NCBI GenBank assembly: GCA_965196605.1
Contig: CBDAKK010000003.1
Location: 16,821-80,820, forward strand
Source: Spirochaetia bacterium
GTDB lineage: Bacteria; Spirochaetota; Spirochaetia; WTKD01; G963693115
Length of the DNA stretch: 64,000 nucleotides
Reading direction: 5' to 3'
The notes beneath the pieces were generated by a model. That model saw only the letters and a program-made list of their open reading frames with translations, searched no databases and was not told where the DNA came from. The first letter of the stretch is position 1, and each line of letters starts with the position of its first letter. Positions 1 to 64,000 of the stretch are shown piece after piece. The position numbers and the translations under genes are program-made.

Positions 1-512
1 GCAAGCGCACAAGAAACACTCGTCCCGCCACCATAGGGGACAAGAACCCATTTATGCAGGGCAGCCAGCTTCATGATTTTACTTACATCCAATTTTTTCT
101 TACAATACAACACGCCATCCGCGTATCTTTCAAGTGTCACCCCATAAAGCACTTTCATTATTTCATCAGCAGTTGTCTGCCCATGACTATGAATACGCCT
201 ATCTTTTTCCTCCTGAGAAAAAGCCTCGCCAAAATTCTTCGTAAGTATACCAATGTGTTCTTTGCTAAATTTAGATTTTGGAAGCGCAGCAAATTTTTCA
301 ACCCGTTTTTCCTTGCTCAAAGTGGAAGCAGTCACTTCTTCGACAAAAGGCACAAAATTTGGCATGTCATAACCGCTTATAGGATATCGATGCCCCGTAA
401 CCGATACGCTGCTGTCTTCAGAATTCAAAACAAACTTTGTATCCAAAAACCCCCATCGGTGATCATGCAGAGCATCGCTCAAAGTAAAACTTGTACCATT
501 ATCGTTTTTCAT
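1..512 (-). CDS. FAD-linked oxidase, alkyl-dihydroxyacetonephosphate synthase (AGPS)-like; partial, the 3' end runs off the window
   Basis: Minus-strand ORF not in the supplied track because it has no stop inside the window. ATG at 512..510 gives MKNDNGTSFTLSDALHDHRWGFLDTKF...VTGHRYPISG...HSHGQTTADEI...VLVPYGGGTSVS. These segments match AGPS hallmarks (RWNGWGYNDSKF, LTGKRYPLSG, IIPIGGGTSVS, the FAD-binding PCMH domain). It starts 5 bp downstream of the HMG-CoA reductase stop. Confidence 0.6.
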   Translation of the reverse strand, partial: MKNDNGTSFTLSDALHDHRWGFLDTKFVLNSEDSSVSVTGHRYPISGYDMPNFVPFVEEVTASTLSKEKRVEKFAALPKSKFSKEHIGILTKNFGEAFSQEEKDRRIHSHGQTTADEIMKVLYGVTLERYADGVLYCKKKLDVSKIMKLAALHKWVLVPYGGGTSVSCAL

Positions 513-516
513 GTTT

Positions 517-1719
517 TTAGGTCCTTCCAAATTTTTGATGAGACTCTGCAAATGTGTTAGAAATAATCGCAGATAAGAGTGAAAGCTCCAAGCAAAGTGC
601 AGCACCGCCTATAATTTCAGCAAGTTTCTTTGCAGAATTTTCACCTTCAACACAGCCTAATAATTCCAAATTTCGCTTTTGAGATGGCAAGCGGGTTCCG
701 CCTCCCACAGTCCCAACTGTCAAAGACGGAAGGGTAAGAAAAATAGTTATGCTGTCATCATCGTTTTTTTTGTAATCTAAATTCCCTACGGAATTTTCTG
801 CAACGCAGCCCATGTCTTGTCCCGTCGCCAAATATATTGATGCAATGGCATTGGCAATATGCAAATTAGAGCCCAAGAGGCCTGTAAATTGACCTACCGC
901 AATTGCCGAATGGACAAATGTTATAAGCTGCTCCACGTCTATGCCGAGGAGCATTTTAAGTGTTTTTTTCGATATACGAGACTCTGCAATAATAGAATGT
1001 CCCCGTCCCTCCACAAGGGTGCGGCGACTCGCTTTTTTGTCACAATTAAATCCGGATTCCAGATAATAATTTCTCATAGAAAAGTGCTTCTGAATATATT
1101 CACACGCAGCCTTTGATGCTATGGTCACCATGTTTTGCCCCGCGGCATTGCCGGTAGAAAAAACCATGTCAAGCACCACCGAGGTATGAATAGGAAGTTT
1201 TTTTATTTCAAGTAATTTTCCATGGCGAGTAGTTGATTCTGCAGCAGCTTTTATACCTTCGTAATGTGCATCGACAAAATCAAAAAAGCTTTTTATGTCC
1301 GACACCTTGTGTAACATAAACATGGGCGCTCTACTCACGCGCTGCCCCATGTGGCGCACCGTTATTCCATGTTCAGCAGTAGCCATCATGCCACGAGTGA
1401 GGGAATACACCAAAGTGCCTTCGACCGTACAAACAGGAACAATAAAAGCACCCTGCGCATACTCTCCATGAAGCACCAGTGGTGAAGCCACAGCCGTAGG
1501 TAATGCTTGATAACTAACGTATTGCTCAATAATGCCCTTAAGGTTTTCAGGCTTTTCAGTCAATGCAGGAGCGTAATCTATAGCTTTGTGCTTTTTAATA
1601 AAATCTATTCTCTTCTGCGTATCACTATTTGTCCACCCTCGAGGAGGAGCACTCATCCGCGCATTTTGCATGCTTTTCATTATATAACAAAGTCCACCAG
1701 CATTCATGTGCTGTAGCAA
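517..1719 (-). CDS. hydroxymethylglutaryl-CoA reductase (mevalonate pathway)
   Basis: 400 aa ORF with motifs STGNAAGQNM and TVGTVGGGT, typical of HMG-CoA reductases. Confidence 0.8.
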   Translation of the reverse strand: MLQHMNAGGLCYIMKSMQNARMSAPPRGWTNSDTQKRIDFIKKHKAIDYAPALTEKPENLKGIIEQYVSYQALPTAVASPLVLHGEYAQGAFIVPVCTVEGTLVYSLTRGMMATAEHGITVRHMGQRVSRAPMFMLHKVSDIKSFFDFVDAHYEGIKAAAESTTRHGKLLEIKKLPIHTSVVLDMVFSTGNAAGQNMVTIASKAACEYIQKHFSMRNYYLESGFNCDKKASRRTLVEGRGHSIIAESRISKKTLKMLLGIDVEQLITFVHSAIAVGQFTGLLGSNLHIANAIASIYLATGQDMGCVAENSVGNLDYKKNDDDSITIFLTLPSLTVGTVGGGTRLPSQKRNLELLGCVEGENSAKKLAEIIGGAALCLELSLLSAIISNTFAESHQKFGRT

Positions 1720-1727
1720 TATTTCAT

Positions 1728-2552
1728 TTATGATAAGGAGCTATAAAACTGCGTCAGTACCGTGCGTAATTCCGCTGGCCTTTCAAGATGTAGCACATGT
1801 CCCGCATCAATCTCTTCTAGCTCCCACGATGGGAAAAAGTGCTCTATAGCCGCAAAATATTCGGGAAGCATATATTCAGAGCCTAAGGCACGCACAAACA
1901 AGGTTGGCCCACCAAAGTGTTTACCCTTTAGCTGATCCTCAGGGAAAGCACGCAATGCGTCGTAGTAGTTTTGCAAGGGTCGAGTTTGCACGCATAAGGA
2001 AAACTTCCCCGCTTCATTGGCAACAACATTTTTCATCAAAAACCCCACGACAAGCGGGTCGGAAATTTCTTGTTGAATAAGAGCACGCGCTTCTTCCCGT
2101 GAAGTCAACGTAGGCATGGCCTCAGAAAGGCGTACTAATGCATGAAGCTCTTTTGCATGAAATGGCGGGTATTCCACCGGAGCTATGTCGAGAACCACTA
2201 AGGACGCTATAGTGTTGGGGTACAGCATGGCATAAACCCCTGCTAATTTTCCGCCCAGAGAATGCCCAAGAATGTGTACGCTATCCACAGTTCCCAACAC
2301 ATCTCGCTCAAGGCTCGCGTGAAGCATGCGTGCCATAGCAATGAACGTGCATTCCTCTAACAGGGGAGACCTTCCGTGATTTGGCAAGTCGTACGATATG
2401 GTGCTGAGACCATTTATAGCGAGCATTGCCTCTACAGACTTAAGATTATCAGAGGACCCAAAAAGTCCATGCAACAAGACGCAACAGGAGCGCCTCTCCA
2501 CATGGCGGAAATGCCCGTCAGCAAGGCGCTGAGAGGTGTACAAAAACTCCAT
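1728..2552 (-). CDS. alpha/beta-fold hydrolase
   Basis: 274 aa with nucleophile elbow HILGHSLGG. Confidence 0.6.
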   Translation of the reverse strand: MEFLYTSQRLADGHFRHVERRSCCVLLHGLFGSSDNLKSVEAMLAINGLSTISYDLPNHGRSPLLEECTFIAMARMLHASLERDVLGTVDSVHILGHSLGGKLAGVYAMLYPNTIASLVVLDIAPVEYPPFHAKELHALVRLSEAMPTLTSREEARALIQQEISDPLVVGFLMKNVVANEAGKFSLCVQTRPLQNYYDALRAFPEDQLKGKHFGGPTLFVRALGSEYMLPEYFAAIEHFFPSWELEEIDAGHVLHLERPAELRTVLTQFYSSLS

Positions 2553-2558
2553 GTACTA

Positions 2559-3629
2559 TTATTTAGTGTGCTTGCGCTTTTTCTTACTAAGAATTTGTTG
2601 ACGAATTTTTTCAGCCTTGGTAGTTACCAGTGACTGAGCAGATGCTACAGCGGCATCACTATTCTGTGTGCCAGATTCTGTGTCAATGCTCTGTGTTACT
2701 TCACCTTGTTGAAGACCTGCTTGTTCTGTGACCTGAGCAAGCTTTTCTCCACCAAATACATACAACATGGGAGTAGCAATAAAAACGGATGACCACACGC
2801 CTTCTATCAAGCCAACAAGCAAGGTGAGTGCAAAAATTTGCACGTTGCCCGTTGCAAAAACATAGAGAGCAAGCACTGCAAGCACCGTAGTCAATGATGT
2901 AATAACCGTACGCGATAGGGTGCTTGTAATACTGGTGTCGGTTATGGTTCGCAAATGCGCGCCCTTCATTAAGGAAATATTCTCACGTATTCTGTCAAAT
3001 ATAACAATGGTGTCATTAAGCGAGTACCCCACAATGGTAAGCACCGCTGCAACGGTAGAAACACTTACTTCTATTTGAAAGGCACCAATAAAGCCCAATA
3101 CAAACAAGGTGTCATGTAACAAGGCAGCAATAGCCGCAAGCGCAAAGCGAAATTTGAAGCGCAGGCCTAGATATACCAAAATGAGCAACATTGCCACAGA
3201 AGTAAGAAACAACGAGGAGCGAAGTAAGTTGCTGGAAATTGTCCCCGCAATAAAGGAAGAACTCAAAATTTCTACTGTCGTGAAGCGCTTTACAAGCATG
3301 TCCTGCAAACTCGTAAATTGCTGCTGCTGTTCGTTTTCTTTTGACGCCACCTTTATGTTGAAAGTCTTATCAGTAGCGTTGTTCACACGCGTTACCAAAA
3401 CCTTGGGAAATGCCGCTACAAGCGCTTGCGTCACTTCTGCAGGAGAGTCTGCGCTGGGAATAGAAGCGACAACATTTTGCCCTGAACGAAAATCTATACC
3501 TAAATTAAAACCACCTTTGAAAACAGTGATGCCCACAAGGACACTGGTAACAATTATGGATAAAACAAGGGCTAGGGTGTTATACTTTGAAAATACAATT
3601 GCTTTCTTCATTATCGTATTTTCCTCCAC
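2559..3629 (-). CDS. secF: protein-export membrane protein SecF
   Basis: N-terminal TM segment followed by GIDFRSGQ, and multi-TM C-terminal half. Located immediately downstream of secD. Has a hydrophilic C-terminal extension. Confidence 0.8.
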   Translation of the reverse strand: MEENTIMKKAIVFSKYNTLALVLSIIVTSVLVGITVFKGGFNLGIDFRSGQNVVASIPSADSPAEVTQALVAAFPKVLVTRVNNATDKTFNIKVASKENEQQQQFTSLQDMLVKRFTTVEILSSSFIAGTISSNLLRSSLFLTSVAMLLILVYLGLRFKFRFALAAIAALLHDTLFVLGFIGAFQIEVSVSTVAAVLTIVGYSLNDTIVIFDRIRENISLMKGAHLRTITDTSITSTLSRTVITSLTTVLAVLALYVFATGNVQIFALTLLVGLIEGVWSSVFIATPMLYVFGGEKLAQVTEQAGLQQGEVTQSIDTESGTQNSDAAVASAQSLVTTKAEKIRQQILSKKKRKHTK

Positions 3630-5377
3630 GTGATTGAGAGCGTTTTCTTACGAAATACATCCGTTGCAATATCAAAGAAAAACCGAGAGACAAAGAGTGC
3701 GGAAATAAGCGTGGTGACAATGCCTGCAGAAAGCGTTACCGCAAAGCCCTGCACAGGCCCTGAGGCAATTTGCGAGACAAAAAAGGCTGCAATAAACGTT
3801 GTAATATTTGCATCAATAATAGTCAAAAATGCCTTTTGAAATCCATTTTCTATGGCAGCACGACGCGCCTTGCCCGCCAAGAGTTCTTCTTTAATGCGCT
3901 CGTACACAAGCACATTGGCGTCAACCGCCATACCAATGGTAAGAATAATACCTGCTATGCCAGTAAGTGTAACCGTAAAATTAAAAGACGCTAAAATTGC
4001 CAAGAGAAAGAGCAAGTTAAAGGCTAAAGACAAAACAGAAATAATGCCCGCACCGCGATAATACGCAATCATAAAAAATACGACAAGCACCAGCGCAACT
4101 ATCATGGCGCGCAAGCCTGCATCTATTACTGCACGTCCCAAGGTCGGTCCCACTACCTGCTGGTTTACAATAAGCAATTTCACCGGCAAAATAGCGGTTT
4201 TCAAAATCGTCGCAATGTCTTGCGCCTTTTCCCTAGTAAAACCGGTAATAATCGCGCGCCCATCATTAATTGGGGTAGCTGGCAGCACGGCAGCCGTTCG
4301 CACCTTGTCATCAAGCACTATTGCCATAGACTTATTGCGATATTCACCGCTAAGCTTAGAAAAACGCTCCGCGCCTTCACTGTTTAGCTCAAACGCAACC
4401 ACCGGTCTATTGCTCAGCGGGTCGCTTGTAACCTGCGCCTGATCTAGGTATTCACCCTTTATTCCATAAGTATCCACGTCCTTGTAGACTGCAATCCATC
4501 GTTGAAATTTATCGAGTCCAAATTCATCTCTTGTCACGTATTCAATAACTTCAGCTCCTGCAGAAACAAATTCCGGCGGGTTTTCTGGGTCATAAACCCA
4601 TGAGGGGTTTGTCGATTGTATGTTGATGAGTTCTTGCGTAGCTTCCTCATGCACAATTCTAAAAGACATAGAGCCCTTGCCTTGAATAAAGCTATTCACG
4701 CGCTCCCTATCATTGTCCCCCGGAATTTCCACAAGTATTCCATCATCATTTTGGCGGCGTATTTTCGGCTCGCTCACACCAAAACGGTCTATGCGGCTTT
4801 GCAAAACAACAATTGCGCGATTTATCGCATCGATAATATCGCTTTGTTTTGGCGCATACCCAAGACGCTTTTCTAAGTCTGCCTTATCAACCTGTAGCGT
4901 GACGCTCATGCCCCCTGAAAGGTCGAGCCCTAAATTGATGATTCGCGCCTTTTGTTCTTTAAGCTTTATAACGGCACTTCGGTAAAAACTCACAAGATTG
5001 TCAAAAACATCTCGTTTTTCATCAAAAACAGAAAAGACTTCTTGAGCAGTAGCATCTTTTTTAAGTGGCTTTTTTACTTCCTTGGCACGCTCATACGCAT
5101 TGTCTACCAGGGCTTCAATACCAAGGCTATTATACGGCTCCTCCGTAATAACCTCGCTCATTACCACATTTTCCTTTTCGCGCAACATAGCCTCTAAAAT
5201 GTCAGAGTCTTTTTGCGCTTGCTTCAGTGCGTAATTACGCACCTCCTCACGAGGACTTGCCGCACGCTGCTTTTGAGCAAGAGGCAAGAGAAAGTACCAA
5301 CGCATGGTAGGATACAAAGAGGCCGCGCACAAAACGACCATAAAGACTATTAGTGCAAATCGAAAGCGTTTACTCAT
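3611..5377 (-). CDS. secD: protein-export membrane protein SecD
   Basis: 588 aa with LGLDLSGGMSVTLQVD and six C-terminal TM segments. Order is yajC-secD-secF. Confidence 0.85.
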   Translation of the reverse strand: MSKRFRFALIVFMVVLCAASLYPTMRWYFLLPLAQKQRAASPREEVRNYALKQAQKDSDILEAMLREKENVVMSEVITEEPYNSLGIEALVDNAYERAKEVKKPLKKDATAQEVFSVFDEKRDVFDNLVSFYRSAVIKLKEQKARIINLGLDLSGGMSVTLQVDKADLEKRLGYAPKQSDIIDAINRAIVVLQSRIDRFGVSEPKIRRQNDDGILVEIPGDNDRERVNSFIQGKGSMSFRIVHEEATQELINIQSTNPSWVYDPENPPEFVSAGAEVIEYVTRDEFGLDKFQRWIAVYKDVDTYGIKGEYLDQAQVTSDPLSNRPVVAFELNSEGAERFSKLSGEYRNKSMAIVLDDKVRTAAVLPATPINDGRAIITGFTREKAQDIATILKTAILPVKLLIVNQQVVGPTLGRAVIDAGLRAMIVALVLVVFFMIAYYRGAGIISVLSLAFNLLFLLAILASFNFTVTLTGIAGIILTIGMAVDANVLVYERIKEELLAGKARRAAIENGFQKAFLTIIDANITTFIAAFFVSQIASGPVQGFAVTLSAGIVTTLISALFVSRFFFDIATDVFRKKTLSITWRKIR

Positions 5378-5424
5378 AATTTACCGTACAGACGCGCTAC
5401 AGACAAAAATTTACACGCGTAACC

Positions 5425-5976
5425 TTACGCCTTAGTTGCGCTTGTTTTTTTACGCGTTGTACTAGTTTTGCTCGTTTTAGCAGTTGTGCTTGTCTTTTTC
5501 TTTGGCGCAGGCTTTGCTGCAGCCTTACTTTCAACAATCTGCTTCTGCTCATCAGCAGCAGGCTTTGCTGCCTCTTTTTGTTTTGCTTGCCCCGCATCCG
5601 AATTATTAGACTTTGGAAAAACCGTACCAATGGCTTCCTTGCTAAACTTAATTTTAGCGTTGTCGTCTACCTTAACTATGACATACGTCTGTTCAACGTG
5701 TGCAACCGTGCCGTGTATACCACCTATGGTCGCTATTTTGTCTCCCGGATTAAGCATTTCCAGTTGCTGCCTATGCTGCTTTTTGCGCCGCGACTGCGGA
5801 CGAATGAGCACCGTATACATAACAAGAAATAACAAGCCAAATGTAACCAAGCTCACAACGGAAGAACCTCCCGATGCACCTCCAGCTCCCGAGGGTGGAG
5901 CTGCTAATAATAATGTAAAGTCATGAACATTCATAGTACCGTTCCTTTGAATTATCGAAATATTGTAGGCAAACAT
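5425..5976 (-). CDS. yajC: preprotein translocase subunit YajC with an unusually long lysine/alanine-rich C-terminal tail
   Basis: Single TM segment plus YajC core (PGDKIATIGGIHGTV), upstream of secD. The roughly 70 aa C-terminal tail is rich in KAAK/KKTS repeats. The start may be the internal Met MNVHDF. Confidence 0.65.
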   Translation of the reverse strand: MFAYNISIIQRNGTMNVHDFTLLLAAPPSGAGGASGGSSVVSLVTFGLLFLVMYTVLIRPQSRRKKQHRQQLEMLNPGDKIATIGGIHGTVAHVEQTYVIVKVDDNAKIKFSKEAIGTVFPKSNNSDAGQAKQKEAAKPAADEQKQIVESKAAAKPAPKKKTSTTAKTSKTSTTRKKTSATKA

Positions 5977-6077
5977 AGCCTACAACACCACATCTACCAT
6001 ACCGCCTAAAACTATGTAGGCTTAAGCAAATACAACACATGACCTAGGGTCATCATTGTATCTACCTTTATAAGCAA

Positions 6078-6151
6078 TGGAGGTAATCGGATTCGAACCG
6101 ATGACCCCTAGAATGCAAATCTAGTGCTCTAGCCAACTGAGCTATACCCCC
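6078..6151 (-). tRNA. tRNA-Ala(TGC)
   Basis: Reverse complement folds as a cloverleaf: acceptor stem GGGGGTA/TACCTCC with a G3:U70 pair (alanine identity element), D-arm GCTC/GAGC, anticodon stem CTAGA/TCTAG with loop TTTGCAT (anticodon TGC), T-arm ATCGG-TTCGAAT-CCGAT. CCA is not encoded. Confidence 0.85.
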
Positions 6152-6642
6152 AATCCTTTTGAATTTTTATAATACTAAATGCTTTCTCAAATGTCAACAC
6201 AATATGTGATATTGAGGCAAGGTTGCTTTTGTGGAGAGAGTGCCTCACACCCTCAAGCATTGAGTGAACGCCATAGAAAAGAGAAAAAAACCTCCTATGA
6301 AGCTAACGCCATAGAGACAAGACACAAGCGCAACTATGAAGGAAGTACCAAAACACAAGCGAAGGGATGCAAACTATTACATAAGCGCCGCGGTGTGGCG
6401 CAAACATGGAGATTGCGTCAAAGACTTCCCCGTAATAAGACGATGCTTACAATTTATGTGTGCAGTCGAAAAGGTGCGTTAACGTAGCAAAAAGCAAACC
6501 GAGTATCAAGTACAGTTACTACTAAACAATCGCTAGATAAGCGACTTGACTTTTGCTCTCCTTTCAACGTTTTTCTGTTGCGCGCAGCTACTTACATCCA
6601 TTTTTTTGTAAAAAAAACAAAAATGACTATACATAATATACC

Positions 6643-7848
6643 ATGATTTATCAAAAGAAAATTTTTAGGAATATATCCCAAATATCATTCATAAGCGCAT
6701 TTACGCTTATATCGTTTATTATTACTAGTTGTGATTTTGATAAGCCTATACCCTCAAATAATGGCAGTGATAAAAAAGCCGTTTATGATAATAATAAACT
6801 CTACGCTGCCATAGGATTTAATCCTAACACCTCCCACCTTACAGGAAAAAATGTTCAAATTGCAATATTGGAAGGCGACGCTCGCTATATTATTGATGAT
6901 GACGTAACTTATATGCAATTCAAAAATAGGTCATTAGGTGTTTTTGAAGGCAAGCTTTACCTGCTCAAAGAAGCGCGAGAGAGATTTTTCCATGCAACAG
7001 CAGTCGCCTCAGTTTTGGCAAGTAAAAACATAGGAATAGCTCGTGGAATAACCTTCTATCCAATGAGTACGGCAGCGCACACTATTGCTGATGTTTACTC
7101 CACAATAAAAGGCTATAATATCCTTGCTATTAATAACAGTTGGGGCAGCCATGCAAAATGGTCACATGCTATTACATTCATAAAAAATGACACGCAATAT
7201 TGGGATAAAGAATGGATAGATTCTGTAGGCAGAAAACTTAACTGGCCTCGTAGCGAAAAAAAGAGAAAATTAGATGCATTTGCCAACGATATGGAAAACA
7301 ACAAGGACAGAGCACCCCTGTGGGTTTGGGCAGCTGGAAATGTAACTTATGGTCGTCCTTGGGGAAGGCTAGATGATGTAAGATATTCTGCTGGATTACC
7401 TTACTATATTAAAAGTCTAGAAAAATATTGGATTGCCGTGGCGGGAGTCAGATTTAATGGCTCGTATTCTTCGCTATTTCCTTGTTCAAGAATGAAAACA
7501 TGGTGTTTGGCTGCTCCAGCAATAAACGTAAATATACAATCAGGAGGAAAAAAGGATGTTAAAACCGGTACGTCGTTTGCTGCTCCTCAAGTAACAGCAG
7601 CATTGGCATTGTTGCAAGAAAAATGTCCTAGTTCCTCACAATTTGAAATACGAGACATACTTTTACGAACTGCCCGTCATGAGACTGCAAATGGTTACCG
7701 TCTGAAGGCTAAAGACGGCAGCGTTGTAAAAACAACGCAAATAGCGGTTACAACTGCAAACGGCACACAAGAAGAAAGAGCGTTATCTTACGAATATGGG
7801 CATGGCATTCTGCGCTTAGATTTGGCACTGAAGCAACCTTGTCGCTAA
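6643..7848 (+). CDS. S8 family (subtilisin-like) serine peptidase, probable lipoprotein
   Basis: Signal peptide with lipobox ITSC. S8 active-site Ser motif GTSFAAPQVTAA, His region FHATAVASV. AT-rich relative to the flanking genes. Confidence 0.65.
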   Translation: MIYQKKIFRNISQISFISAFTLISFIITSCDFDKPIPSNNGSDKKAVYDNNKLYAAIGFNPNTSHLTGKNVQIAILEGDARYIIDDDVTYMQFKNRSLGVFEGKLYLLKEARERFFHATAVASVLASKNIGIARGITFYPMSTAAHTIADVYSTIKGYNILAINNSWGSHAKWSHAITFIKNDTQYWDKEWIDSVGRKLNWPRSEKKRKLDAFANDMENNKDRAPLWVWAAGNVTYGRPWGRLDDVRYSAGLPYYIKSLEKYWIAVAGVRFNGSYSSLFPCSRMKTWCLAAPAINVNIQSGGKKDVKTGTSFAAPQVTAALALLQEKCPSSSQFEIRDILLRTARHETANGYRLKAKDGSVVKTTQIAVTTANGTQEERALSYEYGHGILRLDLALKQPCR

Positions 7849-7917
7849 AAGCTTCAATTCCATTGAGCGTATACGTAGCATCTTGTTACTGTATCAATGT
7901 TGTAGCACGCACTAAAA

Positions 7918-8568
7918 CTAACACACCGTGTAAAAATGCAAGCTTGAGCTGCCGACAGCTCTGGTGTCTGCTTTGCGCAGTTCGCCATAAGAGTCATGCA
8001 GTTTTTCAGGCGTAGGAGTGTGTATTACCACAATGCTTGTAGGCTTAAGCAACGCGCTCTGCGCTATTTTGCGTAGCAAGTCACCCTTGTGGGCGTACGC
8101 AAAGGGCGGGTCACAATAAACAATGTCATGCGTTTTTTTGTGCTTCACGATAAAGCGTTCAGCTTTGTCTTTGTACAGAAACACCCTTTTTGGGCGCGCT
8201 TGACCCGTACCACAAAGTAAGTTTATGTTTTTAAGCAGCGTAGGCCACTTGCGCGCGTCGCTTTCTACCGCAACAGCATGCGCAGCGCCGCGTGAAATAA
8301 ACTCCAAGGCCATAAGCGCCGAACCCGAAAACATGTCAACAATGGAGCATCCCTCAAAGGCCGTGTGCGCATTTGTGCTTTCTGCATGAGCTTGTACCCC
8401 GCCGGTGCGCGCAAGCATGTTAGCAAGCACTTGAAAAAGCACCTCGCGCATCACAGACACTGCAGGGCGTATTTCACCCGGCGGGCAGGCAATGCGCGTG
8501 CCTTTATGCGCGCCTCCAGAAATAATAAGAGAACCCTTCATAATAGCGCTACACCAGCGCATGCCCAC
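7918..8568 (-). CDS. rsmD: 16S rRNA (guanine966-N2)-methyltransferase RsmD
   Basis: 216 aa with DPPF motif (VYCDPPFAY) and a Rossmann methyltransferase fold. Confidence 0.7.
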   Translation of the reverse strand: MGMRWCSAIMKGSLIISGGAHKGTRIACPPGEIRPAVSVMREVLFQVLANMLARTGGVQAHAESTNAHTAFEGCSIVDMFSGSALMALEFISRGAAHAVAVESDARKWPTLLKNINLLCGTGQARPKRVFLYKDKAERFIVKHKKTHDIVYCDPPFAYAHKGDLLRKIAQSALLKPTSIVVIHTPTPEKLHDSYGELRKADTRAVGSSSLHFYTVC

Positions 8569-10684
8569 GCGCTAGCACATGAGCGCGCATGAGCGCATGT
8601 TTTTCATCACTTAAGTGCGGGTCAGCCATGAGCATGTGGCGCGCGTATTTGTGCGCATTGTCTATAATGCTTGCATCTTCCGCCATGTCAAAAAACTCAA
8701 ACAAAGCCGAACCCGACTGGCGTATTCCCAACTGGTTTATGTCGCCCGGACCTCGAAGCAATAAGTCACGTTCGGCTATAACAAAGCCATCTCGTTCTTC
8801 GTACAGCACCTTCAAGCGCTGTGTCGCGAGCTCCGAAATAGGCTTTCTGTACACAAAAATAGCCTCACTCATCAAGCTACCCCGACCGACCCGCCCGCGA
8901 AGCTGATGCAGGGTTGCAAGCCCAAATCTATCAGCGTCAAAGACGCACATGGTCGTTGCTTGTGGGACGTCTATGCCAATTTCAATAATGGTGGTGCTCA
9001 CAAGCGCAGAAATTTTTCCACGCGCAAAGTCGCGCACTATGCGCTCGCGCTCTTTGGCTGCAACCTTAGAATGCAACAAGGCAACGCTATAGGGCTTTAG
9101 CGCCTCCTCTATGAGTGGATGCATGGCGCTGGCGCTTGCAATGCCCGCACTGTGTCCAGCGTCTTCAAAAACGCCGCGTTCGCCTTCCTCGGCTTCTTCT
9201 CTCTCCGCATCTTCTATGGCAGGAAAGACAAAAAAAGCTTGTTCACCCTGCGCGAGTTTTTGTTTTACGCGTGAGTACACTTGCGTACTTTTTTCATGCA
9301 AAACAAGGCGTGTGCGCACCCCCGCTCTGCCCGAAGGGAGCTCAGTAAGCGTGCTTATGTCTAAGTTGCTGTAAAGCGTTAAAGCGAGTGTGCGCGGTAT
9401 GGGGGTTGCCGACATAAACAGCGCATGTACATTTTCACCCTTTGCAAGCAAAGTAGCGCGTTGCTCAATGCCAAAGCGGTGCTGTTCGTCTATTACGGCA
9501 AGGCGCAAGTCTTTATACTGCAGCGCAGGCGAGTACAGCGCGTGCGTACCCACCACCAATTGTGCAGACCCGTCTGCTATTTGCTCGTAGGCTTTTTTAC
9601 GCGCAGCGCTACCCATGCTGCCCGTTACAAGCACGGGTTGTATTTTCACAGACTCACAAAGTTGCGCAATGGTGCTAAAGTGCTGCAATGCCAAGGCTTC
9701 AGAGGGTACGGCAAAGCAAACTTGCCCTCCGCGCCCTAGGCTAAAAAGCGCCACACACAAGGCAACAACGGTTTTTCCTGCGCCTACATCCCCTTGTAGC
9801 ATTCTACGCATGGACGTACCCTCATGCATACTTTGGTGCATGTCGTAGCTTATTTCATTTATGCTCTGTATTTGCCCTGCGTTAAGCGCAAAGGGCAGCG
9901 CGCTAACAAAGGCGTGCAGCAAAGGGCTTTGCATTGCTTCATGGGGTTGTGTCGTGTCTTTGCTTTTTTGCTGATGCGTAGTAGTTTTTTTTGCGCGCCC
10001 ATACTGCATGGAAAGCTGAAACAAGAGTAATTCATCAAAGGCAAAGTAGCGCCGCGCCTCCTCTGCTTCGTCTAGGCTATGTGGAAGGTGCATCATGCGA
10101 CAGGCCTCTTGTCGACTTATGGAAGCGCCGTCACGCAAATTTGCTATGCGCGTGTTTTCAAGCGCCGTTTTTACGCACAACAAAAACATGCCTTGACTAA
10201 TGCCCGTACCGTGTAATTTGTAGCGCGGCACTACCGCGCCTTTTCTGCTTGCCTCACGTACTACTTCAAAGTCGCTTGAAACAAGCCTGCCATAAAGGCG
10301 CGTAAACTTACCCCAAATGTCAATTTCACTTCCAAGGGGTAACACGCGTTGCAAAAATTCTCGCCCATAGCAGTGGAGTTCCGCGCATCCGCTTTCATCA
10401 CGTAGCAGCACCTTCAAAAGCCTCCCGCGCCTTTTAAGCCTTACAAAATCGTGCCTCTCAATGCGCACGCGTACTAGCATTTTTTCATCAGCTGAGGCTT
10501 GGGCAAGTGGCGTTGTGTGCGTGCGGTTTTCGTACGCAACAGGAACATGCGCAATGAGTTGCCCCGCGGTACCTATGCCCATTTTCTTAAGCTTCTCAAT
10601 AAGCGTAGTTTTATAGCGCGCGTGTACGGCGCTCTTTTGCACAAGCGACGTTATATCATCCGTAATATCTGAAAACAAGGACAT
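8549..10684 (-). CDS. recG: ATP-dependent DNA helicase RecG
   Basis: 711 aa with Walker A GDVGAGKT, DEQHRFG, and the helicase C motif QLRGRVGRG. Confidence 0.85.
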   Translation of the reverse strand: MSLFSDITDDITSLVQKSAVHARYKTTLIEKLKKMGIGTAGQLIAHVPVAYENRTHTTPLAQASADEKMLVRVRIERHDFVRLKRRGRLLKVLLRDESGCAELHCYGREFLQRVLPLGSEIDIWGKFTRLYGRLVSSDFEVVREASRKGAVVPRYKLHGTGISQGMFLLCVKTALENTRIANLRDGASISRQEACRMMHLPHSLDEAEEARRYFAFDELLLFQLSMQYGRAKKTTTHQQKSKDTTQPHEAMQSPLLHAFVSALPFALNAGQIQSINEISYDMHQSMHEGTSMRRMLQGDVGAGKTVVALCVALFSLGRGGQVCFAVPSEALALQHFSTIAQLCESVKIQPVLVTGSMGSAARKKAYEQIADGSAQLVVGTHALYSPALQYKDLRLAVIDEQHRFGIEQRATLLAKGENVHALFMSATPIPRTLALTLYSNLDISTLTELPSGRAGVRTRLVLHEKSTQVYSRVKQKLAQGEQAFFVFPAIEDAEREEAEEGERGVFEDAGHSAGIASASAMHPLIEEALKPYSVALLHSKVAAKERERIVRDFARGKISALVSTTIIEIGIDVPQATTMCVFDADRFGLATLHQLRGRVGRGSLMSEAIFVYRKPISELATQRLKVLYEERDGFVIAERDLLLRGPGDINQLGIRQSGSALFEFFDMAEDASIIDNAHKYARHMLMADPHLSDEKHALMRAHVLARGHALV

Positions 10685-10938
10685 ACATTCACGCTACCAC
10701 GTTACTCATGGGTTCGTGCAAATTTTTCTTGTTGATGCGACACGTCTCATAAAGATATCTTTATTATACTTAAGCCGAAAGCAACACAATATAAGACGCT
10801 TACATGAATACACATACCTATTCCCTACAGGATCAAATTTTACCAAAAAATAACTCAAATTTTTCATAAATTGACTTTTTTAGGATTTTTTTGTAATATA
10901 TAAACACATAATAAATAATTCTTACGGAGGAATACATT

Positions 10939-11247
10939 ATGAAAAAACAAAATAGTTTCGGCGTATTTTTAGTCGCTCTTTTCTTAGTGGGTGTAGTGAG
11001 CCTTACATTCTCACCCTTGACACAAGCGCAAAGCGTTGTAAACAGTGGGACAAAGCGTGAAGCCTCAAAAAGCAAGCAGGCTTATGCCATGAAAATGTTA
11101 GAAGCCGATAACTTATTTTCTCGTTGTTTCTCTAGTATTGACAATGATAGTCGCTATTTTGCACAAGAAATGATTGTATGCTTTCAAGCAAAGGACATAG
11201 CACAAAAGCATGCGCGATTGAAATTGAGAGTTGTGGAAGACCATTAG
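10939..11247 (+). CDS. small secreted hypothetical protein
   Basis: GGAGG ribosome-binding site 8 nt upstream. N-terminal signal peptide. AT-rich. Confidence 0.4.
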   Translation: MKKQNSFGVFLVALFLVGVVSLTFSPLTQAQSVVNSGTKREASKSKQAYAMKMLEADNLFSRCFSSIDNDSRYFAQEMIVCFQAKDIAQKHARLKLRVVEDH

Positions 11248-11392
11248 TGTACAATGCCTACTCGGGTTCAAGCTTTGCTATGCTTGAACCTGCCATTTTT
11301 TTACACGCACCATACCAGTAATGGGCAAGCTGTGAGTAATAGCATTGCTTAATTATTTACGCCCTGTCCTTGACTTTATTTTTATACTACAT

Positions 11393-11436
11393 GCAATAGT
11401 AAAGAAATTATGTCGACATAGCTTCCTTACTATTGC
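11393..11436. promoter_or_regulatory. large imperfect hairpin (14-bp arms, palindromic loop ATGTCGACAT) upstream of the PTS gene
   Basis: gcaatagtaaagaa...ttccttactattgc with one mismatch in the arms. Located about 145 bp upstream of the PTS start. No clear T-tract follows. Confidence 0.3.
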
Positions 11437-11580
11437 AAATGTATATTTTGAAAGAATTAGAATCTCGATATAATTATAAAAAAGAGAATATATTTGAATT
11501 TTTGCTTTCTTTGTTGAGAGTATCAATTTCATATTATTAGCAAATGCCCAAAAATAATACAAATTTTTCAAGGAGGCAGC

Positions 11581-13197
11581 ATGAAAAGTAAATTTCAAGA
11601 TAAGGTGCAGGTTTTTTCCGGAGCCATGATGATACCCATCATCTTAATTGTCGCAGCAGGACTGTCTATTGGGCTAGGCTCGGCCTTTACCAACCTCGAC
11701 AATGTAAAACTGCTTCGCTTAAGTTGGCTTATAAAAGAGGGGAATATCTTTTACATGTTTTTTCACCTCATCTCCTCCGCCGGCTTTATGGTCATGCGTT
11801 ACCTGCCTACCTTTTTTGCCATTGGAGTTAGCATGGGCTTGGCAAAGCGCGAAAAGGGCTGGGCTGCTCTTGCGGGTTTTGTAATGTACTTGGGTACAAA
11901 CTACACGCTTAATGCTGTGTTGGCACTACAAAATCTTAACGAGGCAACTACCTCTGTAGAACACCTTGTTTCGCAAGGGTTGACAACCATTGCTGCACAA
12001 AAAGAAAACGCTTTGTACGGTAACGTGCTTGGAATATTTACTTACAACACCAGCATTTTTGGAGCGCTGCTCTGTGCCTTTGCTGCAAGTTTTATTCACA
12101 ATGCATTGTGGGACAAGGAGCTTCCACCCGCACTTTCGTTTTTTTCTGGCGTACGTTTAGTGCAGCTTACCATTGTGGCTGCATCCATACCCATGGGTAT
12201 TGCGCTGTATTTTATGTGGCCTTTTCTTGGTAGCGGCATTCAAGGGCTGGGTGAAATTATTACAAAATCAGGGCTTTTTGGTTCGTTTTTGTTTGGCGCG
12301 CTGGACAGGGGACTCTTACCCTTTGGCTTGCACCATCTCATAGCCTTCCCTATAGAATACACGCCCTTAAGCGGAACCATGACTGTTGATGGCATAGACT
12401 ACTTTGGGGTGCGCAACATTATGACGGCGCAGCTGGGCGACCCTGAGGCGGTAGGTTACATTACCAGAAATTTTACCACAGGGCGTATTTTGTTTCACTA
12501 CGCAGGGTTGCCCGGCGCCGCCTTCGCCATGTACCGCTGCGCGCGCCCAGAAAACAAAAAGAAACTGCTGAGTCTGTTGGTGCCCATAGTGCTCACGGTC
12601 ATACTCATTGGTGTAACCGAGCCATTGGAGTTTGCGTTTGTCTACACTGCCCCGCTCTTGTACTACCTCATTCACGTCCCGCTTGCCGGCCTTGCCTATG
12701 TGTTAACAGAAATCTTAAACGTTTCAATATACGGCTTTGCAGTTTGGAACATGTGGCCAAATTTGTTACAGCCACAAAAAGTACACGCCATTGCGCTCTT
12801 GTTTCTCTTGCCTTTGTACTTCGCTGCATACTATATTGGCTTTTCTGTGCTCATAAAAAAGCTAGGGCTGCAGGTGCCCGGGCAAGAAACAGCAGAGACT
12901 ACGCAGTCTCAAAGCACGCGGGAAGTAGCCTCTAACAGCGAGACGACACAGCAAGGCATCATCCTCGGCATCATTGAAGCATTGGGCGGAGCAGATAATA
13001 TTATCAATATAACCAACTGCGCAACACGCTTACGCGTGGAACTTACATCTGTTGAAAAAGTTGCAGATAAAGCACACTGGGAAGGCAAACTAGAGGCACG
13101 GGGATTGATTGTCAAAGGCAATGCAATACAAATAATTTACGGTACGCATGTGCAGGGAATTGCCAGAGATATAAAAACAAGACTAAGCATAGAATAG
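11581..13197 (+). CDS. PTS sugar transporter subunit EIICB (glucose/GlcNAc/maltose family)
   Basis: GGAGG ribosome-binding site. EIIC motif GVTEPLEFAF. C-terminal EIIB domain with phospho-Cys motif NITNCATRLRV. Confidence 0.8.
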   Translation: MKSKFQDKVQVFSGAMMIPIILIVAAGLSIGLGSAFTNLDNVKLLRLSWLIKEGNIFYMFFHLISSAGFMVMRYLPTFFAIGVSMGLAKREKGWAALAGFVMYLGTNYTLNAVLALQNLNEATTSVEHLVSQGLTTIAAQKENALYGNVLGIFTYNTSIFGALLCAFAASFIHNALWDKELPPALSFFSGVRLVQLTIVAASIPMGIALYFMWPFLGSGIQGLGEIITKSGLFGSFLFGALDRGLLPFGLHHLIAFPIEYTPLSGTMTVDGIDYFGVRNIMTAQLGDPEAVGYITRNFTTGRILFHYAGLPGAAFAMYRCARPENKKKLLSLLVPIVLTVILIGVTEPLEFAFVYTAPLLYYLIHVPLAGLAYVLTEILNVSIYGFAVWNMWPNLLQPQKVHAIALLFLLPLYFAAYYIGFSVLIKKLGLQVPGQETAETTQSQSTREVASNSETTQQGIILGIIEALGGADNIINITNCATRLRVELTSVEKVADKAHWEGKLEARGLIVKGNAIQIIYGTHVQGIARDIKTRLSIE

Positions 13198-13202
13198 GAA
13201 GT

Positions 13203-13910
13203 ATGATGAGAAAAATAAAAATAGCAGCGGGCTTTGCCCATGTGGACTACGGGCACATTGCCGATTTGGTCAAAAAAGTTGATGAGTCGGGATGCGACTA
13301 CATACACTCGGATGCCGCGGATATGCACGACTTGAAAAATATGCAGTTAATGGGCGGACACCAAATTATAGAAGGCATGAGGCCTCACACAGACAAGCCC
13401 ATAGAATGTCACTTTTACACACGCACCTGCGACAAGCTTTTTGTAGACAAAATTGCTAAGGCGGGAGCTAACAGTCTCATTGTGCCCGCAGAACATTTTA
13501 TTGGAGCTCCGCTGGCCTACCTCATTCACTACTGTCGTAGCTACAACATGGGCATAGGGCTTGCTATAGGGTGTTACACGCCGCTGTCCTTTGTAGAAGA
13601 AGCTATTTACGACATAGACCGCTTGCACATTGTAACACACGGCGTGGACAAGACAGACGGAAACGAAAACTGGTCGTGGCGCCCTTCAGTTTTGAATTTG
13701 ATTGAACGCGCGCGGCGGCTTATAGACGAGAAGAACCCGCGTTGTGAACTCGCGCTTGATGGTGGCATGCGCCTTGATGACATGGCTCCGCTTATTAAAA
13801 CTCAACCCGATGTGTTAATACTTTCCTCCTTGCTGTTCAAACACCCTGAAGGCATAGCCTCGGGGGTTGCGGCGGTAAAAGCACTCATAGAACGTGAGCA
13901 AGGCCAATAA
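13203..13910 (+). CDS. ribulose-phosphate 3-epimerase-like sugar-phosphate epimerase (TIM barrel)
   Basis: 235 aa. The N-terminal KIAAGFAHVDYGHIADLVKKVDESGCDYIHSDAADMHD resembles the RPE/AlsE family. Starts 5 bp after the PTS gene. Confidence 0.45.
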   Translation: MMRKIKIAAGFAHVDYGHIADLVKKVDESGCDYIHSDAADMHDLKNMQLMGGHQIIEGMRPHTDKPIECHFYTRTCDKLFVDKIAKAGANSLIVPAEHFIGAPLAYLIHYCRSYNMGIGLAIGCYTPLSFVEEAIYDIDRLHIVTHGVDKTDGNENWSWRPSVLNLIERARRLIDEKNPRCELALDGGMRLDDMAPLIKTQPDVLILSSLLFKHPEGIASGVAAVKALIEREQGQ

Positions 13911-14091
13911 CTTGAGTGACAATGCCTGAAAATTACACGTAATGAAAAATAAAAGACGGCTTAGTTTTTCAGCATTTTACGTGACAAGGGGCGCCATGCA
14001 TCAGCAATGAAGCAATAAATAAACATCAATTTTTACTCTTGAATATTTGTATCTATTGCCTATAGTACTAGTGCAGTAAAAACATAAGGAG

Positions 14092-14526
14092 ATGAAATGT
14101 ATGAAAAATATACTTACTTGTTTTTCTTTAATTTTAGTGCTTTTCGTAAGCGCATGTGATCCATCATTAGGAGAAAAAAAACAGAATAACAACACGGATA
14201 AGACGGATAAGTCAGCCGAAGTATCGAATGCTGAAGCTATTAGCAATGGAGGAAAGCCTCATGCCCTTGTTACTCCTGCCCGCCCTAATATTCAAATTAA
14301 TGCTCCCGCTCCTGGTGTTGCTCCCGTGAGTATTACAAATACTGACGAAAACCTTGAATACAGAATACATCCTCCCGTAGCGGGCATAACACTGATAGGG
14401 GACGTCATCGATGCAGACCGTTCTGCTTCAAACGTTATTTTGCAAGTACGTACAAAAGAAACAGCTACACATCAAGCATCAACTTGGGTAAGTAGCGCTG
14501 CCTTTGACATCACTATCTCTCCCTAA
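14092..14526 (+). CDS. small lipoprotein, hypothetical
   Basis: AAGGAG ribosome-binding site, signal peptide with lipobox VSAC. Confidence 0.45.
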   Translation: MKCMKNILTCFSLILVLFVSACDPSLGEKKQNNNTDKTDKSAEVSNAEAISNGGKPHALVTPARPNIQINAPAPGVAPVSITNTDENLEYRIHPPVAGITLIGDVIDADRSASNVILQVRTKETATHQASTWVSSAAFDITISP

Positions 14527-14579
14527 TAACACAGCAAGCGCATGGCTCTAAAATTGGGATGTAACTTACTCAAAGACGC

Positions 14580-16175
14580 TCAAGCCTTTTGAATGTTACA
14601 AAAAAGTTCAGACTGCGCCTGTGCCTGTGCTACAAACATTTCTTCGCCAGAAATTGTGGCGCAGCCAGCATTTTGAGCCTCTTGTAAAAATTTAGTGCAT
14701 GGAGGCGTGTACACAATGTCGTAGGCAATTTCCTTTCCGCTAAATTCATAATTGGGGAGCGGCGTTTGCTGTGGCGCATTCATGCCCACGCTTGTAGTTT
14801 GCACAATAAGCTCACTGTGCATTTTGATGGCGGCGTAGTCTGTAATGGGCGCGTGTGCCACGGCAGCACCATAGCGCTTATGTAAAAACAGCGCCAGTTC
14901 TTCTGCGTTTTTCAAGGTTCTATTAACAAGCAGCACACGCGCGCCTTCACCCAAGAGCGCATGAGAAACCGCGCGCGCCGTGCCGCCGCTGCCTACAACC
15001 GTGCACGCCATGCCTTGTAGCTCTTTGTTGGCACTTGCAAGCCGCGTGCGCAAGGGCTGCAAAAAACCCACAATGTCGGTGTTGTACCCGCGCGTTTTTT
15101 GTACGCCACTTATGCTTTCTACCACAAGCGTGTTGCAAGACCCGCAGCGCAGCACGGCTTCATCCACTTCATCCAACAAAGGTATAATCGCGCTTTTATG
15201 TGGTATGGTGACGGAAAGCCCACGCAGGTTCATGTGCTCCATGAGGGGCGACAGTGCGGCGACATCATCTACGCTTAGGTGGACGTACACGGCATCAAGC
15301 TCTTGTTTTTTAAAAACCGCATTGTGAAACTCCGGCGACTTTGAGTGCATGACGGGGTTACCCACAACGGCAAAGACGCGCGTCTTGTCATGTAACTTTT
15401 TGTATGAATACGTTTCACACAGTGCCTTAGGGTCAAAATGCCCTGCGGCGGCTTGGCGCGTCCCCTGCGCTGAGGCGTAGGTCCACAGCGACCCGCTGCG
15501 TGCGGTGAGTATGCGCGCGGGTCTGCCAAAGTCACCCATGGGTGCAAGCACGTAGCGACCCCGCATGCTCTTAAGCTGCTGTGCACCTACAAACAATGCT
15601 TCGAGCTGCCACGCACTCATGCACATAAGGGCTTGTTTTATAAGCGCCTGCGGGTACAATTCCGCAAGTCCTTTCATTTCTTGGAGCCACGGCATGCGCG
15701 CATAATCAATGCGCCCCTTTGCACCTTCGCCGTTTTCATAAAAGGCGCGCTTGTCATCAAACCAGTGTCTCGAAACTATAAGCCTACTTGTTGCCGCATT
15801 TTGCGTTTTCACATACATGTGCTTGCAAAAACTCTCATGCTCTGCTTCTACGTCTATGTAATCAAAAGCACCTGAGGCCATAACCTGTTCCAACACTGCG
15901 CGCCGTTCGCTTTCATGCGCAGCTTCGCACAGTCCGCCATCCGTCTTGGTGCGCAGCGTAAAAATAAACTGTATCGCGCGCTGTTTTTTTTCACCCCGCG
16001 CCCACGCAATGCAAGCTTGAGCAAATTCACGCGCCTTTGCGGCTCCGCTTTCAAGAGCGCTCGCACAGTCAAGCAAGTCAGCTCGCAACTCCACAAGGTC
16101 TATGTACCCTGCATAATGCTCTATGTCGCTACTCATGTGTGCAAATGTGGGCGCGGTAAGTGAAAGGCAAATCAT
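14580..16175 (-). CDS. bifunctional 3-dehydroquinate dehydratase (type I) / shikimate dehydrogenase
   Basis: N-terminal AroD-like half and C-terminal AroE-like half with NADP-binding VVGSGGTARAV. Its first roughly 53 codons lie inside the 292-bp duplicated segment. Confidence 0.75.
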   Translation of the reverse strand: MICLSLTAPTFAHMSSDIEHYAGYIDLVELRADLLDCASALESGAAKAREFAQACIAWARGEKKQRAIQFIFTLRTKTDGGLCEAAHESERRAVLEQVMASGAFDYIDVEAEHESFCKHMYVKTQNAATSRLIVSRHWFDDKRAFYENGEGAKGRIDYARMPWLQEMKGLAELYPQALIKQALMCMSAWQLEALFVGAQQLKSMRGRYVLAPMGDFGRPARILTARSGSLWTYASAQGTRQAAAGHFDPKALCETYSYKKLHDKTRVFAVVGNPVMHSKSPEFHNAVFKKQELDAVYVHLSVDDVAALSPLMEHMNLRGLSVTIPHKSAIIPLLDEVDEAVLRCGSCNTLVVESISGVQKTRGYNTDIVGFLQPLRTRLASANKELQGMACTVVGSGGTARAVSHALLGEGARVLLVNRTLKNAEELALFLHKRYGAAVAHAPITDYAAIKMHSELIVQTTSVGMNAPQQTPLPNYEFSGKEIAYDIVYTPPCTKFLQEAQNAGCATISGEEMFVAQAQAQSELFCNIQKA

Positions 16176-16309
16176 AATTTCATTGTACGCAAAAACTCGT
16201 CAAAGGCGCAGCGCGTGTGTGTGCACAAAACCCTATACAATAAAACCATGCAAGAGAGAATTTTAACTCAGAATATAGCCAATCATATAGACTCACGCAT
16301 TGTACTTTG
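16018..16309. repeat. left copy of a 292-bp direct repeat (about 99% identical to 17619..17910)
   Basis: Direct comparison of the two segments shows 2 mismatches. Contains the aroDE 5' end plus a truncated 5' fragment of the tRNA-ligase gene (MQERILTQNIANHIDSRIVL...). Confidence 0.9.
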
Positions 16310-16518
16310 GAGGGTTGCTGTTCTGTTTGTATTGGTAAATAGTTGCACTCTAATTACTAACGCAATACATTAGTAATGTGTAAGAAATACCACAAAGGGT
16401 ATACAAATGCAAACATGATATCGGTGCATAAAGCAAAAAGGAGCAACAATAGCTATTGTTTTCATCGTATTATTTACTAGATATAATTATATAGCCACAA
16501 AACAATCAAAACATAAAT

Positions 16519-17589
16519 ATGATTAAAAGTATTCAGCCTCTAAAAATTATAGTCTTTTTTTTGTTTATAATATTGTTTCTTCTTGCTTGTCCTACTTTCT
16601 TGGAATTAGGTGTTGAACATGTTAAAGAAGCAAGCGATGGTCAACTCTCTGAGTCTTTAGTTGCAGGAGCTGTTGGTGAGAAAGGATATAAAGATGGATA
16701 TCTTCTTGAGGCGCGCTTTGATACTCCACATGCGTTTTCTGCAGACTCAAAAGGTAATGTGTATGTTGCCGATACAGGAAACAATGTTATACGAAAAATA
16801 AGCTCTACAGGTATAGTAACAACATGGGCAGGCAACAAAGATACAAGAGGTTTTCGAGATGGACATCGTCTTACTAAAGCATTGTTTGATAAACCGACAA
16901 GTATAGTAATAAATAAAAATATAATTTATATTGCGGATAGTAATAATCATCGGATACGAAAAATAGTGGGTGATATTGTGAGTACAGTAGCCGGGGGCGA
17001 TGCGGGATATCAAGATAATCTAAATGGAGTAGCAGGTGTAAAATTTGAGAATCCTGGCAAACTCCAATTAATAAAAATCAATGAATCTGATAGATATTCA
17101 TCTCCTGAAAATGGAGATTGGGCTGCAGCAGCATTTAACGAATTCAAGACAGTTAATTACTATAACCATGGATATCATGAAAAATACGGAAATGATCATA
17201 TAGATATTTCCTTGCTAGATGGTCCGAATGCAAATAGATGGAGAGTAATAGCTATAAAGGATGATACTGTAAAAGAAGTTAGCACAATAGATAGTGATAT
17301 ATATGATACTGTATCAGAAGTTAGCAAAAATAAAGATATTGTCTGTATGAGAGATATTAAAGGGGAGTATAACGATACAAGATGTTTAAGTAGAGCTGTT
17401 CTTCTCATGCCAAGAAAAGATAAAGATCCTGTCATAACGATAGTTGGTGAGAAAAATGTTTTTGATTCTTTCCATATTATTCTTGTGCCAACAAAACACG
17501 TTATTATTAGTTATGATAAATTAAAACATGGTATATTGAAGTTAAGGCACGGTGATAATTTTAATCCTGAATCTTTTCCTCGGCCATGA
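16519..17589 (+). CDS. NHL-repeat lipoprotein with a novel His-rich C-terminal domain (paralogue 1)
   Basis: Signal peptide MIKSIQPLKIIVFFLFIILFLLAC. NHL-type repeats (NVIRKISSTG..., NNHRIRKIVGD...). C-terminal segment HIDISLLDGPNANRWR...ILVPTKHV is shared with the ORF at 35691..36626. Strongly AT-rich relative to the flanks. Confidence 0.7.
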   Translation: MIKSIQPLKIIVFFLFIILFLLACPTFLELGVEHVKEASDGQLSESLVAGAVGEKGYKDGYLLEARFDTPHAFSADSKGNVYVADTGNNVIRKISSTGIVTTWAGNKDTRGFRDGHRLTKALFDKPTSIVINKNIIYIADSNNHRIRKIVGDIVSTVAGGDAGYQDNLNGVAGVKFENPGKLQLIKINESDRYSSPENGDWAAAAFNEFKTVNYYNHGYHEKYGNDHIDISLLDGPNANRWRVIAIKDDTVKEVSTIDSDIYDTVSEVSKNKDIVCMRDIKGEYNDTRCLSRAVLLMPRKDKDPVITIVGEKNVFDSFHIILVPTKHVIISYDKLKHGILKLRHGDNFNPESFPRP

Positions 17590-17618
17590 ATAGCGGCACT
17601 AAGAGAAAAATTATGGTA

Positions 17619-17776
17619 TGAGCAAATTCACGCGCCTTTGCGGCTCCGCTTTCAAGAGCGCTCGCACAGTCAAGCAAGTCAGCCCGCAACTCCACAAGGT
17701 CTATGTACCCTGCATAATGCTCTATGTCGCTACTCATGTGTGCAAATGTGGGCGCGGTAAGTGAAAGGCAAATCAT
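17619..17776 (-). pseudogene. duplicated 5' fragment of the aroDE gene
   Basis: The first 53 residues are identical to the N-terminus of the 14580..16175 product. It then reads into the inserted sequence. Confidence 0.7.
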
Positions 17777-17910
17777 AATTTCATTGTACGCAAAAACTCG
17801 TCAAAGGCGCAGCGCGTGTGTGTGCACAAAACCCTATACAATAAAACCATGCAAGAGAGAATTTTAACTCAGAATATAGCCAATCATATAGACTCACGTA
17901 TTGTACTTTG
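17619..17910. repeat. right copy of the 292-bp direct repeat
   Basis: Identical to 16018..16309 except for 2 mismatches. Carries a duplicated aroDE 5' fragment (track ORF 17561..17776) and the true start of the tRNA-ligase gene. Confidence 0.9.
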
Positions 17911-19138
17911 CGGATGGGTGCACCGCATACGAGAGTTAGGGGGCATTGCCTTTGTGTTAATACGCGACAGAAGTGGCATTGCACAAGTGGTGTGCGAAAC
18001 GACTTCAGAAGCCTACAAAACGCTGAGCCTTGAATGCGTGGTTTCACTTGCTGGTACGGTGTGCAAAAACGACAAAGCACCCTATGGCGCAGAAATGCAT
18101 GAACCCGAAATTACCGTGCTCTCCAAGCCGCAAGGCGACCTTCCGCTTGCTGTACACGCACCCATAGACAAAGTGAGCATAGACGTACTCTTGAATCACC
18201 GCATTGCCTCTCTGCGTATACCAAAAGTACGCGCAATTTTTGAAGTGCAATCCGCAATACTCCAATGCTTTGCCGCGTACATGCGCGAGAAGGACTTTAC
18301 AGAAACAAAAACCAGCAAGCTCATTGGCAGTGGCACCGAAGGCGGGACGGGGCTTTTTGAAGTTCAGTATTTTGACGGCTCGGTTTTTTTGGCGCAGTCT
18401 CCGCAGTTTTACAAGCAAGCAGGCATTGCAAGCGGACTAGAGCGCGTCTTTGAAATTGGGCACGTCTACCGCGCTGAAAAACATGAGACCAACAGGCACA
18501 TCAACGAATACGTTTCACTTGATGTAGAAATGGCCTTTGTCTATGAGGTAGAGGAACTTATAGAGCTGCAGCGTGGGTTTTTACAGCGTTTAAGCGAATT
18601 GCTGCTCTCAAACTACAGCGCGCAGCTGAGCATGTGGGACGCAGATGTGCCACAGCCCGAAGCGCTTACAAAAATTCCATTGCTCAGCTATGATGAAGGA
18701 AAACAAATAGCCGCTCAAAACAGCGGAGAGCGCATTTTGGACATAGACCCCAAGGCAGAGCGCGTGCTTTGCGAATGGGCGGAAAAACAATACGGCGTGA
18801 ACGCGGCATTTGTTGCGGGGTTTCCGCGCCGCAAGCGCCCCTTTTACACCATGCCCGACGGCCAAAAAACCAAGGGCTTTGACCTTTTGTTTGGAGGCGT
18901 GGAAATTTCCACGGGGGGCTTGCGCATTCACGACTACACCGAGCTGTGCGAAAGCGCCAAAAAATTTGGGCTTGCCACTCAAGGTTTAGAAGACTACTTG
19001 TCTATTTTTGCCTATGGCTGCCCGCCACACGGAGGCTGGGCTATAGGCTTAGAACGCCTCACGCAAAAAATACTCGGCCTTTCAAGCGTCAAACTCGCCG
19101 CCATGTTTCCACGCGACAGAAACAGAGTTCGCCCATAA
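17849..19138 (+). CDS. class IIb aminoacyl-tRNA ligase, archaeal/eukaryotic-type aspartate--tRNA ligase (could be Asn-specific)
   Basis: About 430 aa. N-terminal OB fold ([26 protein letters not shown]), class II motifs [27 protein letters not shown]. Start chosen at MQERIL (17849) rather than the track start 17816. Confidence 0.65.
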   Translation: [429 protein letters not shown]

Positions 19139-19990
19139 GTGCTTTGTGGGGGGAGTGTCCCCCCACGCCCCCCCCGTGGGTAAGACGCGATACTGCGCTT
19201 ACGCGCGGGTATTTGTGCCATGATTCACACGGTGTTATATGAATTCTTTCTGTTGCCAAGCAGCAGTTTTAAATACGCTATCTATTCGGATGGCCGTTCT
19301 TTTTCTTTTCTTTTTTACCATCCATAGCGCTCGCTTGTGCCATCCATGGCACAAGCGAGCGCTATGCGCGAGTAGGCTGCACGCCGTGTGTGGTATGGCT
19401 CACGCGGTATTGTATGAACTTTTTCTGCGGTCAAGCAGCCGCACCTGCTATGACATACGCTCGGATGACTGTACTTTCTTTCTTTTCTTTTTGTGCGACG
19501 CAAAAAGAAAAGAAAGAAGAATACCAAAGAAAGAAAAGAAAAAGCCGCTGTGGGGGCAAGCCCCCACACCCCCGCGTATTAAGCAAACGCTTCTTGTATC
19601 ATCCCTGTCAGCCTATGCGTGCCGTCCATGGCACGGCTGTGATGACGCTCACGAGCGTAGCGAGGGGATGCAAACTATTGCATAAGTGCTTTGTGGGGGG
19701 AATGTCCCCCCACGCCCCCCGTGAGTAAGACGCGGTACTGCGCTTACGCGCGGGTATTTGTGCCATGATTCACACGGTGTTATATGAATTCTTTCTGTTG
19801 CCAAGCAGCAGTTTTAAATACGCTATCCATTCGGATGGCCGTACTTTCTTTCTTTTCTTTAACATCCCTGTCAGCCTTAATGCCCCGTCCATGGGGCGGC
19901 TGTGAGGACGCAAAATGTGTAATCCTACGCAAAAGCATGTGGTAGTTTACACGCGGTTAAGCAAGCATGAAGCTTGTAACAAATAAATCT
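19139..19990. repeat. composite GC-rich intergenic repeat element, family copy 1; contains two copies of a roughly 160-bp module plus several palindromes
   Basis: Module gtgctttgtggggggagtgtccccccacgcc...ttcggatggccgt occurs at 19139-19300 and 19684-19845. Hairpin GTGGGGGGA-GTG-TCCCCCCAC at 19146-19166. Palindromes centred on CCATGG. (CTTT)n/(AAAG)n palindrome. Related sequences are at 25080-25500 and 32090-33260. Confidence 0.8.
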
Positions 19991-19993
19991 ACA

Positions 19994-20941
19994 CTAGGCA
20001 AACGCCGCCACAGCGGTGTTCCAACTACGCAGCTCGCGTTTGGTGAAAAAGGGGGGCAGCGTCATGAGGCGGCGCGGCCTTGCGGGCACAAAGAAGCCGT
20101 TGCTCCACAGCACCTCGAGCATGCGTGAGTAGTCCTCCTCGCTTTGAGGCGGCAGCATCACGTATGCGCCGCGTTGCTCCCAGCCGCGGGGTAGTTCTAA
20201 CTGCGTAGCGCGCGCCCTTATTCCCTTAAGTTCGCTTTGCGCATTTGTTATGGCGTAAATATTGGTTTTGTTTTTGTGCTCTTGAGGAAAGGGTCTGCTA
20301 GCGTATGAGGGCATGTCATCAAGCTGCGCGGTGTCTTGCGCGCTTGTAAGCAAAGTGCCGAGGCTGAGGCAAAGCGCCGCGCAGAGCACGGGAGAAACAC
20401 TTGTGAGCATAAGCAATGTCTTCATGCAACTCAGTTCATCTTCTACCCATAATGCAGGCGTAAAACCAGTAGGCTGCTCTTGCCCTAAAGGAGCTAGGAG
20501 TGCATATAAAGGCGGGTCCCACGCAAGAGGTAGGGGAACACACAAAGTTTTTTTTGAGCGCAAACACTCGTCGCTCCAGCTGCCTGCAAAGGCACGCCAC
20601 ATGCTGCCCCGTGCATTGCTTTGCGTCAGGCTTGCATCTTCCGCCTCCATGCGCGTGTACAAACCCGCGTATGTATAATGAGGGAAAACCAGAGAAAGGC
20701 TTTTTGCAAAGCGACTCTGCCACATGCTCGGTATGTCGTGCAGTATGCCCTTATCTAGATTTTGCTTAATGCGCGCGCCTATACCCGAGGCCTTGTAGCC
20801 CAAGACAGCCCTGCCCTCTGCCATGTCGAGGTCTATAAAGCGCGTTCCATCGTGGGTGTACAAATAAAAATCGCGCGCGCGCTTGAACACCGCCTCATGC
20901 AGCGGGTGTCGCACCTCGCGTTCTAAAAATTGCCCATTCAT
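19994..20941 (-). CDS. hypothetical protein
   Basis: 315 aa ORF with GC content consistent with the backbone. No recognisable motifs. Confidence 0.4.
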   Translation of the reverse strand: MNGQFLEREVRHPLHEAVFKRARDFYLYTHDGTRFIDLDMAEGRAVLGYKASGIGARIKQNLDKGILHDIPSMWQSRFAKSLSLVFPHYTYAGLYTRMEAEDASLTQSNARGSMWRAFAGSWSDECLRSKKTLCVPLPLAWDPPLYALLAPLGQEQPTGFTPALWVEDELSCMKTLLMLTSVSPVLCAALCLSLGTLLTSAQDTAQLDDMPSYASRPFPQEHKNKTNIYAITNAQSELKGIRARATQLELPRGWEQRGAYVMLPPQSEEDYSRMLEVLWSNGFFVPARPRRLMTLPPFFTKRELRSWNTAVAAFA

Positions 20942-23088
20942 TGCTTTGCGTCTGCGCGGCGTAGGTAAGAATCAAATTTGGGCATAAAATCTTTTTCGTC
21001 CTCATTGTCAAACTCAACGCGAACGACCGCATGTGAACCCTGTACCTTAACGGCGCGCACAAAGCCGTAGCCGTAGTCCTTGTGGTGCACGCGCTCGCCC
21101 TCTTGCCACGTCTCCTCTTGTGTACGTGGCGTTTTGTAAGACCTCGTTGCTGCGGCATGCTGTCGGTAAGAACCCCCGTGAGGCTTCTTTGCAATAGCCT
21201 CCACCCTGTGTATGTTGATTAAATTCTCACAGCCCGCCAAAAATAATGAGGGGAAGGATTCGCGCATTTTTCCATATTTCAACCTCATGGTACACGTAGT
21301 CAAATACAACGCTTCTTTTGCCCGCGTTATGCCAACGTAAAACAAGCGCCGTTCTTCCTCTAAGGCCTCTTGCAATTTTTCACTTCCATCGCGCATCTCA
21401 TATGAGCTTATCATGGGTATGCTTTCCTCTTCCACCGCGCAAATAATCACGGTGTCAAATTCCAGCCCCTTGGAGCGGTGCAGGGTCATAAGCTGCACCC
21501 TTACGCTTTCTTCATGCGGCGCGTTTTCCGCAAGCGAGACTTGCTCCAAAAAATTAACCCAGCCTTCAGGCGTGTTGTCAAACTGATGCGCGTAATTTAT
21601 AAATTCTTCTATATTGCTGAGTCGCTCTATATTTTTTTCGCGTTCTTCTTTCGCGTACCACGCTTTAAGTCCGCTTTTTTCTACAAGAAACGCGCACATG
21701 CCTCCTATGCTGCTGTGCCCCGCTAATGCCTCTTGGTCAAAAAGCTCCTCAAGTGCTTGACAGCCCCTTTTTGCGTTTGATGAAATATCGCACCCCTTGT
21801 AGGCTTCCATCCACGTTACACCCTTTCGCATTTCAGCAGCAATGTCGCTTAAGCTTTTCTCCCCTATGCCGCGCGCAGGCTTGTTTGCAATGCGCAAAAA
21901 ACTTATCAAGTCCTTGGGGTTAGTCACAAGGCGCGCAAAGGCTATGCTGTCTTTTACTTCTGCGCGCATAAAAAAGCTTGTTGCTCCCACCAGCGTGTAG
22001 GCTATGCGCGCAGAGCGGAGCGCGGTTTCGTAGAGGCGCGACTGCGCGTTGGTTCTAAAAAAAAGCGCGCAGGTTTTTTCTTCTTGCAGAGTTTCTCGCA
22101 CAACCTTTATTATGAAATCGCACTCTGCATATTCAGAGCCTAATTTTACAAGCGTGGGTTTTTGTTTGTCGCGCAGCGTGCTAAAAATGTGCTTGCCGTG
22201 CCGCGCGCTGTTGGGTGCAATGACGGCGTTTGCAAGTTCCAAAATTGAAGGAGTAGAACGGTAATTTTGCTCCAGCTTTATCACCTGTGCATTGGGAATG
22301 TGCTCGTGAAACGTCAAAATGTTTTCCACCATAGCTCCGCGAAACTTATAAATGGATTGGTCATCGTCGCCTACTACACAAATGTTTTGCGTATGCTCAC
22401 ATAATTCCTTGAGCAGTAAAAACTGTATGCGGTTTGTGTCTTGGTACTCGTCTATGAGAAACCACTGCCACCAACGTTGCACCGCGGCTTTGACGTGCTC
22501 ATGTTCTTGTAAAAGCCTGTGTGGCTTTATGAGCAAGTCTCCAAAATCGACATTACCCGTGTTGTTTTTCACCTGTTCATATTCTCGGTAGAGATCGGGG
22601 TCAACCATAAATTCTTTCAGGGCTTCGTCGCTTGCATCTGCCCACAGCCCAAAGTCCTTTGCGCGTGATATTCCCGAGAGCATGCCGCGCAGCGTTGCGC
22701 TATCCGTACATCCAGTAATTTGTTTCAATAAGGAAATTGAATCGTCTGCGTCATATATTTGAAAGTCGGAGGCAACGCGCGCATCACTTGAAAACCTGCG
22801 CAACATGTACGCACCAAATGAGTGAAAGGTGCTTATGTAAGGCCTTCGTTCTACAAGCCCCACTGCGTTTTCTACGCGCATGAGCATTTCACGCGCCGCC
22901 TGGTTTGTAAACGTCATTGCCAATATTGACGAGGGGCGCGTGCCACGCTCATGAATAAGCCATGCTATTTTTGTGCTAATGACCGTGGTTTTGCCTGAGC
23001 CGGGGCCTGCCAAAATAATCAAGGGCGAATCTACATGCGTGACCGCTTGTGCCTGTACGGCGTTGAGGGATGAGAGCATGTCTGCCAT
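20938..23088 (-). CDS. UvrD/PcrA/Rep-family ATP-dependent DNA helicase
   Basis: Walker A AGPGSGKTTV, UvrD-like helicase motifs, C-terminal Tudor-like tail. Confidence 0.8.
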   Translation of the reverse strand: MADMLSSLNAVQAQAVTHVDSPLIILAGPGSGKTTVISTKIAWLIHERGTRPSSILAMTFTNQAAREMLMRVENAVGLVERRPYISTFHSFGAYMLRRFSSDARVASDFQIYDADDSISLLKQITGCTDSATLRGMLSGISRAKDFGLWADASDEALKEFMVDPDLYREYEQVKNNTGNVDFGDLLIKPHRLLQEHEHVKAAVQRWWQWFLIDEYQDTNRIQFLLLKELCEHTQNICVVGDDDQSIYKFRGAMVENILTFHEHIPNAQVIKLEQNYRSTPSILELANAVIAPNSARHGKHIFSTLRDKQKPTLVKLGSEYAECDFIIKVVRETLQEEKTCALFFRTNAQSRLYETALRSARIAYTLVGATSFFMRAEVKDSIAFARLVTNPKDLISFLRIANKPARGIGEKSLSDIAAEMRKGVTWMEAYKGCDISSNAKRGCQALEELFDQEALAGHSSIGGMCAFLVEKSGLKAWYAKEEREKNIERLSNIEEFINYAHQFDNTPEGWVNFLEQVSLAENAPHEESVRVQLMTLHRSKGLEFDTVIICAVEEESIPMISSYEMRDGSEKLQEALEEERRLFYVGITRAKEALYLTTCTMRLKYGKMRESFPSLFLAGCENLINIHRVEAIAKKPHGGSYRQHAAATRSYKTPRTQEETWQEGERVHHKDYGYGFVRAVKVQGSHAVVRVEFDNEDEKDFMPKFDSYLRRADAKQ

Positions 23089-23097
23089 ATAATACCC

Positions 23098-24195
23098 TTA
23101 GGGGAGTGGAACTATGAGCAGCCTATTTTCAGTTGGGCGCACTGCCCGCCAACCTATGCGAAACACCATGGGGAGGCTTTTCTGAGGCACGGGAATTGCC
23201 ACTTCGTTTATTTGCAGTGTAATCGCGGCAGCATTTGACACGGAGAGGTCTATGTACTGCGTTTCTGGCACAGTTTTGAGAATGGGCGTATTTATAAAAC
23301 CTTGAAGCAACTCTTCAGAGTTTTCATATTGATAGTAAACCGCATCCGCAATTTTGGTGCCTAAGCGTAGTTGTATAGGCCGCATAACGGGTGATGAGAG
23401 CACTTGAAACACTTCTCCGTCCGCGTCTTCCAACACTTCTTCTACGGCATTATTGAGCTCTGCTATGGCTACGTTTTCTTGGGTTTGCGGCACCCGTGGG
23501 TTGCTTGTACGCGGGTCAAAGCGCAAAAGCAAACTGCGCCGCGCAAGGTTAATTTCACGGAGTATCACAATGTACTCCACATTTTCAGAAAGCAAAATGG
23601 GCGTAGGGGTATTTTCCTCAAGTGTGTATTTTGTTTCTCCAATGCTAATAATGGGTGGAGATATCGATGTTACAACTGCGGTAGCTTCCGACTCACCCTT
23701 AACAAGCAGTATGGTTTCCTTAAGATCAAAAGTGTTTTCGTAAATGCTTGTAACCGTGGTTATGTCCACGCTTTCTTCGCCTTGCTGCTTTGCCCTTTCT
23801 GCAATAAAGGAACGCACCTTAGGATAGGTCCACCAGAGCCCTACGCCACATAAGACGACAAGCACTGACACTATAAACAAGACGGGTGAACGTTTGCGCT
23901 TTTGTTTGGCATTTTGTTTTTTTTTCGATATATTGATAACGTCAAACTGTATGGGCGTTTCCGATACCGCGGTAGATTTAAACAAGGCTAAGGCCTTCTC
24001 TTCATCTCCTCCAAGGTATTTAGCGTACAACTTAATAAAGCCCACAAGATGCATTTCAGAAGCCATTTTTTCCTTGTTCATGTTTTCAAGCGCTTCAATG
24101 ACATCTGTTACAATTTTTGTATCTTCGGAAACCTGCTCAATACTAAGCCCGCGTGCTTCTCTGAGTTCCTTTAAATATTCTCCATATTGTTTCAT
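23098..24195 (-). CDS. RodZ-like membrane protein with an N-terminal XRE-type HTH
   Basis: MKQYGEYLKELREARGLSIEQVSEDT (HTH), single TM segment, extracellular C-terminal domain. Start moved to the ATG at 24195 to avoid overlap with the upstream gene. Confidence 0.5.
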   Translation of the reverse strand: MKQYGEYLKELREARGLSIEQVSEDTKIVTDVIEALENMNKEKMASEMHLVGFIKLYAKYLGGDEEKALALFKSTAVSETPIQFDVINISKKKQNAKQKRKRSPVLFIVSVLVVLCGVGLWWTYPKVRSFIAERAKQQGEESVDITTVTSIYENTFDLKETILLVKGESEATAVVTSISPPIISIGETKYTLEENTPTPILLSENVEYIVILREINLARRSLLLRFDPRTSNPRVPQTQENVAIAELNNAVEEVLEDADGEVFQVLSSPVMRPIQLRLGTKIADAVYYQYENSEELLQGFINTPILKTVPETQYIDLSVSNAAAITLQINEVAIPVPQKSLPMVFRIGWRAVRPTENRLLIVPLP

Positions 24196-24211
24196 ATTGT
24201 GCAGCCAATCC

Positions 24212-24985
24212 TTAAAATAAAAAGTCTTCCATAACATTTGCCGTTGGCGGCGGGTCGTAGTTAAAACGCACGTCGGGAATTCCCGTGTTGACTTGTATGT
24301 TTGAAAAATCAAATTGTACGGTTTCTCTATTATAAGTAAGAGCCTCAACTCTATAAATAAGAAAATCCCTTCCTATTGAAATAAGCAATTCACGAAAGTT
24401 TTGTGAGGGCGACTTCCATTTCATGCGTATTTTCATAACGTACTCGCGAGGCGTTCTATTTTCTAGTGGAACAAATGTAGGCTTATCGACATATGAAGCT
24501 ATATAACGCTTGAGTAATTGATCTAAGCCCGTGCGACTTGTAAAAGTGCCCGTGGATGTGTTTGCGTTTTTTGACTGTTTCAAGACTATGTTCTGCTGCG
24601 GAATGTAAATGAAAAAACTTTTCCCGTCGCTTACCATGACCTGATCTTTAGGGCTAGAAAAATTGATGCGAAGCTTATTAGGCACTTTAGAAAACAGGAG
24701 TCCTTGGTTCACTTTTCTATTTTGTGTTATGATAACATTTGCTTGAAAGTCCTCAAAGCTTGCGTATTTTTCAGCAACTTGTTGCATAAAGTCATCTGCC
24801 GTTTCTAATGATGCTTGTTGTGCTTGTAGCCCATGCTCCGCAGCAAAAAATAGCAAGAAAGCCAAAAAGTACCGCATATGCTTAGCACTACTACGGTGTT
24901 GCGTAGCTTGTATTGTTTTTTTTCTTTCCATGTGTAACGTTATTTCCTTACTGTATTGTCTACGTTGGAGTTGGGGCGTGCGCAC
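24212..24985 (-). CDS. LolA-like outer-membrane lipoprotein carrier family protein
   Basis: Signal peptide plus DGKSFFIYIPQQN, which resembles the LolA beta-barrel core. Confidence 0.4.
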   Translation of the reverse strand: MRTPQLQRRQYSKEITLHMERKKTIQATQHRSSAKHMRYFLAFLLFFAAEHGLQAQQASLETADDFMQQVAEKYASFEDFQANVIITQNRKVNQGLLFSKVPNKLRINFSSPKDQVMVSDGKSFFIYIPQQNIVLKQSKNANTSTGTFTSRTGLDQLLKRYIASYVDKPTFVPLENRTPREYVMKIRMKWKSPSQNFRELLISIGRDFLIYRVEALTYNRETVQFDFSNIQVNTGIPDVRFNYDPPPTANVMEDFLF

Positions 24986-25079
24986 AAAGGCGCAAATTCC
25001 ACAGTACTTTATACTTTATTTTTATTATGAAGTATTACACGCTTTTATAGCAATAAAAGGGCGTGGTTTCCACTTGCAA

Positions 25080-25500
25080 TAGTACAGGATTTATGTCTGC
25101 TGACGCAGTGTTGCTTTTGGGGGCAAACTCCCACGCCCGTCTTGGGTAAGACACGGTACTTGCGCATGAGCGCTTTGTGGGGGAGTGTCCCCACGCCCCC
25201 TTGTAATAAGACGCAGTACTGCGCTTGCGCGCGCGGGGGCTGTCCGCCACCCATGGCACGGCTGTAGGTGCAAGCACAAGTTGCTTTAGCTTGATTGCTC
25301 ACGCTTTTTGTACCATCCATGGCGCCCTATGCGTGTCATCCATGACACGGGCGTGCCACTGCGCGGGACGCACTATGCAAATATTTCGGACGGCTGTTCT
25401 TTTTTTCTTTTTTTACCATCCATGGCATGTGCGTGCGACGGAAAAAGTCGAGAGCACGAAGGCACGACAGCCGTGCAACGAGCAGTATACAATATAATTA
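25080..25500. repeat. composite GC-rich intergenic repeat element, family copy 2
   Basis: Shares tgctttgtgggggagtgtccccacgccccc, taagacgcagtactgcgcttgcgcgcg, accatccatggc, and a ttctttttttctttttttacc tract with copy 1. Confidence 0.75.
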
Positions 25501-25587
25501 TTGATATACAAAATGCAATTTTCTTTATATCAACATTAATGTTTGTTATTTTTTACATCTTGTTTTATGACATGAGAGGAGGGTCTT

Positions 25588-26433
25588 ATGGTGTCAATGG
25601 AATCAATTATTGACATGCATGTTCATTCCGCGCCGGATATTCGTCAAAGGGCGTATACAGATTTTCAGTTATTGGAGGCGGGTGTGAGCGTGGGAGCAAG
25701 GGCAATTGTCATTAAATCTCACCATGGGACGACCATGAATAGAGCATTTCTCGCGAATGAATATAACAAAAAAGTTCACCAAGACAGCAACGATTTTGTT
25801 ATGTATGGAAGCGTAACCTTGAATGATGCAATTGGTGGACTCAACTCCATTGCCGTAGAAACTGGATTGAAAATGGGCGCGAAAGTCATTTGGCTGCCGA
25901 CCACAGGGGCAGCAAATCATAAAAGGGCTTACAGAAAATCCGGCGGCATTGTGTGTGCAGAAAATAACAAAGCAGTGCCAGCGGTTCTTGAAATTTTGAA
26001 GATGATTAAAGACTACGATGTGGTTTTAGGTACAGGGCATGTTTCTGCGCAAGAAACATTTATTGTAGTCGAGGAAGCGAAAAAAATGGGAATTGACAAA
26101 ATTGTTGTGACGCACCCCGAGTTTTGGGTTACGCCAATGTCCTATGAAGACCAAATCAAAATTGTAAAGGACTACGACGTCTACCTTGAGCGATGTTATG
26201 CTCAACCCATGGGTGGGGGAATGTACAAAAGCAACCTTGAAGATAATTATGAAATATTCAAAAAAGTCGGTGCAAACAATTATCTATTATCTACCGATGG
26301 TGGACAAGTCGAGAATCCACATTGGGAATTGGCATATGCTGAGTATATGCAATATTTCTTGGACAAGGGCGTGAGCGAAAAAGACTTGCATATAATTACA
26401 AAAGAAAATGCAAGAAAACTATTGTCCATATAA
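25588..26433 (+). CDS. metal-dependent hydrolase of the amidohydrolase/TIM-barrel superfamily, function unknown
   Basis: GGAGG ribosome-binding site. N-terminal metal-binding motif DMHVHSAPD. Confidence 0.4.
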   Translation: MVSMESIIDMHVHSAPDIRQRAYTDFQLLEAGVSVGARAIVIKSHHGTTMNRAFLANEYNKKVHQDSNDFVMYGSVTLNDAIGGLNSIAVETGLKMGAKVIWLPTTGAANHKRAYRKSGGIVCAENNKAVPAVLEILKMIKDYDVVLGTGHVSAQETFIVVEEAKKMGIDKIVVTHPEFWVTPMSYEDQIKIVKDYDVYLERCYAQPMGGGMYKSNLEDNYEIFKKVGANNYLLSTDGGQVENPHWELAYAEYMQYFLDKGVSEKDLHIITKENARKLLSI

Positions 26434-26449
26434 ATAACAGGATTCAATC

Positions 26450-27739
26450 ATGCTAAGTGTAATCGTTATCCTTGCAATTGTAGTATCTATTGGCTTGGGC
26501 TATAAAACAAAAATAAACACCGGCTTATTTGCCATTGTGTTTGCGTACCTTATTGGTTCTTTTATTTTACAATTATCTCCAAATCAAATAATCAAAATGT
26601 GGCCCCTAAAAATCTTTTTTATTATTCTTTCCGTTTGCGTGTTTTATAATTTTGCCACCACAAATGGAACATTGGAAAAATTATCTCAGCATCTGTTATA
26701 CCGCACCAGAAAAATTCCCCTCTTATTACCCTTTGCTATTTTTTTTACCGCAACATTAATTGCAGGATTAGGGGCGGGCTATTTTACCGTGCTGGCATTT
26801 TTTGCGCCCATCACATTGATTGTGTGTGAAAAAGCAGGGCTGCATAAATTAATTGGCGCGCTCGCAGCGAATTACGGCGCACTGGCCGGCGCCAACTTTA
26901 TGACAAGCGGCAGTGGAATTATATTCAAAGGGCTGATAGAAAATAGCGGATACACTACTGAGAGCTATCAATACACTTCGACAATATTTGTAACAACACT
27001 CATTCTGCCAATAATAGTGCTTGCTATTCTTATCGTATTGAATAAAAAAATTAATCATGTTCCCGCAGTGTTGCATATATCCCCGCCAGAAAAATTTGAT
27101 AAGAAGCAAAAAACCACCGTAACGCTCATGATTGTCATGGTGCTGCTTGTGCTCTTATTCCCCGTTTTACATTCTATTTTCCCCAATAATGCGGGTATCA
27201 AGTTTATGAATTCTAAAATCAACATTGCATTTGTTGCGATGATTTTTTCATTGATTGCCTTATTTTTGCGACTGGGAAACGAGAAAGAGGTTATTGCAAA
27301 AGTCCCTTGGCAAACATTAATCATGATTTGTGGTGTGGGCATGCTGATTGCTGTGGCAATAAAAGCGGGCACGGTTGATTTATTGTCCCATTGGGTTGGC
27401 ACGACAATTCCTCCTCAATTGGTGCCAATAACCTTATCGCTAGTTGGCGGCTTCATGTCATTTTTTAGCAGCACGTTAGGAGTTGTGACGCCAACCTTGT
27501 TTCCCATTGTTCCTGTTATTGCCCAAGGTACAAGCTTGAACCCAGCAGTGTTATTTTCTGCTATTATTTTGGGCGCGCAGGCAAGTTCTATTTCTCCGTT
27601 TTCTTCCGGGGGGAGTTTGATACTAGGCGCTACAAAAGAAGAGGAAAAAAACAAATTTTACAACCAGTTGATTATAGCAGCCCCGGTAAGTTTGGTTGCT
27701 GCAATAATTTTTAGTTTTATTCTGAGCTATATTGTTTAA
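26450..27739 (+). CDS. polytopic membrane transporter (GntP/DcuC-like ion-transporter superfamily)
   Basis: 429 aa with about 12 predicted TM segments. Sits next to the sugar-acid genes. Confidence 0.4.
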   Translation: MLSVIVILAIVVSIGLGYKTKINTGLFAIVFAYLIGSFILQLSPNQIIKMWPLKIFFIILSVCVFYNFATTNGTLEKLSQHLLYRTRKIPLLLPFAIFFTATLIAGLGAGYFTVLAFFAPITLIVCEKAGLHKLIGALAANYGALAGANFMTSGSGIIFKGLIENSGYTTESYQYTSTIFVTTLILPIIVLAILIVLNKKINHVPAVLHISPPEKFDKKQKTTVTLMIVMVLLVLLFPVLHSIFPNNAGIKFMNSKINIAFVAMIFSLIALFLRLGNEKEVIAKVPWQTLIMICGVGMLIAVAIKAGTVDLLSHWVGTTIPPQLVPITLSLVGGFMSFFSSTLGVVTPTLFPIVPVIAQGTSLNPAVLFSAIILGAQASSISPFSSGGSLILGATKEEEKNKFYNQLIIAAPVSLVAAIIFSFILSYIV

Positions 27740-27758
27740 AAACCCGTATAAATTCTTA

Positions 27759-28922
27759 CTACCACTCGGCAATAGCGCCGTCTTTATAGTGCCATATTGG
27801 GTTGCGCCATTGGTGTGGTGTTTTTGCACGTTCTGCTACAACTTCTTCATCAATTTCTACACCCAGTCCCGCGCGAGAGGGTAACGCTATAAAGCCCTTT
27901 GTTATGCCTAGCGCGTCTTTGTTTTGCACGTAATCAAGCACTTCAGCGCCACCTTGCGCGTTGTAATGAATGCCCATGCTCTGCTCTTGTATAAGCGCGT
28001 TATACGCAAGGGCGTTGACGTGCAAAGCGGAGGCAAGCGCAATGGGGCCAAGGGGGCAGTGCAGTGCTACTTGCACGTCGTAGCTTTCAGCCAAATGCGC
28101 AATGCGCAAACATTCGCTTATTCCGCCTGCGTGGGAAATGTCCGGCTGCACTACGTTTACCCCGCCGCGTTCAAGCAAGGTTTTAAATTCATAGCGCGTG
28201 AACATGCGCTCGCCCGTGGCTATGGGTATGCTGCTTAACCCTGCAACTTCCGCTAAGGCGTGCGTGTGCTCAGGCAGCAAGGGCTCTTCTACAAAAAAAA
28301 TGCCGTAGGGCTCCAGTGCGCGCAGCAGACGCTTGGCCATTGCCTTGTGCACGCGCCCGTGAAAGTCAAGCGCAATGTCAAAGTCTGCCCCCACCGCTTC
28401 GCGTACCGCAGCAACGCGCTGTATAATTTTTTCCACCGCTGCGGGCGTGTCTATAAACGCGAGAGTCCCGCTTGCATTCATCTTGATAGCGCTAAAGCCG
28501 CGTTTCTGCGCCTCTCGCGCTTCGCGCGCGGTCTCTTCGGCGCTGTGTGGCATGTCGCCACCTATCCACGTGTACATTCTCACTTTTTCGCGCACAGGCC
28601 CGCCTAACAGCGCGTACACGGGCGCATTGTAGTACTTGCCTTTTATGTCCCACAAGGCTTGGTCAATGCCTGCAATGGCGCTCATGAGCACGGCACCGCC
28701 GCGGTAAAAACCGCCACGGTACATGGTCTGCCACAAGCGCTCTATGTGTAGCGGGTTTTGACCAAGCAGCACATGCTCAAGTTCTCCCACCGCGCAGCTC
28801 ACCGTCTGCGCCTTGCCTTCTATAACGGGCTCGCCCCACCCCACCAAGCCTTCATCGGTTTCAATTTTTATAAAACACCAGCGCGGCGGCACAAGGTATT
28901 TTTTTATTGCTGTGATTTTCAT
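27759..28922 (-). CDS. dgoD: D-galactonate dehydratase (enolase superfamily)
   Basis: MKITAIKKYLVPPRWCFIKIETDEGLVGWGEPVIEGKAQTV is near-identical in pattern to the DgoD N-termini. Confidence 0.8.
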   Translation of the reverse strand: MKITAIKKYLVPPRWCFIKIETDEGLVGWGEPVIEGKAQTVSCAVGELEHVLLGQNPLHIERLWQTMYRGGFYRGGAVLMSAIAGIDQALWDIKGKYYNAPVYALLGGPVREKVRMYTWIGGDMPHSAEETAREAREAQKRGFSAIKMNASGTLAFIDTPAAVEKIIQRVAAVREAVGADFDIALDFHGRVHKAMAKRLLRALEPYGIFFVEEPLLPEHTHALAEVAGLSSIPIATGERMFTRYEFKTLLERGGVNVVQPDISHAGGISECLRIAHLAESYDVQVALHCPLGPIALASALHVNALAYNALIQEQSMGIHYNAQGGAEVLDYVQNKDALGITKGFIALPSRAGLGVEIDEEVVAERAKTPHQWRNPIWHYKDGAIAEW

Positions 28923-28924
28923 GG

Positions 28925-30268
28925 TTACCCCTTAAGCGTGGCTGGCAGCACCAGCGCAATGTTTGGAAACAAAATAAGCAAGAGCAACAACAAGGCTTGC
29001 ATTATGATGTATGGCACTACAGCGCGGAAAATGTCAAAAAGCGAAATGTCTTTGGGGGCAACGCTATGCAAATAAAAAACGCCGGGGCCAAAGGGCGGTG
29101 ACAAAAATGATATTTGCATGTTTACGCAAAAAAGAATTCCAAACCACACGGGGTCGTAGCCGAGCTTTGTGATGATAGGGACAAAAATAGGCACGGTGAG
29201 CATTGCTATGCCAATCCAGTCCATAAACATGCCAAGCAGCATGAGAATGAGCATCATAAAAAGCACAATGGCAACTGGCGGCCAATCTAGCCCCAGTATC
29301 ATATTTTCTATAAATACGTTTCCACCTACGAGGTTGTAGGCGCCAACTAAAATATACGCCCCTATGCCTATCCACATAATCATGCCGCAGGTTTGCATGG
29401 TGGTCTGCAGCGCGTCTTTTACAAGCTTGAGGCTAAACTCGCGCCTGTACAGCGCTATGAGCACAACCGCAACGACGCCCACGCTTGCAGCCTCTGTAAC
29501 AGAGGCTATGCCTAAGTAAATGCTGCCGAGCAAGCTGAAGGCAATGCAGGAAGGGAGCAGAATGTCTCGTATGGCGCGGAGCGCTTGCGCCTTGGTGATG
29601 GGCTGCGCTTTTAGCTCTGCCTTAGAGAGACTTGGTACTTGCTCTGGGCGCAGCATGCCGTAGAGCACTATGTAGAGCATGTACATGCCCGCCAAAATAA
29701 ACGCGGGGATGAACGCGGCGCTGAACAAGTCACCTATGGAGACCGAGGCGGTCAAGCCGTAGATGATGAGCACAATGCTCGGCGGTACCATGGTGCCCAG
29801 CGCGCCGCTTGAGACGCACGTGCCTATGGCAAGGTTTTTGTTGTAACCAAGGCGCAGCATTTGGGGCAACGCGAGTATGCCTAAGAGTACAGTTTCTCCC
29901 CCTATTATGCCCGACATGGCGGCTAAAAACACCCCTATGATAACGGTTTGTATTGCTACGCCACCCTTGAGCCCGCGCGTGAACAACCACATGGCGTTGT
30001 ACAAGTCGCGCGCAATGCCCGTTTTGTCGAGCAGCGCGGCCATCAGCACAAACATGGGCACTGCCAAAAGGGAGTACGAACTCATAAAGCCGTAGACTCG
30101 GTTTGCAATGAGCGGTAGCGTTTGCGCAGAAAACCAGCCCACGACCAAGACAATGGAGATAACGCCCGTGAGAAAGGCGAGGGGCACGCGCGAGGCGAGC
30201 AGTATCAGCATGGCCGCGAAAATTAAAATGGTGATGGGCGCTACGCCCAAAGTGCTTAAGCCGAGCAT
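28925..30268 (-). CDS. TRAP transporter large permease (DctM family)
   Basis: 447 aa with multiple TM segments and DctM-like organisation. Located downstream of the DctQ/DctP genes. Confidence 0.8.
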   Translation of the reverse strand: MLGLSTLGVAPITILIFAAMLILLASRVPLAFLTGVISIVLVVGWFSAQTLPLIANRVYGFMSSYSLLAVPMFVLMAALLDKTGIARDLYNAMWLFTRGLKGGVAIQTVIIGVFLAAMSGIIGGETVLLGILALPQMLRLGYNKNLAIGTCVSSGALGTMVPPSIVLIIYGLTASVSIGDLFSAAFIPAFILAGMYMLYIVLYGMLRPEQVPSLSKAELKAQPITKAQALRAIRDILLPSCIAFSLLGSIYLGIASVTEAASVGVVAVVLIALYRREFSLKLVKDALQTTMQTCGMIMWIGIGAYILVGAYNLVGGNVFIENMILGLDWPPVAIVLFMMLILMLLGMFMDWIGIAMLTVPIFVPIITKLGYDPVWFGILFCVNMQISFLSPPFGPGVFYLHSVAPKDISLFDIFRAVVPYIIMQALLLLLLILFPNIALVLPATLKG

Positions 30269-30269
30269 G

Positions 30270-30806
30270 CTAGTTTTTGTGTTGCCCTCTGCGGAGCGCT
30301 GCTATTTTTGCGTATGCGTGCACTGCAGCAAGCGCCACAAACAGCACAAGGGTTGCGCTCATGCTCAGTTTGACCACGGCGGGGAATATGGAATTCCACG
30401 AAGAACCCGTGCGCTCTAAGCGTATGCTGCCGTCAGGGGCAAAGAGCGCCAGCTTTGTCATGGCAAAGACCGAGAGGCTTAAAAGCACGAGATATAGGAG
30501 TGCAACAATGTCGGCAAAAAGCGCAAAAAAGGCCTGTGCCTTTTTGGGGAGTAGATCCACAATGACGGAAACCGCTATGTGTTTGTTTTTTGCAAATGCG
30601 TAAAGTCCACCGTATATCATGGCTATGCCCGCAAGCGCGAGGGCACTTTCATGCACCCACACCGTGGGCTTGTTAAATGCGTAGCGCATGAGTACTTCGT
30701 AGAAGGAAATTACCACAATGCAGGCGTAGAGCCACGAAATCTTTTCGCCTATTGCAATGACCACGCCGTTAGCGCGCGAAAGAACATTGTGAGAATTGCG
30801 CTTCAT
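30270..30806 (-). CDS. TRAP transporter small permease (DctQ family)
   Basis: 4-TM small protein. Start likely the internal Met MKRNSHNVL. Confidence 0.6.
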   Translation of the reverse strand: MKRNSHNVLSRANGVVIAIGEKISWLYACIVVISFYEVLMRYAFNKPTVWVHESALALAGIAMIYGGLYAFAKNKHIAVSVIVDLLPKKAQAFFALFADIVALLYLVLLSLSVFAMTKLALFAPDGSIRLERTGSSWNSIFPAVVKLSMSATLVLFVALAAVHAYAKIAALRRGQHKN

Positions 30807-31858
30807 CACTCTATCATTCCTTGTTTCTTCAAGTAGCTTAAAGCGCTTTCGTAATACTTTTGTGCCATGGGTGACTTTTTCGCTATGTCCACCCACAAGG
30901 TTGCTGCGGTTTCTCGCACCGTCTTTATATCAGCGGAGTTCCATGAAACTATTTCCGCGCCCTTATCAAGCGCATCTTTTACCGCAACTTGATCTATATC
31001 TTGATGGTTCATAAGAAAAAATTCGCTGTAATACGCAGCTGACGCTTCTAGTATTGCTTGCAAATCGCTCGGGAGTTCATCGTATATTTTTTTATTGATG
31101 CTCAGTTGCACGGTTGGCATGGAGTGCCAGCCCGGATATATGGGGTACTTTCCGACATCGTTCATTCCCTGCGCTTGGTTGCGCGCAAAAATGCTGTAAT
31201 CCGCAGCATCTATGACGCCTTTTTCAAGTGAGGTGTAGACTTCGGAGCCGGGCAAGTTTACGGGAGACGCGCCCAATGCCTTGAACAAATCTTGTACCAA
31301 GCCTTCGGGCGCGCGCAACTTTACGCCTTGTAGGTCCGCTATGCCTCTAATGGGCTTTTTGGAAACAAAGGCTTCAATGCCTACGGTGCTCACCCCCAAA
31401 AGTTGAACTCCATATGAATTGAGGAGTTCATTTGCAATTTCAAAGCCGCCGCCGTAGTAAATAAAGCGCAGAAAATCCCACGGTGACTCCCACGCGCCAA
31501 TGAGGTTTCCAAACAGTGAAAACGCGGCATCTTTTCCGCTAAAATACGAGGGATCGGTTATGTCGCCCTGAATAATGTTGTTGCCCACCGCATCCAGCGT
31601 TTGGTTGTGTTCAACCACTGAGCCCGCAGCTGCAATGCTTATGCGTATGCGCCCATTGGACGCGCGAAAGACGAGGTCTGCCCACTGCTTTTCAATTTCA
31701 AAGGCAATTTCGCCGGGTTGGTCAGAGGACTGAAAGACCCATTCGTATTGAGCCGTCTTGTTTTTGGTTGTGCCTGCTTCTGCGGCTTTCTCAGCTTTGC
31801 CACAAGAGACCATGCCCATGGCCAAAATTGACAGTAATAAGAACGCTATTTTTTTCAT
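30806..31858 (-). CDS. TRAP transporter substrate-binding protein (DctP family), lipoprotein
   Basis: GGAGG ribosome-binding site plus ATG at 31858 (MKKIAFLLLSILAMGMVSC, lipobox). DctP-type periplasmic-binding fold. Confidence 0.75.
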   Translation of the reverse strand: MKKIAFLLLSILAMGMVSCGKAEKAAEAGTTKNKTAQYEWVFQSSDQPGEIAFEIEKQWADLVFRASNGRIRISIAAAGSVVEHNQTLDAVGNNIIQGDITDPSYFSGKDAAFSLFGNLIGAWESPWDFLRFIYYGGGFEIANELLNSYGVQLLGVSTVGIEAFVSKKPIRGIADLQGVKLRAPEGLVQDLFKALGASPVNLPGSEVYTSLEKGVIDAADYSIFARNQAQGMNDVGKYPIYPGWHSMPTVQLSINKKIYDELPSDLQAILEASAAYYSEFFLMNHQDIDQVAVKDALDKGAEIVSWNSADIKTVRETAATLWVDIAKKSPMAQKYYESALSYLKKQGMIE

Positions 31859-32089
31859 AAAATCCTCCGTGTTTTGTTTCTGCTGGCAATGCATTGGTAG
31901 CGCGCACCTTGCAAGTTGCATTGTCATGAAATTATTTTTTTACTGTACTCCTAAATTCCAAAAATGTCAAATTATTCAAAAAGAGAATTGCTTTTTCTTA
32001 TGTGAACAATGTTGCATGGAGTATAGGGCATGCATTTTCGACATTTTTTTGACACAGTGCTGAGTGCAGACCAATTTTTCCAAAAAACA

Positions 32090-33260
32090 CATGTGTGCAG
32101 CTTTGCGACACTTGCTATGAGCTCCATTTCTGTGTCGCACCATCCATGGCGCCCCTTCAGCCCCCTCCATGGGGCGGTCGTCCGCTCCGTTCTATTTAAT
32201 GTTTCTAGCCATACCCTCGATGGCGCACAATGCGTGCCATCCGAATGAATAACGTATTTAAAATAGCTGCTTGGCAACGGAAAGAATTCATACAACACTG
32301 CGTTAGCAAAATTGCGATAGCTTCCGCGCGCGTAGCGCTCAACACGCATGAGTAATCTCTATACCTCGCACATTAGTCCCTATGGCGTAGCCCCACAAGA
32401 TGTTTTTTTCTTTGATGCGAATACTCCATGTCTGCTACGCTGCGCTCCGCAATCTGAATGTCAGCATCCCCTCGCTACGCTCGTGAGCGTCATCACAGCC
32501 GTGCCATGGACGACATAAGAAGCGTTTGCTTAATACGCGGGGGCGTGGGGGCGTGCCCCCACAGCGAGTTTTCTTTTTTTCTTTGGTACTTTCTTTTTTT
32601 CTTTTGATGCAAGTTCCATGTTTGCACCGCACAGCGGTGCTTATGCAGTAGTTTGCATCCCCTCGCTTCACTCGTGAGCGTCGCACAAAAAGAAAAAAAG
32701 AAAGTACGGCCATTCGAGTATATTGCTTATTTGGTGTTGCGTCTTGGCGACAAGAGGCGTTCACACACACCGCGTGAGCTATAACACAGAAAGACGCGCA
32801 TAGCGCAGAATCCGCGTCTTACCCAAAGGGGGTGTGGGGGTAGCTCCCCCACAAAGCACTTATGCAATAGTTTGCATCCCCTCGCTTCGCTCGTGAACGT
32901 CATCACAGCCGTGCGATGGACGACACAAGAAGCGTTTACTTAATACTTGGGGGCGTAGGGGCGTGCCCCCACAGCGAGTTTTCTTTTTTTCTTTGGTACT
33001 TTCTTTTCTTCTTTTTCGTCGCAAAAAAAGAAAAAAAGAAAGTACAGCCGTCCGAAATGTTTGCATAGTGCGCTCACGTCGTGGCAACAGAAAGAATTCA
33101 TACAATACCGCGTGAGCTATAACACAGAAAGACGCGCATAGCGCAGCACCGCGTCTTACCCAAAGGGGGTGTGGGGGTAGCTCCCCCACAAAGCACTTAT
33201 GCACATCCGGCGTCTTACCCAACAGGGGGGTGGGGATACCCGCCCCCACAAAGACAACGT
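32090..33260. repeat. composite GC-rich intergenic repeat element, family copy 3 (inverted orientation, two tandem sub-copies)
   Basis: Reverse complements of the copy-1 modules: ...cgtgagcgtcatcacagccgtgccatggacg..., hairpins gtgggggcgtgcccccac, gtgggggtagctcccccac, gtggggatacccgcccccac, and the tttcttttttt/aaagaaaaaaag palindrome. Confidence 0.8.
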
Positions 33261-33276
33261 GTGCAACACAGGTGCA

Positions 33277-34149
33277 TTACAAACGGAAGCTAAGCCCTAT
33301 GGAAACTTGGTTACTCAGCATACCGAAAAAGCGCGGTAAACTTGATATGAGCAGGGTGCTTTGATACTTGGTGTTGAGTTGCAAAAGTTTTGTAATCTCC
33401 CATTCGTGTTTAAATTCAAAGCTTAGTCGAAACCATTCGTGTACTGAGGTTACATGAGGGTTGCTATATAGCGGGAGCATTATCTCTTTGTCTGCTTGTC
33501 TTTCCATTTGTGGTGTTGCAAAGTTCCACGCGGGGCGTTTTACAAGTGAGAAAACAGGCATGGCAAGCGCAAAGCGTAAATTGTGTTTTTGTGCGGGCTG
33601 CCATGCTACAAGAATTGAATGACCGAAATCCCACGTTGTAAAAAACGAGAGTACTGGCATGCTTGAGAAAACGTAGCTGCGTGCTTCTAATGTAGTGGCG
33701 ACCATGCCGCCTAATGCCAAGTACCACTGTTGCATGCGCACTACCGGAATGAGAAGCCTGTATTCAACAGTACCTTGTACTGCAATACGTAAGGAACTTT
33801 TGTATGTACCGTTGCCCGGCACCACATGCATGTTGGGACGCGTAAGTTCACCTGCCATTGCTTGAAATATTATTCGATGCTCATGTCGCGGCGCGCGGTA
33901 CTCGTAGCCGAATGTAAGTCCGCCTTGTAGCGCGTGGTAAAGCAATGGAGAGATGAGTTTGTCTCGCACTATTGCATAATCAAACAGTGCGTTGATCATA
34001 ATATGATGTGGACGATTACTCTGAAAAGCCTTTGAAGGCGGGGCAGGCTTTGTGTTGTCGAGTTCAGCAGAAAAAGCAGTACATGGCAAGACAAAACTTG
34101 CGAACATGAGTGCAGCTATTGTACAAGCGTGCAATGCACGCGTACTCAT
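33277..34149 (-). CDS. exported hypothetical protein (possible outer-membrane beta-barrel)
   Basis: Signal peptide. Alternating amphipathic pattern. C-terminus ends ...GLSFRL. Confidence 0.35.
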   Translation of the reverse strand: MSTRALHACTIAALMFASFVLPCTAFSAELDNTKPAPPSKAFQSNRPHHIMINALFDYAIVRDKLISPLLYHALQGGLTFGYEYRAPRHEHRIIFQAMAGELTRPNMHVVPGNGTYKSSLRIAVQGTVEYRLLIPVVRMQQWYLALGGMVATTLEARSYVFSSMPVLSFFTTWDFGHSILVAWQPAQKHNLRFALAMPVFSLVKRPAWNFATPQMERQADKEIMLPLYSNPHVTSVHEWFRLSFEFKHEWEITKLLQLNTKYQSTLLISSLPRFFGMLSNQVSIGLSFRL

Positions 34150-34317
34150 GGTAATTTCTTGAGCAAAATACTAATTGCTCTATCAAGCATAGGGTCAACT
34201 TGTCCTTTATATTCTTGATAATCGGCAGTAGTGATAACCTCTTTGTAGCTCATGGAAACATGTGGTGGGATACCATCTTGCTCGTAGTTCTTTTTCTTAT
34301 TTTCAGCAGTAATGCCT

Positions 34318-35301
34318 TCAGAATACCCCGTGGTGTACGAAAGCCCCCCAACCGTTTGGCATTTGCGCTACCATCATGTAGCCGGTAATACCCTTAGTAG
34401 CTTGCCCAACATGGGTTACGTAGTCAAAACGCCGCAGGGCAAGCGTCATATACTCACCATTGCTGCCTGTGCCACCATCAGTAATAAGCACAATTGGTTT
34501 TGTATATTGTCGCGGCCCCTGTGGCTCAGCGTGCCATGCATACGGTGCTGCAAAGTCGTTTCTACCCGGGCCATTTTTCATATACATGTCCATAAAGTGT
34601 TTTCTTTCTTTCACAAAACGACCAACTATATGCAGCATATTTCCGGGGTATCCTCCGGGATTTTGCCGAATATCGAGAATAAGTCCATCCGTATATGCAA
34701 GCCTTGACACAATGGCATCTATGTCGTGCGCCCATTTTTGAACGGTTGTCAACTTCAAATCTTTATTGTCTGCAAAAGTTCTGATATACACATACCCAAG
34801 GTTTTTGCCCTGCGCCTTGTCATCAACTATAGCACCGTACATCATCACTTTGTTGGTGCCGTAGTCTCGTAGTGTTGACTGTAAGTAATATTGATATACC
34901 CTATCGGGCGCATTTTTCGTAAACCCCGATGTTCTTCTATATGAACGATTTGCAATATAAGGATGAAATAACTTGTGTCCATATTGTATATTTGTGCCAT
35001 GTCCCAATGAAAAAGATATGTGGGCATCTTTCAAACGCGCTAATACGTCTTTTAAAACATCCATCAATTCATGGCTTGACATATCACTGCTAATACGAGA
35101 ACGCGCAGAGCGCATTACTTTATTCCAGCTAAAGTCGTTTTTCGCTTCCTTCCACGCCAACGATGCGTATGAATCTGAAATTCTGTCGCGCACGTAATCA
35201 AAATTAACAAAGCCATCCATGCGCTTTTCATCAATTCCCATAAAAAGTTCGCATGTACTAAGCGTTGCTATACATACACATAAAATTATAAATCGTGTCA
35301 T
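34318..35301 (-). CDS. S41-family (C-terminal processing) peptidase-like lipoprotein
   Basis: Lipobox LSTC. Motifs DIRQNPGG (cf. DLRNNGGG) and ITDGGTGSNGE (cf. GSASASE). Confidence 0.55.
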   Translation of the reverse strand: MTRFIILCVCIATLSTCELFMGIDEKRMDGFVNFDYVRDRISDSYASLAWKEAKNDFSWNKVMRSARSRISSDMSSHELMDVLKDVLARLKDAHISFSLGHGTNIQYGHKLFHPYIANRSYRRTSGFTKNAPDRVYQYYLQSTLRDYGTNKVMMYGAIVDDKAQGKNLGYVYIRTFADNKDLKLTTVQKWAHDIDAIVSRLAYTDGLILDIRQNPGGYPGNMLHIVGRFVKERKHFMDMYMKNGPGRNDFAAPYAWHAEPQGPRQYTKPIVLITDGGTGSNGEYMTLALRRFDYVTHVGQATKGITGYMMVAQMPNGWGAFVHHGVF

Positions 35302-35690
35302 ATGCTTCCATATAAAGGAATAGCAACTTATGAATTTGAAACAAGGAAATTGATAAAAATGTTAATGAAAAGTAACAATGCCACGCGGTTAGGAGCATTG
35401 TTTTTATAATTTCATACCTATTGTTTGAGAGATTTGTGAAAGTAACTGGATTGTAATATGCAACACGACACTATAATTTAAGAAGCACATTATTGCGAAT
35501 TGCTATCTTTTTTGTGTTGTAGAAATATGATGTGCAAAAAATTGACACCTCCCTTGTACGCATGAAAGTTTTGCAAGAAGCCGAGCATGCAAACGACCGT
35601 ACCATTACTAACAAAGAAGTGTTTGTAGAATCAAACGCAATCTGAAATTATTTCGTCAAACTGCGCCTTATTAAAAATTTATTTGTTCTT

Positions 35691-36626
35691 TTAACTACCA
35701 AATTTCACCATGACATGTTTCGTAGGAATAAGAATATAAAATACCGCACCTTTTTTTCCCTTGGCTATCATTACGTACGAATTTTTTCCTACTAATATAG
35801 GCAGAGACATATTCTTATCTATGGTTATCACTTCCTTGACAATACCATCTTTTAAGGTTATCTCTCTCCACCTTTGTCCATTCGGTCCGTCTCGCAACGA
35901 AATATCCATGTGGTCTCCATGTTTTTTATGAGCTATATCGTGACTATTATTCCCTTCATAGGATTCCAGATGCGCTTTTCCTAAGTGTTTATGCCCTTTA
36001 TGATGAGCTGCCTTAGTGAGAAACATGTCTTTATCTTTAAAATACTTTATTTGGAGCTTGAAGGGACTTTGAAATTTTACGCCACTTTTTCCATGTTGGT
36101 TATCCTCATACCCGAGATCACCACCTACCAAGGTGCTAACAACATCACCAACTATTTTTCGTATACGATGATTGCCACTATCAGAAATGTACATTCTATC
36201 TGCGGTATCTATTACTATGCTGGTAGGCTTATTAAAAAGCGCTTCATTAAGCCTATGTCCGTTTTGAAAACCACCGGCACCTTTTTTTCCCGCAAAGGTT
36301 GTTACTTCACCTTCAGGACTTATTTTTCGTATTACGTTGTTTCCCGTATCAGCGACATACAAAGTCCCTTTTGAGTCCCTTGAAAACATATGGGGACTGT
36401 CAAACCTCGCATCAACACCAACTCCATCTTGATAACCCTTTTCATTAACTGCGCCCGCGAATACATATTTAGCAAGCTCTTCATCGCTCATTCCTTCTGC
36501 TTTTTTAAGTGCTGCCTTTTTCGTAAGCGCAAGACCTTCATCAACATTTGCATCATCACACGCAAACAACAAAAGTGCAAACAACACCACAAACATACAT
36601 TTATACAACTGAATATTTTTAATCAC
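35691..36626 (-). CDS. NHL-repeat lipoprotein with a novel His-rich C-terminal domain (paralogue 2)
   Basis: Start reassigned to the GTG at 36626, 7 nt after the AAGGGAGA ribosome-binding site. This gives MIKNIQLYKCMFVVLFALLLFAC, parallel to MIKSIQPLKIIVFFLFIILFLLAC of paralogue 1. NHL repeats. Shared C-terminal segment HMDISLRDGPNGQRWR...ILIPTKHV. AT-rich. Confidence 0.65.
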   Translation of the reverse strand: MIKNIQLYKCMFVVLFALLLFACDDANVDEGLALTKKAALKKAEGMSDEELAKYVFAGAVNEKGYQDGVGVDARFDSPHMFSRDSKGTLYVADTGNNVIRKISPEGEVTTFAGKKGAGGFQNGHRLNEALFNKPTSIVIDTADRMYISDSGNHRIRKIVGDVVSTLVGGDLGYEDNQHGKSGVKFQSPFKLQIKYFKDKDMFLTKAAHHKGHKHLGKAHLESYEGNNSHDIAHKKHGDHMDISLRDGPNGQRWREITLKDGIVKEVITIDKNMSLPILVGKNSYVMIAKGKKGAVFYILIPTKHVMVKFGS

Positions 36627-36802
36627 AAGATATTCTCCCTTATTAAAATAGCTAGATATTACTAATATTATGTATAGGATATAATTGTATTTTTTCAAAA
36701 AAGAATTTGGGAAAATAAAAATTATAAGTAAAAATAAAATTAAATAAAAATTTATAAACGATACAATTTAAGAATAGTTTATAATTTTTTGATAGAGGAC
36801 AC

Positions 36803-37513
36803 ATGAACGATATTTTACAAGGCATAGAAAAAAAGGCGGCTATATATTTTGTGAGGCACGCGGAGTCTGAACACAATGCAGCGCGACTTATGGCGGGGCG
36901 CTTAGAAACACCCCTTACCCAAAAGGGGGTTGCGCAAGCAGAGAGTACCGCTAAGTACCTTGTGGAGCATGCGCCCACAAGTAGCGCTATTGTGCACTCA
37001 CCCATAGGGCGTGCTAAACACACCGCACGCATTATTTACAATGCGTATCAAAGCGTGCGCGCCCCGGAGGCTCAGCTACACCTTAAAGAGTCCGCAGAAC
37101 TTGTGGAACTAGACGTCGGTATTTTTGAAGACAAAAGCATTATTCACATACAGGAGCAACACCCAGAGCATTACGCGCGTTTTGTGCAAAAAAGCTGGGA
37201 AGCGGTACCCCAAGCAGAACGTATTTTGTCACTTATTGCGCGTGCGCGTAAGGTGTGGAAAATGATAGCAAGCCTTATTGATGCGGGACACACCACGCTC
37301 ATACTGGTTTCGCACGGCGGGTTTATGCAGTGGCTCTTCAAAACCTCCTTTGGCTTTTCAGGCGAGCATGTGGACAAATGGGCGCCCATAGTCAAAATAT
37401 CAAACTGCGGTGTCTTTTGCTTAAACATAGAGCCACTGCTACACAGCGAAAACTGCGCCCAAAGCGGACACGCGCAATGGACGCTCACAAACTACACCGC
37501 GTACGTAGCTTGA
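36803..37513 (+). CDS. histidine phosphatase family protein (phosphoglycerate-mutase-like)
   Basis: RHG catalytic motif in IYFVRHAESEHN. Confidence 0.65.
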   Translation: MNDILQGIEKKAAIYFVRHAESEHNAARLMAGRLETPLTQKGVAQAESTAKYLVEHAPTSSAIVHSPIGRAKHTARIIYNAYQSVRAPEAQLHLKESAELVELDVGIFEDKSIIHIQEQHPEHYARFVQKSWEAVPQAERILSLIARARKVWKMIASLIDAGHTTLILVSHGGFMQWLFKTSFGFSGEHVDKWAPIVKISNCGVFCLNIEPLLHSENCAQSGHAQWTLTNYTAYVA

Positions 37514-39129
37514 CATGCATGGCGGTGATAAACATGCAGAGCCCTTTATCGCAAGCAAGACACCGCGAACAAAACGCAGACTTACCTTATAAACAAAGAC
37601 CACGCTTACAACACTTAAAAGTAAAAAAGCGCACAATCAATGACAACTAACAGCCCCCATATTAATGGGTATTGAACTAAAAAAAGAGGAGTGAGCAAAA
37701 TGTGACACTGCTCACTCCCCTCCTTACCTTTAAAAAGCACTACAAATGTCTAAGGCATGCTTGGGCATACTTTGCTCGTACAAGCTTGAAACCCTATTCT
37801 TGTGAATGTAGACCATTGTGATGCTTCGTTATAATTCGTCTCTTTAACACGCTGTTGCACACCAACTATTGAAGAGTTATGAACACCTATTCCCGTAATC
37901 TTTATTTTTCCCTCACTAGTAATGCTAGGTGTACCCGGATACTGCTTCCCATTATCCTTCAGTCTGATTACCCGGTATTCATACATTGTAGGATTATACT
38001 CGAATATTGCTTCTGATTCTGCAGTATTCGTAGTATAACCTACACGAATTATTGGCATCTGAATTATTGCTGACCACAAGAATGGAGCACTTGGAGCATC
38101 TGGCTTATATTTTTGAATAGTAAATTTAAAACTTACTGCTTTTTTATTATATTTTTGATGATATAGGAAACCACTAACAATGATTTCGAGAACAGCACCA
38201 TCTCTATTACATATCCCAACAAACTCAGCCCAAGTCCCAAGCCGCCCATCTGCAGAATACGGGTTAAGCAATATGTAAGGTCGTGGAGAAACAGAAATGT
38301 TGGGGTTTAGTAATAGCTTTGTACCTGCAGGCGCGTCTTTAATAATATCTGATTCTATGTCGCTAACCTTAAATCCCCTGGACGTGTCATTATAAAAACC
38401 CTTACACGCATTCTTTCCAAATGTGTAATCGACTGCCCTCGCATTAGTACTCATAACTCCGCGCTCAACAGTATATTCAACCCTAACTTTTTTATTCTCA
38501 TAATTAGGGGCAGCAAGTTCAAATTCTATAGTACTCTTACCTAAATCTCCAGTTTCCTGCAGAGAGAAAACACCATTGTTTTCAATTTTTCTTACAGACT
38601 TCCCACTAATAGAAATGCCTACAATGTCTGTTATTGGTGATACTGGACGGTTGAGAAGTATATTAGCATCCATTTCTTGTTGACCAGGTTCACCGTCAAT
38701 AAAATCCTTGAGTATTTCTTTTTCATCATACTTTTTCAAATTTTCTGTATGTTTGACTACTTTGTTTTTTCCTGTCACATTAGCTGAAAATTTCGCTTTA
38801 GTAAACTCAACCTTCACAGCATCTGACCACACCGATTTACTGTGAGTATTTGTACTCTTAGACTGCCGCTTTATAATTCCCACATATGGCGCCGTTGCGC
38901 TTATTACTCCATGATTAATAGCAATCTTGTTACTATCCGGTTTTATTTCATACTTATACTTATTTGCATCATAACCGCTTATGTTTATAGCAGTCCCCCA
39001 CGCTACCTTAGACTGCGATAATGTCACTGGACCCGGCTTCTTCTGTGTTGCGGGACTTATTATAAAATCTATCGCTACGGGTTTACTGTTATAATTCGGA
39101 TTCTGTAATGTTACCTCCACCGTACTTGT

Positions 39130-48771: not shown

Positions 48772-50517
48772 TTATTTCAATATTTCCACGCGCTCTTTTC
48801 GCGCCCCTACGTAGTGTATTCGCAAAACGGGCTTGTCCTTAAAAAATTGTGTTTCAATTCTCACATCCTCATCTGCGTATTCTATTTCCTTTGTGAGTGC
48901 AAAGTCCACATATTCGCGCTTTTTTACCAGCGTGCCTTCTTTGTTAAAAAAAGACTCGCTGCTTTTCTCATGGAGAAATTTCTCATTTTTGTCTGAAGAA
49001 CTATTTGTGTTACTCTTGTAGTCGTAGCGCACCCTTGAAACAACGCTTTCTTTCTCAGTGCCATCTTCGGCCTTGCTTTTTTCGTAACGCAGCGTCTCAT
49101 ATTTTTTTCCGTCTCGATATTCTGTGCGCGCGCGCCATGTTACCCCCATTTCTTCTTCGGACTCTATGCTGCCGTCTTTTGCAAAGCTATAGGTTATTTT
49201 GTACTGCAGCGCGCCCTCGCTGTCGTAGCGTGCTGATTCTTTAAGCTGTCCAGTTTGCGTGTATTTTTTGTAATAGACAGATTTATCTGCATTTTGGTGA
49301 AATTCCTCTTCAAGGCCGCCGCCCGTAAAGTAATACACAAAGCGAACAAGCGACGTATCGCTATATTTTCGGTTAAGCGTACGCAGGGCACCCTTGCTGG
49401 TGTACTGGTAGGTCTCTGAGAACAACAGCTCTTGTCCTCCATAGCGCACCAGCAAATCCACTAAACCGTCGCTGCGAAGTTTTTGTATTTCCACAAACAG
49501 TGATCTCCCGGTATGCCGCTCCTCATAGCTTGGCACTCGAGTTGGCACTTCCTCTTGGGGCTCTTCCTCTTGACGCTCTTCCACCTCCGCATCTTTTTTT
49601 ACTGCTTCTTGGTTTGTCTTTGTCTCTGTTTTTTCGTCCTGCCTTGTTGCATCATCTTCGGCTGCGGAATTAGGCTGCTCAGTAGGGGGTTCACTCGTAT
49701 CTTCTTTTTTTACCAATGTGGTTTTTGCTTCCGCTTTTTGTGCAGTTTTACTTGCTTCGCGTACGACTGCCACCTCACTCAGTTTTTTTGTCTCTTCCAA
49801 TGCTGTCTCTTCCAAGGGCGCGTCTTGCGCATCTTTTGCAAGCTTTTCAACATTTTCCGTCTCTTCTTCAGCTTTTTGCGCAGTTTTACTTGCTTCGCCT
49901 ACCGTTGCCACCTCACTCAGTTCTTTTGTCTCTTCCAATGCTGTCTTTTCCAAGGGCGCGTCTTGCACATCTTTTGCAGGCTTTTCAACATTTTCCAGCG
50001 GAATATAGGGCACAAATATAACGTCATATATGCGATACAAAAGACCTCGGGTTTCTTTTAAAAAAATGCGCCCTTTCTTCTTGTCAAGCGTTTTTTCCAA
50101 ATAAGGCGAGTCATCTTCAAAGCGTCTTACGTAGACCTCTATTTCACCAAGCGGTATGCTCGAAGCTATTTTTTGCGGGTGGGCGTACCATGTGACACTG
50201 GTAGCGGCATCCTTGGGAGCTTCTTTATAACGCCCGGCGTACTCGTTTGGTATGAGTGGCTCGCGCTCTGCTTCTGTTGTGTCAGCTTCACTCTGTACTC
50301 CCTCTGTCCCTTCAGGCTCATTGGGTACGCCCGCAGTGTTAGGCGGAATGTGTATTTGCGCATGCGCTGCAAAGACTACAAAAACACAAAAGCTCAGCAA
50401 GGCCAAAAAAGGCTTTGCGGCGCTGCTGAGGGTAGTTTTGCGTGCGCATTGTGGCTGTCTTTTATTCTGATAAAAACTCACGAAGAAAAGACTCCTTTTC
50501 AAAGCTGCGCAGATCAC
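48772..50517 (-). CDS. exported acidic repeat protein, hypothetical
   Basis: Signal-like hydrophobic segment. Two tandem copies of an approximately 46-aa (139-bp) unit, EKPAKDVQDAPLEKTALEETKELSEVATVGEASKTAQKAE, at about 49735-50000. The first 56 bp overlap ftsY, so the true start is probably downstream. Confidence 0.4.
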   Translation of the reverse strand: MICAALKRSLFFVSFYQNKRQPQCARKTTLSSAAKPFLALLSFCVFVVFAAHAQIHIPPNTAGVPNEPEGTEGVQSEADTTEAEREPLIPNEYAGRYKEAPKDAATSVTWYAHPQKIASSIPLGEIEVYVRRFEDDSPYLEKTLDKKKGRIFLKETRGLLYRIYDVIFVPYIPLENVEKPAKDVQDAPLEKTALEETKELSEVATVGEASKTAQKAEEETENVEKLAKDAQDAPLEETALEETKKLSEVAVVREASKTAQKAEAKTTLVKKEDTSEPPTEQPNSAAEDDATRQDEKTETKTNQEAVKKDAEVEERQEEEPQEEVPTRVPSYEERHTGRSLFVEIQKLRSDGLVDLLVRYGGQELLFSETYQYTSKGALRTLNRKYSDTSLVRFVYYFTGGGLEEEFHQNADKSVYYKKYTQTGQLKESARYDSEGALQYKITYSFAKDGSIESEEEMGVTWRARTEYRDGKKYETLRYEKSKAEDGTEKESVVSRVRYDYKSNTNSSSDKNEKFLHEKSSESFFNKEGTLVKKREYVDFALTKEIEYADEDVRIETQFFKDKPVLRIHYVGARKERVEILK

Positions 50518-51334
50518 TGTAACTCTCGCCAGTGCCTACAAATGCACAAGGCAAGGCGCATTCTTGCGCTATGCTGATGATAACGCCGCCTCGTGTACTG
50601 CCGTCATATTTTGAAAGAATGAGCGCATCCACAGGCACGGCTTCCGCAAAGTCCTTAACCTGATTTACCGTGTTAAGCCCGCTGTTGCCGTCTATGACAA
50701 TAAATGCGATGATGTTTTTTGCATCAACCTGCTTTTGTACAATGCGGTGTATTTTTTCCAACTGTGCGATGAGGTCTTTTCGCGTGTTCATGCGCCCTGC
50801 CGTGTCTACAAGCACATATTGCTGAGAGGTGCTTTTGGCATGTGATATTGCATCGTAAACCACGGCGGCGGGGTCAGCACCATCTTGTTGCCGCACGCAG
50901 GTAAGCCCCAAGGCCTGTGCGTGTTTTTCAAGTTGTAGTGCCGCTGCAGCCCGAAAGGTGTCCCCTGCTGCAAGGGTGATAGCCTGTTGCGCTACCCCCT
51001 GTTCATGCATAAGCTGGTGAGCAAACTTTGCTATGCTGGTGGTTTTGCCAACGCCGTTTACTCCCACAAACATGCACACCGTCGGTAGCTGTGCATTGTG
51101 AGGCGCATCAAACCTCGGGCTGTCTAAAATTAAAGGACGCAATATATCAGTAAGCGTGGAGACAATTTTCACGCTGTTGCTTGAAATGCCTAGTCGTTCT
51201 TCCAAAGTTGCAATGGCTTTAAAACACAGTTTGGGAGCAAGCCCCGACTGTAAAAGCACGTCTTCAAGCTCGGCTATGCTGATAGAAGCTTCCTTGCTTC
51301 TAAAAAGCCTGCCTATGGTACGTAATAACCCCAT
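50462..51334 (-). CDS. ftsY: signal recognition particle receptor FtsY (NG domain only)
   Basis: G1 motif GVNGVGKTTSIAKFA, plus DTAGR and SKYDGS motifs. Confidence 0.75.
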   Translation of the reverse strand: MGLLRTIGRLFRSKEASISIAELEDVLLQSGLAPKLCFKAIATLEERLGISSNSVKIVSTLTDILRPLILDSPRFDAPHNAQLPTVCMFVGVNGVGKTTSIAKFAHQLMHEQGVAQQAITLAAGDTFRAAAALQLEKHAQALGLTCVRQQDGADPAAVVYDAISHAKSTSQQYVLVDTAGRMNTRKDLIAQLEKIHRIVQKQVDAKNIIAFIVIDGNSGLNTVNQVKDFAEAVPVDALILSKYDGSTRGGVIISIAQECALPCAFVGTGESYSDLRSFEKESFLREFLSE

Positions 51335-51404
51335 TCTTCCTCCATTTCATCTGCACTTACGATTTTAAGTAATACTACTATTGTAGTTCACTTTTCCTTA
51401 AAGC

Positions 51405-52928
51405 TTATCTATCGTGATATTCGCTTGCCGTGCGCAAGTAAAAAATGAGTTCTACAAAGGCGTAAATGCTCATGCCTGCGGAAAGGACGGCAGTCCCTAT
51501 GTAAGAATAATAATATGCTTGGCGCCGTTCATCAGACTCTATAAGAGATTGGCGAGATACTTGCTTGTTTTTGTTAGCTGCAAGGAGAGCAGCGTTTTCA
51601 CCTGTGTAAAGACTGTTTAAGACAATGGGCGGAATAAGCGATGCGCCAAAGACGGCAAAGGCGGTGTAAAAGCGATTACGCCGTTGTTTCAAACGATCTT
51701 TAAGCGGCACGGCATAAATAGGCTTTAGCGTTGCTGACATAGTCGCGGGTGCAACGCTGTTAATAGTAAGCCGCGTGTCTTCATGCTCGGCTAGTCTCAA
51801 TTCAACTTGGTCTGCAAGATCACCCACGGGACGAGAAAGTACCATAGGTGTATTGCCCATCCATTGTGAATTAACATACACACGTGCGCCCGCGGGTTCT
51901 GATAAAAGCGTAACGGTGTTTTCCGCGTCCGCGTTAAACAAGACACGGCGCAGGGCTTCATCGCCTTCCTTAAGCTCAACCAAGAGGGTGCGCTGCTGCC
52001 CTTGAAAAGACACCATTACCGCGTGGCTTCCCACCTCTATAACACGCAAGTCTACAGAGCCAAAGCCAACGACGTTGCCATCCACCAATATTGGCGCATC
52101 TTCAACACGACTACGCCATGTGCTTTCTTCTGAATCTATTGCTACCTCAATGCGCAAAGCAGCTGCGGGCGCGCCGAGTATGTGCGTGTTAATTGCTTTT
52201 TGTAAGCCATCTTGTATCAAGGCTACTTTTTCCTCATGCATGATGGTTTGCATAACTTGCTGTTTTTCTTCTGCAATTGCATTGTAGTCATAAAGGGTTA
52301 TAATAATGTACCCGTCTTCAAGTTCATTGAGTGTAAAATACAAGAGCGCGTCCGCAGACAATTCATCCGCAATAGCCTGTAAGTCTTGCGTGCGCTTTGC
52401 CCACATGTACGTGGACTGCTCAATAAACTTTACGGGCAATGTAGATTCCAAGGGAATGTCCGCAACTTTTAGAGCTTCTATTTTCTTTATTTTCTTTTTC
52501 AGTTCGTCGAGTGTTTTTTTCTCCTTTGCGCGCGTAGCCCATGCCGACTTGTTATTGTCTGAGAGTACTGCGCTTTCGTGTTTTGTAATAGCCTCACTTA
52601 ATTGCTTTTGCAATGAGGCAAGCGCCTTAACACGCAGTCGCTCTTTTGCTTTTACGTGCTCCTCGGGGTTCATCTTGTGAGTTGGTACCGACTTTACGGC
52701 ATCGTCTAAAAGAGAATTAAGAAAGAGGGCAGTCTTGCGCACGGCACTGCTCATGGCATCAAAGTTATCAGTGCGCACACCAAGTACCGCAACGTCCCAT
52801 GAGGACATGAAGGCATTTTTTCCACGTTGTTGTGTATTTTCCCCTTGCGAAAATGCAACGAGGTTTATAAAAGCACAGGTAACACACAACAAAAATTTAC
52901 GCACATTACGAAGATGCATTTTATGCAT
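51405..52928 (-). CDS. hypothetical exported/membrane protein
   Basis: 507 aa with an N-terminal signal peptide and C-terminal TM segments. No family recognised. Confidence 0.35.
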   Translation of the reverse strand: MHKMHLRNVRKFLLCVTCAFINLVAFSQGENTQQRGKNAFMSSWDVAVLGVRTDNFDAMSSAVRKTALFLNSLLDDAVKSVPTHKMNPEEHVKAKERLRVKALASLQKQLSEAITKHESAVLSDNNKSAWATRAKEKKTLDELKKKIKKIEALKVADIPLESTLPVKFIEQSTYMWAKRTQDLQAIADELSADALLYFTLNELEDGYIIITLYDYNAIAEEKQQVMQTIMHEEKVALIQDGLQKAINTHILGAPAAALRIEVAIDSEESTWRSRVEDAPILVDGNVVGFGSVDLRVIEVGSHAVMVSFQGQQRTLLVELKEGDEALRRVLFNADAENTVTLLSEPAGARVYVNSQWMGNTPMVLSRPVGDLADQVELRLAEHEDTRLTINSVAPATMSATLKPIYAVPLKDRLKQRRNRFYTAFAVFGASLIPPIVLNSLYTGENAALLAANKNKQVSRQSLIESDERRQAYYYSYIGTAVLSAGMSIYAFVELIFYLRTASEYHDR

Positions 52929-54031
52929 AGGCTTGCTCCTGCAAATACGCGCTTATAAACGCGTCTATTTCGCCGTTCATAACCGCTTGGACGTTGCCCG
53001 TCTCGGTGTTGGTTCTGTGGTCTTTGACCAAGCAGTAGGGGTGAAACACATATGAACGAATTTGATTGCCCCATGCAATGTCTTTTTTCTGATGCATGCT
53101 TTTTTCACGCTCTGCTTGTTTTTCTTGCTGCTGTTGTTCATGCAAGCGGCTTTTTAAAATTTTAAGCGCCGTACTCTTGTTTTTGTGCTGTGAGCGCTCG
53201 TTTTGGCACTGCACTACAATGCCCGTAGGCATGTGCGTAATGCGCACCGCCGAGTCGGTTTTGTTTACATGCTGCCCACCCGCGCCGCTTGCACGGTAGG
53301 TGTCTATGCGTATCTCTTCCGCGTTTATTTCCACTTCCAAGGCGTCCTCAATAACTGGTGAGGCGTGCACAGACGCAAAGGTTGTGTGTCTACGTCCGCT
53401 GCTGTCAAAGGGTGAAATGCGCACAAGCCTGTGAATGCCCGTTTCGGCGTGTAAGTAACCATAAGCATATGAACCACGCACCTCAATAACAGCGGACTTA
53501 ATTCCACCTTCGGCATATTGCATATCCAAGGTGCTGGTTTTAAAGCCCTTGTCTTCACACCAACGCATGTAGAGCCGCGTAAGCATTTGCACCCAGTCGC
53601 AAGACTCCGTGCCGCCTGCCCCAGTGTGAATAGTCAAAAACGCATTCCCTGCATCGTGAGGACCACTGAGCAAGGACTGTGTTTTCAGTGCCTCAAAGGC
53701 GTTGTGCGTCTGCTGGTAATCCAAAAGCAGTTGCGCACGCGTTGTCTTTTGCTCTTCTTCGTCTGCTTCTTTTAACAATTCGTACAACACCAGCATGTCT
53801 TCTGTAGACTCTTTGAGTTCTTGCCAAGCTTGTAAAAACTTCTTTTTTTCATTTAATGCGCCAAAGGTACGCTCTGCCTCTTGGCGGTCGTCCCAAAAGT
53901 GCTCTTCTTGTGTTTGTGCTTCCAGCGTCTCTATTTCTCGGTTCAGTTTTTCCGAGTCAAAGACGCCTCCAGTTTTCCATAACATCCTTTTCAAGTGATG
54001 CTAAAAGCTCAGGAATTTCCATTACATCCAT
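52921..54031 (-). CDS. prfB: peptide chain release factor 2, with programmed +1 ribosomal frameshift
   Basis: Segment 1 (54031..53960) encodes MDVMEIPELLASLEKDVMENWRRL and ends at CTT followed by an in-frame TGA (53959..53957). Segment 2 (53958..52921) continues DSEKLNREIETLEAQ... to a product with SGAGGQHVNKTDSAVRITHMPTGIVVQCQNERSQHKNK (RF2 GGQ region). The track ORF 52921..53994 is the post-shift frame only. Confidence 0.85.
53957..53970 (-). promoter_or_regulatory. prfB autoregulatory frameshift site: internal SD-like GGAGG, 3-nt spacer CGU, slippery CUU, then UGA-C
   Basis: The mRNA reads GGAGG CGU CUU UGA C. This has the same architecture as E. coli AGGGGG UAU CUU UGA C. Confidence 0.8.
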
Positions 54032-54276
54032 AGTTACAAAGTATATCATGCTATGCTTTTTTCATATTTTACATGGATGCGCACATGCAAAAACATAGCG
54101 TTACAAAGTTCAATTCATGCGCCACGCTCCAAATATCATACCCTTTACAAAATCGCTAAAATACACATGTTATTATCATATTTGCAATGTAAAAGTAATA
54201 TTTTTGATATGTAATCGCAACACACATAATGTTATAATCACACTATATTCACATATGAACGATTAAGGAGTTTGTA

Positions 54277-55083
54277 ATGGAAAAAAAGATGATTGCCGAA
54301 CTACACGCAGAAGTACGAAAAACAAACCCACTGATACACAACATTACTAACTACGTGGTCATGAACACGACTGCAAATGCGCTGCTAGCGGCGGGGGCAT
54401 CTCCTGTCATGGCGCATGCCAAAGAAGAAGTCGCAGACATTGTAGCAATTGCCTCGGCGTTGGTCATAAACATAGGTACGCTGAGCGAACATTGGGTAGA
54501 GAGTATGCTTCTCGCTGCTGAAAAAGCACAGGCATGCGACACGCCATGTGTGCTAGACCCCGTGGGCTCGGGTGCGTCTTTATACAGGACGCAAACTTGT
54601 AACGCGCTTGTCAAGCGTGGACGGCCGCGCGTCATACGAGGCAACGCCTCAGAAATTATGAGCCTGAGCGCATGTGAGGTTGCAACCAAGGGTGTGGACA
54701 GCACGGTGGAAAGCAAGAACGCGGTTGATGCTGCTAAGGCATTAGCGGAGCAAACGGGGGCGACCGTAGTGGTAAGCGGCGAGGTTGATTATGTGGTTTC
54801 TCCAAACAAAATAAGTGAGCTTAAAAATGGCAATGTACTTATGTCGCGCGTTACTGGCATGGGTTGTACTGCAAGCGCGCTCATTGGTGCTTTTGTGGCA
54901 GTGGAAAACGATGCACACGCAGCAGCGCTTGGGGCAATGGCACTTATGGGCGTTGCTGGAGACATGGCTGCTGAAAAAGCACAGGCGCCCGCAAGTTTTC
55001 AAATGGCTTTCATCGACACTTTGTATGAGCTACGCACAGAGGATGTGGCAACGCGGCTTGTGATCAATACCTATGACTATTGA
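54277..55083 (+). CDS. thiM: hydroxyethylthiazole kinase
   Basis: 268 aa. ThiM family N-terminus (NPLIHNITNYVVMNTTANALLAAGASPVMA). AAGGAG ribosome-binding site. Confidence 0.8.
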   Translation: MEKKMIAELHAEVRKTNPLIHNITNYVVMNTTANALLAAGASPVMAHAKEEVADIVAIASALVINIGTLSEHWVESMLLAAEKAQACDTPCVLDPVGSGASLYRTQTCNALVKRGRPRVIRGNASEIMSLSACEVATKGVDSTVESKNAVDAAKALAEQTGATVVVSGEVDYVVSPNKISELKNGNVLMSRVTGMGCTASALIGAFVAVENDAHAAALGAMALMGVAGDMAAEKAQAPASFQMAFIDTLYELRTEDVATRLVINTYDY

Positions 55084-55714
55084 TTACTCACTTATGTTTG
55101 TTACCGATGAGCGCATTGTCGATGATGAGCGTTTTTTTGAAATTCTGCACGCTGCGTTGGAAGGTGGTGTGTCTATGGTGCAGTTGCGCGAGAAAAAGGC
55201 AAGCACGCGCTTTGTTTATAAACGCGCTCTTACAGTCAAGGCATTGTGCAAAAAACACCGCGTGCCCTTTGTGGTAAACGACCGGGTTGATGTTGCACTT
55301 GCGGTGGATGCAGACGGGGTACATGTGGGACAAGACGACATGCCCATAAATGTTGCGCGCAAGCTTTTAGGGAGCAATAAAATACTGGGGCTTTCAGTGA
55401 GCTGTGAGCGTGAGGTGCTGCAAGCAGCGCATGAAGAAGTCGACTATTTGGGGGCATCCCCAATTTTTGCAACAAACACAAAGCGTGAAAATTTGGCAGA
55501 GCCCCTAGGGCTTGTGGGGCTTGCCGCCATGAGCAAGTTGAGCAACAAGCCCATAGTCGCTATTGGTGGCATAACCACGGCTAACGCCAAAGCGGTCATG
55601 CAACACGGCGCGCAAGGAGTTGCCGTGGTTTCGGAAATTTCACAAACAGAAAATTCACAAGAGAACACTAAAATATTACGGAGGATCATATGCAAAACTG
55701 GCATGAAAGTGTAA
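55073..55714 (+). CDS. thiE: thiamine-phosphate synthase
   Basis: 213 aa ThiE fold (VQLREKK..., GASPIFATNTK). Overlaps thiM by 11 bp. Confidence 0.8.
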   Translation: MTIDYSLMFVTDERIVDDERFFEILHAALEGGVSMVQLREKKASTRFVYKRALTVKALCKKHRVPFVVNDRVDVALAVDADGVHVGQDDMPINVARKLLGSNKILGLSVSCEREVLQAAHEEVDYLGASPIFATNTKRENLAEPLGLVGLAAMSKLSNKPIVAIGGITTANAKAVMQHGAQGVAVVSEISQTENSQENTKILRRIICKTGMKV

Positions 55715-56340
55715 GGGAGAAAACTGATTATATTTTAAAGGCTATTTTCAAGCACAAGTTTATAGAAGCCTTACTTACAGGCAAATTGAACCCTAAAATC
55801 TTTACTTTTTATGTGCAACAAGATGTTTTATATCTTTCAGAATATCGGCGTGTAGTGGCCTTACTCGCATCTCGACTTGATGACACAGAGCATTCGCAAT
55901 TTTTTATGGATTCTGCTACAAAAATAATTTCCGTTGAAGGTGAGGTGCACAACACATTTTTAAAAGGGAATAATGATATGCCTGCGCATTCTCCAACGTG
56001 TCAATTGTACATAAGCTACCTGAGTAGAATAGTCAACACGCAGGTTGTGGAAATTGGCATGGCTGCTATTTTGCCATGTTTTACGATTTACCGAGAGGTG
56101 GGGGAATATATTTTGAAAAACCAAAGGGCTCAGAAAAACCCGTACCAAGACTGGATAGACACCTATGGTAGCGAAGACTTTGCTAAGACGACCGATACTG
56201 TGATAGAAATTTGCAATTACTATGCTCAAATTACAAACAATGTCACAAAATTGGCTATGGAAAAGGCTTTCATCATGTCTTCAAAATTGGAATGGATGTT
56301 TTGGGACAGCGCATATAATATGGAACAATGGAAAATATGA
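55690..56340 (+). CDS. tenA: TenA/thiaminase II family aminopyrimidine aminohydrolase
   Basis: 216 aa. TenA-like helical bundle signature (FTFYVQQDVLYL). Confidence 0.7.
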   Translation: MQNWHESVREKTDYILKAIFKHKFIEALLTGKLNPKIFTFYVQQDVLYLSEYRRVVALLASRLDDTEHSQFFMDSATKIISVEGEVHNTFLKGNNDMPAHSPTCQLYISYLSRIVNTQVVEIGMAAILPCFTIYREVGEYILKNQRAQKNPYQDWIDTYGSEDFAKTTDTVIEICNYYAQITNNVTKLAMEKAFIMSSKLEWMFWDSAYNMEQWKI

Positions 56341-57140
56341 CGCAAAAATTCCACGATGTTGTCTTGGCAATTGCAGGTAGTGACTCAGGTGGTTGCGCAG
56401 GTATTCAGGCTGACATAAAGAGCATTAGCGCAAATGGCGCATTTGCAAGCAGCGCTATAACTGCTATTACAGCGCAAAACACCCTCGGCGTACAACATAT
56501 TTTTCCTCTTCCGCTTAGCACAATTGTAGCGCAAATTCGTTCAGTCTTAAGCGACATAGAGGTACAGTCCATTAAAATAGGAATGCTCCATTCAGTAGAA
56601 GTTATTGAAGCCGTGCAAGATGTTCTTAGTGAGTATGAAACCATACCCATGGTCATAGACCCCGTCATGGTCGCTGCTTCTGGAGACAGGCTCATAAATG
56701 ATGACGCGGTACATGCCTTACAAGCCTTTTTGCCCAAAGCTATGCTTGTTACGCCTAATATTCCAGAGGCTCAAATATTGTTAGAGGGTGCGACCATTAA
56801 CAAAGAAACCATGAGCAAAGACGCGAGGCAACTTGGTAAGATGTACCGCACATCGGTGTTGTTGAAAGGAGGGCATTTACAAACAAAGAGCGCTATGTGT
56901 GATGTTTTGTATTTGTACTCAGAAGATAGACACATAGTTTTTAAAAGCGAGTATGTAAATACGAAAAACACACACGGCACCGGTTGCACGCTTTCTTCTG
57001 CCATTGCTGCGCATATAGCGCAAGGCAAAAATTTAGAGCACGCGTGTGGCGCTGCGCATGAGTATTTGGCCTCTGCCATAAAGGCGGGCGCACACATACA
57101 GCTTGGCAAGGGAGCGGGTCCCGTGCATCACTTTCATTAG
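56328..57140 (+). CDS. thiD: hydroxymethylpyrimidine/phosphomethylpyrimidine kinase
   Basis: 270 aa. VLAIAGSDSGGCAGIQADIKS, ribokinase-like fold. Confidence 0.8.
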   Translation: MENMTQKFHDVVLAIAGSDSGGCAGIQADIKSISANGAFASSAITAITAQNTLGVQHIFPLPLSTIVAQIRSVLSDIEVQSIKIGMLHSVEVIEAVQDVLSEYETIPMVIDPVMVAASGDRLINDDAVHALQAFLPKAMLVTPNIPEAQILLEGATINKETMSKDARQLGKMYRTSVLLKGGHLQTKSAMCDVLYLYSEDRHIVFKSEYVNTKNTHGTGCTLSSAIAAHIAQGKNLEHACGAAHEYLASAIKAGAHIQLGKGAGPVHHFH

Positions 57141-57180
57141 GTAAGCCTAGGAGAGAAGTAAGCGCTCTGTTGGAGTTGGG

Positions 57181-58113
57181 TTAGTCACATACGGACAAAA
57201 CAATTTTACCCCGTGCTCTGTTGGTTTGACTTAACGTGTGTGCGTCCTTGGCTTGTTCAAGCGGGAACACTGTTTCCAAGTAGGTTTTAATGTTTCCTTC
57301 ATCGACTAAGTCGCCAATTTCTTTAAGTTGCGCTGTGTTGGGTTGAACAAATACAAAGTCGCTTTTTATATTCTTTGTTTCCGTTGCATCAACCACAGAC
57401 TTTTCAACAATGGAAACCAAATGCCCGCCGTCTTTGAGCACTTTCAAAGAACGATGAAAGGTATCTCCTGCAATAGCATTGAGAACAACGTCTACATTCG
57501 TAACTACATCTTCAAATGCAACCTTGGTATAATCAACCATTTCATCAACCCCAAGTTCATGTAAAAAGTCGTAGTTGCGATTAGAGGCGGTGCCGATAAC
57601 ATACGCACCCCGTGCCTTTGCTAGTTGTACCGCAAAAATACCAACGCCACCTGCCGCAGCGTGAATTAAAACTCGCTGCCCTGCGCGAAGCTGGGCGGTT
57701 TCAAAAAGGGCTTGCCATGCGGTTAATGCAGCAAGCGGAATTGATGCGGCGTGTATGTGGTCAAGCGACTGAGGCTTGGGTGCAATCTCGCTGGCTTTGA
57801 CGGCAATGTATTCGGCGTAGGCTCCGTTTCTAAAAATATCGGGGCGCGAATAAACAGCGTCACCCTTTTTGAAATTGCCTACCTCGCTTCCCACAGCTTC
57901 AACAAGTCCTGAAAGGTCCCAGCCTAAAATGAGCGGCATTTTATAAGGGACTCGTTCTCGTAAATAGCCTTGGCGTATTTTCCAATCTACGGGGTTCACG
58001 GCTGCGGCGCATACTTTAATCAGTACTTCATCATTCTTAATGGTAGGGATAGGGGCATCCTCATATCGTAAAACACCTTCGTCACCATACTCGTGTATTC
58101 TTATAGCTTTCAT
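57181..58113 (-). CDS. NADPH:quinone oxidoreductase / zinc-type alcohol dehydrogenase superfamily (MDR) protein
   Basis: [23 protein letters not shown]... with Rossmann motif HAAAGGVG. Confidence 0.7.
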
Positions 58114-58288
58114 GCTACCTCCTTAAAAATAACAATTGTGTATTAGTATACAAAATATCACGCGGCACTTTCAGGGTGTTTTCTTGGCTTCGTTTTTCTC
58201 ATTTGTAAGGCGCCTGCTTATCAGACATGGGTTATATGTTTTAAAATAGTGGTATATTCAAAGTAATATTTTAGAGGAGCGTCTAAGC

Positions 58289-59167
58289 ATGAAGTATGGC
58301 ATTTATTATTCGTACTGGACAAAAACATGGGGCGATGATTTTTTCCCCTACATTGCAAAGTCCCGCGAATTGGGTTTTGATGCAATAGAGATAAATGGTG
58401 GATACCTTACAAGCCTTTCAAGGGCAGAACTGGATGCTATAAGTGAGGAACTAGCGCGCCATGCATTGGCGACTTCGTATTGTTATGGACTCCCTCCGGA
58501 TTTAGACATAGCATCGGAATCAAAAGAGATGCAAAAAAAGGGCATGGACAAACTGAAACAAGTAATAGACGCCGTAGCACACCTGAAAGGCAGCTTGCTT
58601 GTTGGGCTTATGCACGCGGCGTGGAATGCCTCTATAAGCGAAATTTCAGAAAAGGAAAAGGCGCGCGAAATAAGCTTGCAAAATTTTTCTGTGATTGCAG
58701 ATTATGCGCAAGGTGCGGGTATTACGCTAGGCGTTGAAATTGTAAACAGGTTTGAGCAGTTCATTCTCAACACCGCCGCGGAGGGTGTTGCTTACTTACA
58801 GGATTTGAACAAAGAAAACGTCAAGCTACACCTCGACACCTTTCACATGAACATAGAAGAAAAATCGCTTGAGGAGGGTTTTTATACCGCAGGAGCGCAG
58901 CTTGCTCATGTGCACATTGGCGAGAACAACCGCACGCCTCCGGGTGGTGGTCATTTAAATTGGGTGAACATATTGTCGACTTTGCACAGAATGAATTACC
59001 AAGGGCTTATTGTGATGGAGCCCTTTATAAGCCCCAACACACCCATAGCGCGCGATGTTGCTTTGTGGCGCGACATGTTCCGCGGCAAGGAAGACAAAGA
59101 CGCCTTGCTGAAAAATTCGCTTGATTATATGCGCCACCTTGATACACTGTGCGAACTTGCAAAGTAA
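58289..59167 (+). CDS. D-psicose/D-tagatose 3-epimerase-like sugar isomerase (xylose-isomerase-like TIM barrel)
   Basis: The N-terminus MKYGIYYSYWTKTWGDDFFPYIAKSRELGFDAIEI closely parallels ketose 3-epimerases (MKHGIYYAYWEQEW...). GGAGG ribosome-binding site. Confidence 0.65.
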   Translation: MKYGIYYSYWTKTWGDDFFPYIAKSRELGFDAIEINGGYLTSLSRAELDAISEELARHALATSYCYGLPPDLDIASESKEMQKKGMDKLKQVIDAVAHLKGSLLVGLMHAAWNASISEISEKEKAREISLQNFSVIADYAQGAGITLGVEIVNRFEQFILNTAAEGVAYLQDLNKENVKLHLDTFHMNIEEKSLEEGFYTAGAQLAHVHIGENNRTPPGGGHLNWVNILSTLHRMNYQGLIVMEPFISPNTPIARDVALWRDMFRGKEDKDALLKNSLDYMRHLDTLCELAK

Positions 59168-59229
59168 GGAAACTTTGAAACAAGTTTCCACCTCACAGCT
59201 TGTGTAGCAATAAACTTTGGTAATTCACC

Positions 59230-59514
59230 AATAGAGTGGAATAGTATATTGATAGCAATTACAATACGTGATTCAGATGTAAAAAGGCATTTACAAAAAC
59301 CGCCCATGAAGAAAAGGAAACAGATGTTGCTCTCGGTGTTCAAGTAATTTCTGATTTACATCAATACTCACCCGATACAATTATCATTGTAAGTAATGAT
59401 ACTGATTTTAAACCTGTTGTAGAGAATGTCTTAGAACACACTGATACAAAGCTTATTTTACTGTATCCTCAGGAGTACAAAGAAAGCATCGCTTTAATTA
59501 TTCCAACCTTGTAA
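59230..59514 (+). pseudogene. 3' remnant of a NYN/LabA-domain gene
   Basis: Frame reads ...TDVALGVQVISDLHQYSPDTIIIVSNDTDFKPVVENVLEH...LILLYP, the C-terminal half of a NYN domain. It has no N-terminal half or start codon. Confidence 0.4.
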
Positions 59515-59604
59515 AAACATACCCCGACAAATTAAAAATGATAATTATATACATTTTTACACAAATAACTTGATTTGTGTAAATAGATTTCATACCATAT
59601 AGGT

Positions 59605-60250
59605 ATGATAAATAAAAATTTTCATTCTATATTAGAACTATTAGAAGCATTCCCCAATGAAGAAATATGCATACAACATTTAGAAGCAATTAGATGGAAT
59701 GAAAAAGTCATAAGTCCTTTTGATAATAACTCACCAGTATATAAATGTAAAAACAATAGATATAGATGTAGATGTAAAAATACAGGCAAATACTTCAATG
59801 TCAAAACAGGGACGATGTTTGACAATACAAAAATAAGTCTTCAAAAATGGTTTGTGGCTATATGGCTTGTTACTGCTCATAAAAAAGGGATATCATCACG
59901 ACAACTAGCAAAAGATATACATATAACGCAGAAAACAGCGTGGTTTGTTTTGCAAAGAGTACGAGTATGTTTTGCAATAGAAAATGATCACAAACTAGAA
60001 AATGAAGTTGAAGTAGATGAAACTTATATCGGTGGGAAGAATAAAAACAAGCACACACCAATACTATAGAAGGTTTTTGGTCCTTATTAAAGCGCGGAAT
60101 TGTAGGAATATATCACCATTGGAGTAACCAGCATTTACAAAAATATATTGATGAGTTTGTATTTCGATACAATACAAGAAATTCTCATGAAGAAACACGA
60201 TTTAATGCAGTATTATCTAACCTAGAAAACAGAACAACATACAAGGTGTT
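59605..60250 (+). mobile_element. IS1595-family (ISXO2-like) transposase gene with an internal deletion of the DDE core; a degenerate insertion sequence
   Basis: The N-terminal zinc-ribbon/HTH part (...CKNNRYRCRCKNTGKYFNVKTGTMF...DETYIGGKNK) stops at 60069. The C-terminal tail (EGFWSLLKRGIVGIYHHWSNQHLQKYIDEFVFRYNTR...) continues in another frame to about 60250. The product is roughly 210 aa where this family normally gives about 300. Confidence 0.6.
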
Positions 60251-60255
60251 AGTAC

Positions 60256-61353
60256 ATGGGTAATATGGTACAGCAACAAGATTTTATATTTTATACGACT
60301 AATAGCGGCGATATAAACATACGGGCTATTGTAGAAGATGATACTATTTGGCTCACACAAAAGCAGTTAGCGATGTTGTTTCGAGTGGAAGCAAATACAA
60401 TTACTTATCATATACAAGAAATATTTAACAGTAATGAATTGGAGCAAAGTTCAACTACTCGAAAAATTCGAGTAGTTCAGACAGAGGGTAGTAGAAATAT
60501 ACATCGAGAAATACTGCATTATAATCTCGACATGATTATAGCAGTTGGGTATCGTGTTAATTCATATAGAGCAACACAATTTAGAATATGGGCAACAAAG
60601 ATGCTCAAGGAATATCTTATAAAAGGATTTGTACTTGATGATGATAGATTGAAACAAGGCGAGACTTTATTTGGTAAAGATTATTTTGATGAGCTACTAG
60701 AGCGTATTCAAGAAATACGAGCATCAGAGCGGAGATTTTACCAAAAAATCACAGATATATACAAAGAATGTAGTGCTGATTATGATAAAAATTCACCTAT
60801 TACAAAAGATTTTTATGCACATGCACAAAATAAGCTAGAGTATGCAATCATCAATATGACCTCTGCTGAAATAATAAAAGAAAGAGCAAACCACAATTTA
60901 CCAAACATGGGACTTACTACATGGAAAAAACAAAAGGAAAAAGGGAAAATATACACTTATGATGTTACTGTCGCAAAAAATTATCTCAATGAAGATGAAA
61001 TAAGTAATCTTAATAGGTTGGTTTCTCAATTTTTAGATTTTGCAGAAGGATTTGCAAAGCGTGGTAAAGTCATGTACATGCAAGATTGGGCAGATAAACT
61101 CAATAATTTTTTGAAATTGAATGAATATGCAGTATTACAAAATTATGGATCTGTCTCAAAATCAATAGCTGATAATTTTGCAAAAAAAGAATATAAAAAA
61201 TATAAACCAGCACAAGATAAATTACATAAGTCTGATTTTGACAAAGTTGTAGAAGAAATAAATCAAACTAAGAAGTTACCGAAGCACAGAAAAGAAGTAC
61301 TGAGTTCTTTTAATCAAAATCTCAAAAAAGCTATAAATTGGAAACAAGAGTAA
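60256..61353 (+). CDS. RhuM-family virulence/defence-island protein
   Basis: The N-terminus IFYTTNSGDINIRAIVEDDTIWLTQKQLAMLFRVEANTITYHIQEIF and the GYRVNS...ATQFRIWAT motifs are typical of RhuM. Confidence 0.75.
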   Translation: MGNMVQQQDFIFYTTNSGDINIRAIVEDDTIWLTQKQLAMLFRVEANTITYHIQEIFNSNELEQSSTTRKIRVVQTEGSRNIHREILHYNLDMIIAVGYRVNSYRATQFRIWATKMLKEYLIKGFVLDDDRLKQGETLFGKDYFDELLERIQEIRASERRFYQKITDIYKECSADYDKNSPITKDFYAHAQNKLEYAIINMTSAEIIKERANHNLPNMGLTTWKKQKEKGKIYTYDVTVAKNYLNEDEISNLNRLVSQFLDFAEGFAKRGKVMYMQDWADKLNNFLKLNEYAVLQNYGSVSKSIADNFAKKEYKKYKPAQDKLHKSDFDKVVEEINQTKKLPKHRKEVLSSFNQNLKKAINWKQE

Positions 61354-61600
61354 CTATGTATAGTTTGTGTAAAAATGTATATAATTACCTTAAAAATTCA
61401 AGAAATAAAACCTATTCACATGGAAAAAAGCATTATGCCCGATATCATTACTATAAACGGAAAGCAGTATAAAAACCCATATCCATACATCCCCAAGCAA
61501 TCTTCACGCTTTTCATAGCCCAAACCTAACCTTAGGAACAGTTCGTAGGCTACTTGCAAAGTTAAAAAAAAACTTTGACACAAAAATAACTGAAACGTGG

Positions 61601-62386
61601 TTACGCCACCTCTCCCCTAAGGCACGCTGCGTAGTCTTTGTTGCCCAAAAGCTTTGACACGTTTTCCGCGCAAGCCGCTAGCGTTTTTAAGACCAAGTCC
61701 TTGTAATCATCAAAAAAGCGCACCGTGGGGCAACTCACGCTTATGGACGCCATGACGTGATTGTATTCATCAAATACTGGCATGGCAAGGCAGTGAATGT
61801 GCGGCTCATGCTCCTCGGTATCCTCTGCATAGTGCTGCGTGCGCACGGTTTGAAGGTGTGTGTGCAAGGCTTTTTTCTGCGTTATGGTGTTATCCGTATG
61901 GCGGGCAAGTTGCAAGCTTTCAATAAGCGCCTGTTGTGCAGGTTCGCTCATCCATGCCAAAAGGGCTTTTCCCACACCCGTACAGTGAATGGGCGCTTCG
62001 TTGCCAATGCGAGAATGCATGCGTAAAGAATGGTCTGAATCTATTTTGTCTATGTAGAGAACCTTGGTTCCGGAAAGCACAGCCAAGTGCACGGTTTCTT
62101 TTGTTTTGAAAAACAGCTTTTGCAAATGCGCACGCGCCACGCTTATAAGCGGGGCGTAGGCTTGCATGTAGGCCTTGGCAATGTGAAAAAACTTTTGCGT
62201 AAGTCGGTAATGCTTTTCAGGGCTGAGTTCCACATATTTTTTTGTAAGACAGGTTTGCAAAATTCTATACGCGGTTGTGTATGGAATGTGCGTATGTTTA
62301 GTAATATGCTCTATGGTCGCATTGTTATTTTTTCCAAGATATTCCAATATTTGCAAAACCCGCAGGGTTGATGAATGAAGATTCAT
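61601..62386 (-). CDS. IclR-family transcriptional regulator
   Basis: N-terminal wHTH (LRVLQILEYLG...ATIEHITKHTHIPYTTAYRILQT) and a C-terminal IclR effector domain. Confidence 0.75.
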   Translation of the reverse strand: MNLHSSTLRVLQILEYLGKNNNATIEHITKHTHIPYTTAYRILQTCLTKKYVELSPEKHYRLTQKFFHIAKAYMQAYAPLISVARAHLQKLFFKTKETVHLAVLSGTKVLYIDKIDSDHSLRMHSRIGNEAPIHCTGVGKALLAWMSEPAQQALIESLQLARHTDNTITQKKALHTHLQTVRTQHYAEDTEEHEPHIHCLAMPVFDEYNHVMASISVSCPTVRFFDDYKDLVLKTLAACAENVSKLLGNKDYAACLRGEVA

Positions 62387-62539
62387 GCTTCTATTGTAAC
62401 AATATTTAAAAATTCAAATAAGGAAGTTGTAATTCTTTTTTGGAAAACTTGACATGTAAAAGGACGCAATTGTATCATAATGTATATGCTAAAAACATCA
62501 GCTTATAAAAGCCGTAAAACAAAATTCTCAGGAGGTCTT

Positions 62540-63535
62540 ATGCAAAAAAAAGCATGCTTGTGTCTTTGTCTTGTAGCGTTGGTGGGGTTGTTTGCCTGCG
62601 CAAAAAAACAAGAAGAAATAAAAATAGGGTTTGTTGTAAAAAATGCGCAATCTTCATGGTTTCAAGATGAGTGGCGTTTTGCAGAAGAGGCGGCTGAAGA
62701 AAAGGGGTTCACCGTTGTAAAAATTGAAGCGGTTGATGGAGACAGCTTGCTGACCGCCATTGACAACCTAGGCGCGCAAGAGGCACAAGGCATGATAGTG
62801 TGCGTGCCCGACGTTAAGCTGGGGCCTGCAGTGGTGGCGCGCGCAAAGGCAAACAAACTCAAGCTTATGACGGTTGACGACAGACTTTTGGGGAGCGATG
62901 GCGCGCCCTTAGAAGACGTGCCGCACATGGGCATTTCAGCCTTTAACATTGGCAAGCTTGTTGGCAAGGCCATAAGCAATGAAATAAGTAAACGCAATTG
63001 GAATGTAAACGAAGTCTACGCATTACGCTTAAGCATTAATGAGTTGCCAACGGCAAAGGCGCGCACGGACGGTGCAACTGAAGCCTTGCTTGAAGGTGGT
63101 TTTAGTGCTGAGCATGTCGTGGACGCACCTCAAAAAATGCAGGGCTCTGAATCTTCTGAAGAGTCTTTTAACGCTTCAAGCATTGCCATTGCCAAAACGC
63201 CGTCTGCTAAAAAATGGGTTCTCTATGCCCTCAATGACGAGTCAGTACTCGGGGGCGTGCGCGCCTTGGAGGGCAACGGCTTTTTAGCGAATGACGTAAT
63301 AGGCGTGGGCATTGGTGGCTCGGACGCGGCAATAAGCGAGTTGGAGAAACAAGAGACGACTGGTTTTTTTGGCACCGTGGTCATTAGCCCCAAAAGGCAC
63401 GGCTACGAAACGGCGCTCAACATGTACGAGTGGATTGTGAACGACACCGAGCCCCAAAAGCTTATTCTCACCGCGGGCAAGTTAGCCAATAGAGAAAATT
63501 ACCGAGAGGTGCGCAAGGAGCTGGGGCTGGAATAA
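62540..63535 (+). CDS. sugar ABC transporter substrate-binding lipoprotein (periplasmic-binding protein type I, RbsB/LsrB-like)
   Basis: GGAGG ribosome-binding site plus the ATG at 62540 (MQKKACLCLCLVALVGLFACAKK, lipobox). Binding-protein core KIGFVVKNAQSSWFQDEW. Confidence 0.7.
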   Translation: MQKKACLCLCLVALVGLFACAKKQEEIKIGFVVKNAQSSWFQDEWRFAEEAAEEKGFTVVKIEAVDGDSLLTAIDNLGAQEAQGMIVCVPDVKLGPAVVARAKANKLKLMTVDDRLLGSDGAPLEDVPHMGISAFNIGKLVGKAISNEISKRNWNVNEVYALRLSINELPTAKARTDGATEALLEGGFSAEHVVDAPQKMQGSESSEESFNASSIAIAKTPSAKKWVLYALNDESVLGGVRALEGNGFLANDVIGVGIGGSDAAISELEKQETTGFFGTVVISPKRHGYETALNMYEWIVNDTEPQKLILTAGKLANRENYREVRKELGLE

Positions 63536-63539
63536 GGCC

Positions 63540-64000
63540 ATGGCCTTTCTTGAATTTCATAAGCTGCATAAACGCTTTGCGGGCGTTCATGCCTTACAAG
63601 GTTTGAGTTTTGGCATTGAGAAAGGAAGCGTCCACGGGCTTGTAGGTGAAAATGGCGCGGGGAAATCAACGCTTGTGAAAATTTTGTCGGGGGTGCATGC
63701 GCCCGACTCGGGCTCTATTAGCATAAACGGTGAGACCCAGCATTTTGCAACGCCCTTTGACGCGCTCCATGCCGGGGTGAGTTTTATTCACCAAGAGTTG
63801 CAGCTCACGCCACACCAAACGGTTGCAGAAAATATATTGCTTGGCTCCTACGCGGCGCAACGCGGCATTGTGCGTTGGCAGCGCATGTACAACACCGTGC
63901 AGCGTTTTTTTGACAAGGTAGGCGTTGCGCTTGATGCAAAAGCTAAAGTTGCAAGCCTGACCATAGGCCAACAGCAAATGGTTGAAATACTAAAATCAAT
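63540..64000 (+). CDS. sugar ABC transporter ATP-binding protein (partial, continues beyond the window)
   Basis: MAFLEFHKLHKRFAGVHALQGLSFGIEKGSVHGLVGENGAGKSTLVKIL... Walker A. Open at the window end, so it is absent from the track. Confidence 0.7.
   Translation, partial: MAFLEFHKLHKRFAGVHALQGLSFGIEKGSVHGLVGENGAGKSTLVKILSGVHAPDSGSISINGETQHFATPFDALHAGVSFIHQELQLTPHQTVAENILLGSYAAQRGIVRWQRMYNTVQRFFDKVGVALDAKAKVASLTIGQQQMVEILKS

Follow-up and report, generated by a model that had tools for sequence, protein, structure and literature searches.

A lipoprotein gene between two copies of the aroDE/aspS junction in an uncultured spirochaete: anatomy and possible origin of a 292-bp direct duplication

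How does a gene without mobility machinery come to occupy a site where an insertion should damage or kill its host? The locus analysed here, in a 64-kb stretch of a spirochaete contig (hereafter the window), offers a clean natural case of this problem. A short AT-rich segment with a single lipoprotein gene, NHL1, lies between the divergent housekeeping genes aroDE and aspS, and a copy of the junction between these two genes stands on either side of it. The features of the locus, with strand where one applies and with the basis of each assignment, are the following.

14580-16175, minus strand: aroDE, intact, 531 aa, a fused 3-dehydroquinate dehydratase/shikimate dehydrogenase (open reading frame, Pfam, orthologue)
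16018-16309: left copy of the repeat, which serves aroDE (sequence, self-comparison, self-BLAST)
16176-16247: first copy of the divergent intergenic region, 72 bp (read from the sequence)
16248-16373, plus strand: truncated aspS′ reading frame, 41 aa (sequence, list of open reading frames)
16310-17618, plus strand: inserted low-GC segment, 1309 bp, 33.4% GC (composition, list of open reading frames, comparison of the ends)
16353-16377: 8-bp-arm palindrome ATTACTAA-N9-TTAGTAAT (at chance level)
16459-16487, plus strand: promoter-like site TTTTCA-17-TATAAT, 31 nt upstream of the NHL1 start (sigma-70 scan, 10/12 matches)
16519-17589, plus strand: NHL1, a lipoprotein of 356 aa (open reading frame, Pfam, HMMER, composition)
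17561-17776, minus strand: truncated aroDE′ reading frame, 71 aa (sequence, list of open reading frames, comparison with aroDE)
17619-17910: right copy of the repeat, which serves aspS (sequence, self-comparison, self-BLAST)
17849-19138, plus strand: aspS, intact, a non-discriminating Asp-tRNA(Asp/Asn) ligase, 429 aa from the conserved ATG (open reading frame, Pfam, relatives)
35694-36626, minus strand: NHL2, a close paralogue of NHL1 with 46-50% amino acid identity (sequence comparison)

The two copies of the repeat align without gaps over 292 bp at 99% identity, with 2 mismatches (self-BLAST of the window, E = 3e-147), and the identity breaks off sharply at both ends, which confirms the direct duplication described in the initial annotation. 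Its claim that each copy carries the 5′ ends of both genes also holds when read from the sequence: a copy consists of 158 nt of aroDE (minus strand, codons 1-53) and 62 nt of aspS (plus strand, codons 1-21), separated by the 72-bp intergenic region. The first 158 nt of the intact aroDE fall inside the left copy, where the gene retains its native upstream DNA over 134 bp; for aspS, in the right copy, this length is 230 bp. What is left over on each side is a fragment: aspS′ keeps 20 native codons, has its 21st across the joint and then reads through into the insert, while aroDE′ has 52 native codons, a 53rd across the joint and likewise a read-through. Both fragments had been annotated as truncated genes, and both are present as open reading frames without frameshifts. 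The mismatches are synonymous third-position transitions, one in aroDE codon 31 (16083 T, 17684 C; CGA/CGG) and one in aspS codon 17 (16298 C, 17899 T; CGC/CGT). Given that only two differences have accumulated in 292 bp and that the fragments have no frameshifts, the event seems to have been recent, and we read the locus, at a little under even confidence, as a genuine and evolutionarily recent duplicative insertion.

Such an arrangement, in which the copies lie 1309 bp apart with unrelated DNA between them, has two novel joints. These share only 0-1 nt of sequence (boundaries CTTTG/GAGGG and TGGTA/TGAGC). No other near-identical duplication brackets a gene in the whole window. Its remaining repeats belong to a dispersed GC-rich palindromic family and to tandem arrays, none of which brackets an insertion.

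The inserted segment is compositionally foreign, its GC content contrasting with about 50% in the flanking DNA, and NHL1 has a GC3 of 0.19 against 0.50-0.54 for aroDE, aspS and other housekeeping genes. It is made up of one gene with 209 bp upstream and 29 bp downstream, and holds no second open reading frame of at least 100 aa. NHL1 has a signal peptide with the lipobox LLAC, 2-3 NHL repeats (Pfam, E = 1.6e-12) and a lineage-specific C-terminal half, in agreement with the annotation of this AT-rich 1.3-kb segment as carrier of an NHL lipoprotein gene. The match to PF01436 (47.2 bits against a cut-off of 20, two matched stretches) is confined to the N-terminal half, at residues about 55-170. 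Only three relatives of the C-terminal half turned up among 1.84 billion representatives; a full HMMER scan with it returned only NHL1, NHL2 and two distant relatives, and a word-index search with it gave no match. The AlphaFold2 model of NHL1, with a mean pLDDT of 38, was too poor for a fold search and for recognising a complete six-bladed propeller. NHL2 is the only close paralogue, the other NHL proteins listed matching only ~23-55% of the length of NHL1. It sits in an AT-rich spacer adjoining a His_Phos_1 gene and has no flanking duplication, and its coding region is the sole other match of the insert in the window (72% nucleotide identity; 16 kb to the left and 46 kb to the right).

The site TTTTCA-17-TATAAT is the best of its region in a scan that as a whole did not rise above chance, and it is likely the promoter of NHL1 itself. 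The palindrome that the initial annotation had pointed out is present at 16353, but a role for it gained no statistical support: at least one such 8-bp-arm palindrome occurs in 46% of composition-matched (Markov-1) random sequences, and we rejected it as a functional site. RNA families gave no match in the repeat copies or in the insert.

Why an insertion at this site should be costly becomes apparent from the two flanking genes. AroDE has the Pfam domains DHquinase_I, Shikimate_dh_N and Shikimate_DH and shares 62% amino acid identity with its orthologue in L001, one of several related spirochaete contigs. For aspS, alignment with L001, L003, L005 and L014 places the true start at the ATG (16248 in the left copy, 17849 in the right) and not at the GTG at 17816. 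Both starts are preceded, at a distance of 6 nt, by a TACAAT box (aroDE: 16182-16187, minus strand; aspS: 16236-16241, plus strand). L001, L005 and L014 show the TACAAT-N6/7-ATG geometry too; it precedes aroDE in 4 of 4 genomes and aspS in 3 of 5. A generic sigma-70 consensus scan found as many sites as expected from shuffled sequence; it is because the geometry is conserved that aroDE and aspS each appear to be transcribed from a TACAAT box as a leaderless mRNA. With both messages apparently leaderless, the short spacer is probably all promoter, and an insertion that simply interrupted it, or the 5′ end of aroDE or of aspS, would probably disable a housekeeping gene, whose essentiality we infer. 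The duplication would also expose NHL1 to transcription from both sides, the putative aspS promoter of the left copy being directed into the gene and the putative aroDE promoter of the right copy running antisense into its 3′ end.

The divergent aroDE/aspS junction is kept in four related spirochaete contigs and, judged from these sequences, is ancestral in the clade. It is empty and single-copy in L014 (65-bp spacer) and in L005 (155-bp spacer), which is the unduplicated empty site that had been expected in relatives. The junction of L001 is single-copy as well, and holds a different, unrelated AT-rich islet without flanking repeats. The same islet lies upstream of aspS in L003, where only the aspS side can be seen as the contig stops short of aroDE; in L003 it carries a DUF4325-type gene pair, of which L001 has a degraded version. 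None of the relatives compared has the NHL gene or the duplication at this junction. Exact-protein look-ups with NHL1, aroDE and aspS, a peptide scan of genome contigs and a search of JGI metagenomes gave no match, and the protein clusters of NHL1 and NHL2 are singletons. A DNA pattern from the aspS start matched only the L001 genome (OZ245332.1).

Known classes of mobile DNA do not account for the structure. Typical transposon target-site duplications measure 2-15 bp, which upholds the argument of the initial annotation that 292 bp greatly exceeds what a transposase would duplicate. A transposon or insertion sequence was rejected on this length, on the missing terminal inverted repeats (the insert's first 80 nt, aligned locally with its reverse-complemented last 80 nt, score at best 7, below the shuffled mean of 8.7), on the lack of a transposase gene and on the lack of a second copy of the insert in the window. 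Among the ~45 larger open reading frames of the window that were scanned, integrase, transposase and resolvase families were absent, and Phage_integrase, Resolvase and Recombinase gave no match. A site-specific integrative element was rejected for want of a recombinase among these reading frames and in view of the two divergent 5′ ends that are restored. The only tRNA lies 10 kb off, at 6077-6152. We also rejected an integron gene cassette, as the boundaries lack the G/TTRRRY core and the 29-bp tail after the stop codon lacks the imperfect palindrome of an attC site. Comparison of the insert with plasmid, phage and IMG/VR viral collections gave no match.

Could the structure be a product of assembly or of ordinary duplication? 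The source is a metagenome-assembled contig and the relatives are MAGs, and an unduplicated chromosome might have been threaded into one path with a separate molecule or strain variant that shares the repeat. Such a chromosome and a circle of one repeat plus the insert are graph-equivalent to the observed order if the reads are shorter than the repeat, and the two mismatches could then be strain differences. However, both novel joints (aspS codon 21/insert and insert/aroDE codon 53) must exist in real reads and could not be produced by any viable simple-insertion haplotype, and the housekeeping reading frames scanned show no obvious frameshift errors. Given that the same contig resolves a tandem array of 6 x 813 bp (4.9 kb) and that the sister MAG is a single 1.85-Mb contig, a long-read assembly is suggested, in which single reads would span the 1.9-kb structure. 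We consider an artefact improbable. A tandem-duplication intermediate had also been proposed, but a plain tandem duplication cannot give this arrangement without further events and was rejected: the copies are not adjacent, there are two novel joints instead of one, and both native flanks remain contiguous with a repeat copy on either side of the insert. In a multi-step version, two adjacent copies would have formed first and the gene would have entered later at the novel joint, or a larger duplication with a terminal NHL gene would have been trimmed to the present form. Spontaneous tandem duplications are frequent, adjacent copies would be neutral here with both genes intact, and the left copy does put the putative aspS promoter upstream of NHL1; experimental selection has also yielded tandem duplications in which horizontally acquired genes come under a host promoter (PMC11111574). 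The route nevertheless requires two or more independent events whose end points happen to coincide, and no second 1309-bp segment was found in the 16 kb on the left or the 46 kb on the right, so that we give it a slim chance.

The main rival to non-homologous joining is the Campbell-type entry put forward in the initial annotation, that is, RecA-dependent single-crossover integration of a circle of ~1.6 kb, or of a larger one since trimmed, with one repeat and the NHL gene. Its source would be a conspecific strain; the circle might, for instance, have been excised from an existing locus of this kind and taken up by another cell. The geometry fits, as the product would be exactly that of insertion-duplication and the repeat is single-copy in L001, L005 and L014. 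RecA-dependent recombination between direct repeats is an established process, through which the present locus can itself yield such circles. The two synonymous third-codon differences are expected if one copy is another allele of functional genes, and a crossover between them would turn (T,T) and (C,C) parents into the observed (T,C) and (C,T). They fit an allelic, inter-strain origin slightly better than random mutation after the duplication (estimated likelihood ratio about three to five) and hint at a role, at one stage or another, for homologous recombination with conspecific DNA, yet they could equally stem from ordinary recombination tracts in aroDE or aspS that end within the repeat. 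The circular donor found no positive support, since the insert has no replicon, mobilisation function, recombinase remnant or trace of extra DNA, and no plasmid, phage or viral match in the collections compared. Moreover, the circle would itself need two earlier illegitimate joints, and would thus account for the spread of the arrangement and not for its origin; we regard this entry as rather unlikely. A recombinase-less, CIME-like cassette, with the two copies as attL and attR and an integrase elsewhere acting in trans, seems very improbable to us. The same junction does hold different cargo in L001 and L003, and integrative elements carry copies of target-gene ends, from tens to >100 bp, that restore the gene (phage 21/e14 in icd, HP1, SLP1). 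However, the known elements restore 3′ ends, whereas the repeats here restore 5′ ends, and those of a divergent gene pair; no integrase occurs in the insert or among the reading frames scanned, the L001 islet has no flanking repeats, and the 292-bp identity block shows no recognisable core or arm structure.

The reading that we favour, while holding it slightly short of an even chance, is that a foreign fragment was joined non-homologously to two points 292 bp apart. A piece of low-GC DNA of ~1.3 kb with one lipoprotein gene and its promoter would have entered by illegitimate end joining at the tightly packed promoter region from which aroDE and aspS diverge, with its spacer of 72 bp, and joints at two chromosomal points would have left the intervening 292 bp on both sides of the insert. 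The joining that we infer could have taken place across two sister chromosomes at a replication fork, the fragment bridging an unequal exchange, or at a break whose widely staggered ends were then filled in. Insertions into essential genes that survive only as duplications, with donor DNA bridging sister chromatids, have been described (Johnston et al., 2013, PMC3784515). Both aroDE and aspS would stay fully intact only if the junction was duplicated in the process, and the duplication would thus be the reason why the insertion was viable. Against non-homologous joining stands the outcome of the search for further duplication-flanked insertions that the initial annotation had proposed, which found none in the window and none at the junctions of the relatives; the slight preference of the two synonymous differences for an allelic origin also speaks against it. 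As RecA substrates, the two copies should now and then cause the loss of the gene as a 1601-bp circle, which could re-enter by Campbell recombination. It is quite a long shot that the repeat and the gene form a recombinase-free homology cassette of 1601 bp that pops out as a circle through RecA and re-enters by single crossover at the conserved aroDE/aspS junction and, more broadly, that duplicative non-homologous insertion is the lineage's route to its many 1-2-gene AT-rich islets, this locus being young enough to keep its duplication.

The locus is a real but one-off recombination scar and no new kind of mobile element. As a single event in a single MAG, it has limited general significance unless more cases or a population polymorphism are found. 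A target duplication of a few hundred bp would be what makes such an insertion viable, and the newcomer gene would also gain a spare, putative housekeeping promoter. Such scars should be short-lived because repeats recombine, and this one gives a rare view of how an uncultured lineage gains a gene by illegitimate recombination.

Among known systems, Campbell insertion-duplication shares the direct copies of homology around the insert, the intact flanking genes and the reversibility by recombination of the repeats, but the present insert has one gene and a promoter instead of vector, replicon or marker DNA, and the region of homology takes in both 5′ ends of a divergent gene pair. Homology-facilitated or double illegitimate recombination occurs during natural transformation in Acinetobacter, Pseudomonas stutzeri and S. 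pneumoniae. There, too, gene-sized foreign DNA without mobility functions is taken in with little or no microhomology at the joints, although recipient DNA is usually lost or replaced in the events reported, whereas here ~300 bp were duplicated. Phage 21/e14 (icd) and HP1 (tRNA operon) likewise leave a partial gene copy as a pseudo-fragment while the interrupted gene stays functional; they rely on a tyrosine integrase and a short crossover core at 3′ ends, in contrast to two 5′ ends and a promoter region at which no integrase was found. In the merodiploidy of S. pneumoniae, formed by unequal sister-chromatid exchange (PMC3784515), an inactivating insertion is similarly recovered only with a duplication of its target and the donor fragment ends at the duplication joint, but the duplications span 100-900 kb and depend on homologous pairing with IS-derived repeats, as opposed to 292 bp and two non-homologous joints. 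Finally, the minimal mobile elements of Neisseria (PMC3787668) resemble the aroDE/aspS locus in that a conserved gene pair brackets differing low-GC cargo among relatives, and differ from it in that they are exchanged by double crossover in the flanking genes, without duplication.

The locus between aroDE and aspS bears a lipoprotein gene, lineage-specific and foreign in composition, that recently entered a compact divergent promoter by a duplicative insertion. Alignment and self-BLAST (E = 3e-147) recovered the duplicated junction described in the initial annotation as a gapless 292-bp direct repeat at 16018-16309 and 17619-17910, with 99% identity that stops sharply on both sides. The four boundary sequences (AGCT/TGAGC, GGTA/TGAGC, CTTTG/GAGGG, and CTTTG/CGGAT) leave an ambiguity of at most one base at either joint. 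Two mismatches separate the copies, 16083 T/17684 C in aroDE codon 31 (CGA/CGG) and 16298 C/17899 T in aspS codon 17 (CGC/CGT), both of them synonymous third-position transitions. Each copy consists of 158 nt of the aroDE 5' end (minus strand), a 72-bp intergenic region, and 62 nt of the aspS 5' end, and ORFs and gene frames bear out the reported pair of truncated stubs, one per copy:

14580-16175, minus strand, intact aroDE, running on from the left repeat copy
16248-16373, plus strand, aspS stub (41 aa) left behind in the left copy
16519-17589, plus strand, NHL-repeat lipoprotein gene (NHL1, 356 aa)
17561-17776, minus strand, aroDE stub (71 aa) left behind in the right copy
17849-19138, plus strand, intact aspS, running on from the right copy

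The aroDE product carries the Pfam domains DHquinase_I, Shikimate_dh_N, and Shikimate_DH, and the aspS product carries tRNA_anti-codon and tRNA-synt_2, with non-discriminating Asp-tRNA(Asn) ligases of Spirochaetia as nearest named homologues. We took the ATG at 17849 (left copy, 16248) as the aspS start, in agreement with every relative compared, and rejected the GTG at 17816 given in the ORF list. No other near-identical repeat bracketing a gene was found in the 64-kb window.

The AT-rich nature of the intervening segment and its NHL lipoprotein gene were likewise confirmed: the insert is 1309 bp long with 33.4% GC, compared with ~50% in the flanks, and NHL1 is its sole ORF of at least 100 aa. 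The encoded protein has a signal peptide, a lipobox (…FLLAC), and two to three NHL repeats (PF01436, 47 bits), and the GC3 of the gene is 0.19 versus 0.50-0.54 for aroDE, aspS, rpe, the PTS gene, the UvrD-like gene, and the His_Phos_1 gene. The best promoter-like site of the region (TTTTCA-17-TATAAT, 16459-16487) lies 31 nt upstream of the NHL1 ATG; no terminator-like site was found between the NHL1 stop codon and aspS. The insert has no inverted repeats at its ends, no match to Rfam families, and no match in plasmid, phage, and viral collections. The palindrome with 8-bp arms to which attention had been drawn is present at 16353, but it is uninformative noise, given that 46% of composition-matched random sequences contain one.

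NHL1 is a member of a very small family specific to the lineage. In a search of 5.8 billion clustered proteins, its only full-length match was P0020, the product of a paralogue on the same contig (NHL2, 35694-36626, minus strand; 46-50% identity), and a profile of the C-terminal half added only two members, P0241 and P0242, in a scan of 1.84 billion representatives. P0242 comes from a Tara metagenome, while P0241 shares its sample of origin with the closest aspS relative, and its gene adjoins the His_Phos_1 gene. NHL2 has no flanking duplication, and its likeness to the insert is confined to the coding region (72% nucleotide identity).

By its AspRS, the window falls within an uncultured lineage of Spirochaetia. 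Five related junctions were read.

The aroDE-aspS junction in related contigs (AspRS identity to the window in brackets)
L014 (68%): divergent aroDE (MICLSLT…) and aspS, 65 bp apart
L005 (69%): divergent aroDE and aspS, 155 bp apart
L001, OZ245332.1, a 1.85-Mb Spirochaetia MAG (78%): divergent aroDE and aspS with ~790 bp of low-GC DNA between them
L003 (80%): aspS preceded by the intact DUF4325 gene pair; contig stops short of aroDE
L002 (69%): no aroDE at this position

The divergent junction is therefore ancestral and normally compact, and the empty site that the initial annotation anticipated in relatives was found at the between-species level, in L014 and L005. The L001 islet (24-37% GC) holds an ABC-ATPase fragment and a DUF4325-type gene in a degraded state, and no direct repeat flanks it; at 7257-8000, it includes an internally deleted copy of the DUF4325 gene of L003 next to the ATPase fragment (…IIFDEPTSNLD…). 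In L003, positions 1-800 form a low-GC islet with an ATPase-like ORF and a DUF4325 (STAS-like) gene. The NHL gene and the duplication occur only in the window among the related junctions read. Low-GC cargo has thus entered this junction at least twice, independently, and the different islet in L001 and L003 makes the spacer a recurrent landing site.

Several further features of the window were observed. The ~50% GC backbone is broken by many short AT-rich islets of 26-40% GC (6500-7000, 10500-11500, 13900-14200, 24000-27500, 35000-37000, and 45000-45500), several of which encode lipoproteins or secreted proteins, such as the lipoprotein at 14092-14526; the subtilase of one islet (6643-7848) adjoins tRNA-Ala. 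In L001, MacB, S41, His_Phos_1, aroDE, and aspS are contiguous (3383-9302), whereas in the window (14092-37513) aroDE-aspS lies ~18 kb from His_Phos_1 (36803-37513), a difference that would fit a ~22-kb inversion with its ends at two AT-rich lipoprotein genes, 14092-14526 and NHL2. In L011, a contig of the L003 species, an NHL-family gene likewise adjoins His_Phos_1. A perfect 24-bp inverted repeat (59542-59565/61364-61387) surrounds a 1.8-kb island of 28-33% GC, possibly a small module that is mobile or invertible, in which a RhuM-family gene (60256-61353; PF13310, E = 3e-106) is accompanied by an ORF of 154 aa. GC-rich modular palindromic repeats are dispersed between genes (6357-6422, 19131-19911, 25130-25426, and 32236-33253) in both orientations, with GTGGGGGGAGTGTCCCCCCAC hairpins, TTTCTTTTCTTT / AAAGAAAAGAAA arms, and a perfect hairpin with 21-nt arms at 19323-19366, and form stacks of 0.8-1 kb between convergent genes; they had no Rfam match and look like REP/MITE-type elements of this lineage. 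Finally, a very large repetitive gene (37750-45236, minus strand), whose six tandem repeats of 813 bp are 86-98% identical, is broken into three ORFs plus a short N-terminal ORF; it had no Pfam match and either represents a pseudogene or encodes a phase-variable or surface protein.

The organization of the spacer offers an explanation for the duplication. In the window and in L005, TACAAT lies 6 nt upstream of both start codons. In L014 the distance is 7 nt for aroDE and 6 nt for aspS, and in L001 the box precedes the aroDE start by 6 nt. Neither gene is preceded by a Shine-Dalgarno sequence. The boxes lie at the following positions:

Window: 16182-16187 (minus strand) and 16236-16241 (plus strand)
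L001: 7215-7220
L005: about 3329 and 3464
L014: 337-342 and 384-389

In leaderless genes, a -10 box stands ~7 nt before a transcription start that coincides with the ATG, and the conserved motif therefore suggests leaderless aroDE and aspS mRNAs in this spirochaete clade; if so, both promoters would be packed into a 65-72-bp spacer. AspRS is normally indispensable, and 1.3 kb inserted anywhere in the repeat unit without duplication would break a coding 5' end or cut a gene off from its promoter. The duplication leaves aroDE with 134 bp of its native upstream sequence and aspS with 230 bp, and hence, in our reading, it was the duplication that rendered the insertion survivable. The left copy's surplus aspS promoter is predicted to read through the 41-codon stub into NHL1, and the surplus aroDE promoter of the right copy to read antisense into the NHL1 3' end.

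As to mechanism, a 292-bp duplication far exceeds a transposase target-site duplication, as had been pointed out, and given also the lack of terminal inverted repeats we rejected transposition. Integron capture was rejected because the insert boundaries are not attC-like, integrase-mediated integration because a scan of the ~45 larger ORFs of the window turned up no recombinase family, and plain tandem duplication because it cannot produce two repeat copies around an insert. All remaining routes need two non-homologous joints, one at each end of the insert. The most economical is a single event in which the two ends of a foreign fragment would have been joined to chromosomal sites separated by 292 bp. 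These sites could have lain on a pair of sister chromatids behind a replication fork, with the fragment bridging an unequal exchange, or at a break with a wide stagger that was subsequently filled in.

The main rival is Campbell-type entry of a 1.6-kb circle, which ends in an identical product; the geometry proposed in the initial annotation holds, while its circular donor is unproven. It would neatly explain why the copies differ only at synonymous sites, an allelic origin being favoured ~3-5 fold over random post-duplication mutation by our own estimate from the share of unconstrained sites in stubs and spacer, but ordinary recombination tracts in aroDE or aspS ending inside the repeat could also explain these differences. 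Moreover, the circle must already hold the repeat joined to the insert on both sides, and Campbell entry therefore better describes spread or loss of an existing structure than its origin. Two-step tandem-duplication routes are possible but unsupported, as the window contains no second insert copy. The one realistic assembly artefact, an extrachromosomal circle of one repeat unit plus the insert threaded into an empty chromosome via the shared 292 bp, strikes us as quite improbable: the two novel joints must be present in real molecules, and no viable haplotype with a simple insertion could supply them. The contig also resolves the six 813-bp repeats and the sister MAG is a single 1.85-Mb contig, and therefore long reads, which would span the 1.9-kb structure, were probably used.

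Joining of a foreign fragment in a single event is our preferred reading. As one case in a single MAG, the locus has modest significance, which would rise with active excision and re-integration or with more duplication-flanked islets in the genome. It adds one more example to a known class of recombination products and does not represent a new system. The sister-chromatid version is formally alike to the model of Johnston et al., but the pairing would be illegitimate here and is homologous there. In Streptococcus pneumoniae, transformation with a 'lethal cassette' yielded only merodiploids with one intact and one interrupted copy (PMC3784515), an experimental demonstration of the logic read here, in which an insertion is survivable through duplication.

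Follow-up and report, generated by a model that had tools for sequence, protein, structure and literature searches.

Two paralogous spirochaetal lipoproteins that are probably small four-bladed variants of the NHL propeller, and the insertion that carries one of them

Propellers built from NHL repeats (PF01436) include the PknD sensor, Pizza, SOQ1, NHLRC2, TRIM71 and the 'YvrE-like' lipoproteins. Known NHL domains have six blades and occupy ~250-300 residues; those closed by a Velcro arrangement carry an 'xxAG' N-terminal strand ahead of blade 1, and many of the bacterial homologs are secreted or are lipoproteins. The only fold reported for the NHL-derived Pizza blades is the six-fold ring, and fragments of them self-assemble (PMC8458387), so that closure of a ring by four NHL blades alone is disfavoured on this precedent. 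Propellers with four blades are often closed by a disulfide (PMC8458387), and the hemopexin-like ones (PF00045) occupy ~200-230 residues.

Zinc handling by a propeller is exemplified by AztD (PDB 6CK1/6CMK), a periplasmic/cell-surface beta-propeller zinc chaperone in which a His/His/Asp/His site is made up of a His-x2-His-x-Asp sequence on a beta-hairpin and one more His, and which also has disordered His-rich tracts, terminal or inserted (PMC6689063). Flexible His-rich loops have been discussed as zinc collectors (PMC6689063), and are found on another fold in ZnuA and in the polyhistidine-triad (Pht) proteins of zinc uptake (HxxHxH).

Here we describe two genes, p1 and p2, that lie in a stretch of 64,000 nucleotides (the window) and whose products share with the NHL propellers the GYxDG...FxxP...YVADxxNHxIRKI repeat grammar, the 'xxAG' strand before blade 1 and, as for many bacterial homologs, the features of secreted lipoproteins. 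They differ from the known NHL domains in having room for four blades (~230-255 residues) instead of six, in that the proposed blades 3 and 4 are unrecognisable by sequence, and in a unique His/Asp motif and variable loop within blade 3. The explanation that we prefer, with a probability of about 0.6 for the whole, is that these are lipid-anchored four-bladed NHL propellers whose motif-bearing face is the working site, and that p1 arrived by insertion-duplication.

16519..17589, plus strand: p1 gene, 356 aa, paralog of p2 (ORF list; public protein P0003)
16519..16590, plus strand: p1 signal peptide, lipobox FLLAC, Cys24 (PROSITE-type lipobox regular expression)
16459..16487, plus strand: promoter-like TTTTCA-17-TATAAT, ~30 nt upstream of p1 (consensus match only)
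35691..36626, minus strand: p2 gene, 311 aa, GTG start, stop included (ORF list; identical to P0001)
36558..36626, minus strand: p2 signal peptide, lipobox LLFAC, Cys23 (PROSITE-type lipobox regular expression)
36634..36641, minus strand: Shine-Dalgarno-like AAGGGAGA, 7 nt ahead of the p2 GTG (sequence read directly)

The products of p1 and p2 are 43% identical over 346 columns (BLASTP, E 5e-84) and the genes are paralogs; two NHL repeats and a lipobox are present in each, as an earlier note on this DNA had it. That note had also moved the start of p2 to a GTG, and the sequence bears this out: the codon at 36626-36624 follows AAGGGAGA (36641-36634) by 7 nt, and public protein P0001 has the same 311-aa reading. 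With the TTG at 36698 as the start instead, 24 further residues would precede a signal peptide that otherwise matches the N-terminus of p1. No recognisable ribosome-binding site precedes p1, promoter-like sites near it are no more numerous in the region than in shuffles, and no intrinsic terminators were found near either gene. A tblastn search of the 64-kb window found no third copy.

The family is tiny. An exhaustive HMMER search, with a profile of the p1 and p2 C-terminal parts as query, found four proteins among 1.84e9 representatives: p1, p2, P0121 (290 aa, run SRR30948333) and P0122 (296 aa, a TARA metagenome scaffold). P0249, from a sister run, is a near-identical variant of P0121. A 90%-cluster database gave the same two outside members and nothing more, a scan of 185,579 species genomes gave no relative of the C-terminal motifs, and a scan of JGI metagenome contigs gave no family member. 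The family expansion proposed earlier was an overstatement, with two copies in the window and a world-wide total of four clusters. All members have the same architecture of lipobox, tether, two NHL repeats, variable loop, His/Asp motif and C-terminal blocks. The remaining 118 homologs listed for p2 are multi-blade NHL proteins of the ordinary kind, none of which covers more than 68% of it. In a four-taxon phylogeny of the family, the three topologies that bear on in-genome duplication versus separate acquisition are backed by 5, 4 and 1 informative sites. The source of the window is a divergent, uncultured spirochaete, of a lineage that is probably host- or marine-associated.

All four members match the PROSITE PS51257-type lipobox (LLFAC, FLLAC, SLFAC and GLFAC, with the Cys at residue 23, 24, 27 or 16), and in all four the bacterial lipoprotein signature of a basic N-terminus, a hydrophobic core and a lipobox is found within the first 35 residues. 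These sequences predict acylated lipoproteins with an N-terminal lipid anchor and a membrane location. Signal peptidase II would cleave at the lipobox Cys, and a tether of ~30 residues, predicted to be helical, would join the lipid to a single compact four-bladed NHL-type propeller.

16654..16998, plus strand: p1 N-terminal strand and NHL blades 1 and 2, residues 46-160 (Pfam NHL, blade HMM)
17164..17205, plus strand: p1 conserved motif NHGYHEKYGNDHID, residues 216-229 (alignments)
17362..17463, plus strand: p1-specific 34-residue insertion in proposed blade 4 (alignment gaps)
17515-17586, plus strand: p1 24-residue C-terminal tail (alignment gaps)
36120..36467, minus strand: p2 N-terminal strand (probably ring-closing) and NHL blades 1 and 2, residues 54-169 (Pfam NHL, hhalign, blade HMM, model)
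36039..36119, minus strand: start of proposed p2 blade 3, the GYEDN...GVKFQSP linker and first strand FKLQIKYF, residues 170-196 (hhalign, blade profile, model)
35946..36038, minus strand: p2 variable His/Lys-rich loop between strands a and b of proposed blade 3, residues 197-227, containing HHKGHKH (low pLDDT; alignments)
35904..35945, minus strand: p2 conserved motif SHDIAHKKHGDHMD, residues 228-241, candidate metal/ligand site (invariance in four members)
35817..35912, minus strand: strands b-d of proposed p2 blade 3, HMDISLRDGPNGQRWREITLKDGIVKEVITID, residues 239-270 (model; weak hhalign)
35694..35783, minus strand: proposed p2 blade 4, residues 282-311, ending YILIPTKHVMVKF (model; weak hhalign)

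Blades 1 and 2 are plainly NHL. Pfam NHL PF01436 scores 47.2 bits in p1 and 39.3 bits in p2 against a cut-off of 20 bits, with two repeats in each. Residues 54-169 of p2 match a six-bladed NHL profile with a probability of 99.9% (hhalign), and a blade HMM, made like the blade-level hhalign profile from 697 blades of NHL homologs, finds the two blades with i-E values of 5e-26 and 1e-17 in p2 and 9.5e-25 and 5.7e-16 in p1. Profile matches in the PDB include Pizza7H (2e-33) and SOQ1 (2e-31), and mark these two blades as strongly Pizza/PknD-like.

The C-terminal half is another matter. The p1 and p2 C-termini align with 41 invariant columns, and throughout the family the His/Asp motif is followed by a block D[IL][ST]..DG...WR.....[KR][DN][GD].[VI]K.[VI].T[VI] and then by the tail pattern hh[IM]L.P[TN][KS][HN]hhhph. 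Neither singly nor as profiles of two or four sequences does this part match anything in Pfam, NCBIfam or the PDB sequences, the best match, ribosomal protein S2 at E 0.22, being due to chance. The two genes thus share a conserved C-terminal module that matches no described family by sequence, in keeping with the earlier note, which had recognised none. The module is also not significantly similar to the profile of the six-bladed homologs (hhalign probability 0.05%) or, in profile comparisons, to NHL blades and profiles (0.05-12%), and the PDB profile matches of the whole family span only query positions ~42-188.

The homology to NHL proteins does not stop at the end of blade 2. In hhalign it extends into the linker and first strand of blade 3, the segment 170-196 of p2 matching the blade profile with E 0.0024 and containing a strand at 189-196 in the model. 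Beyond this point the alignments to the 697 NHL blades fall mostly in the expected register but are not significant (low-stringency hhalign, E 0.03-0.25): for p2, strands b-d of blade 3 are in register with E 0.25, and blade 4 gives E 0.03. The sole match of the blade HMM to blades 3-4 is to the tail of P0122, AIYMLDPNSHAIYRW, which is equivalent to blade 4 (i-E 0.0013). When the family is compared with itself, blade 1 matches blade 2 with E 4e-11, and blades 1-2 match blades 3-4 weakly, with E 0.006 over 90 columns. Sequence support for the C-terminal half as NHL blades is thus weak.

The assignment of blades to the C-terminal half rests mainly on structure prediction. AlphaFold models of p2 and of the P0121 core were built from the four-sequence alignment. 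The full-length p2 model (pLDDT 75, pTM 0.76) has a strand at 55-58 followed by groups of 4+4+4+3 strands, and the 233-aa P0121 core model (pLDDT 83, pTM 0.83) has the same 1+4+4+4+3 pattern, with its N-terminal strand at pLDDT ~89. Residues 54-169 of p2 are modelled at pLDDT 88-95 and the C-terminal strands of the two models at 73-90. In p2, strands b-d of blade 3 come from DISLRDGPNGQRWREITLKDGIVKEVITI and lie at 239-246, 252-259 and 262-269 (pLDDT 73-83); blade 4, SYVMIAKG...VFYILIPTKHVMVKF, has strands at 284-290, 293-300 and 305-310. If the N-terminal strand is counted into blade 4, the 16 modelled strands give four blades of four strands each.

Foldseek comparison with the PDB returned almost exclusively NHL propellers among the best 50 matches listed (SOQ1, NHLRC2, Thin, TRIM71, Pizza6 and PAL, with E down to 9e-10), and among the matches listed it is only with NHL propellers that the whole chain aligns. 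TMq values for the 233-residue P0121 core reach 0.62. Since the N-terminus and blades 1-2 account for only 116 of the 233 residues, the C-terminal half must partly superpose on blades. The rmsd of 8-10 A against six-bladed structures fits a ring curvature unlike that of a six-bladed propeller. Six NHL blades would not fit into the chain, and in place of the closed six-bladed propeller of solved NHL domains the models give 16 strands and four blades. The blade count and the closure of the ring are deduced from the strand pattern, pTM and TM-scores.

On these models, the C-terminal half is most likely blades 3 and 4 of one small NHL propeller, two blades worn down from the canonical form, and the N-terminal strand probably closes the ring. 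The family would then be a rare variant of the NHL propeller fold, probably four-bladed, and no new domain class. Blades 1 and 2 would have kept the canonical NHL form, and blades 3 and 4 would have diverged past sequence recognition. Blade 4 would have three strands of its own and would take its fourth from the N-terminal strand (YVFAG in p2) in a Velcro closure. In blade 3, a loop of variable length and composition would lie between the first two strands and end in the conserved motif, which would set three invariant His and two invariant Asp residues on one face of the propeller. The hemopexin-like propellers agree in predicted number of blades and in overall size, whereas the blades of p1 and p2 are NHL-derived, and Pfam hemopexin PF00045 did not match at E up to 1 for the full length or up to 10 for the C-terminal part. 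Where other four-bladed propellers use a disulfide, the closure proposed here is by the Velcro strand, and there is no conserved Cys pair in the family.

The earlier note suggested that the C-terminal module may be a novel domain for metal binding or anchoring. On this view, the last 115-170 residues would be an independent undescribed domain fused to a truncated NHL fragment of two blades. The distinctive invariant His/Asp motif speaks for such a domain, as do the lack of any Pfam, NCBIfam or PDB sequence match and the hhalign probability of 0.05% to the NHL propeller profile. However, a two-blade NHL fragment cannot fold by itself, the NHL homology enters the first strand of blade 3 ahead of the His loop, and both models (pTM 0.76-0.83) put the C-terminal strands in the same sheet series of 16 strands. 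A TMq of 0.62 to NHL propellers is also more than blades 1-2 alone could yield, and the internal repeat signal, although weak (self-hhalign E 0.006), points the same way. We consider a separate domain unlikely; the two AlphaFold models, Foldseek and the self-comparison argue for propeller blades. Nothing was found in favour of an anchoring role for the module, the predicted anchor being the N-terminal lipid.

A second possibility, to which we give a similarly small weight, accepts the blades but not the ring. The four blades of one chain might remain open and close by oligomerisation, for example as two six-bladed rings shared among three chains or as an eight-bladed ring of two. Self-assembly is reported for the Pizza2 and Pizza3 fragments, and a strict adherence to six-fold rings for Pizza blades (PMC8458387), blades 1-2 of the family are strongly Pizza/PknD-like, and the Foldseek rmsd of 8-10 A indicates that the geometry of the models is unusual. 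Against this, blades 3-4 are so unlike blades 1-2 that the blades would not be interchangeable, overall confidence in the monomer models is good (pTM 0.83) and their N-terminal strand is well placed, and a lipid tether on every chain would make an interdigitated assembly awkward.

In the comparison of p1 with p2, dN is 0.24 and dS 1.04 for the NHL part (dN/dS ~0.23), and 0.40 and 1.36 for the C-terminal part (dN/dS ~0.29; Nei-Gojobori), with synonymous sites near saturation. Both halves are thus under purifying selection, and the genes are not decaying. That they are functionless remnants of a six-bladed NHL lipoprotein gene with an eroded or frame-shifted C-terminal part, as might be thought from the two recognisable blades, the AT-rich composition, and the extra insertions and lack of a clear ribosome-binding site in p1, is highly improbable in the face of four to five independent sequences, from different organisms, in which the ORF is intact and similarly organised, a C-terminal part with invariant residues and dN/dS of ~0.3, and C-terminal strands modelled at pLDDT 73-90; a pseudogene reading of p1 and p2 was rejected on conservation and dN/dS.

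If the four-bladed model is true, then fewer than six NHL blades suffice to close a ring, contrary to what the Pizza design suggests, and the family is a natural example of a propeller that has lost blades and in which two blades have drifted beyond recognition. No major concept would be altered, and the family is very small.

The His/Asp motif of the proposed propeller offers a concrete, mutable candidate site for metal binding. The motif, which alone among the non-structural parts of the family is strongly conserved, takes the family form [SN]H[DG]x(1,2)H[KE]K[YH]G(N)DHxD, or in its short form SHDxxHKKYGDHxD. In p2, H229, H233, K235, G237, D238, H239 and D241 are invariant across the four members, and the H229-D241 block is the densest invariant block outside the structural NHL residues. 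Of the 120 NHL homologs listed, the other 118 lack the motif. The P0121 model shows it as a short helix running into strand b of blade 3 (pLDDT 76-86). The loop that precedes it has a different length in every member, being nearly absent in P0121 and longest in P0122, and in p2 and P0122 it abounds in His and Lys; residues 203-229 of p2 are modelled at pLDDT below 50. The emphasis that had been placed on His-rich stretches needs tempering: His makes up a modest 3.1-4.5% of residues and the stretches that were quoted are not conserved, except for the final SHDxxHKKYGDHxD motif, which holds.

Three His and two Asp residues on one face, after a variable and sometimes His-rich flexible loop, are the grounds for regarding the motif as a candidate divalent-metal site, a reading that we hold tentatively, at rather less than even odds. 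If the motif face is the working site of the propeller, then a zinc-type divalent-metal site would be its most likely form, with a protein- or ligand-binding surface as the alternative. The flexible His-rich loop might act as a low-affinity metal collector, like the loops of AztD or ZnuA. The resemblance to AztD lies in the predicted extracytoplasmic propeller, in the sequence H-x3-4-H-x5-6-H-x-D at the start of a strand and in the variable His-rich loop, and is a functional analogy only. AztD has eight blades of a non-NHL type as against the four modelled here, and the family profiles do not match AztD chains in the PDB sequence set. AztD is encoded in the aztABCD operon, whereas no metal-transport gene lies beside p1 or p2, and no zinc transporter gene beside p1, p2, P0121 or P0122. 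The HHKGHKH sequence of p2 includes the HxxHxH of the Pht proteins and is in a disordered loop of a lipoprotein, but the fold is unrelated to that of ZnuA or Pht, and the other family members lack HxxHxH.

It is conceivable, if rather doubtful, that the family provides the first natural four-bladed NHL propellers, minimal, Velcro-closed and descended from a six-bladed ancestor, that with a His3Asp2 loop metal site they form a new group of spirochaetal surface or periplasmic metal-handling lipoproteins, and that p1 is a reversible, cassette-like gain made through a 292-nt insertion-duplication.

16310..17618, no strand: AT-rich 1309-bp insert carrying only p1, GC 0.334 (composition; flanking repeats)
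16018..16309, no strand: left 292-nt direct repeat, with the aroDE 5' end, intergenic region and aspS 5' end; keeps aroDE intact (two mismatches to the right copy)
17619..17910, no strand: right 292-nt direct repeat; aspS is intact on this side, and a stub of the aroDE 5' end remains (two mismatches to the left copy)

The locus of p1 is clearly that of an acquired insert. The gene is the sole ORF of any length in the 1309 bp, and each of the 292-nt repeats that flank these is made up of 158 nt from the 5' end of aroDE, the short region between the two divergent genes and the beginning of aspS. Thus, aroDE is complete by way of the left repeat and aspS by way of the right, and 5' stubs of both point at the insert, the aroDE stub running antisense into the 3' end of p1. 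In a relative (L004, a 1.85-Mb contig whose AspRS is 78% identical), aroDE adjoins aspS with no NHL gene between them. The acquisition of p1 rests on the flanking repeats, its GC3 of 0.19 and the absence of such a gene at the L004 site.

In Campbell-type integration, a circle carrying homology inserts and yields a flanking duplication. The topology of the p1 insert is that of such an insertion-duplication, with 292 nt of homology on the circle. The insert has no terminal inverted repeats, attC-like end or recombinase gene, and the flanking duplication is 292 nt long, not short; a transposon, integron cassette or integrase island was rejected on these grounds. In the explanation that we prefer, p1 would have come as a 1.3-kb AT-rich cassette whose insertion duplicated 292 nt of the divergent aroDE/aspS promoter region, so that both genes were left intact. 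Recombination between the repeats could remove the cassette again and would delete p1 precisely. The locus would be a clean natural gene gain that spares two essential neighbours by duplication of their shared promoter region.

The composition of the two genes differs in degree. p1 has a GC of 0.339 and a GC3 of 0.193, and p2 a GC of 0.385 and a GC3 of 0.314; these are 2.7 and 1.5 sd below the mean GC3 of the 48 ORFs of the window (0.454, sd 0.095). The AT-rich pockets described in the earlier note are there (16310-17618, GC 0.334; 35302-36802, GC 0.344), but their surroundings of about 50% GC are limited to the immediate neighbours (50-52%), the window as a whole having 45%. The gene for P0122 in the TARA scaffold has a GC3 of 0.545, with neighbours at 0.56-0.64, and is thus compositionally native, which argues that AT-richness is no family trait. 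The proposal of horizontal acquisition from these pockets accordingly holds for p1, with its 292-nt repeats, its GC3 of 0.19 and its absence in L004, and is weaker for p2, which has a GC3 of 0.314 and no flanking repeats.

p2 lies head-to-head with a histidine phosphatase gene, and in the SRR3094833x relative the family gene is tail-to-tail with the phosphatase ortholog, followed by aroDE. The gene order in L004 is S41 protease, phosphatase, aroDE, aspS, and a single inversion of ~14580..36700 would restore this order in the window, which would place p2 at an inversion breakpoint. The AspRS of the window (17816..19138) has ~57% identity to that of its best named relatives, Spirochaetota such as Spirochaeta thermophila, and 78-80% to that of other relatives.

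The gene for p1, one of the two paralogous NHL-repeat lipoproteins, lies between the two copies of a duplicated segment, which comprises the divergent promoter region of aroDE and aspS and the starts of both genes:

16018-16309 and 17619-17910: pair of 292-nt direct repeats, with two mismatches between copies, flanking the p1 insert (16310-17618)
16215..16373: aspS stub ORF, 52 aa, left by the duplication
17776..17561: aroDE stub ORF, 71 aa, likewise left by the duplication, reading antisense into the 3' end of p1

The arrangement at the p1 locus is an insertion-duplication topology. No mobile-element hallmarks were found at the cassette or its 292-nt repeats.

Comparison of the window with a 1.85-Mb contig of a relative (L004) and with the locus of the family gene in SRR30948332 (L006) shows that the relatives have retained S41 protease, histidine phosphatase, aroDE and aspS in that sequence; the window has aroDE and aspS as an inverted pair, about 19 kb from the histidine phosphatase gene. 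A single inversion, from ~14580 to ~36700, would be enough to recover the relatives' order, and its breakpoints fall at the gene for the second paralogue, p2, and at a small lipoprotein ORF (14092..14526). Repeat families are also found in non-coding DNA at two places:

19147-19911: downstream of aspS, 172-nt copies (89%) with 52-nt and 30-nt repeats
32464-33246: 142-nt copies (94%) at 32464 and 32874, and G-rich 37-nt repeats at 33151 and 33210

Two further coding regions lie on the reverse strand near p2:

34318-35301, -: short S41 peptidase gene, 327 aa, downstream of p2
37750-45276, -: four successive ORFs (37750..40557, 40645..42954, 42911..44638, 44538..45236)

The peptidase has a signal peptide that contains Cys and resembles chlamydial CPAF weakly (61 bits, far under the cut-off); it is not orthologous to the 480-aa PDZ-S41 protease at the syntenic site in L004. 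The four ORFs look like a single giant surface-protein gene interrupted by frame shifts or stops. The region contains about six tandem copies of a unit of ~813 nt (271 aa), at 85-98% identity, and has a very strong negative GC skew; a Pfam search of it gave no credible match, only two sub-threshold hits.

Two family members from sister samples, P0121 (290 aa; locus L001, SRR30948333) and P0249 (302 aa; L006), are alleles of one family gene. They differ by a 9-residue insertion of the TTTPPDNSQ type in the tether between lipobox Cys and propeller, and by small indels in the modelled blades 3-4; tether and loops are therefore variable even inside one population.

Other AT-rich DNA is present elsewhere in the window, at one place beside a tRNA:

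59605-61353, +: second strongly AT-rich pocket, GC3 0.21-0.22
6078-6151, -: tRNA, the sole Rfam match in the window
6643-7848, +: AT-rich S8 subtilase gene, GC3 0.30, next to the tRNA

Within the pocket are an ORF of 154 aa that matches nothing in Pfam and a gene for a RhuM-family virulence protein (E 3e-106); the pocket is probably a further island gained by acquisition. The tRNA/subtilase locus may be an integration site.
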